From: Patescibacteria group bacterium
GTDB taxonomy: Bacteria; Patescibacteriota; Patescibacteriia; Buchananbacterales; UBA6539
Direction: 5' to 3'
Assembly: GCA_028688055.1 (NCBI GenBank)
Contig: JAQTYZ010000002.1
Location: forward strand, 4,256 to 68,255
Length of the DNA: 64,000 nucleotides
Shown: positions 1 to 64,000 of the stretch, piece by piece
Layout of the letters: every line of letters begins with the position of its first letter
Numbering within the stretch: position 1 is the stretch's first letter
Position numbers and translations under genes: made by a program
Notes under the pieces: model-generated
What the model was told of the DNA's origin: nothing
The model's database searches: none
The model's input: only the letters and a program-made list of their open reading frames with translations

Positions 1-10
1 AGCCGCCGCA

Positions 11-211
11 ATGATTGACCAGCTAGACCAGTTCACCGCCGGTGACTACTATGCCTACGCCGGAGGCTTGTTGGTTCTTGAGGGTCGCACCAAGGAAGCC
101 CTGCATTATTTGAGTCAGGCCGAAAGACGCCTTAACGCGATCAAGGCTCACCCCGACACTGCGCGAGTTTTCAACCTAATTGAGGATCTTCGCAAACGAC
201 TAGGAGGGTAA
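11..211 (+). CDS. hypothetical protein, 3' end; the ORF may begin upstream of the window
   Basis: ORF ends at 211 and is followed by a rho-independent terminator hairpin. No recognisable motif. Confidence 0.3.
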   Translation: MIDQLDQFTAGDYYAYAGGLLVLEGRTKEALHYLSQAERRLNAIKAHPDTARVFNLIEDLRKRLGG

Positions 212-292
212 CGATACAACCTCGAAACCCTTAGCAGAGATGCCGAAACCACCGCCATGGCGGGGCAAGCAAGTTCGGCATGACAGATAAAC

Positions 293-321
293 GGAGACGT
301 CAACGACGTCTTCTTTTTTTG
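293..321 (+). terminator. rho-independent terminator
   Basis: agacgtc-aac-gacgtct hairpin followed by tcttttttt. Confidence 0.55.
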
Positions 322-402
322 TTTAATTTAGATAAATAGTATATATTGTATAAGACATAAGAGGACATTAATAGCTATTTACAGGACTCTTGAGATATCC
401 AC

Positions 403-431
403 TTGACTTAACTAGACAAAACCCCTAGAAT
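403..431 (+). promoter_or_regulatory. sigma70-like promoter for the small HTH gene
   Basis: TTGACT, 17 nt spacer, TAGAAT, about 45 nt upstream of the ATG at 478. Confidence 0.45.
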
Positions 432-477
432 TTAAGTATAATTTATGGCTTAAACGACTTAATAAAAGCCAATAATA

Positions 478-672
478 ATGGCAGATTACAAGCTGCTCAC
501 AATGGAAGAGGTAGCCAGAGTCTTAGGAGTTTCTCTTAAGACTGTTTATCGTTGGATTGATGCTGGCGAATTGCCGGTAAGTCTAATCGGGGAGAGGACT
601 TACCGGATTTTTGAGCGTGACTTGATTAAGTTTGTTTATTCGCGCCAAATTAAGAAAAAAAAGCCAAAATAA
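478..672 (+). CDS. small excisionase-family helix-turn-helix DNA-binding protein
   Basis: The 64-aa protein carries TMEEVARVLGVSLKTVYRWIDAGELP, a classic HTH_17/MerR-superfamily excisionase-type HTH, and has a lysine-rich tail. Confidence 0.6.
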   Translation: MADYKLLTMEEVARVLGVSLKTVYRWIDAGELPVSLIGERTYRIFERDLIKFVYSRQIKKKKPK

Positions 673-731
673 GCGACAAAACAAAGGTCGAAAAAAAACG
701 AGAAAACCAAAAATAAATTGAGGAGGAAAAA

Positions 732-1490
732 ATGACAAAAAGTTTTAACAAAATCAGAAATATTAGCCAAAAAGCCTTGACTTTTTCGCTAAATTATGCT
801 ATCCTGATACTAGGGTATATCGGTATAGTGGTATACCTTGACGGTCTGAAGTCAGCTGCCAAATTAGGCAAACTGACCCGTCAAAACAAAAAGCAAAACA
901 AAATTACTTATCAGCTACTCGCCGGACAAGCTTTGTCTGGAGCTAGCGTGCTCAAAGCCGCTAATTTAGCTGACCAATTCAATAGTAATCTACCTTTATT
1001 TACGTTTTGCTTTTTGTCAAAACGTTTTTTTATTAAAAGGTCGAAAACTAAAAAACAAAAAATAAAAATCAACAGCAATGATAGCAGGCTACTATCGATT
1101 AAAAGACATTTTGCAGCAAATCGATCGCAACAAAACGACGTTAATTCGCTGGGAAGAAGCGGGCTTAATTCCCAAGGCTTTGCGCGACAGTCGTGGCTGG
1201 CGTTGTTATTCCAAAGAACAAGTCGACGAAATCATTCGACGCGTTCAGGATACCAACTACTTTCACGAAACGGTTGGCGATCAAATAAACTTCGAGGGAC
1301 ACGTGCTGGATTCACATCCGAATCACGCGTAAAGTCTTTGAAGTTTTTATTAATTGCAACTGCAAAATATGACTTGGTCGAAACCAAACAAAAGTTTAGT
1401 TATTGGTTAGGAAATATTTCTAGCCGATTTTCTGTTTTTACTCGACCACTGTCATTAGACAAGGGTGAAATTAATATTCAAACGGATTAA
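732..1490 (+). CDS. questionable ORF of 252 aa, low complexity and K/N/R/S rich, overlapping the better-supported HTH ORF in another frame
   Basis: Strong SD (gaggagg) before the ATG at 732 and one N-terminal hydrophobic segment. The rest looks like read-through of intergenic or alternative-frame sequence. Possibly only the first ~95 aa are real. Confidence 0.2.
1078..1332 (+). CDS. second small MerR/excisionase-like HTH protein
   Basis: [26 protein letters not shown] is an HTH motif paralogous to the 478..672 gene. Confidence 0.5.
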
Positions 1491-1497
1491 TTAAAAA

Positions 1498-4400
1498 ATG
1501 AACTGGCTGCAAACCAAAATCTATCAAGCCGCCAAGGTAACAATGTTAACCAGCGTGTTAGCGTTGGTCGCTTTTGGTTTGCAATTAGCAAAATTTGAAC
1601 CAACAATTGCCGCCACCGGCATCAACCAACAATTAAACTACCAAGGTAAGTTGATGACGGTCAGTGGCGTGCAAGTTGCTAATACTAACTACAACTTCCG
1701 GTTCCGCATCTATAATGCTTCTTCCGGTGGTACGGTCTTGTGGACGGAACGGTGGACGGCCACTTCCACTCAGATTACCACGGTCAACGGAGTGTTCTCC
1801 GCTGCCCTTGGTTCGATTAATGCCTTGAGCAATGGTTCAATTGATTGGAACTCAGACAGTTTGTACCTCCAAGTTGATTTAGACGCTGACAATAATGGGT
1901 CCTGGGAAGAAAGCTTTGCTACTCGCAAACGTTTAACCTCCACACCGTATGCGTTCAACGCTAACCAAGTTAACGGCTTTAGCGCGACTTCCACCGCGGC
2001 GGTGGCCAACAATATTCCAGTCTTTGATTCTAACCTAACCTTGAACTTGTTTAATGGGGGAGTCAGTACTACGCGCGCCACCACCACCGCTTTATACTTC
2101 GTACCCCAAACCACGGCCCCTGACAGTCAAACCGGGAAACTCTACTTTGACTCAGGCAGTAACTACTTCAAATTCTACAATGGTCTCACTTGGGCTAGTT
2201 TAGGTGGTGGTGGAGCCGCTTGGGAATTATTCAACACTGACTCTGCTTTTATTACTCCCACCTCGTCCAAACCAATTTATGTCCCTGGTGCCTCACGGCT
2301 GGAAATGATTAATGCATCGACGACGAATGTTGATACCTTAACCGTCTATGGTAATAGTATCTACAACGGATTATCAACCTTCACTGATTTACGTACCACC
2401 AACCTTAATGCCTCAACGACGGCTAACTTCAATAATCTATTTATCTACGGTCTGGGCGATTTCACCGACCTGCGTTCAACCAACTTAAACGCTTCGGGCA
2501 CTCCGACCTTCGCCAATATTATTAACTACGGTACCTATACGGGCAACGGTGGTTTATCAATCTTCTCTGATCTGCGTCCGTCAATGTTGAATGCGTCGAC
2601 GACGAATGTTGACACCTTACGAGTTTACAATTCTCTCACCGTGCCTGACAGCAGTATCGCCTGGTCAAAATTAACTGGCATACCAACGTCAACCACTGAC
2701 CAATTGCCGGAAGGCGCGACTAACAAATATTACGCTAACTCTCTCGCTCGAGCCGCGCTATCAGCTTCCAGCCCAATTAGCTATGACTCGGGTACGGGAG
2801 CATTTAGTTTCCTCTATAACACAACAAATAATTGGACAGGGTTAAATACTTTCACCGACCTGCGTTCAACCAACTTAAACGCTTCGGGCACTCCGACCTT
2901 CGCCAATATTATTAACTACGGTACCTATACGGGCAACGGTGGTTTATCAATCTTCTCTGATCTGCGTCCGTCAATGTTGAATGCGTCGACGACGAATGTT
3001 GACACCTTACGAGTTTACAATTCTCTCACCGTGCCTGACAGCAGTATCGCCTGGTCAAAATTAACTGGCATACCAACGTCAACCACTGACCAATTGCCGG
3101 AAGGCGCGACTAACAAATATTACGCTAACTCTCTCGCTCGAGCCGCGCTATCAGCTTCCAGCCCAATTAGCTATGACTCGGGTACGGGAGCATTTAGTTT
3201 CCTCTATAACACAACAAATAATTGGACAGGGTTAAATACTTTCACCGACCTGCGTTCAACCAACTTAAACGCTTCGGGCACTCCGACCTTCGCCAATATT
3301 ATTAACTACGGTACCTATACGGGCAACGGTGGTTTATCAATCTTCTCTGATCTGCGACTCGCAAACGGATTAAATGCCTCTTCAACCGCTAACTTCTTAA
3401 ATGTGACATCCTTTGGCACGGTATCATCAACCGTTGCGCTAAACACCCAAGGCACCGGTCATTTTGGTAATAACGTAACCATTGACGGCAAGGTTGGCAT
3501 CGGCGCGACATCTCCACTTGCTAACTTAGAAATATATGACGGAACCGCGAGTAATATTTTAGGATTAGCAGTGAGAAGTAGCGGTATTGCTTGGACAAGC
3601 ACTCAACTACATCTTGGTCTTTATGACGAACGAGCATTAGCCGCAGATACGGGTCCAGCCATTGGATTTATCGCTCGCTATACGGCTAGCGCCTACACTC
3701 ATATGGCGGCGATAAAAATGGGCAAAGACAATGCGACGAGCGGAGAATATGGTGGCTATCTTTCGTTTATGACCAGAGCTAATGGTGTAGGAGAAGCAGA
3801 AAGAATGAGAATAACCAGCGCCGGTAATATCGGCATTAACAACACCGCGCCTGACGCTAAGTTGCACGTGACCGGTGATGCCAAAATAACGGGCAATGCC
3901 TCGACCACTGGTTGGTTTAATATTGGTACAACCAATCCGTTGGCAACCCTTGGCACATTGATCGGTGCCGGTGATTTATTTGTCGGACGAAATGCTACTA
4001 TCACCAACAACTTAACGGTTGATGGCACTACGTTGGTAGTTCAGGCTGATACTAATCGTGTCGGGATTGGAACGGCGAGTCCTTATGCCACTTTAGATGT
4101 CCAAGATACAATCCGTGCCACTAGGGCCGGTTATGATAATTTACAATATATTCAAATGACAGGAGATGGAGCTGGGAATTATCTAGTTGCTAATTCACAA
4201 GCAACTAATGATAAAGTTTTCTATATTGATGCTAAAAGCAATACAAATCCGGCCGGGGCAAATAATCAAATTCAGTTTCGAAATGGTTATACTCTATCGA
4301 CTAAAATGACTATTGATTCTTCTGGCAATGTCGGTATCAACAATACCGCCCCCGACGCCAAACTTCACGTCACTGGTGATGCCAAAATAACAGGTAATGC

Positions 4401-7400
4401 CTCAACTACCGGCTGGTTTAATATTGGTACAACTAATCCGTTGACAACCCTTGGTGCGCTCATTGGTGCTGGTGATTTGTTTGTTGGACGTAATGCCACT
4501 GTCACCAGTAACTTAACGGTTGACGGCACTACCTTGGTGGTTCAGGCCGATACCAATTATGTCGGTATTGACACAGCGAGTCCATTATCAAAACTTCATA
4601 TTAACAATGGGGCTAGTGGCAATATTTTATCTGTTGAAAGTAATGCCAGTGCCATTGATGAATATGCTGGATTAACACTGGCCAGTAAGGACTCAGGTGG
4701 GGCGTTATGGTATGGATCAGAAATTAGAAATATTAATACCGCTGGAAACCCTAGTTTTCTAAACCCAAGATTAGGTTTTTTCACTCAAGATTACTCCACT
4801 TATCTCCCGGCCAATCGAACAGAAAAAATGTCTATTCTAGGAAATGGTAATGTTGGGATTGGGACGGTGAGTCCAGGTAATAAACTGCAAGTTGTTGGAG
4901 CGATGGACGCAACTTATCCGGATTTGGTCGGACAAATAAATATTTCTTCAAATGATTCAGCGGCAATCAATAAAGGTGGCGTTTTGTCATTCGGCGGTAA
5001 CTATACCGGGACAACCAACACATCTTGGGCTACAATCTATGGTCGCAAAGAAAACTCGACGGCAGGCGATTATGCTGGCTATTTAGGCTTTGTAACAAGA
5101 GCGGTGGGAAATACCGGAACAGAAAAAATGAGAATAACCAGTGCAGGTGCTGTCGGTATCGGCAACACCGCCCCCGACGCCAAACTTCACGTCACTGGTG
5201 ATGCCAAAATAACGGGCAATGCCTCGACCACTGGTTGGTTTAATATTGGTACAACCAATCCGTTGGCAACCCTTGGCACATTGATCGGTGCCGGTGATTT
5301 ATTTGTCGGACGAAACGCGACGGTGACGAATAGTTTTATTGTTGACGCCGGAACTTTGTTTGTTGATTCTGGTAATAACTATGTCGGCATCGGGACGACG
5401 GCACCAGATGCAGGATTAACCGTAAACGGTTCAATCGATAGTATTTTACCATCAACCAACCGTCATTATTATAACGTTGCCGATTATAACTATACCGCCG
5501 GGGCGATTGTCGGGACAACAATCATTACGCTCCCTAAATACGGATCGTCCACGATGTTGCAAATCAAAATCAGCGGTTATGACTATAGCAGTGGTCGTGG
5601 CGCCTGGGAAATTATCATTGGTGGTTATAATTATTCCACCCACGACTGGTATAACACCAGCGTTGAATATAAAGGCACACCGCCGTTTACTCAAGTCCGC
5701 TTAGCAAATAATGGTACGAATGATTTAATTTTATTAGGAACAACGGCAACCAGTTGGGCCTACCCAAAAGTGGTGGTTACTGATGTTATGACGGGGCATA
5801 GCAATCTTAATAATTGGGGGACGGGCTGGTCAATCACAAACACAGCAACTGAACCTACTCTATTTAATGTCACCACTCTGACACCTAAAATGTTTATTGA
5901 TACTGCCGGCAAGGTTGGTATTGGCAATACCGCTCCCGCCTCATTATTAACCCTCGGGACGGCCGGCACGACGGCTGGCTCATTATCGTTAGCTGGTGCC
6001 ACTTCTGGTGTTATCACTCTTGCAACGGCGGCTGCGGCTGGGACGTACACGTTAACGCTGCCAACATCGGCCGGTAGTTTAAACCAGGTGTTAACTACCA
6101 ACGGCAGTGGGACGCTCTCGTGGTCAACAGGCCCCAGTACCCAGGCCTGGCAAAAGTACACCGGACTGGCATACCCAACGGATATTATCACGCCGACCAC
6201 TACCAATGCTTCAATTTTTATTTCAGGCAACGCGACGACCACCGGCAACATCACCATTACCCAGGCCGCCAACCCGGCCGGCAACCTGGCTTTCTCAGCT
6301 GCTAATCCTGTTATCAAAGCTTCCAGCTATATCACTGTCCCTGGCGGTATGTATGTCAGTGGTGGCACGCTTTATGCCCAAAACTCACTCAAAGCAAGGG
6401 GCGGTATCGCCGATGACCAGAACACCTACCTAACGCTGGCCGGCGGCACCAGCGGCTATTCTTATTTTTCCGGTAACGTCGGCATTGGCCAGACCGCGCC
6501 AGCAGCTTGGTTGGAAATTAACGGCGGCGCCACGACTAATGACTTGTTTAAAATTGCGACTACCAGCAATTCGGCAATTGTTTTTGTGGACAAAAGCGGT
6601 AATTTTGGCATTGGTACCACCACCTTCTTTAATAGCCCGGAAAACGGCAATCCCAAACTTGTTGTTGATGGTGGCTTAACCGGCGATGGCGGTATAATGT
6701 TGAACAGTGCTCAAGGTCGTTCAGCATATTTAGAATTTGCTAATGGTGCTAAAAGTGAATGGTATATATCCTCAAGAAATACTTTGATGGCGGGCGACAA
6801 TCATCAATTAAATTTTGATACTTACGTTAATGGTGGTCCAACAAACGTTTTGAGCTTAATGCAGTCGGGCAACATCGGCTTTGGTACGACCTCCCCGATT
6901 TATAATACCGTCACTCACCTTTCGAGTAGCGCCGCTAATCCGAATGATCGCCGAGCCAACTGGACCCGTGTTGACCTGTCTGGCAGCATTAGTAGTAATA
7001 TCTCTAATTACGGCCAATACATTTATCTATCAAATACCGGAGGAGCAACCGGAGGATTAATTGCAAATTCTTATTATGGGGGCAAATCAGAAGTAATCAA
7101 TTCTGGGGCAACAACGCCAACTGATGCGTCTTGGGGTCCAGCTCTAGCCAACTACGGCTATTATGGTCACGCCCAGTCGACCGGAACGGCCAATGCCGGC
7201 AGTGGTGGTAGCAATAACCGCTCGAACTATGGTGTCTATGGTCTTGCCGACGGCAATACCAATGGTTCAACCAGTAACTACGGCGTTTACGGTGATGCTT
7301 CTACAGGTGACCTAAATTATGGCGTTTATGCCCGGACCTGGGGCGCGGCTGGTCAAACCGGCTATGGTCTTTACGCAATGGACAACGCCAGCGCCGGTAC

Positions 7401-8835
7401 TAGTTATGCTGGCTATTTCCAAGGCAGTACCGCCAGCGATTACGTCATTTATATCAATAATATCGGTACGACTCCGGGTATTCACGACGATTCCGGCGCC
7501 GAGTTGACCGCGGCCGGAGCCTGGAATGCTGCGCCATCGTGGAGTTGGTATAAAAATCAAACCGCCGATCAGCCCACCGATTATTTGGAAAAACTGAGAA
7601 ATTTACCGGTCCACGCCTGGCAATATAAAAATGAAGTTGTCGATGGGAGTAACCGATATCTAGGCGATTCAAACGTTCACGTTTCACCATTCTTAGACGA
7701 CTTTAATAGTGCCTTTAGCATTGGGCCGGTCAATTCCGTAAACTATCAGGACTGGATTGGTGTCACGATGGGCGCGGTCAAAGAACTGGATAGCAATGTG
7801 TTACAGGTTCAAGATTCATTAAAATCTCTGGAGAGCAAAATCGGTTTAGACCAAGCCATTAACAATCCAATAGTTAATACCCCGGTCATCACTGTAATTA
7901 ATAACCCGGATTCCGAAATCAACACCTTAGTGGTTAATCAAGCCGCCACCTTTAATGGTACGTTATATGTTGTCGGTGAGGCCGGCTTTATGCACAAAGT
8001 TACCTTTGCCGACGACATTATTGTGGGCGGCAAAATTTATGCTTCCGAAGATCAGGCCGGTACCGCTGTTGTTGACGCCAACGCGACCTCAACGGAAATC
8101 ATTTTTAATTCCGAGTATGAAACCGTGCCAAAAATTGTCGCGAGCGTCGTCGGTGAAGATGATGACATTTGGGTCAATTGGAAAATCATCGGCAAATCAA
8201 CCAAGGGCTTCCGAATCTTACTTCAGCAGCCAATGGCCACACCGATTAGTTTCGATTGGATTGCCTTGCCGGTTAAAGGTGGCACAGCCGCGCCGGTGAT
8301 AAATGATTTAATAACCTCATTGACGTCAGTCGGCGCCAATATTCCAGTTGAACTTTGGGCTCAAGCTGCCGACCCCGACACCAGCGATTCTGAATTATCA
8401 TATTCCTGGAAATTGTCACCGAATATTGGAAAAATTGACGGCCAGTCTGGTCTCGTTTACTGGACAATTCCCGCTGATCAAATGCCATCAGCCGATACTG
8501 ATGTGACCGTTACCGTGACGGTTTCTGACGGTTCCCATTCGGCAACCAAATCAGCAACCATTAAAATCCTGGTACCGGAAAATAATACCGATGTCGCCAA
8601 TGATCAGCCAGCAACAACCGACACTTCGCAAACCACTTCTGATCAACCGACCGAAACTGGAAATAACTCAACCACCACCAACCAGGCTACCGTTGCTAAT
8701 GGGTGTACCGATAATACCGCGACCAACTATGATCTAACCGCGACTGACGATGATGGTTCGTGCCAATATCCGCCGCAGCCAACCAATAACTCCGACGCTT
8801 CAACAACGTCGGCCTCAACCACCCCAAGCAATTAA
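1498..8835 (+). CDS. giant (2445 aa) secreted or anchored tail-fibre-like surface protein with repeats and a Peptidase_S74-like intramolecular chaperone motif
   Basis: N-terminal signal/TM segment. Many (V/I)GIG(T/N)T(A/S)P...L.V.G tail-fibre-type repeats. The motif VNYQDWIGVTMGAVKELDSNVLQVQDSLKSLESKIG resembles the chaperone-of-endosialidase (S74) domain. Ig-like segment with TVTVTVSD. S/T/N-rich C-terminal tail. Confidence 0.85.
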   Translation: MNWLQTKIYQAAKVTMLTSVLALVAFGLQLAKFEPTIAATGINQQLNYQGKLMTVSGVQVANTNYNFRFRIYNASSGGTVLWTERWTATSTQITTVNGVFSAALGSINALSNGSIDWNSDSLYLQVDLDADNNGSWEESFATRKRLTSTPYAFNANQVNGFSATSTAAVANNIPVFDSNLTLNLFNGGVSTTRATTTALYFVPQTTAPDSQTGKLYFDSGSNYFKFYNGLTWASLGGGGAAWELFNTDSAFITPTSSKPIYVPGASRLEMINASTTNVDTLTVYGNSIYNGLSTFTDLRTTNLNASTTANFNNLFIYGLGDFTDLRSTNLNASGTPTFANIINYGTYTGNGGLSIFSDLRPSMLNASTTNVDTLRVYNSLTVPDSSIAWSKLTGIPTSTTDQLPEGATNKYYANSLARAALSASSPISYDSGTGAFSFLYNTTNNWTGLNTFTDLRSTNLNASGTPTFANIINYGTYTGNGGLSIFSDLRPSMLNASTTNVDTLRVYNSLTVPDSSIAWSKLTGIPTSTTDQLPEGATNKYYANSLARAALSASSPISYDSGTGAFSFLYNTTNNWTGLNTFTDLRSTNLNASGTPTFANIINYGTYTGNGGLSIFSDLRLANGLNASSTANFLNVTSFGTVSSTVALNTQGTGHFGNNVTIDGKVGIGATSPLANLEIYDGTASNILGLAVRSSGIAWTSTQLHLGLYDERALAADTGPAIGFIARYTASAYTHMAAIKMGKDNATSGEYGGYLSFMTRANGVGEAERMRITSAGNIGINNTAPDAKLHVTGDAKITGNASTTGWFNIGTTNPLATLGTLIGAGDLFVGRNATITNNLTVDGTTLVVQADTNRVGIGTASPYATLDVQDTIRATRAGYDNLQYIQMTGDGAGNYLVANSQATNDKVFYIDAKSNTNPAGANNQIQFRNGYTLSTKMTIDSSGNVGINNTAPDAKLHVTGDAKITGNASTTGWFNIGTTNPLTTLGALIGAGDLFVGRNATVTSNLTVDGTTLVVQADTNYVGIDTASPLSKLHINNGASGNILSVESNASAIDEYAGLTLASKDSGGALWYGSEIRNINTAGNPSFLNPRLGFFTQDYSTYLPANRTEKMSILGNGNVGIGTVSPGNKLQVVGAMDATYPDLVGQINISSNDSAAINKGGVLSFGGNYTGTTNTSWATIYGRKENSTAGDYAGYLGFVTRAVGNTGTEKMRITSAGAVGIGNTAPDAKLHVTGDAKITGNASTTGWFNIGTTNPLATLGTLIGAGDLFVGRNATVTNSFIVDAGTLFVDSGNNYVGIGTTAPDAGLTVNGSIDSILPSTNRHYYNVADYNYTAGAIVGTTIITLPKYGSSTMLQIKISGYDYSSGRGAWEIIIGGYNYSTHDWYNTSVEYKGTPPFTQVRLANNGTNDLILLGTTATSWAYPKVVVTDVMTGHSNLNNWGTGWSITNTATEPTLFNVTTLTPKMFIDTAGKVGIGNTAPASLLTLGTAGTTAGSLSLAGATSGVITLATAAAAGTYTLTLPTSAGSLNQVLTTNGSGTLSWSTGPSTQAWQKYTGLAYPTDIITPTTTNASIFISGNATTTGNITITQAANPAGNLAFSAANPVIKASSYITVPGGMYVSGGTLYAQNSLKARGGIADDQNTYLTLAGGTSGYSYFSGNVGIGQTAPAAWLEINGGATTNDLFKIATTSNSAIVFVDKSGNFGIGTTTFFNSPENGNPKLVVDGGLTGDGGIMLNSAQGRSAYLEFANGAKSEWYISSRNTLMAGDNHQLNFDTYVNGGPTNVLSLMQSGNIGFGTTSPIYNTVTHLSSSAANPNDRRANWTRVDLSGSISSNISNYGQYIYLSNTGGATGGLIANSYYGGKSEVINSGATTPTDASWGPALANYGYYGHAQSTGTANAGSGGSNNRSNYGVYGLADGNTNGSTSNYGVYGDASTGDLNYGVYARTWGAAGQTGYGLYAMDNASAGTSYAGYFQGSTASDYVIYINNIGTTPGIHDDSGAELTAAGAWNAAPSWSWYKNQTADQPTDYLEKLRNLPVHAWQYKNEVVDGSNRYLGDSNVHVSPFLDDFNSAFSIGPVNSVNYQDWIGVTMGAVKELDSNVLQVQDSLKSLESKIGLDQAINNPIVNTPVITVINNPDSEINTLVVNQAATFNGTLYVVGEAGFMHKVTFADDIIVGGKIYASEDQAGTAVVDANATSTEIIFNSEYETVPKIVASVVGEDDDIWVNWKIIGKSTKGFRILLQQPMATPISFDWIALPVKGGTAAPVINDLITSLTSVGANIPVELWAQAADPDTSDSELSYSWKLSPNIGKIDGQSGLVYWTIPADQMPSADTDVTVTVTVSDGSHSATKSATIKILVPENNTDVANDQPATTDTSQTTSDQPTETGNNSTTTNQATVANGCTDNTATNYDLTATDDDGSCQYPPQPTNNSDASTTSASTTPSN
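2461..3355 (+). repeat. perfect 390-bp (130-aa) tandem repeat, ~2.3 copies, inside the giant gene
   Basis: Identical blocks start at 2461, 2851 and 3241. The third copy diverges at ~3355. The encoded unit is FTDLRSTNLNASGTPTF...NTTNNWTGLNT. Confidence 0.9.
3838..5330 (+). repeat. three dispersed near-identical ~200-bp modules inside the giant gene
   Basis: Copies at ~3838-4060, 4327-4555 and 5161-5330. Each encodes NNTAPDAKLHVTGDAKITGNASTTGWFNIGTTNPL.TLG.LIGAGDLFVGRNAT with only a few nucleotide differences. Confidence 0.85.
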
Positions 8836-8842
8836 CTGAACA

Positions 8843-11299
8843 ATGTTAATGTTTGTTTTCCTAAAAAAATTGTTAGCCCAAATTGAAGACCTGCCAATCA
8901 AGCCCTGGCAACTATTGGCCTGGTGGTATTTTATTACTATTATCAGAACCCTCCTTGAAGCTTTCACCGACAGTGGGGGGCATTTAAGCGGCTTCCAGCC
9001 ATTTTTTCTTCAATATCCTGCCTACTACGCCGTGGCCTTCATGGGCATAATTATTATTTTAAAATTAATTACCAATGAAAAAATAGAAAAAATCGCCAAA
9101 GTCTTTTTTCTTTTTTCTTTCTTTATTTTTATTGGCCCAACTGTTGACGCGTTGTTATCAGCCTCAAATAATATAAGCTACATCAGCGTTGACAACTGGC
9201 CACTGATATTAAAATCGTATCTCACCATTGGCCTGGGTGGTATTTTTTTCCAAGGGACCACTAGTGGTATCAAATTCGAATTAATATTTGCCCTGCTATC
9301 AATTTTTCTTTACCTGAAATTGAAAGGTGTCACAATTATAAAATCACTGCTTGGCATTAGTAGCATCTATTTTTTTATTATTTCAACTTTTTTAATCACC
9401 ACCTACATTAAATTTTTTTATCTCTATTTTGGGCTTACCTTTAATTTTACCTCCCAATTTATTGGTTTATTTTGGACCATAATAACTACCATCAATACTT
9501 TAATATTTTTTTATTTATGGGATAAGACTAAATTAAAAAACTGGTTTTATGGCCTCGACTGGTTTCGTACGACCTTGGTCTGGCTGGTGATGACGTGGGG
9601 GATCGTTATCTATTTCAACCAAAGGTTCGACCCAGCACTTTGGCAATCTGATTGGCCAGCCGTCATTCTAAAAATGCTCGCCGTGACGATGGTCGGTTTT
9701 CTCATTTGGCAAATTATTAGACTAATCAACGATTTTGTCGATTTTGACTTTGATCATTATTCACAGTCGCCCAATTTATTAAACCAACTGCCAAAATCAG
9801 ATTTAATTACCGTCCTAATATTTTATTTAATTTTCTTTTTATTTTTGGCGCTGCAAATAAATTATACTTTTTTTGTCCTGCTGTTAATCTATATCCTCAT
9901 CGGCTATTTTTACAGCTGTAAACCAATATTTTTAAAACGCCATTTTATTTCAACCGCGGTTGCTTTAAGCCTAAATTATCTCCTCGCTTTTTGGGCCGGC
10001 TATGCGGCTTTTTTTACCACCGCTGACTCCCTAAATTTAGTGCCAAGAAACATCAGCCTGCTAATATTTCTCACCTTTGTCGCCGTGATCGGTTTTAAAG
10101 ACGTCAAAGATGAATTAAGTGACAAGCAACAAGGAGTAGTCACCTTGGTCACTCGCTACGGAGTTAATTGGGCCGCCAAAATTATTAGCTTAATGATTAT
10201 TTTAGTAATTCTTTTGGGCGGCTGGCTGTGGCACAGTTGGCCCTTATTAATCTTCGCGTTAATTGCCTTCGCCGCCGCTTATTATTTGACTAACGGTTTT
10301 ACAATTTTTAAAAATAAAATTGCGTTGGCTATTACTCTAATTTTATTTTCAATTGCCGCGCCCATCGTCGTTAGTTTTAATAAACCACTTCAAGCCTCAA
10401 TTGGTGCCATCAATTTAAAAAATGACGCCGGTTGGCATCCAACGGCCAATCAAGAAGCGTGGGATATTTCAAGCCTCTTAACCGATCAAAACGGCGATCG
10501 CTACTTTTTTTCCCAGAACTACTCGCTGTTAAACGGATCAACTCTAACTTTAATTGATTTACAGACTAAACAATATTACAAAGAATATTTTCCTGATGAG
10601 GGTTTCACGGCCATTACTAAAAATATCTTAGCAATCAACCAATATATTCCGGGCTACCATGGCAGCAATGTGTTTTATGACAATAACCGCGGCCCTTATA
10701 TTTTAAAAACCTATTTTGCCGATGGTTTACTTGAATTGACTGCCAAGGAAAAATCTAATGGCAATTTAATGGCGGCCACACCTAATGGCGTACTGAGTTT
10801 AAAAAATGGGGGAATGATTAATCAGTATTCACAACCAAATTTGGTAGCCAAAGGCCGCTTAATTTTTACCGGCCAAAAAATTATTAACATTTCTGGCCCA
10901 TTTTGGTTAGAACATCGTTGGGGTAATTTTACCGCTGACTGGCGCCAATTAAATTTAATCACCATTAATCTCGACGATGAGACAAAAATAATGATTGCTT
11001 ACCTGGGTTATGACAACGGCAGCCTGGCTTACGGTGGCCTTTTAAAAAATAACGAACTACAAAATTTTAGTCAGCTAACAATCCGGGTCGATCAAGACTG
11101 GCAAAGTCCAACCACCAACCAAAAGTGGCCAATCAAATTGAATTTAGCCAATCGCAATATTAATCTCGAGCTAGAAGCCATTTTACCAAATCAAGAAGCT
11201 CCCCAAAATACTTGGTCGGGACCAATGACGGTAACAGGCGAAGTTAATGGACAGCCAGTTGCTGGTTGGGCAAATTTTAGTGAGCTACGCCCCGACTAA
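8843..11299 (+). CDS. polytopic membrane protein: UbiA-like prenyltransferase core fused to a ~300-aa C-terminal soluble domain
   Basis: More than 12 hydrophobic segments. FKDVKDELSDKQQG is an Asp-rich motif like the second UbiA motif. The C-terminal domain (WLEHRWGNF...) is possibly CrtC/AttH lipocalin-like. Confidence 0.5.
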   Translation: MLMFVFLKKLLAQIEDLPIKPWQLLAWWYFITIIRTLLEAFTDSGGHLSGFQPFFLQYPAYYAVAFMGIIIILKLITNEKIEKIAKVFFLFSFFIFIGPTVDALLSASNNISYISVDNWPLILKSYLTIGLGGIFFQGTTSGIKFELIFALLSIFLYLKLKGVTIIKSLLGISSIYFFIISTFLITTYIKFFYLYFGLTFNFTSQFIGLFWTIITTINTLIFFYLWDKTKLKNWFYGLDWFRTTLVWLVMTWGIVIYFNQRFDPALWQSDWPAVILKMLAVTMVGFLIWQIIRLINDFVDFDFDHYSQSPNLLNQLPKSDLITVLIFYLIFFLFLALQINYTFFVLLLIYILIGYFYSCKPIFLKRHFISTAVALSLNYLLAFWAGYAAFFTTADSLNLVPRNISLLIFLTFVAVIGFKDVKDELSDKQQGVVTLVTRYGVNWAAKIISLMIILVILLGGWLWHSWPLLIFALIAFAAAYYLTNGFTIFKNKIALAITLILFSIAAPIVVSFNKPLQASIGAINLKNDAGWHPTANQEAWDISSLLTDQNGDRYFFSQNYSLLNGSTLTLIDLQTKQYYKEYFPDEGFTAITKNILAINQYIPGYHGSNVFYDNNRGPYILKTYFADGLLELTAKEKSNGNLMAATPNGVLSLKNGGMINQYSQPNLVAKGRLIFTGQKIINISGPFWLEHRWGNFTADWRQLNLITINLDDETKIMIAYLGYDNGSLAYGGLLKNNELQNFSQLTIRVDQDWQSPTTNQKWPIKLNLANRNINLELEAILPNQEAPQNTWSGPMTVTGEVNGQPVAGWANFSELRPD

Positions 11300-11657
11300 A
11301 TTAGGGTCAAAACTTTACTAATTACAGTACTGATAAACAGTAATTTATTTATTTTAATGACCATATTTGAAAACAAAAAAATAAACAAAATTCAGTCCCA
11401 AGACCTTGTCCAGCCCATTCAAACAACTGCAATTGCTTTTGTGGTAATTACGACTTGTCGCGACTAAATTTAAAAACTGTTTTAATAGTGGAAACTTTTT
11501 ATATCAGCTTCGACTGTCAAACCAAACAAGAAATTATTACTAAATATTCTATATCAATATATTATTTCTTTCATACTACTGTCTTGCGGCTATAAACTTC
11601 TTTATACCGGTGACAGAAATTATGTTTATAAGGTGAAATAACTTATAAAAAATAAAT

Positions 11658-12629
11658 ATGCCAGCCAAAGAACCGTTATATTTTTTTCTTCACATTCCTA
11701 AAACCGGCGGAACAACAATTAATCAAGCACTGGCCTCAACCTATAAAAATGGCGAGTTCATTTTTTTACCATCAAATATTTTAGACGAAAAAGCAAGCAG
11801 AAAATCCATTAAAAATTATTTACTAAACATTCCAGTGGCTAAAAAAAATCTAATTAAAGTGATTGCTGGTCATGATGTTTATTACGGTTTACATAATATT
11901 TTTCCCAACCGCGAACCACGCTATATTGCTTGTTTTCGCCACCCAGTTGATTTAACAATATCTAGCTACAATTATTATTTAACCATTACTAATAAAAAAG
12001 ACTGCAATCCAACAAATATTGCAAAACAACCCATTAATGATATTAAAATACTAAATTTTCAAGACGTCTTAACAAAGTATGAGGAACTCCATAATTTAAC
12101 TTTTAAATTTCTCGCTGATCGCCTGCTCGATAATAAACGTTTAAATAAACACCTAAATCTAAAGGATGTAGACTATATTAATACAAAAAATAATGATTTT
12201 ATTTTAAAAAAAATTAAAAATATATTGTCGCATTTTTATTTTTTAGGTATAACGGAAAAATCGCAAGATGATTTTTTATTTATTGCTGATAAATTTGGCA
12301 TAACTAAGTACATGCCAAAAGATAATATTTCAACAAAATTTTTTAATCTTAGCACCAATCCAACAATTAAAAATGCCATCGAACAATATAATCTCTTAGA
12401 TCAAAATTTATACGACTATGCAGTGCAAGTTAATAATAGTTATAAAAAAAATAATCAAAATTTTAATTTAAGGGTGAAAAAAATAAATAATATGTTTACT
12501 CTGGGGTTGATTATGGATATGTTTAAAATAACGCATTATCCTCAAAATATCTATCGCTTTTCTGATTGGCTCAAACAAAAATCTAACTTGTATAAAAAAA
12601 TATTAGCATACTTTAAAAATTTACATTAA
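11658..12629 (+). CDS. sulfotransferase family protein
   Basis: N-terminal FFLHIPKTGGTT is a PAPS 5'-phosphosulfate-binding-loop motif of Sulfotransfer_2/3 families. Very AT-rich gene. Confidence 0.65.
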   Translation: MPAKEPLYFFLHIPKTGGTTINQALASTYKNGEFIFLPSNILDEKASRKSIKNYLLNIPVAKKNLIKVIAGHDVYYGLHNIFPNREPRYIACFRHPVDLTISSYNYYLTITNKKDCNPTNIAKQPINDIKILNFQDVLTKYEELHNLTFKFLADRLLDNKRLNKHLNLKDVDYINTKNNDFILKKIKNILSHFYFLGITEKSQDDFLFIADKFGITKYMPKDNISTKFFNLSTNPTIKNAIEQYNLLDQNLYDYAVQVNNSYKKNNQNFNLRVKKINNMFTLGLIMDMFKITHYPQNIYRFSDWLKQKSNLYKKILAYFKNLH

Positions 12630-13336
12630 TGATTTTTGACTAGACGTAAATTATTTTTTACCTCCAATGTCATTTCTCGTATTGTTTTTATTTCAAAATT
12701 TTCTATCAGTAATAATTCATATATTTTTTTCAAATACTCACTTGGCCAAGGACAATATCCTTCATTATCGAGGCCATGTGCTCTCAAAATTAACCAACTA
12801 TTAGCTGGCAGCTGGCTTATTTTTTTCAAGGCCTTTTCTATTGTTAATCTGCCCTCAAATGGGTCAAAAGAAATCAGTTCTAAAAGGTCAATTTTTTCTA
12901 ATGAATTATAAATATATTTACCATCACATAGTCTGATAGAGTCGTAGGGTGGATTGTCTGGAGATTTAATGCCGTAAGGCATAGCCAATGAATAAGGACC
13001 AGGATGAAACTGTTGGATATATTTTAACGATTCAATATAACCGTCTGGGCCATCACTGCTTGGCCCAGCATGGCAGACAGTATGAGAACTTATTTCATGA
13101 CCTAGATTAGACAGCTTCTTCCATTGCTCAAAGTCTCCGTGATCTAAGCCGATATTACATTTGTCATTAATCTTTATAGGATTTGGTTTTAGCCATCCAG
13201 TCACAATATAAAATATTGCTTTATTGGGATAGATAATGTCGTTTACTTTATTGGCGCTATTTATAAGGCCATCATCAAAGGTAAATGACACGTAACGATT
13301 AATTATCTTTTTGGGTTTGTAAAAAAAATTAAACAT
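12626..13336 (-). CDS. polysaccharide deacetylase (CE4/NodB-homology domain)
   Basis: TFDDG and HTVCH motifs. Confidence 0.65.
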   Translation of the reverse strand: MFNFFYKPKKIINRYVSFTFDDGLINSANKVNDIIYPNKAIFYIVTGWLKPNPIKINDKCNIGLDHGDFEQWKKLSNLGHEISSHTVCHAGPSSDGPDGYIESLKYIQQFHPGPYSLAMPYGIKSPDNPPYDSIRLCDGKYIYNSLEKIDLLELISFDPFEGRLTIEKALKKISQLPANSWLILRAHGLDNEGYCPWPSEYLKKIYELLLIENFEIKTIREMTLEVKNNLRLVKNH

Positions 13337-13342
13337 AAGTTA

Positions 13343-14353
13343 TTACAGGATATTTTGCAAGTATTTTAATTGTCTATAAAGTTTAATTTTTGTTCCTACC
13401 AGTAATGAGATGTCACCTTTCAGGAAAAAGATCAATTCTAATGGTAAAAAAAACAGTTCTTTCAAGATAAATACCATATCATAAAATGGCAAATCAACGC
13501 CTAGGTTTCTTTTTAGGGTACATTCAGACAAATAAGATAAATTATACATTTTTACGGATGATTTAATGCTTTTTTGATTATAGCTTCCATTAAATTCTCG
13601 ATGGGTATCTGGAACTCGGTGGTGTTTAATTGATACTTGATCTATGAAGTATGGGAAGTGCGGCCAGAGAGTTTCAATTTGCCGAATCAGATCAGTATCA
13701 TCGTGAGAAAAAATAATTTGCTGGTTGAAGTGGACGTAGTCAAAAATCTTTTTTTTGATTGACAAATTCCCGGCCGCTATTGTTCCTGCAATTGGCTGAT
13801 TAGTGACTAAGTTTTGTTTAAGAACTGTGTCATATATTTGCCCCTGACCTAAAAAGAAACTGCCATTAGCATATTTATGATAAAGGCGACTTAGCCATTC
13901 AGGATCAACTTCACAATCATCATCAATAAAAATTAAGAGTTCTCCGGTAGCCATTTTGATTCCTTTATTCCGGCCAGCGGATATGCTTATTATTTTCTCC
14001 TGAAAAACTTTTAATAATTTATTATTTTGGGCATATTGTTGTAAATATATATAAGTTCCATCATTTGAATTATTATCAATAATAATTATTTCATAAGGTA
14101 AGGTATCAAATTGAAGATGTTCTAGGCTGGCCAAAGCATATTTTTTAAGGGCATTCAGACGATTTCTAGTGGTGATTATAATTGAAATCTTATTAATTTG
14201 ATCTCCAATAATTTCAGTGGTGGTTTTTTTTATTATATCGACGGGTAATGTTTTTTTATTATATTTTTTATTCAATCCCTCATATATTTTAAATGGAAAA
14301 TAATAAATATAATTCTTTATTTTTTTTGGCATCAATTGCAACAGATACTTCAT
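13343..14353 (-). CDS. family 2 glycosyltransferase
   Basis: ISIIITTRNR...IIIDNNSNDGT...IFIDDDC (GT-A fold with DxD). Confidence 0.75.
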   Translation of the reverse strand: MKYLLQLMPKKIKNYIYYFPFKIYEGLNKKYNKKTLPVDIIKKTTTEIIGDQINKISIIITTRNRLNALKKYALASLEHLQFDTLPYEIIIIDNNSNDGTYIYLQQYAQNNKLLKVFQEKIISISAGRNKGIKMATGELLIFIDDDCEVDPEWLSRLYHKYANGSFFLGQGQIYDTVLKQNLVTNQPIAGTIAAGNLSIKKKIFDYVHFNQQIIFSHDDTDLIRQIETLWPHFPYFIDQVSIKHHRVPDTHREFNGSYNQKSIKSSVKMYNLSYLSECTLKRNLGVDLPFYDMVFILKELFFLPLELIFFLKGDISLLVGTKIKLYRQLKYLQNIL

Positions 14354-15369
14354 GATTTTTGGCTTAATTTAAATATTTCTTTGTCTGATATTTTTCTCGT
14401 TGCCTGGATGTTTTTTCTCAACTTCAAAGTCTTTGATAAATTATGTAAATTCCAATAAAAAGCCATGAACGGGATGGGCAAAAATTTAATTCGTTTGATA
14501 AAATAATTTTTGTTTTTGAATAATGGCACTAGCTTGCCATTCTCTATTTTTCTATTTAATAAATATCCGCCAGGATATAGGATAAAATAATCCAATATAA
14601 TAATCGGCAGCGCTTTAACGATATTTTTAAATTCGTAATTTTTTAAAATTGTATAAAGTGAATTTCGACGACAAAGATATATTTTTTTAAACTGATAATT
14701 GCCCCAGGTAGCACTACCTTTATGATAAACTACGGCACTAGGCTCAAAGATAATCTTATAACCCAATAAATTTGCCCGGTAACCCCAATCCAAATCTTCA
14801 AAATATGAATAATAGTTTTCATCTAGTAACCCGACATTTCGAAATGACTCCCTTTTTATTAGTGTGGACCCCCAACAGCTTGCCAAGATATCTTTCTGAA
14901 AATTATTTACCTCCGCTTTGTTCCGATTGAAATTTATATCCAGCCCATAACCAGAAAAAGTAAATCTTCCACCCTGGCTATTGATTATGTTCGGATGATC
15001 ATAAAAGAGCATATTAGAGGCCACGGCTACTATCTTCCCATCAGATTTAATAGCGGTTACAAGATTTTTCAGCCAAGCCTTATCAACCCTAATATCATTA
15101 TTTAAAATAGCTATATAATCAGGATTATATTTATCCAAAGAATAATTAATCCCATAATTTACCACCTTAGCAAAGCCCAAATTATTTTTTAAAGCTACAA
15201 CCTCTATTGCGGGAAATTTATTTTTTATAAAAACAATACTACCATCTGTCGAACAATCATCTATTACTATAATTTTTATATTGTGATAAGTTTGGCTTAT
15301 TAAAGAAGACAGGCATTCTTGAAGATGGCCTTCCCCATTAAAATTAACTACTAGAACAATAGTTTCCAT
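14350..15369 (-). CDS. family 2 glycosyltransferase
   Basis: VLVVNFN...VIDDCSTDGS, GT2 signature. 4-bp overlap with the downstream GT2. Confidence 0.75.
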   Translation of the reverse strand: METIVLVVNFNGEGHLQECLSSLISQTYHNIKIIVIDDCSTDGSIVFIKNKFPAIEVVALKNNLGFAKVVNYGINYSLDKYNPDYIAILNNDIRVDKAWLKNLVTAIKSDGKIVAVASNMLFYDHPNIINSQGGRFTFSGYGLDINFNRNKAEVNNFQKDILASCWGSTLIKRESFRNVGLLDENYYSYFEDLDWGYRANLLGYKIIFEPSAVVYHKGSATWGNYQFKKIYLCRRNSLYTILKNYEFKNIVKALPIIILDYFILYPGGYLLNRKIENGKLVPLFKNKNYFIKRIKFLPIPFMAFYWNLHNLSKTLKLRKNIQATRKISDKEIFKLSQKS

Positions 15370-15371
15370 AG

Positions 15372-16106
15372 TTAGATATCATAATTTTTTACCATGCCAT
15401 CTAATCTTTTTATTTCAAAACCGACGCGTTGGCATTTATTGCCACAATTGGGACAAGACTCTCCTTCCAAAATCGTACCTACATCTCCAGTGCGAAATCC
15501 CTCTGGATAATGATTGGAATAAAATATCAATTCATTATTTAGCGAATCGACCTCAAACTTGCCTGATTCGGTAAAAACATGGTAACCACATGACAAATCA
15601 TCACAAGTTGTCCAGGCGACTCTCGCTTCAGTGAAACCATAGGTAGCATAAATTATTGTTCCTGGGCAGAGCATCCTTGATTCTTGAATAAATTTATTGT
15701 TGATGCCATTAGCTCCGATAATTAATTTCATCCGACTGAGATCGACATTATTTTCTTTGGCTAGGTTTAATGTCTTAAGAATGTAACCGGGCAGGCCGGC
15801 AATCATTTCCGGTGGAAATGATTTCATGATATTTATGGTTTTTTCTGATGTCACATGTTTGCCGCCACCGGTGTTTATTGTTAGAGAGCCGGTTATTTCT
15901 CCATACATGGCACCTAAATAATACCCCAGGTGAGGGGCAAAAGGTAATAAATTATAATAAACTCCGGCTTGCTTGTGGATCATCGAAAATCTAGAAATAC
16001 ATTTTTCCATGTTGATTTTGTCTTCCATGGTGTAAATTATCGGCTTAGCGCTTTTACCGGATGTTCCCGAACTGAAGAGAAGGAGAATGGGAGTGTTATT
16101 TTTCAT
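15372..16106 (-). CDS. adenylate-forming enzyme fragment (PaaK/CapK-like), N-terminally truncated
   Basis: The AMP-binding P-loop SSGTSGKSAKP lies at residue 12 rather than ~90-100, and there is no room upstream. C-terminal CPNCGNKC. Confidence 0.45.
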   Translation of the reverse strand: MKNNTPILLLFSSGTSGKSAKPIIYTMEDKINMEKCISRFSMIHKQAGVYYNLLPFAPHLGYYLGAMYGEITGSLTINTGGGKHVTSEKTINIMKSFPPEMIAGLPGYILKTLNLAKENNVDLSRMKLIIGANGINNKFIQESRMLCPGTIIYATYGFTEARVAWTTCDDLSCGYHVFTESGKFEVDSLNNELIFYSNHYPEGFRTGDVGTILEGESCPNCGNKCQRVGFEIKRLDGMVKNYDI

Positions 16107-16113
16107 ATGTTTC

Positions 16114-16863
16114 TTATTTATGAAATACTAATAATAAATATTTTCGGTTATCATCGGCGTATATTTTTTTAGAAAATGACCAATTTTTTAAGTATTTTTT
16201 ACTATTTAAATCTTTGGCTAGATTAATTGCAAAATCAGTTGTAGGAATGATATTTTTTGTTAGATCCTGCTTTTCAATAAGTACATATTTATTTTGACTT
16301 AATATTTTTATTAATTTAACTTCAGTATTCTTTAGTGGTACACCCTCCTTATCAAATTCATCAAGAATTATTAGACTACTATGTTCTTTTAAGCAACTTA
16401 CTATATTTGATATAGCTAATTCAGTATTTATAAAATATTGGTATGATTCTATTAAAACCGCAAGATCAAATTTTTTATCAATTTTTAAATTTTCTGCCGA
16501 AGTAAGAAGAAATGATACTTTGGGATTATGTTTTTTACCATACTTGATAAAATTTTGGTCAGGCACCACACAAAGACAATGGTAATTTTTATTCATAAAT
16601 TGTCTGGCCATACTGCCGATTCCACCGCCAACATCAATAATATCTTTTGTATCTACTGGAATTTTATCAATTACTAGTTTTGATAGATTTTCTTGAGCGT
16701 CAATTATGCTATCATTTTTGTTTTTGTAATAACCATAATGTATATGTTTCCAACCAAAAACTTTTAAAAAAGTAAAATGGGCCGACAAAAAATCCTTCTC
16801 CTTAATAATTTTAATTCTGAGATATATTATTTTTATTTTATAAATTATTTTTGAATAACACAT
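16114..16863 (-). CDS. class I SAM-dependent methyltransferase
   Basis: DVGGGIGSMA motif I and an acidic motif II. Confidence 0.65.
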   Translation of the reverse strand: MCYSKIIYKIKIIYLRIKIIKEKDFLSAHFTFLKVFGWKHIHYGYYKNKNDSIIDAQENLSKLVIDKIPVDTKDIIDVGGGIGSMARQFMNKNYHCLCVVPDQNFIKYGKKHNPKVSFLLTSAENLKIDKKFDLAVLIESYQYFINTELAISNIVSCLKEHSSLIILDEFDKEGVPLKNTEVKLIKILSQNKYVLIEKQDLTKNIIPTTDFAINLAKDLNSKKYLKNWSFSKKIYADDNRKYLLLVFHK

Positions 16864-16866
16864 ATT

Positions 16867-18969
16867 TTATATTAATAAACTCCAATCGGCATCAATACAT
16901 GTTAAATATAAATCGTCAGTTTCAATTGGGTAGCAAGAGTCATTATAAGTAAAATAAATCTCCCTTCCTTTATAATAGTTTCTCAAATGTAAAATTTTCA
17001 ATAGCCTCATATCAGTTGTAACTAATCTTAATTTTCTCACCCCCAATTTTTGGCAAAAATATTCAATGGCTAAAAATATACTAGCATTAATATATTCATT
17101 TAAAATCAGTATATCGGAAATAACAGCATTAGTTTCATTTTTCTCTAATGAAAAATAACCGATTATTTTGCTGCTTTTTTTAACAATAAATAAGTCCATT
17201 TTTTTTGGGGAATCTATTATTCTCCATTTTATAAATTCCCAATTTCGAACTACCCCAACATTAATTTCAGTTTTTTTACGTTCCCAAAGGCTGTTTATTT
17301 CTTTTTCACCTTCATCGGCACTAACTTTTTCGATAGTTAATTCACTCTGAATGATTTTCTCATTAAAGTTTAATATTTTAGGCCAACATAACCAGTATAA
17401 TCTTTTTTCAAGGAGATTAGATTTGATGGTTTTATTTGCTTGATGGGCGCCAGCAGCTGGAACCACTCTGCCATATACAGAATTCATTTTTTTATTGACA
17501 AACCCCCATGGCAAAAAATTACCTTGATCAATAAGCATACTAAAACAACTTTTAATAAACCCCTGATCTCGATATTGTTTTTCTATCCCCACCTCAGCAA
17601 TTTGATGAATAATTTGCTCCTTTGAATAGTATTTGATTTTGTGGCGTAAAACAGCAAATTGTCCGATTATTTCTTTTGTGCTATTCTCAGCAACAAGTAT
17701 CATTGAGCCCATTGGACAGTTCTTATATTTCCAAATCCATTTAGCATAATCCGTGGGATCAAAAATTTTATTGATAATATTGATCAGCCCCGCTTCATCG
17801 CCAGCTTGGTATGGCCTTATTTTGTAAAGGAGTTTTTCTAATTGTTGTTGGTTGTCAGCCATTTTTTTTGTGGCGAATGGCAACTGTTTTAATTTTTTAT
17901 AAAGCCATGGCGAATATTTTTTCAAAAAAATTCCAACGAGTCCCAACAACCTATCGATCAAAATTTTACTATTAATCCACATCGAAGCAGGCTGTTTGAA
18001 TTTCAATAAAAAATAATATAAATCCGGAGATAGTTTTTTTAGAGCAAGACCCCACCAACCAATAAATCGATCAATAAGCCATTTTGGGCAGGAGAATATT
18101 ATTTGCCTAATTAAATGATGATGATATTTTTTCAATTCTTCGTCACTCCAAACAAATTGAGCTGATGGACGGTTATTTAAATTAATTTGGTCAGCTTTGC
18201 TTAAGTTATCTTTCCATGTATTGTAAATTGATTGGCAATAATAAATTGGTTTTTGATAAGAAATAAAATGCACCATAATTGATTTTAGCTTTTTTGGTTC
18301 TATGTAATAATTCTTTAATTGATTATAATTCAGACAGTAGATAGGTGATAAATTATCCCACTCGTTGGCAAAATATAAACTCAGGATAAATTCGTCAATG
18401 TTACCAATATGATTTTGGTATTTAATTAGGAGAGATTTTAAATCATCAAATGTTTTGTGTGTTATGATTTCAGTATTGATAACAAGGAAGTTACAGCAAG
18501 GTATTGGCAAGTTGAGATTATATTTTTTCAGATTAGTTTGTTGGAATTTATTATTAAGCTCGTAAAATCTTAAAAAATGTTTCAATTTAACCTGCCAGAA
18601 GAAATACCGAATACCCGTTGCGGCTATTTTATTTGTGTCTAATAAATTATCTAATGAGGCAGTTACTATCAAGTCAGCATCCAGAAAAATTATTTTATCC
18701 CATTGCTTGAATTCTGATGTAAATAAATAGAGTTTACTCAATATGACTGCCGGCCAGCGCCCAACTAATTTTTCTGCCAATGGTTCGCATTTTTTGATTA
18801 AGATGCCTTTGTCTCTAAACCATTTCAAATCTTCTTCCGGCACTTCATGAGCTAACAGCATATAATCGCCTTGCCAACCAGAATTAAAATAAACACTGCT
18901 AAATAATTGCTTAGCAAAGTCTAAATATTTTTTATCGGCTAGAGTGACAAGAAGATTTTTTTTATTCAT
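16867..18969 (-). CDS. GT8-like nucleotide-sugar transferase fused to a C-terminal GNAT-like domain (700 aa)
   Basis: N-terminal LVTLADKKY...IIFLDADLIV (GT8/glycogenin-like DxD). Middle amphipathic repeats. C-terminal VGIEKQYRDQGFIKS is GNAT motif-A-like. Confidence 0.5.
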   Translation of the reverse strand: MNKKNLLVTLADKKYLDFAKQLFSSVYFNSGWQGDYMLLAHEVPEEDLKWFRDKGILIKKCEPLAEKLVGRWPAVILSKLYLFTSEFKQWDKIIFLDADLIVTASLDNLLDTNKIAATGIRYFFWQVKLKHFLRFYELNNKFQQTNLKKYNLNLPIPCCNFLVINTEIITHKTFDDLKSLLIKYQNHIGNIDEFILSLYFANEWDNLSPIYCLNYNQLKNYYIEPKKLKSIMVHFISYQKPIYYCQSIYNTWKDNLSKADQINLNNRPSAQFVWSDEELKKYHHHLIRQIIFSCPKWLIDRFIGWWGLALKKLSPDLYYFLLKFKQPASMWINSKILIDRLLGLVGIFLKKYSPWLYKKLKQLPFATKKMADNQQQLEKLLYKIRPYQAGDEAGLINIINKIFDPTDYAKWIWKYKNCPMGSMILVAENSTKEIIGQFAVLRHKIKYYSKEQIIHQIAEVGIEKQYRDQGFIKSCFSMLIDQGNFLPWGFVNKKMNSVYGRVVPAAGAHQANKTIKSNLLEKRLYWLCWPKILNFNEKIIQSELTIEKVSADEGEKEINSLWERKKTEINVGVVRNWEFIKWRIIDSPKKMDLFIVKKSSKIIGYFSLEKNETNAVISDILILNEYINASIFLAIEYFCQKLGVRKLRLVTTDMRLLKILHLRNYYKGREIYFTYNDSCYPIETDDLYLTCIDADWSLLI

Positions 18970-18970
18970 T
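18668..18970 (-). repeat. 303-bp perfect direct repeat, copy A (5' end of the GT8 paralog)
   Basis: Identical to 19668..19970 at an offset of exactly 1000 bp. Confidence 0.9.
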
Positions 18971-19969
18971 TTTTATTAATTTTTTTAAAAAGTAGTATGA
19001 TTTTGGATAATCTTTTTTAAGCCAAATACCAGTTAATCCGATTAAGAAGTCGAGTGACTCAATCAGCCGATATAACATCGCATAAGGAATAAAAAATACT
19101 CTTCGCATTTTTAACAGTAATTCGTATTTTTTTATTTCAAAATGACCCCAAATCTTGGTTGGCGGCAGGCGCAAGCTTAAATTAATTTCATCAGCACGAT
19201 CAAGGTTGTAGCGCCATATCTTATAAAAATAGGGGTGATAATCAATCGGTTTCTGGCAATTGAAAAAATTAATAATGATTGCCCTCGTTTTTTGTGGTTT
19301 TAGACAATTATATTTGATTAAGCTGAAAACATTAAGACAATAGAGCGGTGATATTATTTGTAGTTGTTTAATAAAATATAAAGTTAAGATCATTTCTTCA
19401 AGTGCTCCAAAAATAGTTTGATATTTATCTGCCAATTCTTTCAACCCAGTAAATGTATTTTTTTTTATAATAGTGGTGGAAAAGACGAAAACTCCACCAC
19501 TTAACATGAGGGAATTCAAGTCGTAAAGTTTTTCGCCTTCGCGCCTTATTTTTTTGTCAGCCTTATAAAAAAGATGTTTGAGACGGGATTTTTGCAGATA
19601 CAAGCTGTAGTTTGTAAAGCCAGCTATATTTTTAACTTCAAGTAAGTCATCTAGTGAAGCACAAACAATCAAGTCAGCATCCAGAAAAATTATTTTATCC
19701 CATTGCTTGAATTCTGATGTAAATAAATAGAGTTTACTCAATATGACTGCCGGCCAGCGCCCAACTAATTTTTCTGCCAATGGTTCGCATTTTTTGATTA
19801 AGATGCCTTTGTCTCTAAACCATTTCAAATCTTCTTCCGGCACTTCATGAGCTAACAGCATATAATCGCCTTGCCAACCAGAATTAAAATAAACACTGCT
19901 AAATAATTGCTTAGCAAAGTCTAAATATTTTTTATCGGCTAGAGTGACAAGAAGATTTTTTTTATTCAT
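18962..19969 (-). CDS. GT8-like nucleotide-sugar transferase; paralog of the upstream gene without the GNAT part
   Basis: The first ~100 aa are identical to the 700-aa protein. The same DxD motif is present (FLDADLIV). Confidence 0.5.
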   Translation of the reverse strand: MNKKNLLVTLADKKYLDFAKQLFSSVYFNSGWQGDYMLLAHEVPEEDLKWFRDKGILIKKCEPLAEKLVGRWPAVILSKLYLFTSEFKQWDKIIFLDADLIVCASLDDLLEVKNIAGFTNYSLYLQKSRLKHLFYKADKKIRREGEKLYDLNSLMLSGGVFVFSTTIIKKNTFTGLKELADKYQTIFGALEEMILTLYFIKQLQIISPLYCLNVFSLIKYNCLKPQKTRAIIINFFNCQKPIDYHPYFYKIWRYNLDRADEINLSLRLPPTKIWGHFEIKKYELLLKMRRVFFIPYAMLYRLIESLDFLIGLTGIWLKKDYPKSYYFLKKLIKNE

Positions 19970-19970
19970 T
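19668..19970 (-). repeat. 303-bp perfect direct repeat, copy B
   Basis: Identical to 18668..18970. Confidence 0.9.
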
Positions 19971-20285
19971 TACTCCGTTAAATACTTATTTTGCAATAAT
20001 AATCTTAAAGACGGGGTCTAGCTCACCAAACCAGGAATCCGTATGATAATTAATTATTGGTAGGAATATCTCGAAACTACCAATCATTTTTGGGCCAATT
20101 GTAACATCAACAAAAAAATCAACGGCCGGGCCTGGTAATACCGGATCGGGAAGCTTGAGTCTTAGGCCGTCATACAAGCGGTCTCTTAACTCACAACCAT
20201 CTTAAAGAAGTTAAAAGTTAGGACCAATATTGTTCATTTTAAAGGAAAAGTTTACTTTTTGTCCAACCTTAAATATAGAAGGTGT

Positions 20286-21374
20286 TTAGGATGATGCCTT
20301 TATCTTTTCCTTTATTTTATCAATAAAAATCTTAGTATCAAATTTTCTAGCTTGCTTAATGCATTCTTCTCTATATTTTTCCGGACTTAAACCAATATTC
20401 CTTACTGCCTCTACTATTTTGTATTCATCGATATTGTCAATCAATTTTCCCGTCACCCCGTCAATCATTGTTTCACGATAGCCCCCTTCATTCGGAGCAA
20501 TAACCGGTTTACCCGATGCCATTGCCTCCAAAGGTGCCAAACCAAAATCCTCTTGATACGAAGTTGTAATAAATCCCTTGCAAGTTGCGTAAAGTTTAAT
20601 TAAGTCTTGATCACTAACCCAACTAATTATTTCAACATTATTTGGTTTTAAGTTTTGAATTTTTTTTAGGTATTGCTTAAAGTGTTTTGATTGTTCATAA
20701 CTGCCGACGATGACTAACTTTTCAGTTGGTAACCTGCGAAATGCTGCCAGTTGTATTTCAATCCTCTTGTAACCCACCAAACGATTAACCGAAAGCCAAA
20801 AATCACCGTTGTTTTCATACTGATATTTAGTGGTGTCAATCGGCGGATAAATCACGCTGGACTCACGATGAAAGTATTGTTCAATTCGCTTTTGTACCGT
20901 GGCCGAAATCGCTACAATTTTATTAACCGATCTAACGTCACGCCGATTACCGGCTCGCCTTAATTGGACCCAAACGTCAAATATCCAACGGGCATACCAG
21001 GGTACAATATTATTGCGGGTATCTGAATAAAGATCCCAAATCTCTCGAAGCGGCGAATAAACATACCACAAATTCGGCCGATTATGGACTGCCGCGCTCA
21101 TCGCCCAATCACCGGCAATAATGTAAAAATCATAGGCCGTTTTTAAATTCAAGCGCCGAAATTTCCAATAAGCTGCTTCTTGCTTAAATGGAGCATTAAT
21201 GGGTATTTTGCCAATACTATAAATATTATTCGTCGCAAACCCCATTTGCCTTATCTTGGCGTGGTCAATATTTGTGGTATAAATATCTGCTCCAAGCTCT
21301 TTGGCCAACATTAAATCTACCAGCTCCGCGCCACCAATGTTGTCCATAAAATTATGAAAAATTACAACTTTCAT
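20286..21374 (-). CDS. family 4 (GT-B) glycosyltransferase
   Basis: EDFGLAPLEAMASGKPVIA is the EX7E motif. Confidence 0.8.
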   Translation of the reverse strand: MKVVIFHNFMDNIGGAELVDLMLAKELGADIYTTNIDHAKIRQMGFATNNIYSIGKIPINAPFKQEAAYWKFRRLNLKTAYDFYIIAGDWAMSAAVHNRPNLWYVYSPLREIWDLYSDTRNNIVPWYARWIFDVWVQLRRAGNRRDVRSVNKIVAISATVQKRIEQYFHRESSVIYPPIDTTKYQYENNGDFWLSVNRLVGYKRIEIQLAAFRRLPTEKLVIVGSYEQSKHFKQYLKKIQNLKPNNVEIISWVSDQDLIKLYATCKGFITTSYQEDFGLAPLEAMASGKPVIAPNEGGYRETMIDGVTGKLIDNIDEYKIVEAVRNIGLSPEKYREECIKQARKFDTKIFIDKIKEKIKASS

Positions 21375-21383
21375 TAATTTAGA

Positions 21384-23318
21384 TTATTTAGCCTCAACAT
21401 TAATTGAAACTTTCAAAGAATCCCCAAACCAACCGATGCTTTCTTGAAACATTCTCAGTTCGGTTTCATAGACGCCACGGAAAGAGCCACGATATCTTGT
21501 GATTATTCTAAACTCATACTCTTCACCGGGCAGTATTTTTTTTTCCACTCTTTTAAACGTCTGCCCAGACACATCCCGTAATTCAAAATTTAAGGCCGGC
21601 AACCAGGCTGTTGTTCCGCTGTTCTTAATCGTAACCGTCAACGTCCTCGCCTCACCAACTGTCGTTGCTTGAGGGATATCACTACTAACAATTTTTGCAT
21701 CAAAATAATTCTGTTTTACCAAATAGCCAGAATTATTGCGATAAACAATATTAGCCAAATCATAATACTTTTCCTGATTTAACTCTTGGAAATTAGTAAT
21801 CCCGACAATCGGGTCTTTGATGTAATCATTAAATTCGCCACTAATTTTTAGGTCATTATTGGTCACAATGTATAAATGCTTAGCGTGTGGTGGAAATAGC
21901 ATCGCCTGATAAGCCTCAATCTCGACGATTGATGATGACACCGAATAGCCTTGATCGTTTGCCCAGTCAACTAGCTCGCGCACTTCATTAGGAATATATC
22001 TAATGTTACTACGAACGTCATAAAAGGGCGTGCCAAAAAAGTCCGTTTTAAAAATAAAAATCGACGGGTAGGCAAAAGTTGCACTAACCACAAAAAAAAT
22101 GATCAATGGCAATCTGATAATTTTTATTTTATCAATTGCCCAGACCAAACCTTGAGCGGCTAATATACTCATCGGGGAAAAAATAAACTCCAGCGTTCTA
22201 AATGGGTCAAAGGGGATATCCCGTAAATTATGCACCAAATAAAAATGGTAAAGTGCTACTCCCCATAAAACGGGAAAATATAAACACGCCAAAACTAAAT
22301 TATTAGTAATCCGATCGCGACTGACAAAAAATCCAACCATAATCAAAAAACCAAGCACCATAAATTGAACCCAAATTTGTGGCGGGTAGGCTATTGGCAA
22401 AATATTATATACGACCGCTCGAAAAAAAATCAGCAGTGTCGCCACCAGCACTATTACCAAAGCCGGAGATTTTATCCGATTAAGATTAAGCCATTGTTTG
22501 ATGACATTAAGCTTTAAAAAAATAAGAATGATTGTCGACGCACCAACCAACAGAAAAAATGGATTCACGCTTAAAATCTCTTGCAACAAAAAAATGCCAC
22601 GCCTAAAAAATAACGCCCAATAAACCAATGAGATAAACGTCACCCCACCAATTGTCAACCAAGCCACCAAAGCCTTTTTTTTATCATCAATAAAAACCAT
22701 AGTGTACATCATAATCCATCCAATGATAAACAACGCCGACCCATAATGGGACATAATCATTAATATAAATATGGCCATTAACCTTAACCAGCGACCAACA
22801 GTCAATGAAACCGACGGACCTGAACCGAAATACTGGTCAAATAAATAGATCACCAACGGGAAAAAAAACAGTCCCATTGTTTCCCTGATTGGCTGAGCGC
22901 TCCAGTAAATGTGAGGGATGAAAATGGCTATTAAAAAAAGTGCCCACAGGCTAATCTGGTTTGAAAAATATTTTTTTGAAAACAAATAAAAAAATAGTAA
23001 CCCCAAACAGGCGAAGACCTGCGGTACAAATAAATAAATTTTTAGAAGCTCAAAATCAGACAAGACGTAAAGACCATACACCAAAATATGTAATACCGGG
23101 AATGCACCATAATCAAAATAACTGCCATACAGATGGATTTGTCCAAAATCGGACAAATATTTAACCTGCGTAAAATCACGCATTCCCTCATCGGCAAACG
23201 GGATATCATACCCCAACAAATATGGCAAAACTCGAACCACGTAGGCAACAAATAAAATCGCCGCCACGCAAAGCTTTTCATTTCTAAAAAATGGGCTGAT
23301 TTTATTAAGGTAAATCAT
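21384..23318 (-). CDS. polytopic membrane protein (GT-C-like) with a C-terminal beta-sandwich domain
   Basis: About 12 TM segments followed by a ~180-aa soluble tail (TLTVTIKNSGTTAW). Confidence 0.45.
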   Translation of the reverse strand: MIYLNKISPFFRNEKLCVAAILFVAYVVRVLPYLLGYDIPFADEGMRDFTQVKYLSDFGQIHLYGSYFDYGAFPVLHILVYGLYVLSDFELLKIYLFVPQVFACLGLLFFYLFSKKYFSNQISLWALFLIAIFIPHIYWSAQPIRETMGLFFFPLVIYLFDQYFGSGPSVSLTVGRWLRLMAIFILMIMSHYGSALFIIGWIMMYTMVFIDDKKKALVAWLTIGGVTFISLVYWALFFRRGIFLLQEILSVNPFFLLVGASTIILIFLKLNVIKQWLNLNRIKSPALVIVLVATLLIFFRAVVYNILPIAYPPQIWVQFMVLGFLIMVGFFVSRDRITNNLVLACLYFPVLWGVALYHFYLVHNLRDIPFDPFRTLEFIFSPMSILAAQGLVWAIDKIKIIRLPLIIFFVVSATFAYPSIFIFKTDFFGTPFYDVRSNIRYIPNEVRELVDWANDQGYSVSSSIVEIEAYQAMLFPPHAKHLYIVTNNDLKISGEFNDYIKDPIVGITNFQELNQEKYYDLANIVYRNNSGYLVKQNYFDAKIVSSDIPQATTVGEARTLTVTIKNSGTTAWLPALNFELRDVSGQTFKRVEKKILPGEEYEFRIITRYRGSFRGVYETELRMFQESIGWFGDSLKVSINVEAK

Positions 23319-25023
23319 TGGTTTTATCCTGCCGGTATTTAATAATCTCCGGCCAGTTAGTATTATAAACCATCATTAAGCCATCATCATACACTTTAGC
23401 AAAATGTGAATCATAATAATTAAAAATATTATCCGTCACCGGTGTCGTCTCGAAACTGTTGGAGTAAAGAATTTTTTTCATCGACGTCGATAGAATAATA
23501 TAGGTGTCAGTAATACCAGCACCAATCTCATCGTAGCGATAAAAAAGTCGCTGATAATCTAAGTCCTTATCTTGAAAAAAATGAACATCATTTTTTCCTA
23601 AATATCGAAACAGCGCGGCTGTTCTGAGATCACTCATATATAGCCCCGGCCAATCCAACTCAATTATTTTGCCAGCCGACTCAACTTCTGCCTTCTCGTA
23701 ATAACGCCTCATTGTAAATGGATCCCTAAAAATCATAAATTCTGAGACTATCAATAATACTAACGTTCCGACCACAATGGTTTTGCGCCACTTATAATGA
23801 GTTGTCCAGTAGATTGCGAAAGCCACATAGGCCAACGGGAAAGAATAGTCCAAAATCCGACCATAATAAAATTCGAGACTTAGCGTTGCCGCAATACCAA
23901 CAACACCCAACAACCATCCTAAGATTATGCTCGAGTTAACGTTTTTTTTGCTGAAGTAAAAATGATATAACAAAAATAGAATATAAAAATGAGTTAGAAT
24001 AACTTGGGCAAAACTATTGTTTAATGTCACCGTTGAAATGTAATAATTTTTAACCCCGAGCTTCAGCAAACCGTCAAACACCGGCTGCTGAAAAAATATC
24101 AAAAAAGCAGCCGGGGCCAACAGGGCTAAAAATAAATATTCGGATTTAACATAACGGCCTAGCTTTGATGAAGTTTTTATTGTAAGAAAAGCCACTAAAC
24201 CAACAAAAAAAATACCGCTCAAGATGAAAAATACGTGGGTTATTCCACTATTAATAAAAGCATTACGGATTAAGACTACTTCACTGCTGTCAACGTAAAT
24301 TAACCACAGTAAGTAGAAAGCAAAAATAAAACTTATTACTAAAAAGGCAAGTCGATCAGCAAGTTTAAACCATACCAAAGAAACCACTAAACCACCGATA
24401 ATCGCGACTAAGGCCGCGGCACCGGTATGGTAAGAGGTGAGTGACACCAGGGCCGAAATTATAAACAAAAAGATACATAAAATGTTTTTATTTTTTAAAT
24501 ACTTTACTAAAAATAACAGCGACAAAAAAATAAAAACATAACACAGCCCGCTATCGTTAACAATGATATTTCTGGTATAGTATAAAAAATTTTCTGGGGC
24601 AACGGCAAACAATGCCGCGGTTAAAACACCGCCAATCAATTTGCCGGATAGTTCCCAACCTAAAAATAACAAGGCGAAAAAACCAATAAAATAAATAATA
24701 TAAAAATTTCCCAGCACCGCGTTAAAAACATAACCAAACCAAAATTTCATCGGGTATTCAGCAATCTGATCGGTAAAATGTCTCGCCCCTCCCTGGTTGA
24801 CATTTTCCCCGCCCTGAAGCTCAAACGCCTCATAAGGTGATAATTGAAGATAAAAATGTTGCGGCGGCCAAGATCGCAAACAATAGCCGACTATGAACAT
24901 CAAAAAAACGCCGGCAACAAAAAACGTTTTCCGAAGTGAAAGATAATTTCTAGATTTATGGGTTATCCACAAATCAATTCGGCTAATAACTTGCCTAACT
25001 AAATCCCAATAAGTTACGATCAT
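23305..25023 (-). CDS. polytopic membrane protein, GT-C-like
   Basis: Many hydrophobic helices with large loops. Confidence 0.45.
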   Translation of the reverse strand: MIVTYWDLVRQVISRIDLWITHKSRNYLSLRKTFFVAGVFLMFIVGYCLRSWPPQHFYLQLSPYEAFELQGGENVNQGGARHFTDQIAEYPMKFWFGYVFNAVLGNFYIIYFIGFFALLFLGWELSGKLIGGVLTAALFAVAPENFLYYTRNIIVNDSGLCYVFIFLSLLFLVKYLKNKNILCIFLFIISALVSLTSYHTGAAALVAIIGGLVVSLVWFKLADRLAFLVISFIFAFYLLWLIYVDSSEVVLIRNAFINSGITHVFFILSGIFFVGLVAFLTIKTSSKLGRYVKSEYLFLALLAPAAFLIFFQQPVFDGLLKLGVKNYYISTVTLNNSFAQVILTHFYILFLLYHFYFSKKNVNSSIILGWLLGVVGIAATLSLEFYYGRILDYSFPLAYVAFAIYWTTHYKWRKTIVVGTLVLLIVSEFMIFRDPFTMRRYYEKAEVESAGKIIELDWPGLYMSDLRTAALFRYLGKNDVHFFQDKDLDYQRLFYRYDEIGAGITDTYIILSTSMKKILYSNSFETTPVTDNIFNYYDSHFAKVYDDGLMMVYNTNWPEIIKYRQDKTNDLP

Positions 25024-26162
25024 TTTTCCTGGATCCCCAAAATACTAAGCATAAACGAAGAAAATATTGTTTGCAGTCCTACCACCATAAAAGTTAGAGC
25101 CATAATAGAATTTTTAATTTCTTCCAGTGCCCCAAAATTATTTTGATACCACTTCCAAAAAATAAAAACAAAAATTATACTGCCCAAAATAACCAAGGCC
25201 GTTCCCAGCAGACTGGCTTTTTCGATGGTTATATGACGCTGAATGAAATTAATTATTTTACTACTGTCGCCTAAATGAATTATCGCGTAAGTTTTGGCAA
25301 ATAAAGCAAAAAACATTAGCTGATAACCGCTGATAATTAAAATCAATCCCAAAAACATCGGGTGGTAGCTAAAGTGCCGGCCAAATAAAAATGGAAAATT
25401 ACCGTAGATCCAAAATGTTATTACTAAACCTAAGCTAAAAAATATCAACCCTGGGACTAAAAATAAAAACAGGGGACTGTACAAGAGCATAAAACGTAGA
25501 TGCCGCCAACCGTCGGCTAGCGGTTTTAGTTTTGACTTTCCTTTTCTCGAATGATAGCTGATTGGCAATTCGCTAATTTGGAGGTTTTTTTTCACCGCCT
25601 GAATAACCATTTCCGAAGCAAATTCCATCCCACTAGTGTAAAGGGTAATTTGATTCAAGGCCTGACGACTAATTGCGCGCAGACCGCAATGGACGTCGGT
25701 GACCTGGGCGTGAAATAAAAATCGTAGTATTGATGACAACAAGGGGTTGCCAATATAACGATGAAGCCACGGCATTGATCCAGTTTCGATTTTACCACCA
25801 AAACGATTCCCAATCACAAAATCACTACCAGCCGTTAACTTATTAATAAAATTTGGTATTTCCCTAAAATCATAACTGCCGTCGGCATCAGCCAAAAAAA
25901 TATATTGACCACAAGCAGCGGCCAACCCCTGACGGCAGGCAACACCATAACCTTCACAGTCATGCTTAATTAAAACCGCCCCATAGCGCCGCGCAATCTC
26001 CGGCGACTGGTCGGACGATGAATCAGAGACGATAATTTCACCAACTAAATTTGATAATTTAAAAACTTCAATAATTTGTTCGAGACATGCCGGCAAGGCG
26101 GCCATTTCATTGCGGCAAGGCAAAACTACACTAACATCAATTTTTTCCGGTTGATTATCCAT
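25020..26162 (-). CDS. GT2 polyprenyl-phosphate glycosyltransferase (GtrB/DPM1-like) with C-terminal TM helices
   Basis: VSVVLPCRNE...FLADADGSYD, plus 3-4 C-terminal TM segments. Confidence 0.75.
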   Translation of the reverse strand: MDNQPEKIDVSVVLPCRNEMAALPACLEQIIEVFKLSNLVGEIIVSDSSSDQSPEIARRYGAVLIKHDCEGYGVACRQGLAAACGQYIFLADADGSYDFREIPNFINKLTAGSDFVIGNRFGGKIETGSMPWLHRYIGNPLLSSILRFLFHAQVTDVHCGLRAISRQALNQITLYTSGMEFASEMVIQAVKKNLQISELPISYHSRKGKSKLKPLADGWRHLRFMLLYSPLFLFLVPGLIFFSLGLVITFWIYGNFPFLFGRHFSYHPMFLGLILIISGYQLMFFALFAKTYAIIHLGDSSKIINFIQRHITIEKASLLGTALVILGSIIFVFIFWKWYQNNFGALEEIKNSIMALTFMVVGLQTIFSSFMLSILGIQEK

Positions 26163-27645
26163 TATTTATACGGTAAATATAATTACCATCTTCCTGATAA
26201 ATAAGGTTAAAACCGCAGTTAAGGTTGAACGGAGACAAGATATATTTAACTTGTTCAGTTTTGATAATATCAAGCTTGCTCTGACAAGTATTGTTAAGAA
26301 AAAACCTTTCGACGATGGTTCGATCGCCATAAAATACCAAGTCACCAACCGGATTGTCGCGCGCCACGGCATAAATGGCAGTTGAAACCATTGGCAACGC
26401 CAAAACTTTTCCCGGTGGCTGTTGGGCTAAAAACTTTAAAGCACGATAATCAGCTTCGGACATTACCTGATATAAATTCAATCTGGTTGGTAATAAGTAA
26501 TAATTACTAAAAATAATTAAGGTGGAAAATAATACCAAAACCGTTGCGACAATTGTTTTTATTACTTGATCGCTAAAATTAAATCGGTGATAATGTTTTA
26601 TTTCATTGGTCACAAAATCAATGGCATAGCCTAAGCCGATTGCGCTTAAATAGGGTAGTGCGAGCACAAAATAATACATATTGCGCTGATATGGGCTCAG
26701 AATCGACACCCCCCAAGCACGATAAAATAATATTAGTGCCAAGACTGTCAACGGCCAGACTAAAAAAAGGGCCAGCTCCCGACTTCGCTTATTAAGATAA
26801 ATAAACACGACGCCAACTACCGCCAACAGATACCCCAGCCAGCTATAAACTTCGACAAAAGAATTTTTAACCTCCAGCACCCCCCAACCATGGTCGAACT
26901 GTAAACTATTGGCCAAGTGCCCCACCAGTTGGGGCCAAGGCACGTTAAGCATGTACTTATAGAACAAAACCCCACCGATTGGGATCACCAAAAAACTCAA
27001 AAAATATTTAAACTCCTTAAAAATAAAGCGAAAATTAATAAGGGAAATAATTAGCAATAACGGAAGAGAAAATAATACGGAGAGCGAATGGGTGGGAACC
27101 AAAAAAATCATGATACCCAAGGACCAAAAAATATACTTAATATTTTTAACCTCGAGACCCTTGGCATAAAAATGAAGATACAAATAAACTAATGGGATGG
27201 AAAATGTTAAGGGCGTAAAAAACCAAAAGCCGGTTAAATTAACATTAGATTTGATCGACGCCAAAAATACGACTGCCAGCCACGAAATAAAAAAATTATG
27301 TTTTGATCTTTCCCAAACAACATAAAAAAGAGCGGCGGCCGATAAAACGGCCCATAAGGCCGGCAAGTATTGATAGACTAAAATTAAATTTACGACGAAG
27401 GAAAGTAAAAAAAGAATGGCCTGAAAACCCATTTCCATTCCATTAAATCGCTTAAAACCTTCCGAGCGCAAAACTTCAAAATATTCACCATAATTACCGA
27501 GCCTTAAACCCTGAGAAATATGATGCCATTCGTCGACGTGGTAAGGAAAATGATAAGTAAAATGAGGAACATAGACTAAAATAAAAACTGCCAGTAAGGT
27601 ACCCGCTAATACCGCCGCTTGTTTTGGACTCAACTTTGTTGGCAT
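26155..27645 (-). CDS. GT-C-like membrane glycosyltransferase, a candidate partner of the GtrB-like GT2
   Basis: 12-13 TM helices. Conserved acidic motif DEWHH in the first loop. Overlaps the upstream GT2 by 8 bp. Confidence 0.5.
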   Translation of the reverse strand: MPTKLSPKQAAVLAGTLLAVFILVYVPHFTYHFPYHVDEWHHISQGLRLGNYGEYFEVLRSEGFKRFNGMEMGFQAILFLLSFVVNLILVYQYLPALWAVLSAAALFYVVWERSKHNFFISWLAVVFLASIKSNVNLTGFWFFTPLTFSIPLVYLYLHFYAKGLEVKNIKYIFWSLGIMIFLVPTHSLSVLFSLPLLLIISLINFRFIFKEFKYFLSFLVIPIGGVLFYKYMLNVPWPQLVGHLANSLQFDHGWGVLEVKNSFVEVYSWLGYLLAVVGVVFIYLNKRSRELALFLVWPLTVLALILFYRAWGVSILSPYQRNMYYFVLALPYLSAIGLGYAIDFVTNEIKHYHRFNFSDQVIKTIVATVLVLFSTLIIFSNYYLLPTRLNLYQVMSEADYRALKFLAQQPPGKVLALPMVSTAIYAVARDNPVGDLVFYGDRTIVERFFLNNTCQSKLDIIKTEQVKYILSPFNLNCGFNLIYQEDGNYIYRINNG

Positions 27646-27784
27646 AGGTCAAAAAACCTTAAATTACCTTATTATTATAAGGTTTTTTTACTATCTTGTC
27701 CATTTACCAATGAGCCAAACAATCAAAAAAATTTATTTAATAACACCAAGTCGACCAACCATAGCAACAACTAATATTGTTTAT

Positions 27785-27817
27785 AAAAAACACCCCGCAA
27801 CAGCGGGGTGTTTTTTC
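27785..27817 (-). terminator. bidirectional rho-independent terminator
   Basis: caccccgc-aaca-gcggggtg flanked by A6/T6. Confidence 0.7.
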
Positions 27818-27827
27818 AAAATCTAAA

Positions 27828-28142
27828 TTAGATTCTCAAATCGTCGATGACTGAAGTGTCAGTTTCGACTGACTGAGGTTTTCGTGAACCTTCCGGCTCA
27901 TGAATTTTTAGGTTGACTCGAGCGTTATTCTTCGCCCCGACAATTTTTAGTAGGGTTCGAATAGCACGAGCGGTCTGGCCTTGACGGCCAATGACGTAAC
28001 CCATGTCGGCTGGATTAAGATGAAGAGTAATCAATACCCCCATCTCATCGACAGTCCGGTCTGTCTTAACGTCGTCAGGATTAGCCACAATGGCTCTGAC
28101 AATCAATTCGACAAACTCTTGATCTGTGTACTTTTCTGCCAT
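27828..28142 (-). CDS. khpA: KH-domain RNA-binding protein (KhpA/YlqC-like)
   Basis: VIGRQGQTARAIRTL is a GxxG KH motif. Conserved position next to rpsP. Confidence 0.75.
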   Translation of the reverse strand: MAEKYTDQEFVELIVRAIVANPDDVKTDRTVDEMGVLITLHLNPADMGYVIGRQGQTARAIRTLLKIVGAKNNARVNLKIHEPEGSRKPQSVETDTSVIDDLRI

Positions 28143-28304
28143 ATTTCACTCTGTGTATCACTTCCGATAAAAACCGAAAAGTGAATTACTTTCATAACCA
28201 CCAGTACTGCCGACCTCTAGACAACCTGATCTGGGTTGCCAAAATACAGTCTGGTACCAGTTCCCTTAATTTAAGGAACATTCAAAATATAACACACATA
28301 ACTA

Positions 28305-28343
28305 TTTTGTCAATAAATAAAACAACGCGACATTAATCGCGTT
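28305..28343 (-). terminator. hairpin plus T-rich tract after rpsP
   Basis: aacgcga-ttaatg-tcgcgtt followed by gttttatttatt on the minus strand. Confidence 0.4.
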
Positions 28344-28362
28344 ATTTTATTTATAATTGAAG

Positions 28363-28842
28363 TTAAACTGCTTCTTTTTCCTCGGCAACGGTTTCCACTT
28401 TTAATTCAGCGGCGTCAGCTTCTTTGGTCGCTACCGCAACCTCAGGTTCTGCAACTTTTACCTCCGCCGGGGTTTCTTCAACCACTGGCGTAGGGGCAAC
28501 CGCAACAACTTCGGCTGGCTTTTCAACAACTGCTGTGGCCGGCGCGACGGGTGCCTCGGCTTCAGCTGGTTTTTTCTTACCAGGTTTGGAAGCCTTAACC
28601 TTGTCGGCAGTCAAGACATTTTGATCAACCAACATATTATGAACTGTTGGCGACGGCTGGGCTCCTTTGCCAATCCAATAAAGCGTCCGATCTTTATCAA
28701 TTTCGGTCACTTTACTAAACGGATTATAGTGCCCCAAAATTTCCAACGCTTTGCCATAGGTATCTTTAGTTGAGTCGGAAACAACAAAACGATAACTAGG
28801 TCTTTTCTTCTTGCCAACTCGGGCTAGTCTAATTTTAAGCAT
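28363..28842 (-). CDS. rpsP: 30S ribosomal protein S16 with a long A/E/V/P-rich C-terminal extension
   Basis: MLKIRLARVGKKKRPSYRFVV, then ~75 aa of low complexity. The start is taken at the internal Met. Confidence 0.9.
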   Translation of the reverse strand: MLKIRLARVGKKKRPSYRFVVSDSTKDTYGKALEILGHYNPFSKVTEIDKDRTLYWIGKGAQPSPTVHNMLVDQNVLTADKVKASKPGKKKPAEAEAPVAPATAVVEKPAEVVAVAPTPVVEETPAEVKVAEPEVAVATKEADAAELKVETVAEEKEAV

Positions 28843-28965
28843 AAAAAAATATCTATTAATGATTAATGACGCCATTTAATGCCGGCGTCGTGAGCACGAC
28901 CTTTACCTTATCAAATAGATATAAGGTATTAACGATTATTACACAATTGCCAAAATTAGTCAACG

Positions 28966-31305
28966 CTACTGACGGACGACGCGTTCGGCTTCTTCCAATT
29001 TCAAACTGATTAATTTCGATATTCCTTCATCACCCATGGTCACCCCATATAAAATACTAGCCTGATGCATCGTGGCGCGATTGTGAGTAATAACAATAAA
29101 TTGCGTTTTGTGAGCCAGCTCGCGAACAATTTTGGCAAAACGCTGTGAGTTGGCTTCGTCCAAGGCCGCATCCACTTCGTCCAAAATCACAAATGGTGAT
29201 GGGTTATTATAAATGACCGCGCAAATCAAAGCAATCGAGGCCAATGATCGTTCACCGCCCGAAAGCATACTAATGGCTGAAACTTTTTTGCCCGGCGGTG
29301 TCGCAATAATATCAATGCCCGTGATTACTTTACCGGTACGCTTTTTCAAAAAACGTTTTGGCGACAATCTTTCTTCCGCTGCCTCAAGCGTTTTTAAAAT
29401 GCCTGGTTTAAATTCAGGCTCACTTTCAGTTTCAGCCTCAGCTTTACCACCGGTAACTGACTTAGGGTCCGCTTCATCTTTAATCAAAACCAATTCCGCC
29501 TTGCCACCATTAAACAAAATTTTGAAAAACTTAGTAAACTCGTGATTGATGTGTTTAAAGGAAGTGTCAAACTGCTGTTGAATTTGCTCATCAAGCTCAT
29601 TAATAACTTGCTCCAAGTCGTTAATTGATTTTCTGAGATCATCACCTTGCTCGGTCAAAAAATCAAATCGCTCTTTAGTCTGCTCGTACTCACCGACAAT
29701 TTCCGGGTCGACGCCGCCAATTAATTCCAACTGGTGCTTCAACTGATTAATTTCCGACCGCAGAGCCCCTTCGTCGATCTTCTCAACCGGATAATTTTTA
29801 AGCCACGCTAAGTCGCCGGTTTCCTGCCTAATTTCCGCTGACAAATCCTGCTGTCTGGTTTCCAAGCGCGCCATCTCAACGCGCAAACTCGAAATCTCAC
29901 TGGCCAACTTATTGTACTCTTCCTGCTTCACCGTAATCTGGCGCTGCAAATCAAAAAACTTTCCCTTTTTCTTTTCTTCGGCGGCATTAAAATTCTCAAT
30001 CGCGGTGCGCGCGGCAACCAACCGCTGGTCCACCCCCTCCAGATCAGCGGTTACCCCCTTGAGATCAACTAAAATTTCAGGATCAATCTCATTTTTAATT
30101 TCCGACTTAACTTTTGGATTCTCCAACTGTTCCACCAAATCTTTTAATAACCGGCCAATTTCTCTGGCATCTTCACGCGCCTGCGCCAACTCCGCGGCCG
30201 TACCAGCGACCAAATTTTTTGTTAAGCTAACCTCTAATAAATCAAGCTCTTTTAAACGGCGCAAAATCTCAGGCAAAGCCATCGGAACCGGTTTATCCGT
30301 TAAGCGCTGTTTGGCCAGCTCAATTTTATTTTGCAAAATTAATTGCTCCTCACGGAGCTTATTTTTTTCATCCAAAATTTTCTGGTGGGCTTGCTGTAAA
30401 TCATTAAAAACCTTACTGCGCGAATCCTGATTTTCTAGCGAGCGCAAGTGTGACTGCAAATCGTGAAGTTCTTTCGCCTTGACTAGCAGCTTACTTTCGC
30501 CGCTAACCAGCCTAGGTTTTACTTCCTTGGTTTTGCTTTCTAAATCGGCCCATAAAAAACCATAATATTTCCGTGAGGCTTCGGTTAATTCCGCCTCAAC
30601 TTTGGCGCGACGCTCCAACCGCTTTACCTGACGCGTGAGGGAATTCAACCGCGGCGTAATTTCGGTCAACAGCGCATCAACTTGCCGTAAATTATTCCAC
30701 GCATTTTCCAACTTATTAATTGATTGATCGCGCTTAAGCTGGAATTGCTTAACGCCAACGGCCTCGTCAAAATATTCTTTACGTTCATTGGGCGTTGCCA
30801 TAATCACCTGATCAATGGAGCCTTGCGATACAATCGAATAACTTTTTTGGCCAAAATTTGATTTTGCTAACAGCAATAATACATCTTGTAACCTGACTTT
30901 ACTTTTATTGATGATATATTCACTTTCGCCATTGCGATAAAGTTTGCGCGAAATCACCACTTCCTGAAAATCAACCGGCATCGCGCCATCCTCATTATTA
31001 ACATGCAGCGACACTTGGGCCATCCCTAACCTAGCTTTTTTGTCGGAGCCGGAAAAAATAACATCTTCGGATTTTTTTCCTCGCAAACTTTTCAAGCTCT
31101 GCTCGCCCAAGACCCAACGAATCGCGTCGACGATGTTCGACTTGCCTGAACCATTCGGTCCGACAATACAAGCAACACCGGCAATGACGCCATTGCCGGC
31201 GCTGGTTTGAGTCATTGGCCGGTCCGGCCGCGGAAACTCAAGCGTGACTTTTTGGGCAAATGATTTAAAGCCCTGAATTTCAATTTTTTGTAGAAACATA
31301 AACAA
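28966..31305 (-). CDS. smc: SMC-family chromosome segregation ATPase (short, 779 aa)
   Basis: N-terminal Walker [17 protein letters not shown]. Coiled-coil middle. C-terminal [13 protein letters not shown] signature and [10 protein letters not shown] Walker B. Confidence 0.8.
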
Positions 31306-31495
31306 AAATATTGTATCACGCTAATTGACTAAAAACAATAATATTTATCGGACCGATTATCAAAGCTGCCCCATAAATTTCACTGCTGGCCGCCCTAATA
31401 CCAATGAAGGGCTATTTTATTGACAGTCCTTGTTTGATAAACTAGCATATACCTACTGGTTTATTTTGGGCCCAACCACTGGAGGAGAATGAACA

Positions 31496-32563
31496 TTGTC
31501 AACAAAAAAACTTGGCGGAGTTTTAACCGCCCTGGTAACGCCATTTGATGGCAAAGGCGGGGTTGATAGGGAAGCCCTGCGTCGGCTGATTGATTTTCAG
31601 CTTAAGCAAGGCGTTGATGGTCTGGTGCCAACCGGTACCACTGGCGAATCGCCAACGCTGACGTGGCCAGAACAGCTACAAGTTATCCAACTCACGCGGC
31701 AAAGCGCCGGCAACACCTTTGTCTTGGCCGGCACCGGTAGCAACTCCACCAAAGAAGCTTTGGACCACTCGCGCAAGGCCGTCGAGCTTGGCGTTGATGG
31801 AGTATTATCACTTGACGCGTACTATAACAAACCGGCTTCGTGGCAATTACTAGCTCTTCATCACTTGCCAATCGCGACTGCCGTCCACCAAGTAGCGCCG
31901 GGTATTCGTTATGTCCCGTACATTATTCCCGGGCGTACCGGCTGCCAACTGTTACCGCCGGACTTAGCCAAGCTGGCCGAATACTCGCCCAATGTCACGG
32001 CCGTCAAGGAAGCCACCGGTAACCTTGAAAATATGGTCCTAACCCGTCAACTGCTTGGGCTAGACTTTTTGGTTCTGAGCGGCGACGACAGCCTAACCGC
32101 AGCGATGATGACTTCAATGATGATCCGCGCTAATGGCGTAATCTCGGTTATGAGCAACCTCATTCCTGGCATCATGGTCAAAATGATCCGACTGCTTAGC
32201 GGGGCAAATGTTCTAGCGGGTGGTATTCTAGCCAAAACACTCGAGCCACTATTTAGCTGCGTGGGCATTGCCGCGCCGCGATCATTCGACGTCAATGGCC
32301 AAAGTTACACGGTAACAGACAAGTTCCCCAATCCGTGTGCGGTCAAAACCATGATGGCCGGTCTGGGTATGTGCTCGATTCACATGCGCCAACCGCTGGG
32401 ACTAATGACACCAGCAGCCGTCCTCATTTGCCGCGATACCCTGCGACAGCTTTGGCAGACGCTGCCCGAAGCGCTGACGCCGATCAACGATCACTTCGGT
32501 GTCGACGTGGAGGCGCGCCTTCACGACAATGCCATTTGGAAAAGTCTCGGCGCCAACATCTAG
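31496..32563 (+). CDS. DapA/NAL-family class I aldolase (dihydrodipicolinate synthase-like) with a C-terminal extension
   Basis: TPF...G, GTTGE and AVKEATGN (Schiff-base lysine) motifs. TTG start with a GGAGGAG SD. GC-rich. Confidence 0.7.
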   Translation: MSTKKLGGVLTALVTPFDGKGGVDREALRRLIDFQLKQGVDGLVPTGTTGESPTLTWPEQLQVIQLTRQSAGNTFVLAGTGSNSTKEALDHSRKAVELGVDGVLSLDAYYNKPASWQLLALHHLPIATAVHQVAPGIRYVPYIIPGRTGCQLLPPDLAKLAEYSPNVTAVKEATGNLENMVLTRQLLGLDFLVLSGDDSLTAAMMTSMMIRANGVISVMSNLIPGIMVKMIRLLSGANVLAGGILAKTLEPLFSCVGIAAPRSFDVNGQSYTVTDKFPNPCAVKTMMAGLGMCSIHMRQPLGLMTPAAVLICRDTLRQLWQTLPEALTPINDHFGVDVEARLHDNAIWKSLGANI

Positions 32564-32651
32564 CGCCATGGCGTAAACTCCAACAGCGCACTGCCGACCC
32601 CCGTCCCGGTGCGCTTTTTTTATCCCCAAGTATTAATGTTATAATGAATTT

Positions 32652-35375
32652 ATGTCCAAAACTGCCGAAAAATTTGTCGTGATCGATGGCAACGCTTTAA
32701 TTCATCGCGCCTGGCACGCCTTACCGCCCACGATGACGACCAAAGACGGTACGATGACCAATGCCGTTTATGGCTTCACCACGATTTTGCTTAAAGTTTT
32801 AAAAGACTTGAAGCCCGATTATCTCGCGGTCACTTTTGACCTCAAGGGTCCAACTTTTCGCCACCGACAATACGCCGCCTACAAGGCCACGCGCGTCAAA
32901 CAAGCTGATGAACTTTACGAACAATTTCCGCTGGTGAAAAAAGTGGTCCGCGCTTTTAATATCCCAATTTTTGAACTAGCGGGTTATGAAGCGGACGACG
33001 TTATTGCCACCTTAGTTCGTCATCCCGACGTTGAAAAAATAAAATCACTGATTGTCAGTGGTGACCTCGATACCCTGCAACTCGTTGACGACAACACCGA
33101 AGTTTATACCATGCAAAAAGGCATTGCCGATACTTTTATTTATAATACCGCTGAAGTTAAGCGCCGCTTTGACGGCCTGACGCCGGCCCAAATGGTTGAC
33201 TACAAAGCTTTGCGTGGCGATCCGTCAGACAATATTCCGGGGGTTAAAGGTATTGGCGAAAAGGGCGCGATTAATTTGCTTAAAGAATTTAAAACGCTGG
33301 AGAATCTTTACCAAAATATTAACTCAAAAAAAATCTCGGAGCGCAATCGCCAACTACTAATCGAACACCAACCAGAGGCCACCATGTCCAAACAGCTAGC
33401 CCAAATGGACAATCACGCTCCGATCAAATTTTCCTTAGACGAGACTAAAATTAAACCTTACGATTTAGACCAAGTTGTCACGTTATTTCGCGAACTTGAA
33501 TTCAAATCCCTAATCGCCAAGTTGCCCAAGGAAACGCCTGACCGCGAACAACAGGGCGTCTTTCAATTTGGCCCGGCTGAACGTAAAATTAAAGCTACTG
33601 ATGTCGACTACCAACTCATTAAAAACAATGCCGACTTCAAAAAATTTCTGGCTGAACTGAAAAAACAAAAAATCTTTGTTTTAGATACGGAGACTTCCAG
33701 CTTAGATCAATTTTCCGCCGAACTGCTCGGCATCAGTTTTTGTTGGCAGCACGGCCAGGCTTTTTATTTACCGGCCAAACCGGAATGGCTGGAGCAAATC
33801 AGAACAATTTTGGAAAACGACCAGCTTAAAAAAGCCGGACACAATATCAAGTTTGACCTTGAAGCCATCAACACGGCCGGCGTGGAAGTTAAAGGCGTTT
33901 GGTTTGACACGATGATTGCTTCCTATTTGGTTAATCCCGGTAGCCGCCAACATAACCTCGACGGCGTAGTATTTTCTGAACTTGGCTATCAAATGCAGCC
34001 CATTGAAGACTTAATTGGTAAAGGCAAAAATCAAATTTCCCTCAAAGCTGTTGACGTCCAAAGAGTCAGTGACTACTCCTGTGAAGACGCCGATTTTACT
34101 TGGCGCTTAATTAAACCGCTCACCAAAGAACTGGTTGAAAAAAATAATTTAGGGCTACTGGAAAAAATTGAAGTGCCCCTAATTTCGGTTTTGGCCCAAA
34201 TGGAAACCACTGGTATTTTAATTGACACCAAATTTCTTAACCGTATGGCCAAACAAGTTGGGGTTGAGCTTAACGACCTCGAAGACACTATTTATAAAAT
34301 TTCTAAAACGACTTTTAACATCGCTTCACCGTTACAATTAAAAGAGGTGCTGTTTACTAAATTAAAAATTTCAACGCAAGGGTTGGGCCGTACCAAAACC
34401 GGCGTTTCCACCGCCGCCGGTGAACTGGAAAAACTTAAAGGCCAACACGAAATTATTGATCACCTCATCAGGTTCCGCGAGTTAGCAAAATTAAAATCAA
34501 CTTACTTGGACGCCTTGCCAAAATTAGTTGATCAAACCGGTCGCATTCATACCAGCTACAACCAAACCGTGGCCGCGACCGGTCGCCTATCTTCATCGGA
34601 CCCAAATTTACAAAATATTCCCATTCGCACTGAGCTGGGACAAAAAATCCGTCAGGCTTTTATTGCGCCCAACGGCTACAGTATTTTATCAGCCGACTAT
34701 TCTCAAATTGAGTTACGCATTATCGCGTCACTGGCCAATGATAAAAAAATGATTGCCAGTTTTGAAAAAGGTGAGGATATCCATTCACGCACCGCGTCGG
34801 AAATCAACAACGTGCCGCTGGACCAAGTCACCAAAGAAATGCGGTACGCCGCCAAAGCTGTCAACTTTGGTATTATCTACGGCCAAGGCGCTTGGGGCTT
34901 AGCCGAAGGCACGGGGATTACCAGACAAAAAGCGATGGATTTTATCGACCGCTATTTTGAGATTCACAGTGCCATTAAAAAATATTTAGACGGCGTTAAA
35001 GATTTAGCGCGCGCCAATGGTTACGTTGAAACTTTTTTCGGCCGTCGACGCTATTTGCCTGAAATCAATTCTTCAATGCAACCAGTACGCGCCGCGGCGG
35101 AGCGCGCGGCCATCAATCACCCAATTCAGGGAACAGCCGCGGACTTGATTAAATTAGCGATGATTGAAATTTATCAAGACTTACCAAAATTTTCGCCCGC
35201 CACCAAAATGTTGCTGCAAGTTCACGACGAATTGGTGTTTGAAGTACCCAATAATGAAATAACCAAGGTGGCAAAATTTGTCGCGGACTATATGGAAAAA
35301 ATTTATAAGCTACGAGCGCCGGTTGAAACCCACGTTTCCGTTGGTCCAAATTGGGGCGAACTAAAGCCGCTTTAA
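32652..35375 (+). CDS. polA: DNA polymerase I
   Basis: 5'-3' exonuclease N-terminus, 3'-5' exonuclease domain, pol motifs RRAAKAVNFGIIYG and QVHDELVFE. Confidence 0.95.
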   Translation: MSKTAEKFVVIDGNALIHRAWHALPPTMTTKDGTMTNAVYGFTTILLKVLKDLKPDYLAVTFDLKGPTFRHRQYAAYKATRVKQADELYEQFPLVKKVVRAFNIPIFELAGYEADDVIATLVRHPDVEKIKSLIVSGDLDTLQLVDDNTEVYTMQKGIADTFIYNTAEVKRRFDGLTPAQMVDYKALRGDPSDNIPGVKGIGEKGAINLLKEFKTLENLYQNINSKKISERNRQLLIEHQPEATMSKQLAQMDNHAPIKFSLDETKIKPYDLDQVVTLFRELEFKSLIAKLPKETPDREQQGVFQFGPAERKIKATDVDYQLIKNNADFKKFLAELKKQKIFVLDTETSSLDQFSAELLGISFCWQHGQAFYLPAKPEWLEQIRTILENDQLKKAGHNIKFDLEAINTAGVEVKGVWFDTMIASYLVNPGSRQHNLDGVVFSELGYQMQPIEDLIGKGKNQISLKAVDVQRVSDYSCEDADFTWRLIKPLTKELVEKNNLGLLEKIEVPLISVLAQMETTGILIDTKFLNRMAKQVGVELNDLEDTIYKISKTTFNIASPLQLKEVLFTKLKISTQGLGRTKTGVSTAAGELEKLKGQHEIIDHLIRFRELAKLKSTYLDALPKLVDQTGRIHTSYNQTVAATGRLSSSDPNLQNIPIRTELGQKIRQAFIAPNGYSILSADYSQIELRIIASLANDKKMIASFEKGEDIHSRTASEINNVPLDQVTKEMRYAAKAVNFGIIYGQGAWGLAEGTGITRQKAMDFIDRYFEIHSAIKKYLDGVKDLARANGYVETFFGRRRYLPEINSSMQPVRAAAERAAINHPIQGTAADLIKLAMIEIYQDLPKFSPATKMLLQVHDELVFEVPNNEITKVAKFVADYMEKIYKLRAPVETHVSVGPNWGELKPL

Positions 35376-35417
35376 GCTTAAGCCGCAATAATCAAGCCAT
35401 TTAGTGGCTTTTTATTA

Positions 35418-35446
35418 TTGACAAAAATAGCAAAATCTGCTATTAT
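35418..35446 (+). promoter_or_regulatory. perfect consensus sigma70 promoter
   Basis: TTGACA, 17 nt spacer, TATTAT. Confidence 0.6.
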
Positions 35447-35649
35447 TTAAAATCGCCCTTTAATAACCAATCAATTTGCTAGTTGCCATTTGGGCCGAAA
35501 ATCAGAAATCATTTTAAGGCATAATCTTGTTAGATCAGCCGTTTTTCGGTCGAAATGGCAACTAGCTGTACTAGTGGCCAGCTTTGATTTGTGGCTTCAT
35601 AGTGAAGACACAACCTTCCCGAATAATAGTAGGGGAAAAGGAGCATCTC
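35447..35649 (+). promoter_or_regulatory. ~200-nt structured leader or possible ncRNA with a long imperfect inverted repeat
   Basis: gctagttgccatttgggccgaaaa ... ttttcggtcgaaatggcaactagc forms a ~24-bp stem. The segment is followed by the SD (aggggaaaaggag) and a GTG start. Confidence 0.35.
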
Positions 35650-36942
35650 GTGAGCGCCAAAAAAATCCACACAGTAGTCACCCGTTACGCGAACTCAAGT
35701 TTGGAGGGCCCCGCCCTGGCAGCCCTGTTGGCCCAAGGTCGAAACATCCCCAACGCGCTTGGTTTCTCCAAGAGCGTGGAGTTTCAGTTTAAGAGCACGG
35801 CGAGACTGAGAATCGCTTGGCCGCCACCAACCGCCGCGGAGTTCAAACGCATTCGCGACAGGCAACGCGCCAGCGGCACGATCTTGTTTAACGTCGGCGA
35901 CGAATACGGCTGCGGTCATTACGACCACCACGGCGACCCGACTACCGCTTCACTGACCTCGCTAGACCGCCTCTGGGTCAACAATGGAGTCGTCGAAGAA
36001 GGCTATTCACACCTAGTTGATCCGTTGTTGGCGATTTCCGGCAACGATGCCTTCGCCAACGCCTTGTCACCCGACAAGGACAACTTGCGTCGACTGATGC
36101 AGGCAATGGCCGTAAGCCACCCGCAAGACTGGAACTTCCAGCATGGGTGGTTGGACATGGCCATCCGAGGCGTCTTTGCCCAACACAAGGCGACTGGCGA
36201 GCTCAATAACGCCTTCTCAATGGCTGGCATCCTACAGGGACTCGCGGTTGATCACCCTACGGTTGTCAACGACCTCGAGTCGATCTGGCAGACTGGCGTT
36301 GAAGCGCTGTTAAAAGATCGGAAGACTGCCAGGGAGGATGTCAAGCAGGCGATGAAACGCGGGCAATTCGCCTGGATTTCTCATCCCGCGCTGTCACCGA
36401 AGCTGATCTGTCGTAACGGCCAAACCTGGTCCTACGGCGGTAAGCTGAAGGTAGTCTGGGTTCGCTCCGATGCCGTCAACGCAGCCAAGGTCTGCCGCGA
36501 CAAGTGGAACGGGGGTGACGCGGACATTGCCATCATCCTCCGCAGCACCGGACACTACCAGGTATTCCAACGCATTACGTTGGAGCATGCCCTGCCGGAA
36601 ATCGGAGCCAAGGAACCCGGGAAAATATTGGCCAAATACAAGCTAACGCTCGGGCCGCTCGCTCGGGCCTTACGGCTCGCCGAAGCCAACCTGGTCACCC
36701 CACGGCGTATCTTGATTCAAGACATGGACTGGACCAACGACGCGGCCGTTTACGACACCGACGGGAACATCGTTCCATGGTATCTCGGCTGCAATCAAAC
36801 GTTGCTGGTTGGCAACACACTGTCGTCGCCGGACATGCCGCCAAGTGTGATCCGCCACGATAAGGTCGTCGACCTGATCTGTGATAATCTCCCCAATTGT
36901 GGGGTAATCACTCAGGACAATGAGACCGACGACTGGTCGTAA
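35650..36942 (+). CDS. hypothetical protein of ~430 aa, GC-rich orphan
   Basis: A GTG start with a good SD is favoured over the track's upstream ATG. Contains GCGHYDHHGD. No family recognised. Confidence 0.5.
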   Translation: MSAKKIHTVVTRYANSSLEGPALAALLAQGRNIPNALGFSKSVEFQFKSTARLRIAWPPPTAAEFKRIRDRQRASGTILFNVGDEYGCGHYDHHGDPTTASLTSLDRLWVNNGVVEEGYSHLVDPLLAISGNDAFANALSPDKDNLRRLMQAMAVSHPQDWNFQHGWLDMAIRGVFAQHKATGELNNAFSMAGILQGLAVDHPTVVNDLESIWQTGVEALLKDRKTAREDVKQAMKRGQFAWISHPALSPKLICRNGQTWSYGGKLKVVWVRSDAVNAAKVCRDKWNGGDADIAIILRSTGHYQVFQRITLEHALPEIGAKEPGKILAKYKLTLGPLARALRLAEANLVTPRRILIQDMDWTNDAAVYDTDGNIVPWYLGCNQTLLVGNTLSSPDMPPSVIRHDKVVDLICDNLPNCGVITQDNETDDWS

Positions 36943-37041
36943 AGCCAGAACTAGTACACCTCATCGGGCGCCCGAATCCAAAAAAAAGGATTTTCGGGCG
37001 CTCTTCATTTTATCCAAATTTTTTGCTAAGCTAAGTCCACT

Positions 37042-38031
37042 ATGATTTTCTTCCTCGCTGGCCCTGACACCTTTCGCTCGCGTCGCAAGCTAGCGGAAAT
37101 TCGTCAAAAATTTATTACTGAGATTGACCAGTCGGCCATTAATATTGAAGCTCTTAACGGCGAGCTACTGGAAGTTAACACTTTTTCCAACGCGGTTTTT
37201 ACGCCGCCGTTTTTGGCCAAGAAACGGCTGATTATTGTTGAAAATTTATTAGGCAAAAATAAAACGGCCAAAACCGAAACGGAAATTTTTGAAATTATCA
37301 ATGGCCATAAGCTAGACGATGTCATCATTGTTTTTTGGGAAGGGGAGCTGGCCGGTAAAAAAATTACCAAAAAAAAATCTACCCGCAAACATAGCGGACA
37401 ACTACTGGCCAGACTTAAACAAGAAAAATACGCCATTGACTTCCCGCTGCTTAATTCAGCGGCGGTCGTTAAATTCGCGAGTGCTGAATTTGCTCGAAAA
37501 AAAGTGGCCATTGAGGCGGCGGCCATCAAACTCTTAACCGATCTAACCGGCAATGACTTGTGGCAATTAAATTCAGAGATTGAAAAACTAACCGCCTTTG
37601 CTCAAGGCAAATCAATTACCGCCGCTATGGTCAGTGAACTGGTTTTAACCAAACTTGATGACGATATTTTTAAATTAACCGATGCCATTGCCCAACAACA
37701 GAAACCACTGGCCATCAAATTGATTTCGGATCAGCTACAAGCCGGCACCATGCCGACTGAACTGCTGGCCAAAATTACCTGGCAATTTCGTAATTTACTA
37801 TTGGTCCGAGGCTTTATTGAAGCCAACGGCGGCGGTTATCCGGCCAGCCGCGTCGCTTATCAATTAGGCCTACATCCCTTTGTCTTAAGTAAAACATCAC
37901 AGCAGGTCAAAAACTTTTCCTTGGCCGACTTAAAAAATAAGTACCAAAACCTACTGGCCATTGACCACAAAATCAAAACAAGCCAAGCTGACCCTGAGGT
38001 TTTACTTGACTTGCTAGTGATAAAAAACTAA
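37042..38031 (+). CDS. holA: DNA polymerase III delta subunit
   Basis: N-terminus MIFFLAGPDTF...KLAEI is like HolA. Conserved holA-rpsT neighbourhood. Confidence 0.6.
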   Translation: MIFFLAGPDTFRSRRKLAEIRQKFITEIDQSAINIEALNGELLEVNTFSNAVFTPPFLAKKRLIIVENLLGKNKTAKTETEIFEIINGHKLDDVIIVFWEGELAGKKITKKKSTRKHSGQLLARLKQEKYAIDFPLLNSAAVVKFASAEFARKKVAIEAAAIKLLTDLTGNDLWQLNSEIEKLTAFAQGKSITAAMVSELVLTKLDDDIFKLTDAIAQQQKPLAIKLISDQLQAGTMPTELLAKITWQFRNLLLVRGFIEANGGGYPASRVAYQLGLHPFVLSKTSQQVKNFSLADLKNKYQNLLAIDHKIKTSQADPEVLLDLLVIKN

Positions 38032-38032
38032 C

Positions 38033-38302
38033 TTATTTTTTGGCAATTGACTTGACTAGCTTATGCAACCGTGACTTCTTGCGCGCGGCGGTATTTTTTT
38101 TAATAATTCCTTTTTGCGCCGATCGATCAAGTTTCTTAATCGCTTCACCCAACCACTCAGCGGCCTTGGCGGCGTCTTTGGCAGCTACGGTCTTATTCAC
38201 TTTACGGACTAAAGCGGCAACATCACTTTTAATCTTCGCGTTGGCGTGCGCTTTCTTTTGGCTCTGGCGCAGAGCCTTCATTGCTGATTTTTTTATAGGC
38301 AT
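38033..38302 (-). CDS. rpsT: 30S ribosomal protein S20
   Basis: MPIKKSAMKALRQSQKKAHANAKIKS... Confidence 0.9.
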   Translation of the reverse strand: MPIKKSAMKALRQSQKKAHANAKIKSDVAALVRKVNKTVAAKDAAKAAEWLGEAIKKLDRSAQKGIIKKNTAARKKSRLHKLVKSIAKK

Positions 38303-38432
38303 AGTTTTTATTCATTGTTAACAAAAAAAAGATAACATAATTATTATAAAAAGGCAAGCTGAGACCGAATTGACAGCGAGACCTAAAAAGCTTAATCTTA
38401 GAGGGTAAAATACTTAATTTTGATCAAACAAT

Positions 38433-38858
38433 ATGTTTAAAAAAGAAGATGGGAATGAAGTTGAAACAGTCATCGGGCCCTCCGTCCAAGTTGAAGGAAA
38501 TTTTGTGGCCAACGGCGATGTTATTATTGAAGGTATCGTCTCGGGTAGTATCAAAACGGAAAAAAATCTTCACATTGGCGCCGAGGCTAAAATCTTTGCC
38601 GATGTTTACGCCGCCAACGCTGTTATTGCCGGCGAGGTACAGGGCAACATCAAAGTTAAAGACGGCCTGGAGCTGACCAATACCGCCAAAATATTCGGCG
38701 ACATTAAAGCTCAGGTCTTAACCATCAATGCTGGTGCCGTTTTACACGGTAAGTGCGACAGTGGTGACGAGCGAAAGTCAAAATTGGAAAAAATTGAAGA
38801 GCGTGAAAAAAATAAAGCCAAAGAAACGGCTCAGCCAATGGCCGAAAAAATTAAATAG
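38433..38858 (+). CDS. bactofilin
   Basis: Repetitive beta-helical I/V-rich core with a K/E-rich tail (DUF583 pattern). Confidence 0.75.
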   Translation: MFKKEDGNEVETVIGPSVQVEGNFVANGDVIIEGIVSGSIKTEKNLHIGAEAKIFADVYAANAVIAGEVQGNIKVKDGLELTNTAKIFGDIKAQVLTINAGAVLHGKCDSGDERKSKLEKIEEREKNKAKETAQPMAEKIK

Positions 38859-38872
38859 CGTGAGCTAAAACT

Positions 38873-39652
38873 TTGGTTATGTATCTCTATTTGTACGACT
38901 CATTTTTAAATGACAAAAAATATTCCAGCCTGCTGGCAAAAATTGAAACGAGGCTGACCGATTTAGGTATCGGTGGAAAAATATTTCGTCTCTCACCGTT
39001 GCGTAATGTCTCGGAACTAATCAACGATGAAGCACGCGCCGGCGCCCAAACTATTGTGGTGGTTGGTAACGACAAAACCTTTACCCAAATCATCAACCTA
39101 GCGGCTAAAATTGATATTACCATTGGCATTATCCCCGTTGGCCCCGATAATAAAATTGCCACCGCGCTGGGCATTAATTCTCCGGAAAATGGTTGCGCGG
39201 TTTTAGCCTCCCGCACGATCGAAAAAATCGATTTAGGTAAAGCCAATGGAACGTATTTTTTATCCAGCCTGACGCTCTCGCCGGGTAATGTCACCATCGA
39301 ATGTGAAGATCAATTTAAAATTACCCCACCACCCCAGCAACAAATCAGCATTTGCAACTTAAAACCGGCCACCGCCAACGGCTTTGGAACCACCAGCTAC
39401 TTCAACCCTAAAGACGGCTTATTGGAAATTTTAATCCAGCCGCTGACGCCTTTGGTTAGAGGCCTGGGCCAGCTATTTCGCCGCTCCAACAGCCAAAACC
39501 ACAGCATTATTCCCTTTAAGAAAATTGCCATTAGAAGTCGGGGGTCAATCAGTATTTTAACCGACGGCCAAAGAATTTTAAAGACGCCTGTTGAAATCGA
39601 AATCGCGCCAAAAAAATTAAAAATCATTGTCGGCAAAGATCGAATTTTCTAA
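38873..39652 (+). CDS. DAGK_cat/NAD-kinase-fold protein with a degenerate GGDGT motif (GNDKT)
   Basis: IVVVGNDKTFTQIIN...IGIIPVGPDNKIATALGI. Confidence 0.4.
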   Translation: MVMYLYLYDSFLNDKKYSSLLAKIETRLTDLGIGGKIFRLSPLRNVSELINDEARAGAQTIVVVGNDKTFTQIINLAAKIDITIGIIPVGPDNKIATALGINSPENGCAVLASRTIEKIDLGKANGTYFLSSLTLSPGNVTIECEDQFKITPPPQQQISICNLKPATANGFGTTSYFNPKDGLLEILIQPLTPLVRGLGQLFRRSNSQNHSIIPFKKIAIRSRGSISILTDGQRILKTPVEIEIAPKKLKIIVGKDRIF

Positions 39653-39654
39653 AC

Positions 39655-39692
39655 AAAAAACTGCCTCCAAAAAGCTGAGGGCGGTTTTTTTG
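39655..39692. terminator. bidirectional terminator between convergent genes
   Basis: A6-ctgcctc...gagggcgg-T7. Confidence 0.6.
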
Positions 39693-39702
39693 TTTGCTAA
39701 AA

Positions 39703-39993
39703 TTATTTGGCCGTCGGCACCATCATCGGCAGGTCACCAAGATTAGTTTGTTTTTCCTTAATCGTGTTATCATCCACAATCATTTTTTCCTTAGAAATAG
39801 CAATCACCTGGGACCGATCAATAATTAACTGCTGATGCCACAAACCCTGAATTAACCCAGTCTTAACATAATAGCGCATAACCACGACCACCTCGCCTTC
39901 AAATTCCAAATCAAACGAGCTGACCTTCCCTAAATTGCGACCGCCCTTGGTTTGAACCGGCAAATTTACTAGATCAATTGATGATATCGCCAT
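39703..39993 (-). CDS. PRC-barrel domain protein
   Basis: A ~95-aa beta-barrel-like sequence. Internal Met start chosen to avoid overlap with yidC. Confidence 0.4.
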   Translation of the reverse strand: MAISSIDLVNLPVQTKGGRNLGKVSSFDLEFEGEVVVVMRYYVKTGLIQGLWHQQLIIDRSQVIAISKEKMIVDDNTIKEKQTNLGDLPMMVPTAK

Positions 39994-39994
39994 A

Positions 39995-40741
39995 TTATTT
40001 ATTGGTATTGATGACCTCAACCTCGGGTTTTTTTAGTCTTTTTTTAAAAATCAATTCCTGCTGGGCCACGGTCAACAATGTTGTTAATAACCAATACAAA
40101 ATTAAGCCAGAAGGCCAGCTAATACCCAAGACAAAGGTCATAATTGGCATGAAGTACAACATTTGCTGATTCATAATTGTCATCATGTCTTCATCCTTAG
40201 CACCCGGTACCTTGGGCGGCCGCTTGACTGACATCATTTTGGTCTGCCAAAACTGAGCTAAACCGGTTAACGCCGCCAAAATTACATTTGGTTTAGAGAG
40301 ATCAAAAAATCCTAACGAAATCGGGTTTAATTGCCCCGGATTCTGGACAAAAGGGTAGAGTAAATTAAGACTATCTGAATGCAAACCACTGCTAAAAACC
40401 TGGTAAACGGCTAGTAAAAATGGCAGTTGAATTAATAATGGCAAACACGAAGACAGGGGATTAACCTTTTCGCTTTTATAAAGCTCCATGGTTTCTTTAG
40501 CGAGCTTTTCTTTGTCGTTTTTATGTAGTTTTTTTAAAGCCTCCATTTTTGGCTGCAGTTCCTGCAAGGCTTTTTGCGACTTGATTGATTGACTGGCCAA
40601 CGGATACAAAATTAAACGGATAATAACGGTTAAAATCACAATTGCCACCCCTAAATCATGCCCCGGCACGACATTATATAGTACCACCAAAGCGTTTAAC
40701 AGCGGCTGAAACAAAATGACGTTAAAAAGTTGTCCAATCAT
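39995..40741 (-). CDS. yidC: membrane protein insertase YidC (short form)
   Basis: ILYPL...QPKMEALKKLHKNDKEKLAKETMELYKSEKVNPLSSCLP. Confidence 0.85.
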   Translation of the reverse strand: MIGQLFNVILFQPLLNALVVLYNVVPGHDLGVAIVILTVIIRLILYPLASQSIKSQKALQELQPKMEALKKLHKNDKEKLAKETMELYKSEKVNPLSSCLPLLIQLPFLLAVYQVFSSGLHSDSLNLLYPFVQNPGQLNPISLGFFDLSKPNVILAALTGLAQFWQTKMMSVKRPPKVPGAKDEDMMTIMNQQMLYFMPIMTFVLGISWPSGLILYWLLTTLLTVAQQELIFKKRLKKPEVEVINTNK

Positions 40742-40754
40742 TTGATAATTTTAG

Positions 40755-41009
40755 TTATTTAACGGGGTCGTTGCCGCCGTGATTCCACGGATTACAACGC
40801 ATTACTCGCCAGATGGCCATTAAACCACCCTTAACCACGCCGTACTTTTCAATGGCTTGGTAGCCATACTCCGAACAAGTCGGGTTAAAGCGGCAGTAGC
40901 CGTTGGGGAAGAGGTGTCGAAAAATACCGTGGTCAAATGACAGCGTTTTCTGATAAAGCCGAAGGAGCTGCAAAACCAACATTTTAATTTGTAATTTTAA
41001 AAAACTCAT
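40755..41009 (-). CDS. yidD: membrane protein insertion efficiency factor YidD
   Basis: CRFNPTCSEYGYQAIEKYG...GGLMAIWRVMRCNPWNHGG. Confidence 0.8.
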   Translation of the reverse strand: MSFLKLQIKMLVLQLLRLYQKTLSFDHGIFRHLFPNGYCRFNPTCSEYGYQAIEKYGVVKGGLMAIWRVMRCNPWNHGGNDPVK

Positions 41010-41347
41010 TTTAGCAGTCTCGCTTTGGCCAAAAGTCCACCGACTTGATTTTCAAGCTCCCCAAACTCGGCGTCAATGGCGCGGCCACTGGCATAGAAAA
41101 CCAGATCAGCACCAGGCTTAATTTCCGCAAAATTTAAACGAATAATTTCCGCCAGTCTTCTTTTGACTCGATTTCTAACCGTGGCTTTCTTACTAACTCG
41201 GGTCGATACAACCACGGCGCAACGAGCGACGGGGAGGTTATTGGCCACGAATTTTAATTTTAAAAACGGGGAATAGCATGATCGCCCCGCAGAGTTGATC
41301 TTTTTAAAATCCCTGGCTCGGCTTAAGCGCTGGGTGGCCTTAAGCAT
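41006..41347 (-). CDS. rnpA: RNase P protein component
   Basis: RLSRARDFKKI...VVVSTRVSKKATVRNRVKRRLAE. Confidence 0.85.
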   Translation of the reverse strand: MLKATQRLSRARDFKKINSAGRSCYSPFLKLKFVANNLPVARCAVVVSTRVSKKATVRNRVKRRLAEIIRLNFAEIKPGADLVFYASGRAIDAEFGELENQVGGLLAKARLLK

Positions 41348-41349
41348 AA

Positions 41350-41487
41350 TTAAAGAGATAATTTAGCTCTTTTTTTTGCGCGACGGCGCTTCAAAACTTT
41401 TTTTCCGCCCACTGTGGCGGCACGCTTACGAAAACCGTGTTTTTTTTGCGCTCGTCTTTTGTTAGGTTGATATGTTCTTTTAGGCAT
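41350..41487 (-). CDS. rpmH: 50S ribosomal protein L34 (missed by the ORF track because it is under 60 aa)
   Basis: Manual translation gives [45 protein letters not shown]. Confidence 0.85.
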
Positions 41488-41704
41488 AGATGTTTTTATT
41501 ACTCCTACATAATATCAGCATTTTTCGGCCGAGTCAAAGGTCTTGACCGATCTTAATTAGAGGTTTAAATTGTTATACACAGCTAGTTAACACCTTGATA
41601 ACACTTTGACTACTTTTAGCATAACCTGTTAATACTGTTGACGTGTTATAATAACCCCGCATTTAATTATTTGCTCGATGAGGGCATAAATCCGCATTAA
41701 CGAT
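41488..41704 (+). promoter_or_regulatory. dnaA upstream region
   Basis: TGtTATAAT extended -10 at ~41643-41651. TTATACACA (one mismatch to TTATCCACA) at ~41572-41580. Confidence 0.35.
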
Positions 41705-43066
41705 ATGGAGGAACAAAAAATTTGGCAAGCGGCACTTGGTGAACTCGAGCTAACTTTAAGTCGAGCTAACTTTACGACCTGGTTTAAAAACACCTTCATT
41801 ACCGAACGAACGGAAGAAATGGTAATTATTGCTGTACCCAACACTTTTACCAAAGCCTGGCTCGAAAAAAAATACCATTCGGCCATTTTGAGGGCCTTAC
41901 AAAAAATTACCAGCAACAAAATAAAATCAATCGTTTACCGAGTTGAAACAGTTTTAAAAATCCAGGAAGAGGTCGTGCTCGAAACTGCCGAAGCCCAGCC
42001 CCAGCTGTCACGGCCCGAGCCTGTCCCGTCAGTCGCGGCTAATGAATTTGGAATCAACCCGCGCTATCGCTTTGACAACTATGTTATTGGCAAGGGTAAT
42101 GAACTCGCTCAAGCGGCTAGTATCGCCGTCACCCAAAAACCAGGTAACGTTTATAACCCGTTATTCATTTATGGCGGCGTTGGCCTTGGTAAAACCCACT
42201 TAATGCAAGCCGTTGGCAACGAAATTTTAAAATTATGGCCGGGCAAAAAAGTTTTATATGTCTCCTGCGAAAAATTTACCAATGACTTTATTAAATCAAT
42301 CTCTTCCAACCGAGCGGACCGTTTTAAAGACACTTATCGCTCCGTTGATGTTTTACTCATTGATGACATTCAATTTTTAGCTGGCAAAGAGGGTACTCAA
42401 GAAGCCTTTTTCCACACCTTTAATGATCTCCACCAAGCCAATAAACAGGTAGTCATCACTTCGGACCGGCCGCCCAAGGCGATCCCGGCCCTGGAAAGCC
42501 GCCTAGAGTCTCGCTTTGAATGGGGGATGATTGCTGACATTTCCAGTCCTGACTTGGAAACCCGGGCCGCCATTTTAAAAACTAAATGCGCCGAAAAAGG
42601 CTATCGACTAAGTGACGAGGTTATCACTTATATTGCCACGAATATTCAAAATAATGTTCGCGAGCTAGAGGGCGCCCTCAATAAAGTAATGGCCTACAAC
42701 CAACTAAATGGCACGGAGCCAAACCTTGAAAACGTAAAAAAAATCATTGGTTCGCTAGCCGCTGGGATTCGTAAAAAATCAATTACCCCAAAACAAATCA
42801 TTAATATTGTGGCCGAATTTTATGATATTGCACTTGATGACCTACTGGGCAGTTGCCGCAAAAAAAACCTTGCGCTACCTAGGCAAATTGTGATGTACCT
42901 AATGCGCGAGGAGCTTAAAAGTTCTTACCCTTCAATTGGTTTAGAGATTGGTAAGCGCGACCACACTACCGCCATGCACGCTCACGTAAAAATTTCCAAC
43001 TGCATTGATGACGATGAAAAAATTAACCAGGATATTAAATTAATTAAAGAAAAACTTTACAACTAA
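41705..43066 (+). CDS. dnaA: chromosomal replication initiator DnaA
   Basis: N-terminus WQAALGELELTLSRANFTTWF. AAA+ GGVGLGKTHL. C-terminal DnaA-box binding domain. Confidence 0.95.
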   Translation: MEEQKIWQAALGELELTLSRANFTTWFKNTFITERTEEMVIIAVPNTFTKAWLEKKYHSAILRALQKITSNKIKSIVYRVETVLKIQEEVVLETAEAQPQLSRPEPVPSVAANEFGINPRYRFDNYVIGKGNELAQAASIAVTQKPGNVYNPLFIYGGVGLGKTHLMQAVGNEILKLWPGKKVLYVSCEKFTNDFIKSISSNRADRFKDTYRSVDVLLIDDIQFLAGKEGTQEAFFHTFNDLHQANKQVVITSDRPPKAIPALESRLESRFEWGMIADISSPDLETRAAILKTKCAEKGYRLSDEVITYIATNIQNNVRELEGALNKVMAYNQLNGTEPNLENVKKIIGSLAAGIRKKSITPKQIINIVAEFYDIALDDLLGSCRKKNLALPRQIVMYLMREELKSSYPSIGLEIGKRDHTTAMHAHVKISNCIDDDEKINQDIKLIKEKLYN

Positions 43067-43324
43067 CTGGGGACACTTTGTTAATAATAAGTTGTTTTTT
43101 TAGGACAACTCATGGGACAACTCATGGGAAAAGCTCCGACCAAAAAGTTAATAAAAAAATGACCAAAAAAAACAGTCCTTTTTGTACCACCCCCATTCAC
43201 ACCTTTCAACAATTTAATTAACAGCTGTTTATAAAAAAATTAGCTAACTAAAGCAAATAAAAAACGTTATCCCCTCTATCCACACCCTTATTAATACTAT
43301 TAATATATAAATATATATAAATTT
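43067..43324. other. candidate oriC in the dnaA-dnaN intergenic region
   Basis: cTATCCACAc DnaA-box-like site at ~43276. A ggacaactcatg tandem. A 40-nt AT-only tract immediately before dnaN, a possible DUE. Confidence 0.4.
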
Positions 43325-44473
43325 ATGAAAATCTCCTGCACCCAAGAAAATCTCAACCAAGGACTTTTCGTTGTTAGCCATCTTGCATCTAAAAATAGTG
43401 CCTTACCAATTCTTAATAATATTTTAATTAAAGCTCAAGAAAATAGTATTAAGTTGTCGGCCACTAATTTAGAAATTGGAGTTACTTGTGAAATTAGGGG
43501 TAAAGTTGAAATGGAGGGAGATTTTACGGTGCAATCTAAGCTACTAGCTGATTATGTAAATTTATTACCAAAAGAAAGAATTGATTTACTGGTCACCGAT
43601 CAGGATGGTCAAAATCCATTACTTAACATTGAGTGTAAAAATTATTCAACAAAAATAAACGGTCAGGGGGCTACGGAGTTTCCGCTAATTCCGCAAATTA
43701 GTCGCGTTCATTCATATTCCGTTGATAGTCAAGCGTTAAGGCAGGCAATTAGTCAGGTTATCTTTGCCGTTTCCATTAGTGAAACTAGACCGGAAATCAA
43801 CGGCGTTATGTTTAGTCTATCCCCAAGTGAATTAATTTTGGCGGCAACCGACGGTTACCGGTTAGCGGAAAAAACTATTAAACTAGACGGTAAATCAAAA
43901 GGAGGAGACCAACAGGTGATTGTACCAACTAGAACCCTTCAGGAATTACAACGCATTTTGGGAAGTTTTAAAGATCCCGCCGCGATTTCTGATTTGAAAA
44001 ATATTGATATCTATCTCGCCGAGAATCAAGTCTTATTTAGTTTTGGTGGGATCGAATTAATTTCGCGACTAGTGGAGGGGCAGTATCCCGATTATCGCCA
44101 AATAATCCCGCAACAATCAACAACTAAAATAGTTTTGAGTACCGCTGATCTTATTAGTGCCGCTAAGACGGCCAGCCTTTTTGCCAGAAGTGGTATTTAT
44201 GATATAAATTTGAGTTTTTCATCAACCAAAAAAGAAGCAACTGTTGGGGCAATTAATAACCAATTAGGAGAAAATGAGTCAACATTAAGTGCGGATATTT
44301 CCGGGAGTGATAATGATATTGTGGTTAATTATCGCTACTTATTGGATGCTTTACAAAATATTAATTCTGACCAAGTTGAAATAAAATTAATCGACAGCGG
44401 CAGTCCTTGTGCGCTTCGTCCCGCTGGAGCGAGTAGTGACTATATTTATATTATTATGCCAATCCGTCGCTAA
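43325..44473 (+). CDS. dnaN: DNA polymerase III beta sliding clamp
   Basis: MKISCTQENLNQGLFVVSHLASKNSALPILNNILIKAQE. Confidence 0.9.
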   Translation: MKISCTQENLNQGLFVVSHLASKNSALPILNNILIKAQENSIKLSATNLEIGVTCEIRGKVEMEGDFTVQSKLLADYVNLLPKERIDLLVTDQDGQNPLLNIECKNYSTKINGQGATEFPLIPQISRVHSYSVDSQALRQAISQVIFAVSISETRPEINGVMFSLSPSELILAATDGYRLAEKTIKLDGKSKGGDQQVIVPTRTLQELQRILGSFKDPAAISDLKNIDIYLAENQVLFSFGGIELISRLVEGQYPDYRQIIPQQSTTKIVLSTADLISAAKTASLFARSGIYDINLSFSSTKKEATVGAINNQLGENESTLSADISGSDNDIVVNYRYLLDALQNINSDQVEIKLIDSGSPCALRPAGASSDYIYIIMPIRR

Positions 44474-44491
44474 ACGATTAACGATAAATTA

Positions 44492-44531
44492 TAAAAAAAA
44501 TACCACCAAGGGTTTGGCGGTATTTTTTTGT
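44492..44531. terminator. bidirectional terminator between dnaN and the PBP gene
   Basis: A8-taccacc...ggcggta-T7. Confidence 0.6.
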
Positions 44532-44550
44532 TTTAAGTTGATAATGTAAA

Positions 44551-47421
44551 TTATTTTACCGTGACGGTTGGCCCGTTTACCTTGAAAGAGTAGCCGTCCT
44601 TGTCGGTAATTATTAAATATATTTGATATGAACCAGCGGCTGGTGGCGTTTGCCACTGAGATACTATTTGATTATTTAGTATTTGTCTCACCGTATTAAT
44701 CGGAGTTGCTTGATTATTAGTGCCTGAGTAATAAATCTCAACTTGATTAATGTCGTTGTTGTTTTCAACCGAACCCTTAATGGTCAGTGGGAAGTTTTTT
44801 GCCCGTAGGGTTTGATTATTAGTGGGGGACACCCAGTTAATTTTGGTGGCGTCGTTGCTAAATTGCAGCTTGATGTTAATTTCTGTCGCGGCGGTAGCGC
44901 CACTTGAATCAACAATCGTTGCCTTAAGGATGGCTTGCCCGTTGGCTATTGCTGGGCTAGTTAAATTAACATTTAGTCGGTAAGGTGCGGTTGTTATTGA
45001 ACTAATTAATTCGTCATTTAGGTAATATTGAACCCGCATGATGTTAGTTGGCGAATAGGTATTAACATCGGCGGTAAGCTGTCGGTTAGTAATTGTTTCG
45101 CCATCAGCTGGTGAGGTAAAAGTAATTGTTGGCTGGCTGGGGTTGGTGGTACCATCGTCGTATTCGGTAGGCGGATCTTGGGAGACGATGTTGTTGGCTT
45201 TTGCCCAGGCCTGAACCCCGTCTTCCCACCTTTGATATTGTTGGTCATTTAAGTCAGGGGCGGTGTTACCCTGAGGGTCAGTCTTATTAATGTAGAATAA
45301 AATGTTATGTACCTGCCGATAGGTCCGTTCTTCAACCAAGTCGTTTGGCGTCAGGTTGGTTGCTAATTTTCCGTTCAGCCGGTTTATTTTAACTGTAATA
45401 CCATTTATGATGCTGCCGTTTAAAACTGGTTTATCGGTTTGAACTGGGTCGGGTGCGGTGAAGTTTTCAATTGGAGTGTCACCTAAAACCTTGGCCATAA
45501 ATTCGTGCCAAATCGGAGCGGCCACGACACTGCCATCTGCCCCGCGTTTCATCGGTTCATTGCGCGTGTTGCCAACCCAGACTCCCGCCGCTAACGAAGG
45601 AGTAAAACCAATAGTCCAAGCGTCATGATAGTCATTGGTGGTGCCGGTTTTGGTCGCCACCGGACGATTACCCAAATTTAAATAATTGCTGGCCCCAAAG
45701 ACATAGGCCCTAGCGCCGTTATCCGACATCATCTGGTTCATTTGTCTGGCAACCTGAGTGGAAATTACTTTCTTTTCTTCCGGTTGAAATTCTTCCAGGA
45801 CGTTTCCATCCTTGTCTTCAACTTTTAGAATTACGGCTGGGGCATGCCACTCACCTTCGCGCGCGAAGGTCGCATACGCGTTGACGTGTTCAAGTAGTTT
45901 AACTTCGGCGCCACCCAAAACTAGCGATAAGCCAAAGCGACTTCGGTCGGTTAAGGTTGAATAGCCTAAGTTGTTGGCAAAGTTGATGATATTGTCGATG
46001 CCAGCTAGATAGCTAGCCTTAACCGCCGGGATATTTAATGATCCGGCCAGCGCTTTAGCCAGCGTCACTGGTCCTCGTTCTTTTAAATCATAATCACGCG
46101 GGGTATAGTCGCGGCCATCATAGTTTTTGAAGTTTGTTATAACGTCGTACAATACGGTCTGCGGGGTGAAACCTTGGTTTAGAGCCGTGGCATACACAAT
46201 TGGTTTAAATGACGATCCTGGTTGCCGTGGTCGAATCGCAACGTTAACTTGTCCGTCGATATCGTCGTTAAAAAAATCGCGCGAACCTACCATACTTAAA
46301 ACTTGCCCAGTCTTTGGGTCAATGGCAACCATGGCGGCGTTATTGGCCTGCCATGTTTTTTCATTTTTATCGGCAAAATCATTAATGGCTTGCTCGGCTA
46401 AGTTTTGTTTATACATATCTAAGGTGGTAATCACCTTAAGCCCGCCTTGTTCGACTGCCAAGTCGCCATATTTTTCGGTTAAGTACTGTTTAACGTACAT
46501 CACAAAGTGGGGGGCCACGATGGTGTCGTTACTTTTTTGGAATTTAATGGTTTCTTCACTTGCTTGCTTCGCCTGATCTTTAGTGATAAAGCCAGCGTCG
46601 GCCATACCATTTAAAATAAATTTTTGCCTGGCCAATAAATCGTCTTTATTGGGGCCGTAGGGGGAATAGTACGTTGGCGCTCTGGGGATGGCGGCCAAAA
46701 TCGCGCCCTCGGCCAAGTTGACATCTTTGATATTTTTACCAAAGTAGGTCTGCGCCGCCGCCCCGATACCATAGGCGGTTGAGCCATAAGGGATTTCGTT
46801 AAAATACATTTTTAATATTTCATCTTTGGTAAATTTTTTCTCAATTTGGTAAGAAATAATTACTTCTTTAATTTTTCGGGTAAAGGTTTTTTCCGGAGAC
46901 AGGATCGCATTTTTTACCAGTTGTTGGGTTAGGGTTGAACCGCCCTGGACTTTTCCACCCTTGATAATATCGACGATGGCTGAGCGCAGGATACCAGTTA
47001 AACTAAAACCTTGGTGCTGGTAGAAATTTTTGTCTTCCGCTGTTAGGGTGGCCTGTTTAACGTATTCTGGGATGGCGGCAAGCTCGACGACGGTTCTTTT
47101 TTCATTGCCGTGAACGTCGTAAAGAAGGGTTTCGCCCGTTCGGTCATAGATTTTGGTGCTAAGCGCAATTGAGCGGTCAATAATTCGATTGGGGTTTGGT
47201 AAATCTTTAGCGATCCAAGCTAACAAAATAATGCTAAAAATTCCACCCCCGGCCACGAGTATTGCTAAAGCGATTAAAGCACGCTTAGCAGTATTGGCTG
47301 GCAGTTTGAACTTGGGTTTTTTGGGGCGGCCTGACATTATTGGCAAGCGTCGTTTATTGGCGTGATTGTTGCGCCACGATTGTGGCGACGATGTTTTGAC
47401 TAATAGTCCGGGTATTGGCAT
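44551..47421 (-). CDS. class A penicillin-binding protein (GT51 transglycosylase plus transpeptidase) with a ~300-aa C-terminal Ig-like extension
   Basis: EDKNFYQHQG and GGSTLTQQ (GT51). SFKP and KTGTT (TP). N-terminal TM. The start is probably the internal MSGRPKK. Confidence 0.9.
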   Translation of the reverse strand: MPIPGLLVKTSSPQSWRNNHANKRRLPIMSGRPKKPKFKLPANTAKRALIALAILVAGGGIFSIILLAWIAKDLPNPNRIIDRSIALSTKIYDRTGETLLYDVHGNEKRTVVELAAIPEYVKQATLTAEDKNFYQHQGFSLTGILRSAIVDIIKGGKVQGGSTLTQQLVKNAILSPEKTFTRKIKEVIISYQIEKKFTKDEILKMYFNEIPYGSTAYGIGAAAQTYFGKNIKDVNLAEGAILAAIPRAPTYYSPYGPNKDDLLARQKFILNGMADAGFITKDQAKQASEETIKFQKSNDTIVAPHFVMYVKQYLTEKYGDLAVEQGGLKVITTLDMYKQNLAEQAINDFADKNEKTWQANNAAMVAIDPKTGQVLSMVGSRDFFNDDIDGQVNVAIRPRQPGSSFKPIVYATALNQGFTPQTVLYDVITNFKNYDGRDYTPRDYDLKERGPVTLAKALAGSLNIPAVKASYLAGIDNIINFANNLGYSTLTDRSRFGLSLVLGGAEVKLLEHVNAYATFAREGEWHAPAVILKVEDKDGNVLEEFQPEEKKVISTQVARQMNQMMSDNGARAYVFGASNYLNLGNRPVATKTGTTNDYHDAWTIGFTPSLAAGVWVGNTRNEPMKRGADGSVVAAPIWHEFMAKVLGDTPIENFTAPDPVQTDKPVLNGSIINGITVKINRLNGKLATNLTPNDLVEERTYRQVHNILFYINKTDPQGNTAPDLNDQQYQRWEDGVQAWAKANNIVSQDPPTEYDDGTTNPSQPTITFTSPADGETITNRQLTADVNTYSPTNIMRVQYYLNDELISSITTAPYRLNVNLTSPAIANGQAILKATIVDSSGATAATEINIKLQFSNDATKINWVSPTNNQTLRAKNFPLTIKGSVENNNDINQVEIYYSGTNNQATPINTVRQILNNQIVSQWQTPPAAGSYQIYLIITDKDGYSFKVNGPTVTVK

Positions 47422-47453
47422 AGGTTGGTATTATTTTGAAGACAGCGAAGACA

Positions 47454-48014
47454 TTAACTAACTTTTTTTATGAACACTTTAAAATTTTTAGCAAGCTGGT
47501 GGGCTGCGAAGTTCATATCAAAATGATGGACTGGCAGTTGATATTCTAAGGCTAATTGTTCCTGTTGCTGCGGAAATGGACGATCAAATTTCTCCCCCAA
47601 ATATTCTGGGGATGGGTATAACCTATTTCTAGTTTTAACATTTTTTGCTCTCAATAGTGCGCGTTTGATGCAGACGTCCTTAACGAGCTCGCAGAGTACG
47701 ATCTCAACTTTTTTTAGCCGATTAATTTCAGCAAGTCGTGATATCACCAGCTCTGCGTAATTTGTCCCATATTCAACAATAATATCTCCAGTTGTCGAGG
47801 CCAGGTCGTTCAGTAACCCCTCATTCGCCAAACGTTTTTGCTCGTCGGTTAAGTTTCCGTTTTTATCTTTGTACTTTTCAATATAATCAAAGATGTCAAA
47901 AATTTTTAATTTTGGATTTTCTTTAACGATCGATTGGATCATCGTAGATTTTCCGCAACCCGGAAACCCAAACGTGGCGACTAGTAATGGTTTTTTGGTA
48001 TTATTTAAAGTCAT
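47454..48014 (-). CDS. P-loop NTPase/kinase-like protein
   Basis: GFPGCGKST Walker A at the N-terminus. Start overlaps the galT-like stop (ATGA). Confidence 0.5.
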   Translation of the reverse strand: MTLNNTKKPLLVATFGFPGCGKSTMIQSIVKENPKLKIFDIFDYIEKYKDKNGNLTDEQKRLANEGLLNDLASTTGDIIVEYGTNYAELVISRLAEINRLKKVEIVLCELVKDVCIKRALLRAKNVKTRNRLYPSPEYLGEKFDRPFPQQQEQLALEYQLPVHHFDMNFAAHQLAKNFKVFIKKVS

Positions 48015-48952
48015 TATTTTCGATAAAATTTAGCCGCTTCTTCGGGCGGAATCGGGTTAATAATCAACCCCGAGCCGATTTCGACGCCCGCCCAAACACT
48101 GCCGCGCGGTGTCACCTTCATGTAAAAATGTTGATCACGGTCATGAATGACTTGATGGAAGTAGTAGTTGTAAGGCAGATCAAGGTCGTTAATTTTGCCT
48201 AAGATTGATTTTAAAATTTTGGCGAAACTTACCCTTTCCTTGGCCGTCAGCAAACTGATGTTATCAACGTGCCGTTTAGGCATAATCCAAATTTCGTAGT
48301 TATGCAGTGACGCCCAGGGGCAAAAGGCAATGATGTTTTTATCCTCGGCAACGAGTCGGGGACTCTTTCTTTCCTTGCCAATCACATGGCAATAAACGCA
48401 GTCGCCGTACTTGAGGCGATGGTCCTGCATTTTTTGTGATTTGTCTTCCAGATGGGGCGGTAGGAATTGGGTGGCGAAAATTTGCGAGTGAGCGTGCTGC
48501 AGCGAGGCCCCGGCCGCGCCGCCGTTATTTTTAAAAATTAAAATGTAATTTATTTTTTTGTCTTTGGAAATGGCACTGGTTCGCTCGGCATAAACATTTA
48601 AGATTTCCGCAATTCTCGCCACCGGCAGCTCTTCAATTTCTTTGAGGTGGTCGGGGGTTTCAACAACAACCTCTTGGCGGCCATAAGCCTTCGGATTTGA
48701 CACGCTCACGGACGGGAAGCGGTTTTTTATAACCGCAATGGCCCACGGCTCATTAGCCTCAACGGTTTTTTTATCCAACTTAACAATTGTCCCGGCGCGC
48801 TGAATTTTTCCGGGACAAAAAATGCACTGCTCTTTTTTGGGCGGCGTAACACGGATTGGTTTTTCAATATCATGCGGTCGCCGCCCGCGGCGTGGCGCGA
48901 TGATGACGTATTTATCTTGGATATAATCTTTTCTCAGTTCGGATTTTTTCAT
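48014..48952 (-). CDS. galT: galactose-1-phosphate uridylyltransferase-like HIT-superfamily enzyme
   Basis: CIFCPG zinc motif. NGGAAGASLQHAHSQIF (HxHxQ). Second degenerate HIT half. Confidence 0.65.
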   Translation of the reverse strand: MKKSELRKDYIQDKYVIIAPRRGRRPHDIEKPIRVTPPKKEQCIFCPGKIQRAGTIVKLDKKTVEANEPWAIAVIKNRFPSVSVSNPKAYGRQEVVVETPDHLKEIEELPVARIAEILNVYAERTSAISKDKKINYILIFKNNGGAAGASLQHAHSQIFATQFLPPHLEDKSQKMQDHRLKYGDCVYCHVIGKERKSPRLVAEDKNIIAFCPWASLHNYEIWIMPKRHVDNISLLTAKERVSFAKILKSILGKINDLDLPYNYYFHQVIHDRDQHFYMKVTPRGSVWAGVEIGSGLIINPIPPEEAAKFYRK

Positions 48953-48992
48953 TTATTTGGTGATGTTATATTATTTTACCACGTTCTAACCA

Positions 48993-49496
48993 TTAATTCT
49001 TGGGATTAAGTTGATGGGCACAGCAGATTGCTGCCGCTAACGCATCAGCCGCGTCATCAGACTTTGGCGGTGTTGGTAAGTCTAAAACGATTTTTACCAT
49101 CTGTTGTATTTGTTTTTTATCGGCTTGACCATAGCTAGTCAGGGCCAGTTTGATCTGAATTGGGGTATACTCTTTAACATCAAGTTTTCGCTTGCCGGCC
49201 ACTACCATGACCACACCTCGAGCCTGGCTGACAATCATCGCGGTTTTAACATTTTTTGAAAAAAATAATTTTTCCACCACCATAACGGTTGGGCGGTATT
49301 TAACGATTAGGTGATCAAGCGAATTATAGATGTCCAAAAGTCGATCTTCGGTGGGTACTCCCGCTTTGGTTTTAATCGAACCATAGTCGATTACTGATAG
49401 TTTTGGGCCTTCTTTTTTAATTAAACCGAAGCCGGTGTCAGCGATGCCAGGGTCAACCCCTAAAATAATTATGGATTTTTTTTTAGATGTCGGCAT
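48993..49496 (-). CDS. ruvC: Holliday junction resolvase RuvC
   Basis: IILGVDPGIADTGFGLI. Confidence 0.85.
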   Translation of the reverse strand: MPTSKKKSIIILGVDPGIADTGFGLIKKEGPKLSVIDYGSIKTKAGVPTEDRLLDIYNSLDHLIVKYRPTVMVVEKLFFSKNVKTAMIVSQARGVVMVVAGKRKLDVKEYTPIQIKLALTSYGQADKKQIQQMVKIVLDLPTPPKSDDAADALAAAICCAHQLNPKN

Positions 49497-50193
49497 TAGT
49501 ATAATAGTTGTTTACGTCCTCGTCGTCTTCAAGTTCGTTGAAAAGTTTTTCCACCCTTGCTTGCCCGGCGGTGCTAATCGTTTTCTTTTCTTTTGGTACT
49601 TGCTCAATTTCGGCATAATCAGTGGTAATATGTTTTTGGGTTAAAAAGTCAGTGACTTTTTTTAAGTTGTTTGACTGGCAGTAGATCGTTACACCGCCAT
49701 CCTCAGACATGATATCGTCGGCGCCGGCATCAATTAGCTCAAGCTCCAGCTCAGGATTAATATTTTTTATTCTGATCACGCCTTTTATTTCAAACATCCA
49801 AGACACGCTGCTTGGCCCACCCAAGTTGCCGTCATATTTTGACAAGAGGTGTTTAATGTTAGCGCTGGTTCGGTTTCGATTATCGGTTAAGCACTCAATA
49901 ATGAAGGCCGTGTTCTCCGGACCAAAACCTTCGTAAGTTGTTTCTTCTATTTTGCCGCCGTCTAATTCGCCGGTGCCGCGTTTAACGGCTCGCTCAATAT
50001 TGTCTTTTGGCATATTGGCTTCCTTGGCTTTATCCACGGCCAGTCTTAGTTGATAATTGGCCTCTACGTCGCTGCCACCCAACCTCGCTGCCACTGATAT
50101 ATTTTTTGCCAATTTAGTAAAAACCGCCCCGCGCTTGGCGTCGGTGACGCTTTTTTGACGATGCGTTGTTGCCCACTTACTGTGTCCTGACAT
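49483..50193 (-). CDS. yebC: YebC/PmpR family DNA-binding regulator
   Basis: MSGHSKWATTHRQKSVTDAKRGAVFTKL. Confidence 0.9.
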   Translation of the reverse strand: MSGHSKWATTHRQKSVTDAKRGAVFTKLAKNISVAARLGGSDVEANYQLRLAVDKAKEANMPKDNIERAVKRGTGELDGGKIEETTYEGFGPENTAFIIECLTDNRNRTSANIKHLLSKYDGNLGGPSSVSWMFEIKGVIRIKNINPELELELIDAGADDIMSEDGGVTIYCQSNNLKKVTDFLTQKHITTDYAEIEQVPKEKKTISTAGQARVEKLFNELEDDEDVNNYYTNADI

Positions 50194-50297
50194 AAAGCTA
50201 TAAATGTCTTAATCAATTATGACTTGATTTTAGCATTTTTTAACCCTTTTTTCAATGGTCGCCACCGGCAATTTGTGTTATAATTAATTCATAATTA

Positions 50298-51392
50298 ATG
50301 ATAATTTTTCATCGTATGATTATTTTGGATGATTTAAAAAAGATTAAACGACAAGATCCGGGGCATGTTTTAGCGTCGGCTGATTTATTTGGTCAGCAAC
50401 TTAATCAGGCCTGGACGGAATTTAAAAAAGTTAAGCTGCCTGCTAACTTTAAACAAATTGATAAAATTGTCGTCAACGGTATGGGCGGTTCGGCGCTAGG
50501 GACTCATGTTTTGCAGTCGGTTTTTTTCTCTGATCTCAAAATTCCAATCGAATTAGTTAACGGTTATCAGGTGCCGGGTAATGTTAATGATAAGACTTTG
50601 TATATTATGTCGAGCTATTCGGGTACCACCGAAGAACCCATCTCGACTTATACTGAGGTTAAAAGGCGTGGGGCTAAAATTTTTGGTATTGCCAGCGGTG
50701 GCGTTTTAGCCAGCTGGATTAAACAGGGCAAAATCGCCGGGTTTATTTATGAGCCGAAATTTAATCCATCGGGGCAGCCGCGGATGAGCCTGGGATATTC
50801 GTTTGGGGCACAGCTTGGCTTGCTTAAAAAATTAAATTTAATCAAACTTTCCGCCGCCGAGATTGCCAATTATCTTAAACAAATCGACGGCTTTAAAAGA
50901 AAATTTGGCGCTGATAAGCCGGCTCAAGCTAACGCCGCTAAAAAACTAGCCTTACAGCTTAAGGGTCGGCTGCCGGTTGTAATCGCGGCCGAATTTTTGG
51001 CCGGTAACGCTCACGTGTTTGCCAACCAGTTGAATGAGAATGCCAAAACTTTTGTTAGTTATTTTTTATTGCCGGAGTTAAACCATCATTTAATCGAGGG
51101 GTTACGTTTTCCCAAATCCAACCCGGCTAATTTAGCTTTTGTTTTTTTGGAGTCTCGCTTATTTAATCAGCGAATCATTACTCGCTATAGCATTACTAAA
51201 AAAATTGTCACCAAGCATCATTTGAAAGTTGAGTCCTATTCGGCCACTGCCAGCGATAAACTAGGGCAAGTCTTTGAAGTCTTAGTCTTTGGCAGCTACG
51301 TCAGTTTTTACCTGGCCATTTTAAATGGTTTAAACCCATCGTTAATCCCGTGGGTTGATTTCCTCAAGAGTGAGCTGAAAAAAGTTAAGTAG
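50298..51392 (+). CDS. SIS-domain bifunctional phosphoglucose/phosphomannose isomerase-like protein
   Basis: IVVNGMGGSALG (SIS). Archaeal-type PGI/PMI architecture. Confidence 0.55.
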   Translation: MIIFHRMIILDDLKKIKRQDPGHVLASADLFGQQLNQAWTEFKKVKLPANFKQIDKIVVNGMGGSALGTHVLQSVFFSDLKIPIELVNGYQVPGNVNDKTLYIMSSYSGTTEEPISTYTEVKRRGAKIFGIASGGVLASWIKQGKIAGFIYEPKFNPSGQPRMSLGYSFGAQLGLLKKLNLIKLSAAEIANYLKQIDGFKRKFGADKPAQANAAKKLALQLKGRLPVVIAAEFLAGNAHVFANQLNENAKTFVSYFLLPELNHHLIEGLRFPKSNPANLAFVFLESRLFNQRIITRYSITKKIVTKHHLKVESYSATASDKLGQVFEVLVFGSYVSFYLAILNGLNPSLIPWVDFLKSELKKVK

Positions 51393-51394
51393 TT

Positions 51395-52954
51395 ATGCGG
51401 CTTATTAATCGAATCGCAAATTATTTTAGTAACCAGCCTTGGCGTCAGTCGATCTTGCTTTTCGTTTTAGCCGTTTCGTTGTTTGGCTTTCTTCACTCCG
51501 ACCCGACGTTTGCCGACCCGGACTCTTTTTATCATGCCAAAATGGCCGTCTTACTTAGTCAACGCGGTGCGGTAACGGAATTTCCTTGGCTGTCGGCCAC
51601 TAACTTGAAATATAGCTTTACTGATCATCATTTTTTGTATCATTTTATTTTAGTGCCGTTGGTGTTGTTGTTTCCGCCGCTAATCGGCTTGAAAATTTTT
51701 ACCGTCATCGCCGCGACGTTAGCGATCCTCGGATTTTTTTGGCTGTTGCGCTACCTTAAAATTCAGGGCGCATTTTGGTATGCGGTTTTTCTGTTAACCA
51801 TTAATCCGTTTATCTTTCGTTTAGCCTTAGCTAAAGCACAACCCCTGGTTTTTATTTTTTTATTTTTATTTTTGTATTTATTGTTTTCGCGCCGTTATCT
51901 TTGGTTGATTTTTGTCTCCTGTCTTTATGTCTGGCTTTATGCCGGCTGGACCTTGCTGCTTTTACTCGTTGGTCTCTATTGGTTTTTGGCGATGATTTGG
52001 CTAGTTAAAGAAAAAAATTGGAGCGTCGTTGTTAACAAAAGGACCAAAGCGCTTTGGCAAGTTTTTGGCTTGGTGTTTTGCGTTGGCCTAGGCTTGGCCG
52101 CGGGAATTTTTTTCAGCCCCTATTTTCCGCGTAATTTATTTTTTTACTGGGATCAATCTTTCAAAATTGCGGTGGTCAATTATCAGTATATCATTGGGGT
52201 TGGCGCTGAGTGGTACCCTTACGGCTTGGGGGAGTTATTTTTTTCCGCCGTGCCGTTTTTTATTATTTACTTGGTCGGTTTAGTCGTTTGGGTGGCGACT
52301 TACCGGCAGCAGTCGATGAATAGTTGGTATTTTTTCCTTTTAAGTTTTGGGTTTTTTGGTCTGACGTTAAAGTCGCGGCGCTATGTTGAATATTTTATTC
52401 CGTTTGCTCTCAGCTTTTCCGTGATCAGTATTAATGTTGTTATGCCTGAGCTTAAACGTCGGCTCGGAAAGCAGTTGCCCCGTAAGCTGATTTTAGTTTT
52501 ACCGTTACTTCTAATTTTAGCCATTTCCCCGGTCATTTTCCGTGACCTGAAGTCAGTTAAAGATTCTTATGCCCGAGGGTTTAAATTTGATAAGTTCGCC
52601 GCGCCCAGTCGTTGGCTAGTGGAGAATTCACTGGCGGGCGATATTGTTTTCCATTCTGATTGGGACGAATTTCCGCTTTTATTTTATAACAATGACCACA
52701 ATTTTTATTTAGTCGGACTCGACCCAACTTTTATGTACGAGTATGACCATGAATTGTATCGTCAGTGGGTTGGCATAACCACCGGTCAGGTTAGCACTAA
52801 TTTATATCAGACTATTAAGGAGTTGTTTGGGGCAAAGTATGTCTTGGTTGATATTAATCAAAATAAAAAGTTCGACCAAAATCTTAAAGCCGATGGCGGC
52901 TTTAACGAAGTTTTTTCCAGTCCGGAAGCCAAAATTTATCGGCTCGCCGATTAG
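51395..52954 (+). CDS. GT-C-like polytopic membrane protein
   Basis: More than 12 TM helices. First-loop FADPDSFYHAK acidic motif. Confidence 0.45.
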   Translation: MRLINRIANYFSNQPWRQSILLFVLAVSLFGFLHSDPTFADPDSFYHAKMAVLLSQRGAVTEFPWLSATNLKYSFTDHHFLYHFILVPLVLLFPPLIGLKIFTVIAATLAILGFFWLLRYLKIQGAFWYAVFLLTINPFIFRLALAKAQPLVFIFLFLFLYLLFSRRYLWLIFVSCLYVWLYAGWTLLLLLVGLYWFLAMIWLVKEKNWSVVVNKRTKALWQVFGLVFCVGLGLAAGIFFSPYFPRNLFFYWDQSFKIAVVNYQYIIGVGAEWYPYGLGELFFSAVPFFIIYLVGLVVWVATYRQQSMNSWYFFLLSFGFFGLTLKSRRYVEYFIPFALSFSVISINVVMPELKRRLGKQLPRKLILVLPLLLILAISPVIFRDLKSVKDSYARGFKFDKFAAPSRWLVENSLAGDIVFHSDWDEFPLLFYNNDHNFYLVGLDPTFMYEYDHELYRQWVGITTGQVSTNLYQTIKELFGAKYVLVDINQNKKFDQNLKADGGFNEVFSSPEAKIYRLAD

Positions 52955-52955
52955 T

Positions 52956-54308
52956 ATGAAATTTTTTTTTAATCAAACCAGGCGGTTAAACTCGTTTGGC
53001 CTTTTTTTATTTGTTATTTTTTCTTTATTATCTGCCGCGGTTAGCTATTTTGATTTTCAAAATAGTTGGTATCTGACCACTATTTATTTATTATTTTTAG
53101 CGTACGTCGTCTATTTTATTTTTTGTCAGGCTTTTTTAAATGTTGATCTTAGTCAGTTAACTTTGAAGTGGCCAATTTTTATCACCATCTCAATTTTAGC
53201 GACCCTCTTAATGATGATGCCGGGCTACGGTAACGATTTTTATCATTACGTCGCTGAAGATTTAATTTTAGTTAAATATCACCTCAACCCTTATCTGGTT
53301 AGTCCCAGCCAATTGCCTTTTGAGCCGGCGACTTGGTTAAGTTTTTGGCGGGACTTGCCAGCGCAACATGGACCTTGGCGAATTATTTTAACTCTGCCCG
53401 CCGCCGTTGTCACGGCCTCAAATTTTGTTGCGGGTATTATTAGCTACAAAATAATAACGGCGGGATTTTTTTTGGCAACGGCGGTTGTTTTTTATAAGTT
53501 GCTCATTATTTTAAATATTGCCGAGGCCAAACGGGGACTACTACTTCTACTGTGGAACCCTTTAATGTTATTTGGGACTTTTGCCGGCGGTGGGACTGAT
53601 ATCTTAATGACCTTTTGGTTATTGTTATCATTATATTTTGCGGCGAAGCATAAATGGCTACCTTCAATTGCCGCTATTTCAATTTCGATTTTAGTTAAGT
53701 ATGTCACCATCTTAATTTTGCCTTTATTGATGATGTTCTTTATTTCCACGGCCTTGGGGGCAGCTAAAAAAATATATTTTTTACTCAAACAAACGCTGGT
53801 TTTTACCGTTATCGTCGGTGTTTCTTTTTATCCTTTTTGGGCCGGCTTTAAAATTTTTGCCGGCTTACTCTGGGTGTCACACTTTTTTGACCTTAGTTCG
53901 TTCCCCGGCTTTATTGGCTCGGTGCTGCTACTTGTGGATCCAAATTTTGAGCCCTACTCGCTTAAGCTGCCGTTTGAATTAATTTTTATTGCTATTTATT
54001 TTTTTATTTTGTTAAAGTTTTTTTTGATCCCAGAAAAAAAAATCCAAAATTTAGTTGGTTATTCAGCCCTCATTATTGGTGTCTTTCTGATCTTAGGAAA
54101 ATTTTGGTTTTATCCGAAGTACTTAATTTGGCTGTTACCGTTGTTGCTTTTGAGTGGCAAAAAGTTTTATTGGTTGGCCATTTTTTTAAGCGGTCTAATT
54201 GTTGGGTCGCCTTTCCCTTCGGTGCCATTGCCAGTTTTTTTTATTGTTCCCAGTTTGGTTTTTGGGGTTTACTTTTATCTTAAGGATTTAGCCGGTTTTG
54301 AGATATGA
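52956..54308 (+). CDS. polytopic membrane protein (start moved to the ATG at 52956)
   Basis: Removes the 128-bp overlap with the upstream gene. More than 12 TM helices. Confidence 0.45.
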   Translation: MKFFFNQTRRLNSFGLFLFVIFSLLSAAVSYFDFQNSWYLTTIYLLFLAYVVYFIFCQAFLNVDLSQLTLKWPIFITISILATLLMMMPGYGNDFYHYVAEDLILVKYHLNPYLVSPSQLPFEPATWLSFWRDLPAQHGPWRIILTLPAAVVTASNFVAGIISYKIITAGFFLATAVVFYKLLIILNIAEAKRGLLLLLWNPLMLFGTFAGGGTDILMTFWLLLSLYFAAKHKWLPSIAAISISILVKYVTILILPLLMMFFISTALGAAKKIYFLLKQTLVFTVIVGVSFYPFWAGFKIFAGLLWVSHFFDLSSFPGFIGSVLLLVDPNFEPYSLKLPFELIFIAIYFFILLKFFLIPEKKIQNLVGYSALIIGVFLILGKFWFYPKYLIWLLPLLLLSGKKFYWLAIFLSGLIVGSPFPSVPLPVFFIVPSLVFGVYFYLKDLAGFEI

Positions 54309-55024
54309 CCAAAATTTTAATTGTTATTCCGGCCTACAATGAAGAAAAAATTTTAGCCACCAATGTTTTGACGCTTTTTAATTATTGTCAAAAAAATATC
54401 GTTGACGACTGGGAGATTGTCATTGCCAACAATCTATCAACAGATTGTACTGCCACCATTGCCAAATCCTTAGCCGACAAATTGCCTCACGTTAGCTCCA
54501 TTACTATTAATACTAAAGGTAAGGGCGTCGCTATTGCGGGTGGCTGGAACTCGGTTGCGGCGGACGTTTATTGTTTTATGGATGCTGACTTGGCAACTGA
54601 CTTGTCAGCCTTGCCGTCCTTAATTGCCGGGATAAAAAGCGGGTATGATTTGGTGGTTGGCAGTCGTTATGTTGAAGGCGCGCAAGTCTCCCGTACCCTG
54701 GCTAGACGAATTTTTTCTTTTGGCTATCGGCTGGTTTTGCAGCTGTTGCTCGGAACAAAAATAAAAGACTTGCCTTGTGGCTTTAAGGCGATTAATAGTA
54801 AGATAAAAGAGTCAATTTTGCCACTGCTTCACAATCAAGGCTGGTTTTTTGATACCGAATTAGTTATCGTTTCAGAAAAGCTGGGCTTTAAGATTAAGGA
54901 AATTCCGGTGACCTGGTTTGAACCGCGTGGTCCGGCCGATAAAAGCCGGGTTAATTTATTGGCAGTAGCCTGGTCGTATCTTCAGGAAGTGATTTGGTTG
55001 CGGTCAAGATTAAAAAAAATGTAG
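54305..55024 (+). CDS. GT2 polyprenyl-phosphate glycosyltransferase
   Basis: ILIVIPAYNEE...CFMDADLATD. Confidence 0.75.
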   Translation: MTKILIVIPAYNEEKILATNVLTLFNYCQKNIVDDWEIVIANNLSTDCTATIAKSLADKLPHVSSITINTKGKGVAIAGGWNSVAADVYCFMDADLATDLSALPSLIAGIKSGYDLVVGSRYVEGAQVSRTLARRIFSFGYRLVLQLLLGTKIKDLPCGFKAINSKIKESILPLLHNQGWFFDTELVIVSEKLGFKIKEIPVTWFEPRGPADKSRVNLLAVAWSYLQEVIWLRSRLKKM

Positions 55025-55025
55025 T

Positions 55026-55742
55026 ATGCCAAAAATTTATATTGTCATTCCAACCTATAACGAAAAAAATAATATTGTTAAACTTTTAGACCTTATTTTT
55101 AGGCAGTCAATTGAAGGGCTAAATGTTTTAGTGGTTGATGATAACTCACCTGATGGTACGGGTGATGTTGTTGATGGATTAAGGGCAGGCAATCTGCGGT
55201 TGAATATTTTACATCGCCACCATAAAGACGGTTTAGGCCGCGCTTACATTGATGGTTTTAAACTGGCCCTCACAGCCGGGGCGGATTTAATTTTGGAGAT
55301 GGACGCTGATTTGTCGCATGACCCTAAATATTTGCCAGCCATTTTAGCGGCGGCCACTAAGTTTGATTTGGTTATTGGCTCAAGGTATATTAAGGGCGGG
55401 GGAGTCGCTAACTGGAATATGGCCCGCCGACTAATTAGTCGTTTTGGTAATTTATATGCCCGCGTCATTTTAGGGTTGTCGGTTCGGGATTTAACCGGCG
55501 GTTACAAATGCTACCATCGCCAAGTTTTAGAAAACATTGGGCTTGATGACTTAAGTTCGGTCGGCTACAATTTCCAAATTGAAACAACCTACCAAGCGCT
55601 GCGGGCGGGATTTAGGGTCGGTGAAGTTCCGATTGTGTTTGTTGAACGAGCCGAAGGCCAGTCGAAATTTAGCCTTGGCATTATGTTGGAAAGTTTTTGG
55701 AAAGTTTTTATTTTAAAGTATAAGTCGCGCGTCACGAAATAA
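55026..55742 (+). CDS. GT2 dolichyl/polyprenyl-phosphate mannose synthase-like
   Basis: IYIVIPTYNE...VLVVDDNSPDGT...EMDADLSHDP. Confidence 0.8.
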   Translation: MPKIYIVIPTYNEKNNIVKLLDLIFRQSIEGLNVLVVDDNSPDGTGDVVDGLRAGNLRLNILHRHHKDGLGRAYIDGFKLALTAGADLILEMDADLSHDPKYLPAILAAATKFDLVIGSRYIKGGGVANWNMARRLISRFGNLYARVILGLSVRDLTGGYKCYHRQVLENIGLDDLSSVGYNFQIETTYQALRAGFRVGEVPIVFVERAEGQSKFSLGIMLESFWKVFILKYKSRVTK

Positions 55743-55748
55743 TATTTT

Positions 55749-56435
55749 ATGTCTACGGTTTCGATTGTCGTGCCAGTTTATAATGAGCGAGCCTATATTG
55801 CTAAGATTTTGAACCAGCTTGATGAGCTGGTATTTAGGGGCAATGCCAAAGAAATTATTGTGGTTAATGATTGTTCAACTGACGGTACGACTGAAATTTT
55901 AAATCAGTTTGTCGACCGTTTCAAAATTTATAATCATAAGACTAATTGTGGTAAAGGGGAGGCACTGAAAACCGGTTTTGCGAAGTGTCGGGGTGATATT
56001 ATTGCTGTCCAAGATGCCGACTTGGAGTATAACCCAGCCGACTTAATTGAATCAGTGGCGCTGCTTAATAGTACTGAGGCGAGGGTGGTTTATGGCTCGC
56101 GGATGATGGCTCATAATCCCGTTGGTCATTGGGCATATTATTTTGGCAACCGATTAATTTCGTTTCTCACGCGCTGGCTATATGCAGCTAAAATAACTGA
56201 CGTGGAGACCGGCCACAAAGTTTTTCGCCGTGAAGTTCTTGAATTAATGAAATTGGAAAATAATGATTTTGGATTTGAGGTTGAATTTACGGCCAAGCTT
56301 TTAAAACAGGGGATTAAAATTATGGAACGTCCAATCAGTTATCAGCCGCGCCAATTCAACGAGGGCAAGAAGATTGGCTGGCGTGATGGGCTCAAGGCCG
56401 TCTGGCTGCTAATCAAGTATCGGTTTAAGGACTAG
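55749..56435 (+). CDS. GT2 glycosyltransferase
   Basis: VSIVVPVYNE...VVNDCSTDGT...VQDADLEYNP. Confidence 0.75.
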   Translation: MSTVSIVVPVYNERAYIAKILNQLDELVFRGNAKEIIVVNDCSTDGTTEILNQFVDRFKIYNHKTNCGKGEALKTGFAKCRGDIIAVQDADLEYNPADLIESVALLNSTEARVVYGSRMMAHNPVGHWAYYFGNRLISFLTRWLYAAKITDVETGHKVFRREVLELMKLENNDFGFEVEFTAKLLKQGIKIMERPISYQPRQFNEGKKIGWRDGLKAVWLLIKYRFKD

Positions 56436-56437
56436 TA

Positions 56438-58090
56438 ATGACTTTAAGGCAAATTTTTAAATCTATTACATTAGCTGAGTGGCGCTGGGTGACTGCGCTT
56501 GGTTTTTTAATGATCGTGATTACCACCGCCCCTTTGCTTTATGGTTTTTTAATAACGCCGTCGGGCAGCGAATTTACCGGTATTCATTTTGCCGCGCCCA
56601 ATGATTGGTTTGTCTATTATTCTTACATTGAACAAGTTAAGCAAGGACACTTACTATTTCGCGATTTGTTCGCCTCAGAACCGCATACTCCGGTTTTAAA
56701 TATTCTCTGGCTGGCTGTTGGTTTTCTGGCAAAAATATTTAACCTTTCAGCCATCGTTGCTTTTAACCTCGCCCGAATTTTTCTCATTGGTGTCTTTTAT
56801 TTTATTCTTTATTTATTTTTAGCTTATTGGTTTGAGGAAATAAAATGGCGTCGATGGTTGACGGTTTTTATTTCTTTTTCGTCTGGCTTAGGGATACTAC
56901 AAATCAACCGCATTATTCAGTTTCCCTTTAATTTTGCTCATAATCAATTCAATTGGCCAATGGATTTGTGGGTGCCGGAGTCAAATACTTTTTTGACCCT
57001 TTATTATTCGCCCCATTTTATTGCTTCGCTGAGTTTAATTTTACTGACTTTTTTCTTGCTGGTCTTAGCCGTTGATAACCACAAACTAAGCTACTCATTT
57101 TTAGCGGGTTTGTCGGCCGCCGCCTTATTTGAATTTCACCCCTTTCATATTTTGACTATTTTTGTTGTCACTCTTATTTACTATTTTATTATTTGGCGGC
57201 GGAAAGTAGTTAATTTTATATTCCTAGCCGCTAGCTATTTGATTTTGTTTTTTGTCTCTTTGCCGGTTGTCGGGTACTATTTATATTTATTAAAAACTGA
57301 CTGGGTAACTCAGCAAAAAGCGGCCCAAAATTTAACTTTTACTACGCCGCTTTGGCTCACCTTAGTTAGTTATGGTTTGTTGTTGCCATTATTTGTTTAT
57401 GGTTGGTGCTTAGTTGTCAAAAAAAATAATTTAACTAGCAAAAATATTTTATTACTGGTCTGGCCCGTGGTCCAGTTTTTTTTAATTTACTTCCCGGTGA
57501 ACTATCAGCGACGGCTAACAGAAGGGCTGCATCTTCCCCTGGCAATTTTTAGTGGCATTGCCATTGTTGAATTGTATCGTCGACTGCAAAATAATCAGCA
57601 GCCGAAGGCGCGGTGGTTATTGGCGAATCGTTATGCCTTTATTTTTTTATTCGGTGCCCTGTTAATCAGCTCAAATATTTTTGCGCTGGCGTCAGACCTT
57701 TTTATTTACGCCGATCAACGAGATTTAGCTTATCTGCCCCGCGCCGAAGTTGCGGCCGCGACTTGGTTGTCCACGCTGCCGGGTAATATTATTGTTTTTA
57801 ATTCAGCGAGCAACATTGTAAATATCATTCCGGCGTATTCCGGTCAAACCGTTTTTGTTGGTCATGGTGTGGAAACGCCTGATTTTGGCAGTAAACAAAT
57901 GATGGTTAACTATTTTTTTTCGAACAATCGTGATGTGGCGTCCGAGCATAATTGGTTGAAAAAAAATAGTATTTCCTACCTTTATTATGGCCCCGCCGAA
58001 CAAAAACTTGGCCACTTTAATCCCGAACTCAAAAATTATTTAAAGCTGGTTTATCGTAATGATTTAGTTTCAATTTACCAAGTCCTATGA
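56438..58090 (+). CDS. polytopic membrane protein (GT-C-like), paralog A
   Basis: N-terminal L.QIFKSITLAEWRWV and YYSYI motifs shared with the next gene. Confidence 0.45.
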   Translation: MTLRQIFKSITLAEWRWVTALGFLMIVITTAPLLYGFLITPSGSEFTGIHFAAPNDWFVYYSYIEQVKQGHLLFRDLFASEPHTPVLNILWLAVGFLAKIFNLSAIVAFNLARIFLIGVFYFILYLFLAYWFEEIKWRRWLTVFISFSSGLGILQINRIIQFPFNFAHNQFNWPMDLWVPESNTFLTLYYSPHFIASLSLILLTFFLLVLAVDNHKLSYSFLAGLSAAALFEFHPFHILTIFVVTLIYYFIIWRRKVVNFIFLAASYLILFFVSLPVVGYYLYLLKTDWVTQQKAAQNLTFTTPLWLTLVSYGLLLPLFVYGWCLVVKKNNLTSKNILLLVWPVVQFFLIYFPVNYQRRLTEGLHLPLAIFSGIAIVELYRRLQNNQQPKARWLLANRYAFIFLFGALLISSNIFALASDLFIYADQRDLAYLPRAEVAAATWLSTLPGNIIVFNSASNIVNIIPAYSGQTVFVGHGVETPDFGSKQMMVNYFFSNNRDVASEHNWLKKNSISYLYYGPAEQKLGHFNPELKNYLKLVYRNDLVSIYQVL

Positions 58091-59751
58091 ACAAGATTTT
58101 TAATTCAATCAGCCGCGCGGAATGGCAGTGGGTAGCTTGGTTAACCACGTTGGTGATGATTTTGACTATTATCCCTTATCTATTGGGTTACTGGTTGGCG
58201 CCGGCTAATACTGTCTACAATGGTATTCATGCTCTGAGTCCCGGTGATATCCCGGTTTATTATTCATACATCAATCAAGCTGCTAGTGGTAAGATTTTTT
58301 TTACCGATTTGTTTACCACGGAAAAGCAAACGCTGGGCACTTTTAATGTTTGGTGGTTGGGGATTGGACTATTGGCCGGCTTACTTCAGTTATCGGCTCC
58401 GGTTATATTTCAGCTGTCTCGCCTAGCAATGATCCCAGTTTTTACGGTTGTTTTATACTTTTTTTTGAGCTATCTCTTTAACGATTCTGTTTTACGCCGC
58501 CTGGCTTTTTTCTTGGTTTTATTTTCTTCTGGTGTCGGCGCTTATGTTTCCCCGGCCCTTGACTCCATTGCCTACCGCAATTTGGATCAATATCCTTGGC
58601 CGATTGATTTGTGGCTGGTGGAGTCAAATACCTTTAACGCCCTTTACCAAACTTCGCATTTTATTGCCTCCATTACGCTTACTTTGCTGATTTTTATTCT
58701 GATGCTTCTGGCCTTTGAAACTGGCAAGGTTCGCTATGCCGTCTGGGGCGGTTTAGCCGCCCTATTTTATTTTAATTTTCACCCTTATTATGTGCCGGTA
58801 ATTTATGGCACCGTGGGACTTTATTGGCTGGTTTGTTCTTTTAAAGCTAAAAAATTGCTCTGGCAATATTTTTGGCAGCTGATAATTTTTGGGGTCATCT
58901 CGGTACCGTCGGTGTTTTATCACGCCTGGTTAATTCAAAATAGTTTTGTCATTGGCATTCGCGCCACCCAAAATGTTACTTTAATTTCACCGCTCATCTA
59001 TGTGTTGTTAGGTTATGGTTTTTTAATCCCCGGATTTTTATTTGGCTTAGCTGTTGTTAAAAAACTAAAAATTAACCAGCGCGTCGTCTGGCTGTTGTTG
59101 TCCTGGCTGGTTGTCAGTGTGGCCCTAATTTATTCTCCTTTTCCGTTTCATAGCCGCTATACTCAGGGCGTACAAATTGTTTTAGCCATTTTTACGGCGG
59201 TGGGATTATTATATTTTTATCGTTGGGCCCAAATCCATTGTCCCAGAAAAATTTATGATTTTTGGATTAAAAACCCGGCGCTTTGGCTAATGCTATTTAT
59301 TTTGTTATTTGCGCCTTCCAATATTTATGGGCTGGTGCGCGACGTTTATTATGCCGTTTATCAACCAGGCGAAATCGCTACCTATTATTACATTCCAACC
59401 GACGATTTGCAGGCGTTTGCTTGGTTAAAAAATCAGCCAAAAATTCAGAATGTTTTATCGTTTGGTCTGGCCGACAGCTTCATCCCAGCGTTTAGCGGCC
59501 AGGCCTCCTATGCCGCCCATGCTCAGGAAACGTTATTTTTTAATTCCAAGTTTATTCAGGTTGTTTGGTTCTATGGTTCCAATATTAATGATTCCGCGAA
59601 AGAAAAATTTTTAGCGGCTAACAATATCACTTTTGTTTTTTATAGTGATTATGAAAAAAAACTGGGTGACTTTGCCCCCAGTCAAAAAAAATATTTAAGT
59701 TTGGTGTTTAGCACGCCGACGGCCAAAATTTACCAAGTCATTCAACCGTAA
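58087..59751 (+). CDS. polytopic membrane protein (GT-C-like), paralog B
   Basis: About 30% identical to paralog A over the full length. 4-bp overlap. Confidence 0.45.
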   Translation: MNKIFNSISRAEWQWVAWLTTLVMILTIIPYLLGYWLAPANTVYNGIHALSPGDIPVYYSYINQAASGKIFFTDLFTTEKQTLGTFNVWWLGIGLLAGLLQLSAPVIFQLSRLAMIPVFTVVLYFFLSYLFNDSVLRRLAFFLVLFSSGVGAYVSPALDSIAYRNLDQYPWPIDLWLVESNTFNALYQTSHFIASITLTLLIFILMLLAFETGKVRYAVWGGLAALFYFNFHPYYVPVIYGTVGLYWLVCSFKAKKLLWQYFWQLIIFGVISVPSVFYHAWLIQNSFVIGIRATQNVTLISPLIYVLLGYGFLIPGFLFGLAVVKKLKINQRVVWLLLSWLVVSVALIYSPFPFHSRYTQGVQIVLAIFTAVGLLYFYRWAQIHCPRKIYDFWIKNPALWLMLFILLFAPSNIYGLVRDVYYAVYQPGEIATYYYIPTDDLQAFAWLKNQPKIQNVLSFGLADSFIPAFSGQASYAAHAQETLFFNSKFIQVVWFYGSNINDSAKEKFLAANNITFVFYSDYEKKLGDFAPSQKKYLSLVFSTPTAKIYQVIQP

Positions 59752-61681
59752 TTGAGCCGAGCTTAAGCTCGGGCCCGATTACGGTTTTTTTGTCAATAAC
59801 ATCTTGTGCGGAACGTAGGCCATTTAATTCAATTCCGCCACCGTCAATGGTTAGCAAAGTGGCAACTAAGTCGTAAGTGCCACTTGCAAAACCCGCGGCC
59901 CCCAGCCAATAATTTGTCTGAATTATTTTATTTGACTCACTTTCGCTGTTTATTAAATCATAGGCCCAGGGCATAATTAACTGGCTGATTTTTTTAGCTG
60001 ATTGTGAAAAAGTGAATTCAAGCCGATAAATTTTACTTAGGGGTTTATTGATTTGCCAAAATAAACTCATTTTTTTGTCCGTTTGTGTCACGCCCCTAAA
60101 GGTAAGCTCGTCATTTATTTTAATATTTTGGGTCGTCATCTTTTGTGGCAACGCCGTTAATTTTTCCACTAAATGCTCACTGGTGAAATGATTTTTTTGG
60201 AACAGTGCACTAGTCGCCGTTTGATCAAGTAGGCCAAAACCATTAAGTAGCGACGGCCATTTTTTTAGTGCCGTTGCGTATTGGTCTTGATAAAATGGGT
60301 GAAAACCGTACTGCAGTTGATAGGTAACCAGATCCGGCCAGTCGATAATGATATATTCGGTGTCCGCTGGCAATGTATAAGCAGTTTGCAAAAATTGCTG
60401 CTTGCCTAAAAAAATATAGTTTAAGGAATAAAGCTTTTCCCTTGAGGCGAGGGCCGGTAGCATTTTGTACGACGCGGCCACCACCGCTTGCGGCGGTATC
60501 GCGGCTAATAATTTATTGGTCCCATCGTTTCGATTAGTATTTAGTTGCGCTAAGGACGTCATCGGCCCTAAAGTAATTGATCCATATATCACCGCTGTTG
60601 TCAAGCCGACCACGGCCAGCGGCCAATGTTTATTGATTAGGGTGGTGGACGCGTTGGGGCTAACATTTTTTTTAAAATTGCTTACGGCATAAATGGCAGC
60701 CAAAAATACCGCTGGTAGTAATAAGCTGACATAATGCGTTTGGAGAATAATATCGCCGCCACCGCTGGTGCTCAAAAATAATTGGAGGAAAATTAGCAAG
60801 GCGATAATTAGCGGCGGCAGATAGAATAGGGGCAAAAAAAATAAGGGCATTAATAAACCGAGTAGAAAAATAAAATTATTGATTCGGAATAAATAGCTTA
60901 GCGGTAGCCATGGCTTGGTTAAAAGATTAGTTATAGCCGTTGGGATGTTGTTTCCCAGCCACGGGTAGTAAATTAAAAACTTGTATTGATGGCTGGCGGC
61001 AAAAACACCACTAATGGTAATGGCTAACGCCAGGTAACCTAGGCCTAGCAGGATCGGCGTTAACCGCCAGTTTATTTTTCTTTTTTTCAGCCAAGCGTAG
61101 GCACCAAACATAATTATGACCAAAGCGACATCTTCGCGGGACATTAAGGCGACTATTGAAGCCGCCAGAAATGGCAAAAACAAATTGGACTCAAAAAAGT
61201 AAATTGCCAGCCAGATGGCCATGATGGCGAAAGGCATTAAGCTGAACTCAAACATATTAATGTTTTCGACAAACGGGTTGGCCAGCCAGAATATTGCAAA
61301 GGCTACCGCCCAATTGTTGCCGACAATTTTTTTCGCAATCAAATAAATGGGTATGGCGGCAGCGGCGAGTGTTAGGGTTTGGAGGATGAGCAAGGTCTGT
61401 GGCCCTCGGTATAGCCAATAGAAAGGAAGTAGTATTAAAATTAGCGGCGAAAAATGATCGCCCAAGTAAGTCGGCGGGTGAATCGACGAAGCAAACCAAT
61501 GGCCTACGCTGGAAGTAAAAAAAACTTGGTTGATGATGGCCAAGTCTAGCGCGTTATAGCCGTGCTGGTAATATTTTGTCAGGGTGGAAATTGCAAAAAT
61601 TGTAACATAAATAATGACGGCACCAATCACCACGCCCAAACCGTGCTGGCTAATTAAATTGTTGAGGTGTTTTCCTTTCAT
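59738..61681 (-). CDS. large membrane protein (DUF2079-like architecture)
   Basis: N-terminal multi-TM region and a ~250-aa C-terminal soluble domain. Confidence 0.45.
   Translation of the reverse strand: MKGKHLNNLISQHGLGVVIGAVIIYVTIFAISTLTKYYQHGYNALDLAIINQVFFTSSVGHWFASSIHPPTYLGDHFSPLILILLPFYWLYRGPQTLLILQTLTLAAAAIPIYLIAKKIVGNNWAVAFAIFWLANPFVENINMFEFSLMPFAIMAIWLAIYFFESNLFLPFLAASIVALMSREDVALVIIMFGAYAWLKKRKINWRLTPILLGLGYLALAITISGVFAASHQYKFLIYYPWLGNNIPTAITNLLTKPWLPLSYLFRINNFIFLLGLLMPLFFLPLFYLPPLIIALLIFLQLFLSTSGGGDIILQTHYVSLLLPAVFLAAIYAVSNFKKNVSPNASTTLINKHWPLAVVGLTTAVIYGSITLGPMTSLAQLNTNRNDGTNKLLAAIPPQAVVAASYKMLPALASREKLYSLNYIFLGKQQFLQTAYTLPADTEYIIIDWPDLVTYQLQYGFHPFYQDQYATALKKWPSLLNGFGLLDQTATSALFQKNHFTSEHLVEKLTALPQKMTTQNIKINDELTFRGVTQTDKKMSLFWQINKPLSKIYRLEFTFSQSAKKISQLIMPWAYDLINSESESNKIIQTNYWLGAAGFASGTYDLVATLLTIDGGGIELNGLRSAQDVIDKKTVIGPELKLGSITVE
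59746..59792 (+). terminator. rho-independent terminator embedded in the 3' end of the convergent gene
   Basis: ccgtaat-tgagccgagc-ttaa-gctcgggcc-cg-attacgg, then T8. Confidence 0.6.
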
Positions 61682-61699
61682 GTTGGCTTAAGTTTACTT

Positions 61700-61746
61700 T
61701 TTTATGTCACAAAAAACAATCCCGAACCTAAGCTGGCGGGATTGTT
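61700..61746 (-). terminator. terminator after the pilin-like gene
   Basis: aacaatcccg...cgggattgtt hairpin, then T5 on the minus strand. Confidence 0.55.
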
Positions 61747-61758
61747 TAAGTTTTTGGA

Positions 61759-62178
61759 TTAAAGACTGGTACCCTGGGTGGCAATCAATAATTGGTCAAT
61801 GACAAAGTAGGTAATGATATAGGCCGACAAAACGATGGCCACGCCGACAATAGCTGCGGCCATTGTTTTTTTGGCCGTTGAAATCCGATCTTCATTACCC
61901 GCCGCTGTCATCCACGTAAAGCCTGCATATAAAATTAAAACCAAAAAAATTATTGCTAAGAAACCCAAGGCCACTTTAATAATCTGCGAGATCGATTTGG
62001 CAAAAGTCGATGAATCGACGTGTTGATTGGGCGAGTAGATATCTTCGACCGGCTTAAGCTGGTCGCGGATTAAATTATTAACTTGGCTGCTTTCCGCCAG
62101 CGCGATTGGCGCTGCCACTAATGCTAGGACGTTAAAAACCATTACCAGGGTTAGAAAAAATTTCAATTTATTTTTCAT
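61759..62178 (-). CDS. TrbC/VirB2-like pilin-family secreted two-TM protein
   Basis: Signal peptide, then YAGFTWMTAAGNED motif between two hydrophobic helices. Confidence 0.6.
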   Translation of the reverse strand: MKNKLKFFLTLVMVFNVLALVAAPIALAESSQVNNLIRDQLKPVEDIYSPNQHVDSSTFAKSISQIIKVALGFLAIIFLVLILYAGFTWMTAAGNEDRISTAKKTMAAAIVGVAIVLSAYIITYFVIDQLLIATQGTSL

Positions 62179-62358
62179 AGCGCTTTTTTATTTTTTAAAT
62201 GACTGTTCATTGGAAGTATAACACTTTTTGAGCGTTTAGCTAAGCGACAGCGGGGGATAATTATTGACAATTTAATGATATTATGGTATTTTTTATTGTC
62301 CAGTAACGGTGAATTTCAACCCTTCCATCGCTAAGGTGGAAGATTAAGGAGGCTCTGA

Positions 62359-62829
62359 ATGAAACGGATTATGTTGCTCGTTGTTTTGTTGCCATTGGCG
62401 GGCTGTGGTTCCCTGGGCACGAGATTTTCTTGGGAGACATTTCGCGCCCAAGAAAGAACTATCGTGGCGCAGAACAAATCGGACCAGGCATACTGGGAGG
62501 CGCTTGGTGAAAGCTACCGACCAAGCGGTCAGCCGGGAACAGTTGATTCGGCGGGGATTAAGTCGCCTGGGTACTATCAGAATGGTGTACTGATCAATCG
62601 GGCTTGGCAAATGGTGACGTTTGTTATCACCGGTCAGAAGTCGCTGACGCGAACCGTCCCGATTGGTTCAACGGCCAAAGTCTCCTTACCCCCAGGGATG
62701 TATCGGGTAGAAATCTATTACTCGAGATCCACGACGCCATACCGGCAAGCCGATTTACCGGTTGACGCCGAGCGTGGTGATTGCGACATTGATGGTCAGG
62801 TGTGCGATTTCTTTATGATCGCGCCTTGA
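62359..62829 (+). CDS. lipoprotein
   Basis: MKRIMLLVVLLPLAGC lipobox. SD aaggagg. GC-rich relative to its neighbours. Confidence 0.6.
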   Translation: MKRIMLLVVLLPLAGCGSLGTRFSWETFRAQERTIVAQNKSDQAYWEALGESYRPSGQPGTVDSAGIKSPGYYQNGVLINRAWQMVTFVITGQKSLTRTVPIGSTAKVSLPPGMYRVEIYYSRSTTPYRQADLPVDAERGDCDIDGQVCDFFMIAP

Positions 62830-62837
62830 CTGATGGG

Positions 62838-62925
62838 ATTGCTGTGTCACTCGCTCCTTGCAATGATCGAAAAATACACCTCAGTAAATCGTGTCATTGC
62901 GAGCGAACAAAGTGAGCGAAGCAAT
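62838..62925. other. nested inverted-repeat element (possible sRNA or structured site)
   Basis: gggattgct...agcaatccc outer stem, ttgcaatga / tcattgcga inner stem. Confidence 0.25.
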
Positions 62926-62984
62926 CCCACACCCCAACCGACCAACCCGTTCTTTGAGGGGACAGCCCGTGATGCTGGCCCTTC

Positions 62985-63022
62985 TTTTTTTTGACAAAAA
63001 AATCCCCGCTGAACGCGGGGAT
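62985..63022 (-). terminator. terminator for the pilin-like paralog
   Basis: aatccccgc-tgaa-cgcggggatt with A/T runs on both sides. Confidence 0.65.
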
Positions 63023-63042
63023 TAGTATTAGCCTTTTGGAGT

Positions 63043-63483
63043 TTACGGATTGGTCGGTGTGCTTGTTCCCGAACCTAGGCCAGAACCATTGGTTGCTTTG
63101 AGAATATTGTCGATAACAAAGAAAGTAATAAAGTAAGCCGCCAGAACAATTGTTAAACCAATAATTGCCGCGGAGATAATTTTTTTTGCCCGCGAAATAT
63201 TTTCTTCATTGCCCGCGGCCAGCATCCAGGTGTAACCGGCATAAATTATCAGGACAATAAAAATGATTCCCAAAAAAGACAGTAAGACTTTGATGATTTG
63301 GCTGACGGTGACTGAAAAATTGGCATTAGTGCCTAAGCCGCTGGCCGTTAAGAAGGCTTGGTTTTGAACATCTAACTGTGCTTTAGTGTCGCCGGTTACG
63401 GTTTGGGCTAATGACTGGGAAGTCACACCTAAAACCGCCGAGCACATCAGGGTTAAAATAATAAATTTTTTTAGTTTATTCAT
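63043..63483 (-). CDS. TrbC/VirB2-like pilin-family protein, paralog 2 (start at the internal MNKLKKF)
   Basis: YAGYTWMLAAGNEENISRAKKIISAAIIGLTIVLAAYF. Confidence 0.6.
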   Translation of the reverse strand: MNKLKKFIILTLMCSAVLGVTSQSLAQTVTGDTKAQLDVQNQAFLTASGLGTNANFSVTVSQIIKVLLSFLGIIFIVLIIYAGYTWMLAAGNEENISRAKKIISAAIIGLTIVLAAYFITFFVIDNILKATNGSGLGSGTSTPTNP

Positions 63484-63493
63484 ATTGATAAAT

Positions 63494-63913
63494 TTAAGTT
63501 CCACTGGGGATTTGAGCCGTTGGTCCGCTTGATAGCACTGTACTAACAAAGGTGTAAATGGCCGCGGCTGATAAAATAATAATGATGCCGATAATACCAT
63601 CACGAATGATTTTTTTAGCCTGGGAAACTTTTTCTTCATTGCCCGCCGCTGTCATCCACAGATAGCCGCCGTAAACGGTGTAGGAAATAAAAATGATGCC
63701 AATTAAGGAAATAAATAATTGCACAATTGTTCCGGCGACTGTCGCCAGCGCGGTTTCTTTTGGTTTGGTTGTATCGTAGCCGGCGCCATTTTCGCCAGCG
63801 GTATCTTGGAGCATCCCTTGCAGCGTGTTATCAGCTGCCAGCATGACGGTTGGCAATAGTAGCATCGTTAGTAAGCCAGCCGTGATAATGAATTTTGTGA
63901 TTTTTTTGTTCAT
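63494..63913 (-). CDS. TrbC/VirB2-like pilin-family protein, paralog 3 (start at the internal MNKKITKF)
   Basis: YGGYLWMTAAGNEEKVSQAKKIIRDGIIGIIIIL. Confidence 0.6.
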   Translation of the reverse strand: MNKKITKFIITAGLLTMLLLPTVMLAADNTLQGMLQDTAGENGAGYDTTKPKETALATVAGTIVQLFISLIGIIFISYTVYGGYLWMTAAGNEEKVSQAKKIIRDGIIGIIIILSAAAIYTFVSTVLSSGPTAQIPSGT

Positions 63914-63920
63914 ATTTTTA

Positions 63921-64000
63921 TTGTGGGGTGCCAGCATTAAAGCCAGTGGCCGCGGCCACTTTCGAAACGACAAAGGCCGTTATTGCATAGGCTGACAAGA
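63921..64000 (-). CDS. C-terminal fragment of a 4th pilin-like paralog (runs off the window)
   Basis: The minus-strand frame ends ...LSAYAITAFVVSKVAAATGFNAGTPQ*, matching the C-termini of the other paralogs. Confidence 0.4.

Follow-up and report, generated by a model that had tools for sequence, protein, structure and literature searches.

Introduction

The 5' UTRs of the E. coli genes pnp and rnc are autoregulatory leaders processed by RNase III, an enzyme that does not need an invariant sequence at the top of the helix or in the loop. Among the structured modules of RNA, AGUA/GAA is the canonical sarcin-ricin sequence (PMC1865062), and among the DHH-motif proteins MYG1 has been described as a 3'-5' RNA exonuclease (PMC6582341). 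CPR bacteria are uncultivated, and for this reason their regulatory RNAs and lineage-specific genes have hardly been explored. The locus described here recalls each of these systems in part. It was found in a 64-kb window (the whole stretch of DNA that was analysed) from an uncultivated Patescibacteria bacterium, where a gene designated X is placed between two replication genes, polA and holA, behind a structured leader.

Genomic Position and Transcription Unit of Gene X

The upstream neighbour polA (DNA polymerase I; 32652..35375, + strand) carries the Pfam domain DNA_pol_A together with the 5'-3' and 3'-5' exonuclease domains, and is 89% identical in amino acids to its orthologue in the closest related locus, L001. 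It ends in an intrinsic terminator recovered by the terminator scan (35394..35417, +; hairpin 35394-35410 followed by a T-run), and a matching hairpin and T-run, with altered stem bases, are present in L001, L002 and L008. The downstream neighbour holA (DNA polymerase III delta; 37042..38031, +; Pfam DNA_pol3_delta and DNA_pol3_delta_C) follows X also in L001, L002, L029, L030, L033/34 and L035. X is present in 12 distinct loci; the order polA-X-holA is constant in all related Patescibacteria-like loci with sufficient flank and is kept at protein identities as low as 24%. The X locus lies about 5 kb upstream of dnaA.

A sigma-70-type promoter (35418..35446, +) directly follows the polA terminator, with the -35 hexamer TTGACA at 35418-35423, a 17-nt spacer ending in TGc, and the -10 hexamer TATTAT at 35441-35446. 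The sequence-only reading had called it a perfect consensus; the elements are as it gave them, and "perfect" slightly overstates a site that has 11 of the 12 consensus positions (5/6 in the -10 hexamer) plus an extended -10 TG at 35438-35439. Matches with at most one mismatch are expected about 0.8 times per 64 kb and two were found, i.e., the match alone is within chance, and the promoter is judged to be real from its conservation in all related loci: the form TTGAC(A/T)-17-TAnnnT occurs in 11/11 leaders with enough upstream sequence. Transcription would start near 35453.

The coding sequence runs from a GTG at 35650 to 36942 (+; 430 aa), and the Shine-Dalgarno (SD) sequence AAGGAG, read from the sequence at 35638..35643 (+), stands 6 nt ahead of it, just as had been proposed at first sight. 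Folding of the X-holA spacer by RNAfold gave the terminator of X (36966..37011, +), a 14-bp GC-rich hairpin at 36966-37003 followed by UUCAUUUU, with equivalent strong hairpins and U-runs in L001, L002, L030 and L033. Since the X unit has its own promoter and its own terminator in all loci, it is probably monocistronic, consisting of the promoter, a 5' UTR of about 197 nt, the CDS and the terminator.

The Long Leader Hairpin

The predicted folding energy of the 206-nt leader is -65.9 kcal/mol, which gives z = -5.2 relative to dinucleotide shuffles, and the fold, the inverted-repeat list and the covariation agree on a long hairpin at 35478..35566 (+). Its arms, 35478-35501 and 35543-35566, are 24 nt each, 92% complementary and 41 nt apart, very close to the imperfect repeat of about 24 bp that had been noticed by eye, and they top the inverted-repeat list of the window. 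The helix P1 formed by them comprises 14 bp, a G.G mismatch and 9 bp; it encloses an asymmetric inner loop, UCAGAAAUCAUUUUAA (35502-35517, +), and a small apical hairpin P2 (35518-35540, +), after which comes a U5 tract (35542-35546, +). A second leader hairpin, UGUGGCUUCA-UAG-UGAAGACACA (35590..35612, +), keeps its position in L001, L002 and L008, with a different, nonconserved sequence.

The synonymous sites are saturated between the window and L001 (pS about 0.72 in polA, X and holA), and the unconstrained spacer is 42-58% identical, whereas the promoter is 97% and the long hairpin 92% identical, which places their conservation far above neutral. Four loci retain the helix even though their X proteins share only 37-56% identity, and P1 has 23-26 bp in the other loci; 95.8% of the alignment cells are paired and five pairs have changed on both sides, though these statistics are thin, since only four independent examples of the long hairpin are available and two of them are close relatives. 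None of 500 shuffles reached the covariation score, and the register-shifted controls were paired in 27-54%. The structure is thus conserved in the homologous loci, with compensatory changes. One G.U pair of P1 is fixed in 4/4 loci, further U.G pairs are present, and in 4/4 loci the fold of the sense strand is 5-13 kcal/mol more stable than that of the antisense strand, which argues for an RNA rather than a DNA element.

The constraint on the hairpin is not uniform. The basal half of P1 covaries, while its top nine pairs, GGCCGAAAA/UUUUCGGUC, which include the fixed G.U, are invariant, as is the start (UCAGAAAU) of the one-sided inner loop, itself 16-19 nt long. The invariance of the helix top and of the loop start implies a sequence-specific recognition beyond the structure alone. 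P1, with 14 + 9 bp and one 1x1 mismatch in the window and similar lengths elsewhere, is also long enough for RNase III, whose substrates need at least some 20 bp of nearly uninterrupted dsRNA.

The terminator scan passed over P2, a weak AU-rich stem, although P2 and U5 are conserved in the four loci. In other loci, the middle hairpins are terminator-like in L028 and L029 and have no U-run in L030, L032 and L036. P2 is nested within P1, and the two do not exclude each other. Pairing of the 3' arm with the downstream CUAGUGGCC would give an alternative terminator, which is plausible in the window, L001 and L002, but was rejected as a conserved feature because it is absent in L008; the earlier suggestion of an attenuator therefore found no mutually exclusive antiterminator pairing behind it. 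A leader peptide was rejected likewise, the candidate ATG ORF in the 3' arm having 10 codons in the window, 28 in L001, and no counterpart in L002.

The long hairpin occurs in single copy in the window and in all the loci, as judged by a pattern search with 3 mismatches and by a hairpin covariance model. The genome and metagenome contigs were scanned for extra hairpins with the pattern GCCGAAAATCAGAAA-N(20-50)-TTTT(T)CGG, and L008 was the sole real match; the four other genome matches and all 17 metagenome matches fell by chance in coding or GC-rich sequence that is unrelated. The ORF that follows this promoter and long hairpin in L008 is an apparently different, GC-rich one (Y), and the RBS-proximal module described below is missing there; the hairpin is therefore not tied to the function of X. 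For the partial ORF Y no homologues and no family were found. Against Rfam, a cmscan of the leader region (35300-35750) with E values allowed up to 10 gave nothing but chance miRNA/sRNA matches, all far below the gathering score, and the whole window gave no match at the gathering score, so that neither a known riboswitch nor another RNA of Rfam corresponds to the leader.

The RBS-Proximal Module

Immediately 5' of the SD lies a compact hairpin, CCC-GAA-UAAU-AGUA-GGGG (35618..35635, +), in which a C-G stem flanks the AGUA/GAA consensus. The module, generalised as CCC-GAA-N-AGUA-GGGG, has one copy in the window and is found in 8 of the 12 distinct X loci, once each and directly upstream of the X start, across proteins down to about 30% identical. 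The C-G stem stands on one side, and a second flanking helix, a short extension, is seen only in L001 and L030. Whether the sarcin-ricin fold is adopted is thus uncertain for the short-loop versions, which have 3-4 nt between GAA and AGUA and a helix on one side only. Simple sequestration of the SD was rejected as a general mechanism, because the unpaired probability of the SD was not below that of 100 dinucleotide shuffles in 10/11 loci; an SD accessible in the native fold would fit an operator that represses only with a bound factor.

Protein X and Its Base Composition

The dN/dS of X against L001 is 0.19, which indicates purifying selection and a real coding gene. The first assessment that its protein has no recognisable family was borne out in Pfam, PHROGs, NCBIfam, PADLOC and PDB sequence searches, and X belongs to no common housekeeping family. 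The term "orphan", in turn, proved too strong: 31 remote relatives were found, none being added by a profile search of a 5.8-billion-protein set, and they constitute a small, vertically inherited family, fixed at polA-X-holA in one Patescibacteria clade. Its alignment has the invariant residues E19, F80, D92, H94, N132, D133, R147, R283 and L341. The motif GCGHYDHHGD, read from the sequence at residues 87-96 (35908-35937, +), presumably resembles the motif of MYG1/UPF0160.

The AF2 model of X has a pLDDT of 92.5. Its best full-length Foldseek matches in the PDB were the DHH-family entries 8a8k, 6mtz, 2qb6 and 8ioo (E = 2.5e-4 to 2.5e-2, TM 0.18-0.29), the best of them with a probability of 0.97, and in the viral set BFVD the best match reached E = 1.2e-6, with TMt up to 0.57, all named matches with E < 1e-3 being DHH-family phosphoesterases or exopolyphosphatases. 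The TM-scores against the DHH-family structures are low (0.23-0.57), and the N-terminal domain modelled alone gave no significant structural match (best E = 0.44). In sequence, neither the window X nor any of 24 family members matched the Pfam families DHH, DHHA1 and UPF0160, and a profile search of the PDB sequences with the X family gave no DHH match. Motif III may be recognised in the invariant D92-x-H94, which reads DHH in the window and DQH in most of the family, and motif IV possibly in the invariant N132-D133; the family alignment shows no DxD (motif I) after strand 1, only E19 being invariant there, and the motif II position is N81. The model thus weakly suggests a two-domain protein of a DHH/DHHA1 phosphoesterase-like overall architecture, and with it a nucleotide or oligonucleotide phosphoesterase-like or nucleic-acid-binding role.

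The GC content of the X CDS is 57.5% (GC3 71%) versus 41% in the window; no other of the 42 long ORFs is as high (z = 2.8 for GC and 3.4 for GC3), and the initial impression of a gene well above its neighbours in GC is thereby confirmed. The jump falls exactly at the borders of the CDS; on either side of it, the conserved promoter, leader and terminator are AT-rich. The excess is kept in most X loci although the synonymous sites are saturated, and the X relatives whose contexts were examined are all in the same kind of low-GC genome, with no GC-rich donor lineage seen. A GC excess that is confined to the CDS and kept in most X loci does not fit a recently transferred island; neither a GC shift in the flanks nor adjacent mobility genes were found, and the synteny is fixed wherever the flank is long enough.

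Proposed Mechanism and Rival Explanations

The leader is best explained as a new lineage-specific cis-regulatory 5' leader, with a protein as its probable binding partner and RNase III cleavage as a possibility; to this explanation as a whole, including the monocistronic unit, we assign a probability of about 0.5. The 5' UTR would act in cis as an RNA with two separable modules. One would be the P1 hairpin capped by the small P2, whose 3' half together with U5 resembles a weak intrinsic terminator; the other would be the RBS-proximal hairpin that carries the sarcin-ricin (bulged-G) consensus. The invariant top and inner loop of P1, the S-turn hairpin, or both would be recognised by a factor acting in trans; a protein is the most economical assumption, and this protein may be X itself. 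Like the repressor at a translational operator, the factor would sit beside the SD and keep the 30S subunit from loading, and the two-turn duplex of P1 may be a substrate of RNase III, by which the stability of the mRNA would be tied to the same leader. By analogy with the known autoregulatory leaders, X may possibly regulate its own expression through this leader. Of the sequence-only reading, the structured regulatory leader before a GC-rich lineage-specific gene stands; a known riboswitch, an attenuator with a mutually exclusive antiterminator and an RNA that is only an sRNA were not supported.

The invariant inner loop and helix top might instead be the aptamer of a small-molecule riboswitch, with the nested P2 and U5 as its terminator platform and perhaps a nucleotide-type substrate of X as its ligand. 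The location in a 5' UTR, the invariance of unpaired nucleotides, the possibly phosphoesterase-like product suggested by the structural model, and the conservation of P2 and U5, whose 3' half UUAGAUCAG followed by a U-run recurs in the middle hairpin of the distant L029, are all in keeping with it. The RNA, however, is a near-perfect 23-bp rod with a single one-sided loop, without a multi-helix junction and, by eye, without a conserved pseudoknot partner; there is no conserved exclusive antiterminator, since L008 lacks the alternative pairing that inspection by eye suggests for the window and L001 (also L002); in L008, moreover, the same hairpin precedes a different gene. Together with the silence of Rfam and the middle hairpins that lack a U-run, this makes a riboswitch unlikely. 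The same P2 and U5 could also end an independent trans-acting sRNA of about 95 nt with the seed AAAAUCAGAAAUCA, the X mRNA being only an incidental read-through product. The succession of a strong promoter, an A-rich single-stranded segment, both conserved, and a hairpin with U5 is the canonical layout of an sRNA, and the module is kept in L008 whatever gene follows. But the 5' arm of P1 covaries with a 3' arm that comes only after the putative terminator, which means that selection acts on the read-through RNA and not only on an sRNA; P2 is a weak AU-rich stem that the terminator scan missed, and from the hairpin to the X start no second promoter-like site is seen, except a 9/12 match inside the hairpin. 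An sRNA gene is, accordingly, quite improbable.

The leader element might also be a DNA-level one (a palindromic operator, a cruciform, a recombination site or a MITE-/attC-like remnant) that marks a cassette slot beside polA: it precedes both X and Y, two different GC-rich ORFs, and a dimeric DNA-binding protein would make an inverted repeat covary equally well. The fixed G.U and the further U.G pairs, however, become A.C mismatches on the opposite strand, and the better fold of the sense strand points the same way; the element is downstream of a promoter and in single copy in the window and all loci, with no integrase or transposase nearby, an operator would hardly have arms 41 nt apart with a conserved start of the loop between them, and by eye the arms mismatch the attC R''/R' consensus. 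We consider this reading very improbable. Still harder to credit is a recently acquired foreign island behind an unrelated host sequence of no special function: the GC content of X and its lack of family annotation would suit it, but the fixed gene order down to 24% identity, the persistence of the excess despite saturated synonymous sites, the end of the shift at the CDS borders next to AT-rich, conserved flanks, and relatives confined to similar low-GC genomes all speak against it. A doubtful, though less remote, proposal is that the polA-proximal promoter and long hairpin form a conserved "expression slot", dedicated to hosting unrelated fast-evolving genes (X mostly; Y in L008) close to the replication origin, their CDSs being held at about 57% GC (GC3 about 70%) in genomes of 36-42% GC by some locus-specific force. 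Such a force could be mRNA selection linked to the leader control, or GC-biased gene conversion from frequent replacement of alleles or cassettes through the ultra-conserved leader; if true, this would link a regulatory RNA to the base composition of its locus in CPR bacteria, a coupling not described before.

The locus offers a strongly constrained, covarying 5' leader absent from Rfam, a real candidate for a new regulatory RNA. Should it prove to be a protein- or ligand-responsive switch, it would represent a new class of regulatory RNA; if it is no switch, a promoter, UTR and terminator set useful for CPR biology is still gained. X itself is a fast-evolving, clade-restricted family between replication genes, with a confident structural model, and presents a clean case of one CDS far GC-richer than its genome despite saturated synonymous divergence, for which ordinary horizontal transfer is no explanation.

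Comparison with Known Systems

The DHH/DHHA1 phosphoesterases (NrnA, RecJ-like proteins, PAP phosphatase and the exopolyphosphatase PPX1) appear to share with the model of X two domains joined by a long linker helix, and their motif III may have a counterpart in the invariant D-x-H after an FNVG strand. Unlike them, X lacks the DxD of motif I, has Asn81 in place of the Asp of motif II, and matches no Pfam or PDB sequence of theirs.

The leaders of pnp and rnc resemble the X leader in having a long near-perfect hairpin of about two helical turns in a monocistronic 5' UTR, between a strong promoter and the RBS, and X, like their products, may act on nucleic acids. However, X is neither PNPase nor RNase III, its leader has no sequence or Rfam relationship to theirs, and the top of its helix and the one-sided loop are invariant in sequence, as RNase III would not demand.

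With the SD-adjacent operators, such as those of the ribosomal proteins and ThrRS and the phage MS2 coat-protein hairpin, the X leader has in common a small conserved hairpin with a putative non-Watson-Crick module 5' of an accessible SD; it differs from the described operators in that this module has the sarcin-ricin AGUA/GAA consensus and is limited to one gene family in one CPR clade. The sarcin-ricin or loop E (bulged-G) motif, in its turn, is matched by the exact AGUA and GAA strands (PMC1865062) facing each other beside C-G pairs in 8/12 loci, whereas in X these strands are placed in the hairpin of an mRNA leader, mostly closed by a 3-4-nt loop and with one flanking helix.

A conserved leader in a self-contained transcription unit

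In front of X, a GC-rich, lineage-specific gene for a 430-aa protein, lies a conserved leader RNA that is genuinely structured and of a type not yet described. The X region forms a compact, self-contained transcription unit between the Pfam-assigned polA (32652-35375) and holA (37042-38031). After the polA stop there follow a terminator hairpin with a T-run (35394-35417), the promoter (TTGACA, 17-nt spacer, TATTAT; in agreement with the consensus at 11 of 12 positions, and having a TG at 35438-35439), an inverted repeat whose arms (35478-35501 and 35543-35566, 24 nt each) are 92% complementary and 41 nt apart, the SD AAGGAG (35638-35643), the X ORF from its GTG start at 35650 to 36942, and a 14-bp GC-rich terminator hairpin followed by UUCAUUUU (36966-37011). 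The promoter, inverted repeat, SD, GTG start and 430-aa ORF of the sequence-only reading were thereby all borne out in position. Promoter-like matches in the window (two found, 0.8 expected) are statistically unremarkable by match alone, and the promoter is accepted as real because of its conservation in related loci, not because of the match. The long inverted repeat heads the inverted-repeat list of the 64-kb window, and the 206-nt leader folds with -65.9 kcal/mol (z = -5.2 versus shuffles).

Conservation and structure of the long hairpin

Between the window and the related locus L001, identity reaches 97% in the promoter and 92% in the long hairpin versus 42-58% in the unconstrained spacer, on a saturated synonymous background. 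The same promoter and hairpin were found in L002, although its X protein is only 37% identical, and, by pattern scan, in L008 from a GTDB Patescibacteria MAG, so that the long-hairpin evidence comes from four examples only. A covariance model built from the hairpin matches just these four copies, on which it was trained, and no further site of the window or of the remaining X loci.

The long helix P1 has 23-26 bp with one mismatch in the four loci, and standard pairs occupy 95.8% of its cells in alignment A6. Both-sided changes occur in five pairs (such as GCUAGUUGCC/GGCAACUAGC, GCUAGCACC/GGUGCUAGC and UAACUAACACC/GGUGUUAGUUA), the covariation score was reached by 0 of 500 shuffles, and pairing falls to 27-54% in register-shifted controls. 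A G.U pair fixed in all four loci and the better folding of the sense strand than of the antisense, by 5-13 kcal/mol, argue for an RNA helix of the plus strand and against a DNA palindrome. Neither the upper nine pairs of P1 (GGCCGAAAA/UUUUCGGUC) nor the first part of the one-sided inner loop (UCAGAAAU) varies; L002 has a loop of 18 nt, the window and L008 one of 16 nt. The apical hairpin P2 (35518-35540) covaries as well (GGC..GCC, GGUU..AACC, CUGAU..AUCAG), and the U5 tract (35542-35546) follows it. In the distant locus L029 the 3' half of P2 and the U-run (UUAGAUCAG..UUUUU) are met again, in a terminator-like middle hairpin, and therefore P2 and the U-run may be an older core, of which P1 would be a sub-clade elaboration.

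By eye, a 5' hairpin (examples are GCAACC..GUUGC and UUCAGC..GCUGA) is common to seven leaders outside the long-hairpin sub-clade (L003, L028, L029, L030, L032, L035 and L036), and behind it stands a CU-rich element that reads GUUCUUU or CUCUUU. The window, L001 and L002 have, also by eye, a comparable CU-rich stretch (UCGCCCUUU, UUGUUCCUU) upstream of their long hairpin.

The S-turn module and the locus L008

The second leader module, CCC-GAA-N(3-17)-AGUA-GGGG, lies 10-20 nt upstream of the start codon. It is single in the window (35618-35635) and occurs once, just upstream of X, in 8 of the 12 distinct X loci (the window, L001, L002, L003, L028 as a variant, L030, L032 and L036). The sarcin-ricin (bulged-G) motif has AGUA/GAA as its canonical sequence (PMC1865062). 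In L001 and L030 a short extension helix separates GAA from AGUA, as would be expected of an internal-loop motif, while in the other loci with the module just 3-4 loop nucleotides stand there and the sarcin-ricin fold is uncertain.

L008 (DATDWV010000017.1, 3132-3670) shares the terminator of polA, the promoter and the long hairpin, behind which comes a different ORF, Y, of 57.7% GC; the S-turn module is absent, and the two leader modules are therefore separable. The partial ORF Y gave no match to the X profile and no homologues, the contig ending 112 codons into it; an X-like domain further downstream is possible.

Synteny and evolution of X

The identical protein on deposit is a hypothetical protein of a "Patescibacteria group bacterium" MAG. 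Only one protein among 5.8 billion exceeds 50% identity to X (P0002, 56%), and a HMMER scan through all of 1.84 billion cluster representatives revealed 31 remote relatives of 25-37% identity, for 11 of which the encoding contigs were retrieved. The order polA, X, holA, rpsT (opposite strand), bactofilin and DAGK is kept in every contig with enough flank, down to 24% identity, which rules out X as a mobile insertion and indicates a vertically inherited, clade-restricted and fast-evolving gene. The window and L001 have diverged to saturation at synonymous sites (pS about 0.72). With dN/dS of 0.19, against 0.027 for polA and 0.064 for holA, X is truly protein-coding, and the purifying selection on it is relaxed.

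In L001, dnaA and dnaN lie some 5 kb further along. In the window, dnaA (41705-43066) and an ORF that by synteny with L001 takes the place of dnaN (43325-44473) are about 5 kb downstream of X, and the minimum of cumulative GC skew near 43-44 kb suggests a replication origin near the X locus.

The GC anomaly

The sequence-only reading had placed the GC content of X above that of its neighbours by eye, and X indeed ranks first of the window's 42 long ORFs, both in GC (z = 2.8) and in GC3 (z = 3.4). GC steps up and down at the start and stop codons, the leader and terminator having 32-44%, and the enrichment concerns all three codon positions. This excess, confined to the CDS, is kept in most loci with X: 57-59% (GC3 67-72%) against flanks of 36-50% in L001, L002, L028, L029 and L030, and 50-54% against 34-40% in L003, L031, L032, L035 and L036; L033/34, the most distant member, does not show it (38% against 37%). 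With synonymous sites saturated, such an excess requires active maintenance, and the candidate causes are selection acting on the mRNA and a GC-biased gene conversion that accompanies allele replacement through the conserved flanks.

Other compositional features of the window include a DHDPS-family gene (31496-32563, +) between an SMC-like gene and polA, second-highest in GC (54.5%) and missing from the syntenic L001, where SMC directly adjoins polA; it may be a separate acquisition. The segment 11658-19969 is low in GC (26-35%) and encodes glycosyltransferases of families 2 and 8, a methyltransferase, a polysaccharide deacetylase and an AMP-binding fragment; in content it resembles a surface-polysaccharide island. 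A single ORF of 2445 aa occupies 1498-8835 (+); giant proteins of this sort are common in CPR genomes.

The X protein family

X had been described as having no recognisable family, and searches of Pfam, PHROGs, NCBIfam, PADLOC and PDB sequences were all negative, with the single protein and with the 24-member alignment. E19, F80, D92, H94, N132, D133, R147, R283 and L341 are invariant in the family, and N81, G95, R342 and E345 nearly so. The AlphaFold2 model on the family alignment (pLDDT 92.5, pTM 0.88) had as its best full-length Foldseek matches in the PDB four DHH-family proteins, PAP phosphatase 8a8k, 6mtz, PPX1 2qb6 and RecJ-like 8ioo (E from 2.5e-4, with TM of only 0.18-0.29). Among viral models all named matches with E < 1e-3 were DHH-family phosphoesterases or exopolyphosphatases (E = 1e-6, TMt up to 0.57). 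Formal DHH/DHHA1 membership was not assigned, because a separate model of the 236 N-terminal residues (pLDDT 88.5) had no significant PDB match and the family does not conserve DHH motifs I and II; X may be described, from the model, as DHH/DHHA1-like in overall architecture, with the D-x-H motif kept. Its FNVG..YDHHG presumably resembles the MYG1/UPF0160 signature. MYG1 is a DHH-motif RNA exonuclease (PMC6582341).

Arg/Gly/Gln/Asp-rich low-complexity C-terminal tails are present in the family members P0004, P0005, P0006, P0009 and P0013 (alignment A2, columns about 650-742); their composition hints at nucleic-acid binding. The window protein is without such a tail.

How the leader may work

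The sequence-only reading had proposed a riboswitch, an attenuator or an sRNA. The structured, conserved leader stood, while a known riboswitch did not, the Rfam scan it suggested having returned no match. Neither a conserved leader peptide nor a conserved antiterminator pairing was found, and SD sequestration was rejected as the general mechanism, since the SD in native leaders is no less accessible than in shuffled ones at 10 of 11 loci, and often more so. Together with the other mechanism tests, the open SD makes a leader with an accessible SD needing a trans-acting factor the best fit. Such a leader would keep the SD open, and the factor would repress or activate; its likely recognition sites would be the invariant helix top with the inner loop and the S-turn hairpin adjoining the SD. 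The two-turn P1 duplex is also a predicted RNase III substrate; these steps are inferred. The locus thus combines a putative cis-regulatory 5' leader with a protein family that is remotely DHH-like, and its taxonomic range is narrow. In its putative mode of action the leader would be similar to the pnp and rnc leaders and to ribosomal-protein operators.

Follow-up and report, generated by a model that had tools for sequence, protein, structure and literature searches.

An eleven-gene array of VirB2-like pilin paralogs in a Patescibacteria genome, coupled to a solute-binding lipoprotein gene

Comparison with described VirB2-like pilin systems

Arrays of VirB2-like pilin genes of this kind have already been published between 2023 and 2025, and the locus described here adds no new principle to them. 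Quiñonero-Coronel et al. (2025, Microb Genom 11:001409; PMC12102498) reported 441 VirB2-like arrays of 2–11 genes in 383 assemblies. The genes are arranged in tandem or have a single non-pilin gene between them, identity within an array averages 25% with a maximum of 54%, and T4SS genes are often located near dnaA. Proximity to virB4 was recorded in 1135 of 1948 assemblies and is typical, not defining; PF18895 pilins adjoin virB4 in Microgenomatia (Table S3). The word "solute" does not occur in the main text of PMC12102498. In Southlakia epibionticum ML1, a series of VirB2-like pilins with divergent sequences and similar structures (SEML1_0006-0019) is located in a T4SS gene cluster and is essential (Wang et al., 2023, Cell; PMC10633639; also PMC12857230). 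In no Patescibacteria has a pilus composed of these proteins been seen (PMC12857230; PMC11665869).

The array analyzed here lies at the end of a 64-kb stretch of DNA (the window) from a Patescibacteria metagenome-assembled genome (MAG), in keeping with the reduced genome assumed in the initial annotation. At least two PF18895/PF04956 genes in a Patescibacteria genome, adjoining in tandem or with one non-pilin gene between them, by which PMC12102498 delimits an array, are present. PF18895 membership, phylum, tandem arrangement with one intervening non-pilin gene, low within-array identity, and a location near dnaA (∼19 kb away) are all shared with the surveyed arrays, and the 11 genes found here are at the top of the surveyed range, but the present array is not near virB4. 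The S. epibionticum series resembles it in consisting of sequence-divergent, structurally similar VirB2-like pilins of a monoderm Patescibacteria. However, that series comprises six genes inside a cluster with VirB4, VirB6 and a VirB3-like protein, and its essentiality was established by Tn-seq, whereas the present array contains 11 genes and has no T4SS gene in the window or in the 4.6 kb beyond it.

The proteins share with diderm TrbC/VirB2 pilins (Agrobacterium VirB2, RP4 TrbC) a long signal peptide, two hydrophobic helices and a short charged loop, and with Agrobacterium VirB2 a conserved Trp that ends helix 1 and aligns in register. They differ in a loop that is ∼8 residues longer and contains an invariant G-N-E-E, in sub-threshold PF04956 scores, in having no adjacent virB1 or virB3, in the monoderm envelope, and in showing no evidence of cyclisation. 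Bartonella and Anaplasma phagocytophilum, also host-dependent bacteria, likewise have several divergent VirB2 copies in tandem, but those copies are read as antigenic or host-range variants, whereas the paralogs here are old, conserved in position and under purifying selection. Like the present proteins, members of the Mycoplasma ICE family NF045849 are small and pilin-like, have two TM segments and belong to MPF-FATA-type systems of cells that are wall-less or monoderm; the family differs in being single-copy, ICE-borne and linked to conjugation, and the present proteins score below its cut-off.

Organization of the array and its intergenic elements

The initial annotation described four minus-strand genes, one of them leaving the window, and the window indeed contains three complete pilin genes (A, B and C) and the 3′ tail of a fourth (D) (Table 1). 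Its estimate of at least four copies was true and too low, because a metagenome contig (L001) carrying a 100% identical copy of one window gene and extending 4.6 kb beyond the window contains 11 members. The full D gene (132 aa) is located at 4187–4585 of this contig, and seven further paralogs lie past the window end. The window genes are the distal end of an array of 11 co-directional paralogs. The description as an array holds for the common orientation of the paralogs but not for contiguity, as there is one interruption, between A and B, by an opposite-strand lipoprotein-like gene and two terminator-like hairpins. Precomputed PF18895 matches were present for 10 of the 11 called paralogs on the contig, and an A2-based HMM detected all 11. 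The C protein is 100% identical to NCBI PHW95_01920 (Patescibacteria group bacterium MAG); the start of B was taken as MNKLKKF, which is also kept in its orthologue q10.

Among 67 related loci with arrays not truncated at a contig end, 63 contain 5–14 copies, with 12–14 reached in some, and the other four contain a single copy; all 631 of 631 pilin ORFs in related loci are co-directional. The closest relatives are found in Buchananbacteria and other ABY1 genomes, the best match in a genome-contig scan being 54% identical and from Buchananbacteria. Chance ORFs were rejected because the window pilins have HMM matches (Pfam E-values 2e-7 to 3e-11), 90 database homologues and orthologues under purifying selection. 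The presence of dnaA, dnaN, polA, smc, yidC, ruvC and PBP1A in the window led to the rejection of a plasmid or ICE context.

Table 1. Positions of the pilin genes and of the elements between them, in window coordinates
Feature	Position	Strand	Description	Hydrophobic segments (aa)
Hairpin, terminator-like	61718..61743	-	just 3′ of pilin A; AATCCCG...CGGGATT then GTTTTTT	
Pilin A (p11)	61759..62178	-	139 aa; 11th and last of the array	7-23, 66-82, 106-122
Sigma-70-like promoter match	62275..62302	-	TGGACA-16-TATCAT; 10/12 positions; ∼97 nt upstream of A	
Lipoprotein-like ORF	62359..62829	+	156 aa; lipobox LAGC; not a pilin; breaks the array between A and B	
Hairpin with U-tract, intrinsic-terminator-like	63001..63023	-	after B, ending the main pilin operon; 9 pairs, 6 GC, then TTTTTTG	
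Pilin B (p10)	63043..63483	-	146 aa; C-terminal tail S/T/G-rich	4-20, 63-79, 107-123
Pilin C (p9)	63494..63913	-	139 aa; start MNKKITKF	5-21, 60-76, 107-123
Pilin D (p8), 3′ end only	63918..64000	-	83 nt: last 26 codons and stop; tail ...LSAYAITAFVVSKVAAATGFNAGTPQ	

No Pfam or NCBIfam family was found for the interrupting lipoprotein-like ORF. It is kept at the same position in four related loci, with identities of 69% (L002), 38% (L004), 36% (L005) and 30% (L003), and has a dN/dS of ∼0.13. The hairpin that follows B folds with -18.8 kcal/mol (z -3.9) and the one that follows A with -16.9 kcal/mol (z -3.35); the latter was missed by a consensus scan because its loop is 12 nt. Pilin A appears to form its own transcription unit. 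The sigma-70-like match upstream of A might tentatively be taken as its promoter, but such sites are no more frequent in the region than expected from shuffling. The sole match from an Rfam scan of positions 61500–64000, to a Trp leader, was sub-threshold and overlapped the terminator. A 36-nt element at 62893–62928 is single-copy within the window, and a search for inverted repeats reported none.

Protein family, architecture and the search for secretion genes

All three complete proteins exceed the gathering cut-off of PF18895 (T4SS_pilin; 26.6 bits), with scores of 31.5 (E 1.8e-7) for A, 31.0 for B and 43.5 (E 3.3e-11) for C. PF04956 (TrbC/VirB2) gave 13.9 bits (E 0.064) for C, below its gathering threshold of 27.9, and A and B were not listed. 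The TrbC/VirB2-like pilin identity proposed in the initial annotation is therefore borne out by the first of these families and not by the second. Some relatives have precomputed PF04956 matches (P0055, P0059, P0075 and P0085), and a fusion protein in locus L047 scores 22 bits. The best NCBIfam match is NF045849 (Mbov_0395 pilin-like), at 31.5, 24.5 and 30.3 bits relative to a cut-off of 40. One source names a homologue as the TRAP small subunit DctQ (PF04290); this name was rejected, as B scores 18.7 bits against a gathering threshold of 28.3 and the adjoining binding protein is of the ABC-type SBP_bac_1/8 family, not DctP.

Each complete protein contains three hydrophobic segments, as had been proposed, corresponding to a signal peptide and two TM helices (Table 1). 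The two-helix hairpin surrounds Y.G[FY].WM.AAGNE[ED] in A, B and C. This motif had been called invariant, but in D, beyond the window end, it reads YAGYLWMMARGNEE, and "AAGNE" is therefore not invariant. Across hundreds of homologues, conservation of the loop motif and of the small-residue helix is nevertheless very strong. Structure prediction, which had been suggested as a check, returned a confident helical hairpin for C (AF2; helices 52–88 and 93–128, pLDDT above 90) but no significant PDB match: Foldseek searches with full-length and mature models gave no match with an E-value under 2.9 (8dfu, the conjugation pilus of Aeropyrum, ranked 21 at E 6.2), and searching PDB sequences with the paralog profile yielded a designed TM protein (E 0.1) and nothing else. 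Fold searches are uninformative here because the helical hairpin is a generic fold. Alignment with Agrobacterium VirB2 by hhalign was weak (probability 11% and 6%, pairwise E 0.003–0.006), with both helices in register; the VirB2 side was a single sequence or a 4-sequence profile to which a second tblastn added no diversity, and the VirB2 query is 99.2% identical to an annotated virB2.

VirB4, VirD4 and VirB6 were found neither in the 64-kb window, where the initial annotation had also seen no T4SS ATPase, nor within 10 kb of 80 related arrays, and virB1, virB3 and virB4 are not adjacent to the pilin genes in the window, in the 4.6 kb past it or in the 10 kb around the 80 related arrays. Near those 80 arrays, Walker-A ORFs of at least 450 aa encode only FtsH and PilB, and NCBIfam searches of unannotated neighbors gave nothing T4SS-like. 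Elsewhere in the genome, VirB4 is recorded as "Yes" for the related ABY1 genomes carrying loci L020, L031, L036 and L041, and it is recorded in seven of nine listed Buchananbacteria.

With moderate confidence, we regard the window genes as encoding chromosomal VirB2-like T4SS_pilin subunits of a VirB4-driven surface filament in Patescibacteria. The precursor would be exported by Sec and its signal peptide cleaved, leaving a mature protein of ∼110 aa that is predicted to sit in the membrane as a two-helix hairpin. The short charged loop W-M-x-A-x-G-N-E-E...A-K-K would be cytoplasmic, and a paralog-specific segment of ∼30 residues and a short tail would face outward. A VirB4-powered monoderm-type (MPF-FATA-like) T4SS encoded elsewhere in the genome would extract the subunits and polymerize them into a surface filament, which may serve epibiotic interaction with a host cell.

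Conservation, genomic neighborhood and possible function

The initial annotation had taken the array for rapidly diverging and had suggested diversifying selection. A pilin family that diversifies rapidly under positive selection and so varies in antigenicity or host range, as has been suggested for the VirB2 copies in Bartonella and Anaplasma (an analogy offered by PMC12102498), would fit the low identity among paralogs (25–41% to C by global alignment; BLAST local identities 26–62%, mean 36%) and the concentration of differences in the outward N-terminal segment. The orthologues argue otherwise. Nine paralogs have 1:1 syntenic orthologues with 68–86% identity in a related genome (L002), A being 86% identical with a dN/dS of about 0.05 and B 80% identical with about 0.055. 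For this one genome pair, in which dS is saturated, orthologue dN is 0.09–0.20 and dN/dS about 0.05–0.11. For the core and the variable segment, pooled pN values are 0.065 and 0.10, respectively, with pS at about 0.7, and even the variable segment has a pN/pS of 0.14. The flanking DUF2079 gene, with a dN of 0.31, is less conserved than the pilins, and paralog positions are orthologous and collinear in L003–L007 and L076, making seven genomes in all. The only DNA shared among paralogs is a 44-nt motif at 66–86% identity; tracts suggesting gene conversion or recombination-prone repeats were not found in the array. Recent duplication or gene conversion was rejected because there is no long DNA identity between paralogs, and antigenic-variation cassettes were rejected because neither elevated dN/dS nor shared tracts that would permit recombination are present. 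The array is old and conserved, and we consider positive selection for variation highly improbable; for the divergence sampled here it is largely refuted.

Two other alternatives concern what the proteins do, and one of them arises from their neighbors. The array shows no linkage to virB4; its coupling is to a solute-binding lipoprotein. In 42 of 47 cases the gene directly after an SBP_bac_1/8 lipoprotein gene encodes a divergent pilin, the stop codon of the one often overlapping the start codon of the other, and the pair stays joined even where the main array is 3–5 kb away. None of the 80 related loci contains an ABC ATPase. GT2, GT-C-like and DUF2079 genes recur nearby. T4SS genes are not among the conserved neighbors, which comprise an orphan solute-binding lipoprotein and genes for glycosylation. 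The predicted outward pilin segments are 17–27% Ser/Thr. These features could reflect a T4SS-independent surface module in which the orphan SBP lipoprotein and the Cys-bearing first "pilin" nucleate or cap a fiber or membrane complex, perhaps glycosylated by the GT-C/GT2 proteins, for capture of ligands or nutrients. We think this quite improbable, because synteny inherited within a single class may account for the association, the loci show neither an assembly ATPase nor another machine in its place, most related genomes do contain VirB4, and no evidence for glycosylation was obtained. There is similarly a slim chance that the ABY1-type array is an autonomous operon independent of virB4, with the SBP translationally coupled to the Cys-bearing first pilin and with one highly expressed major and about nine conserved minor subunits among GT-C/GT2 genes. 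If so, it would specify a heteromeric, possibly glycosylated, SBP-carrying fiber, a pilus that captures nutrients or host glycans, not of conjugation type and maybe not assembled by a T4SS. The proteins may instead not polymerize at all. As small Sec-exported membrane or secreted proteins they could be accessory subunits resident in the membrane, effector-like peptides or peptides that insert into host membranes, sharing with pilins only a two-helix hydrophobic architecture. The corresponding genes of TM7x were initially interpreted as six putative effector genes and are called a "Sec secreted array" in PMC12102498, T4SS genes are absent nearby, the fold and PDB searches do not discriminate, and the likeness to VirB2 proper is weak. 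We nonetheless regard this as unlikely, given the PF18895 scores above threshold, the recurrence of sub-threshold TrbC matches in relatives, the conservation of the loop motif and small-residue helix, which fits packing in a polymer, and the occurrence of the same family, as essential genes within virB4 clusters, in other classes.

Within the favored reading of T4SS_pilin subunits of a VirB4-driven filament, the conservation of each paralog at a fixed position argues for non-redundant subunits and not for antigenic variation. A heteromeric filament, or a fixed specialized set, fits ancient, individually conserved and non-interchangeable paralogs better. Of all the paralogs, only the second in the array, p2, which is located outside the window, has a strong Shine-Dalgarno sequence; its gene is followed by a conserved 14-bp GC hairpin, and its cross-species conservation is 75–84% as compared with 42–63% for the other paralogs. 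From these sequence signatures p2 is probably the major subunit, and we infer a stoichiometry in which the in-window pilins are probably subunits of lower abundance.

The T4SS is essential in the sole Patescibacteria species tested, and its function is described as completely unknown. Patescibacteria account for a large share of bacterial diversity. For work on the role of such arrays, the locus offers testable hints in its individually conserved paralogs, its major-subunit signatures, and the coupling of the array to a solute-binding lipoprotein and not to virB4.

Membership and architecture of the pilin-like genes

Three complete minus-strand genes (A, B and C) and the 3′ end of a fourth (D) running off the window were confirmed in the ORF listing and the raw sequence. 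A, B and C each contain three hydrophobic segments, a signal peptide and two transmembrane helices, and the motif Y.G[FY].WM.AAGNE[ED] lies between the two helices, as initially annotated; the D segment corresponds to its C-terminal helix and tail. An alternative longer ORF for gene B extends to 63639, but the start at MNKLKKF was assigned because the longer ORF runs into gene C and an orthologue conserves the same start. The main operon ends with D, C and B at a terminator-like hairpin, and gene A seems to form a unit of its own. A and B are not contiguous: a lipoprotein-like ORF, for which no family was recognised, lies between them on the opposite strand and has a counterpart at the equivalent site of at least four related genomes (30–69% identity). 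The convergent intergenic region also holds a 36-nt element, single-copy within the window, with a partly complementary copy close by as judged by eye; it matches no Rfam family.

Coordinates of the array and of other features discussed (window positions unless a contig is named)
Feature	Position	Strand	Description
Pilin gene A (p11)	61759-62178	-	139 aa, complete
Lipobox ORF	62359-62829	+	156 aa, between A and B
Pilin gene B (p10)	63043-63483	-	146 aa, complete
Pilin gene C (p9)	63494-63913	-	139 aa, complete
Pilin gene D (p8), 3′ end	63918-64000	-	final 83 nt of window, encoding LSAYAITAFVVSKVAAATGFNAGTPQ and stop
Terminator-like hairpin after A	61718-61743
Terminator-like hairpin after B	63001-63023
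36-nt element	62893-62928		GTCATTGCGAGCGAACAAAGTGAGCGAAGCAATCCC
dnaA	41705-43066
dnaN	43325-44473
Extracytoplasmic-glycosylation block	51395-61681		directly adjoins array
ORF without Pfam match	1498-8835		2445 aa
Low-GC island	12000-20000		GC 0.29-0.32, elsewhere 0.40-0.50
SBP_bac_1/8 lipoprotein	L001:3-980		GFGC-type lipobox; just past window end
p1-type pilin	L001:977-1498		divergent, Cys-bearing; just past window end
p2 and following spacer	L001:1671-2112
Pilin-domain fusions	L069:9857-11464, L075:3852-6008, L047:12173-13603, L025:4991-6349		long extensions
~190-aa protein	L082:13081-13674		downstream of array

Against PF18895 ('T4SS_pilin', curated threshold 26.6 bits), A, B and C scored 31.5, 31.0 and 43.5 bits, and by this profile they are members of the family. 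The classical TrbC/VirB2 model PF04956, in contrast, was not passed (13.9 bits for C, cut-off 27.9), and the best NCBIfam model, NF045849 (Mycoplasma ICE pilin-like), gave scores under its cut-off. A profile of 85 homologues aligned in register with Agrobacterium VirB2 (helix 1, Trp-Met, helix 2) at a probability of only 6–11%, with a loop eight residues longer in the array pilins. AlphaFold2 predicted a confident helical hairpin for protein C (residues 52–88 and 93–128, pLDDT above 90) and the same hairpin for its mature form; Foldseek searches of the PDB found no significant match, and a profile search of PDB sequences found none. The Pfam family definition and sub-threshold TrbC matches in relatives provide a weak link to VirB2 proper.

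Extent and evolution of the array

Protein C matches PHW95_01920, from a MAG that NCBI lists as 'Patescibacteria group bacterium', at 100% identity and is also encoded on a 28-kb Logan contig, L001, that extends 4.6 kb past window position 64000. L001 carries 11 paralogs in one direction: p1 to p10 are tightly packed, most pairs being separated by 4–10 nt, and p10 is followed by the opposite-strand lipoprotein gene and lastly by p11. The array of at least four genes in the initial annotation is real and was rightly recognised, its description being accurate but for minor points; it is bigger than the window shows, and its contiguity is interrupted by the lipobox ORF. The paralogs are 25–41% identical to C and 26–62% identical among themselves (BLAST, mean 36%). 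Surveying 3,035 genomes of Patescibacteria with PF04956 and PF18895, Quiñonero-Coronel et al. (2025; PMC12102498) reported 441 VirB2-like arrays of 2–11 genes, with pilin identity averaging 25% and reaching at most 54%.

An orthologous array in a related organism (L002) contains nine pilins, the lipoprotein gene and DUF2079 in unchanged order. Orthologue pairs are 68–86% identical, with synonymous sites saturated (pS 0.6–0.8) and dN only 0.09–0.20, giving dN/dS of ~0.05–0.11 where computable; conservation is weaker in the adjacent DUF2079 gene (dN 0.31). Pooled pN was lowest in the hairpin core (0.065), followed by the paralog-specific outward segment (0.10), the tail (0.18) and the signal peptide (0.27). 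Best matches of p1–p11 were collinear with array position in six further genomes (L003–L007, L076). Recent duplication and gene conversion were ruled out, since the paralogs share at the DNA level just a 44-nt motif (66–86% identity, period ~415–430 nt). These comparisons of sequence indicate that paralog divergence is ancient and that purifying selection maintains each copy.

Genomic setting and related loci

The window is chromosomal and near the replication origin, which is marked by dnaA and dnaN at the cumulative GC-skew minimum (~42–44 kb); polA, smc, yidC, ruvC and PBP1A likewise lie in the window. The array begins ~19 kb from the dnaA/dnaN region, consistent with Patescibacteria T4SS genes being frequently close to dnaA (PMC12102498). 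Much of the remaining window is devoted to surface-glycan biosynthesis (many GT2, GT4 and GT8 genes, together with GT-C-like polytopic proteins and DUF2079). The adjoining block comprises an MptA_B-like gene, three GT2 genes, two GT-C-like genes (~550 aa) and DUF2079, and pilin outward segments are 17–27% Ser/Thr; these features offer a speculative lead to pilin glycosylation. Elsewhere, the 2445-aa ORF may encode a giant surface protein, and the low-GC island, which is full of genes for GT2 and GT8 enzymes, methyltransferases and deacetylases, may represent a glycan cluster gained by horizontal transfer.

Scanning 185,579 species genomes yielded 80 related loci, the top match (54% identity) being from Candidatus Buchananbacteria and others from Falkow-, Uhr- and Magasanikbacteria, placed in class ABY1 by Table S1 of PMC12102498. 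Among the 67 loci with arrays uncut by a contig end, 63 carry 5–14 tandem copies and four a single copy (median 7); all pilin ORFs in related loci are co-directional (631/631). Many public MAG records with such arrays (L006, L010, L014, L016 and others) are titled 'uncultured Gammaproteobacteria bacterium', and that of L051, whose array is of Patescibacteria type, 'Acutalibacteraceae'; such contigs seem to have been mislabelled or wrongly binned. In four loci a pilin domain is fused to long extensions, which in L069 and L075 include Big_5 Ig-like domains. L069, L075 and L047 have the pilin domain at the N-terminus, an arrangement compatible with a C-terminus that faces outward and a role in surface display; in L025 it occupies the C-terminal end. 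A ~190-aa protein encoded ~0.1–2 kb (mostly ~1 kb) downstream of the array in L082 and 18 other loci, and absent from the 64-kb window, weakly resembles cell-wall-binding EntA/EntB at its C-terminus (E 4e-4) and could be a VirB1-like wall-remodelling partner.

The initial annotation recorded no cognate T4SS ATPase, and VirB4, VirD4 and VirB6 are absent from the window, where SMC and DnaA are the only Walker-A proteins of at least 300 aa. Neighbours within 10 kb of related arrays were clustered and annotated; no T4SS ATPase was found near any of the 80, the large Walker-A ORFs being FtsH and PilB only. Recurrent neighbours were an SBP_bac_1/8 solute-binding lipoprotein (SBP; 46/80 loci), GT2 genes (37/80), a sugar nucleotidyltransferase (29/80), a GT-C-like membrane protein (25/80) and DUF2079 (12/80). 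In the published survey, 1135 of 1948 assemblies had pilins near virB4, and its Table S1 records VirB4 in the genomes of loci L020, L031, L036 and L041 and in 7/9 listed Buchananbacteria, pointing to partner machinery that the lineage encodes elsewhere than at the arrays.

Probable major subunit and models for assembly

Among the paralogs, p2 alone is preceded by a strong Shine-Dalgarno sequence (aaagggggtgagaaaATG), which is retained in L004, L006 and L007. It is followed by a 14-bp GC hairpin whose position is conserved in four genomes (z -3.3 to -6.1), and it is the most conserved paralog between species (75–84%). On these three grounds p2 is probably the major subunit, with lower-abundance subunits after it.

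We infer that every precursor would be exported by Sec and its signal peptide cleaved, leaving the hairpin held in the membrane with its basic/acidic loop inward and the paralog-specific segment (~30 residues) and tail outward. A distal VirB4-type, MPF-FATA-like apparatus would then extract and polymerise the subunits into a surface filament for epibiosis. A 2025 review (PMC12857230) and a 2024 perspective (PMC11665869) describe the pilus as not demonstrated and the T4SS role as unknown.

Because each array position is individually conserved, exposed segment included, we prefer a heteromeric filament, or else specialised subunits forming a fixed set, to antigenic variation. Rapid divergence under diversifying selection, as initially annotated, is contradicted by the dN/dS values, the collinear order and the lack of gene conversion, and we regard it as highly improbable. 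That the proteins are small membrane or secreted proteins that do not polymerise is compatible with the fold data, and TM7x genes were initially interpreted in this way; we consider this unlikely. It is also rather doubtful that the array forms a T4SS-independent surface module built around the SBP lipoprotein. That reading draws on the p1-type pilin, which directly follows the SBP gene in 42/47 cases, often with overlapping stop and start codons, as on L001, and remains paired with it even where the main array is 3–5 kb away. Furthermore, no ABC ATPase was found within 10 kb of this orphan SBP in any related locus. The 2025 survey does not use the word 'solute' in its main text.

Taken together, we conclude that the array is a further instance of an already published class (Wang et al., 2023; Quiñonero-Coronel et al., 2025). 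Deep positional orthology with purifying selection on all paralogs, the probable major subunit p2, an array without virB4 linkage in this lineage and the conserved SBP-lipoprotein/first-pilin pair may go beyond the sources consulted here.
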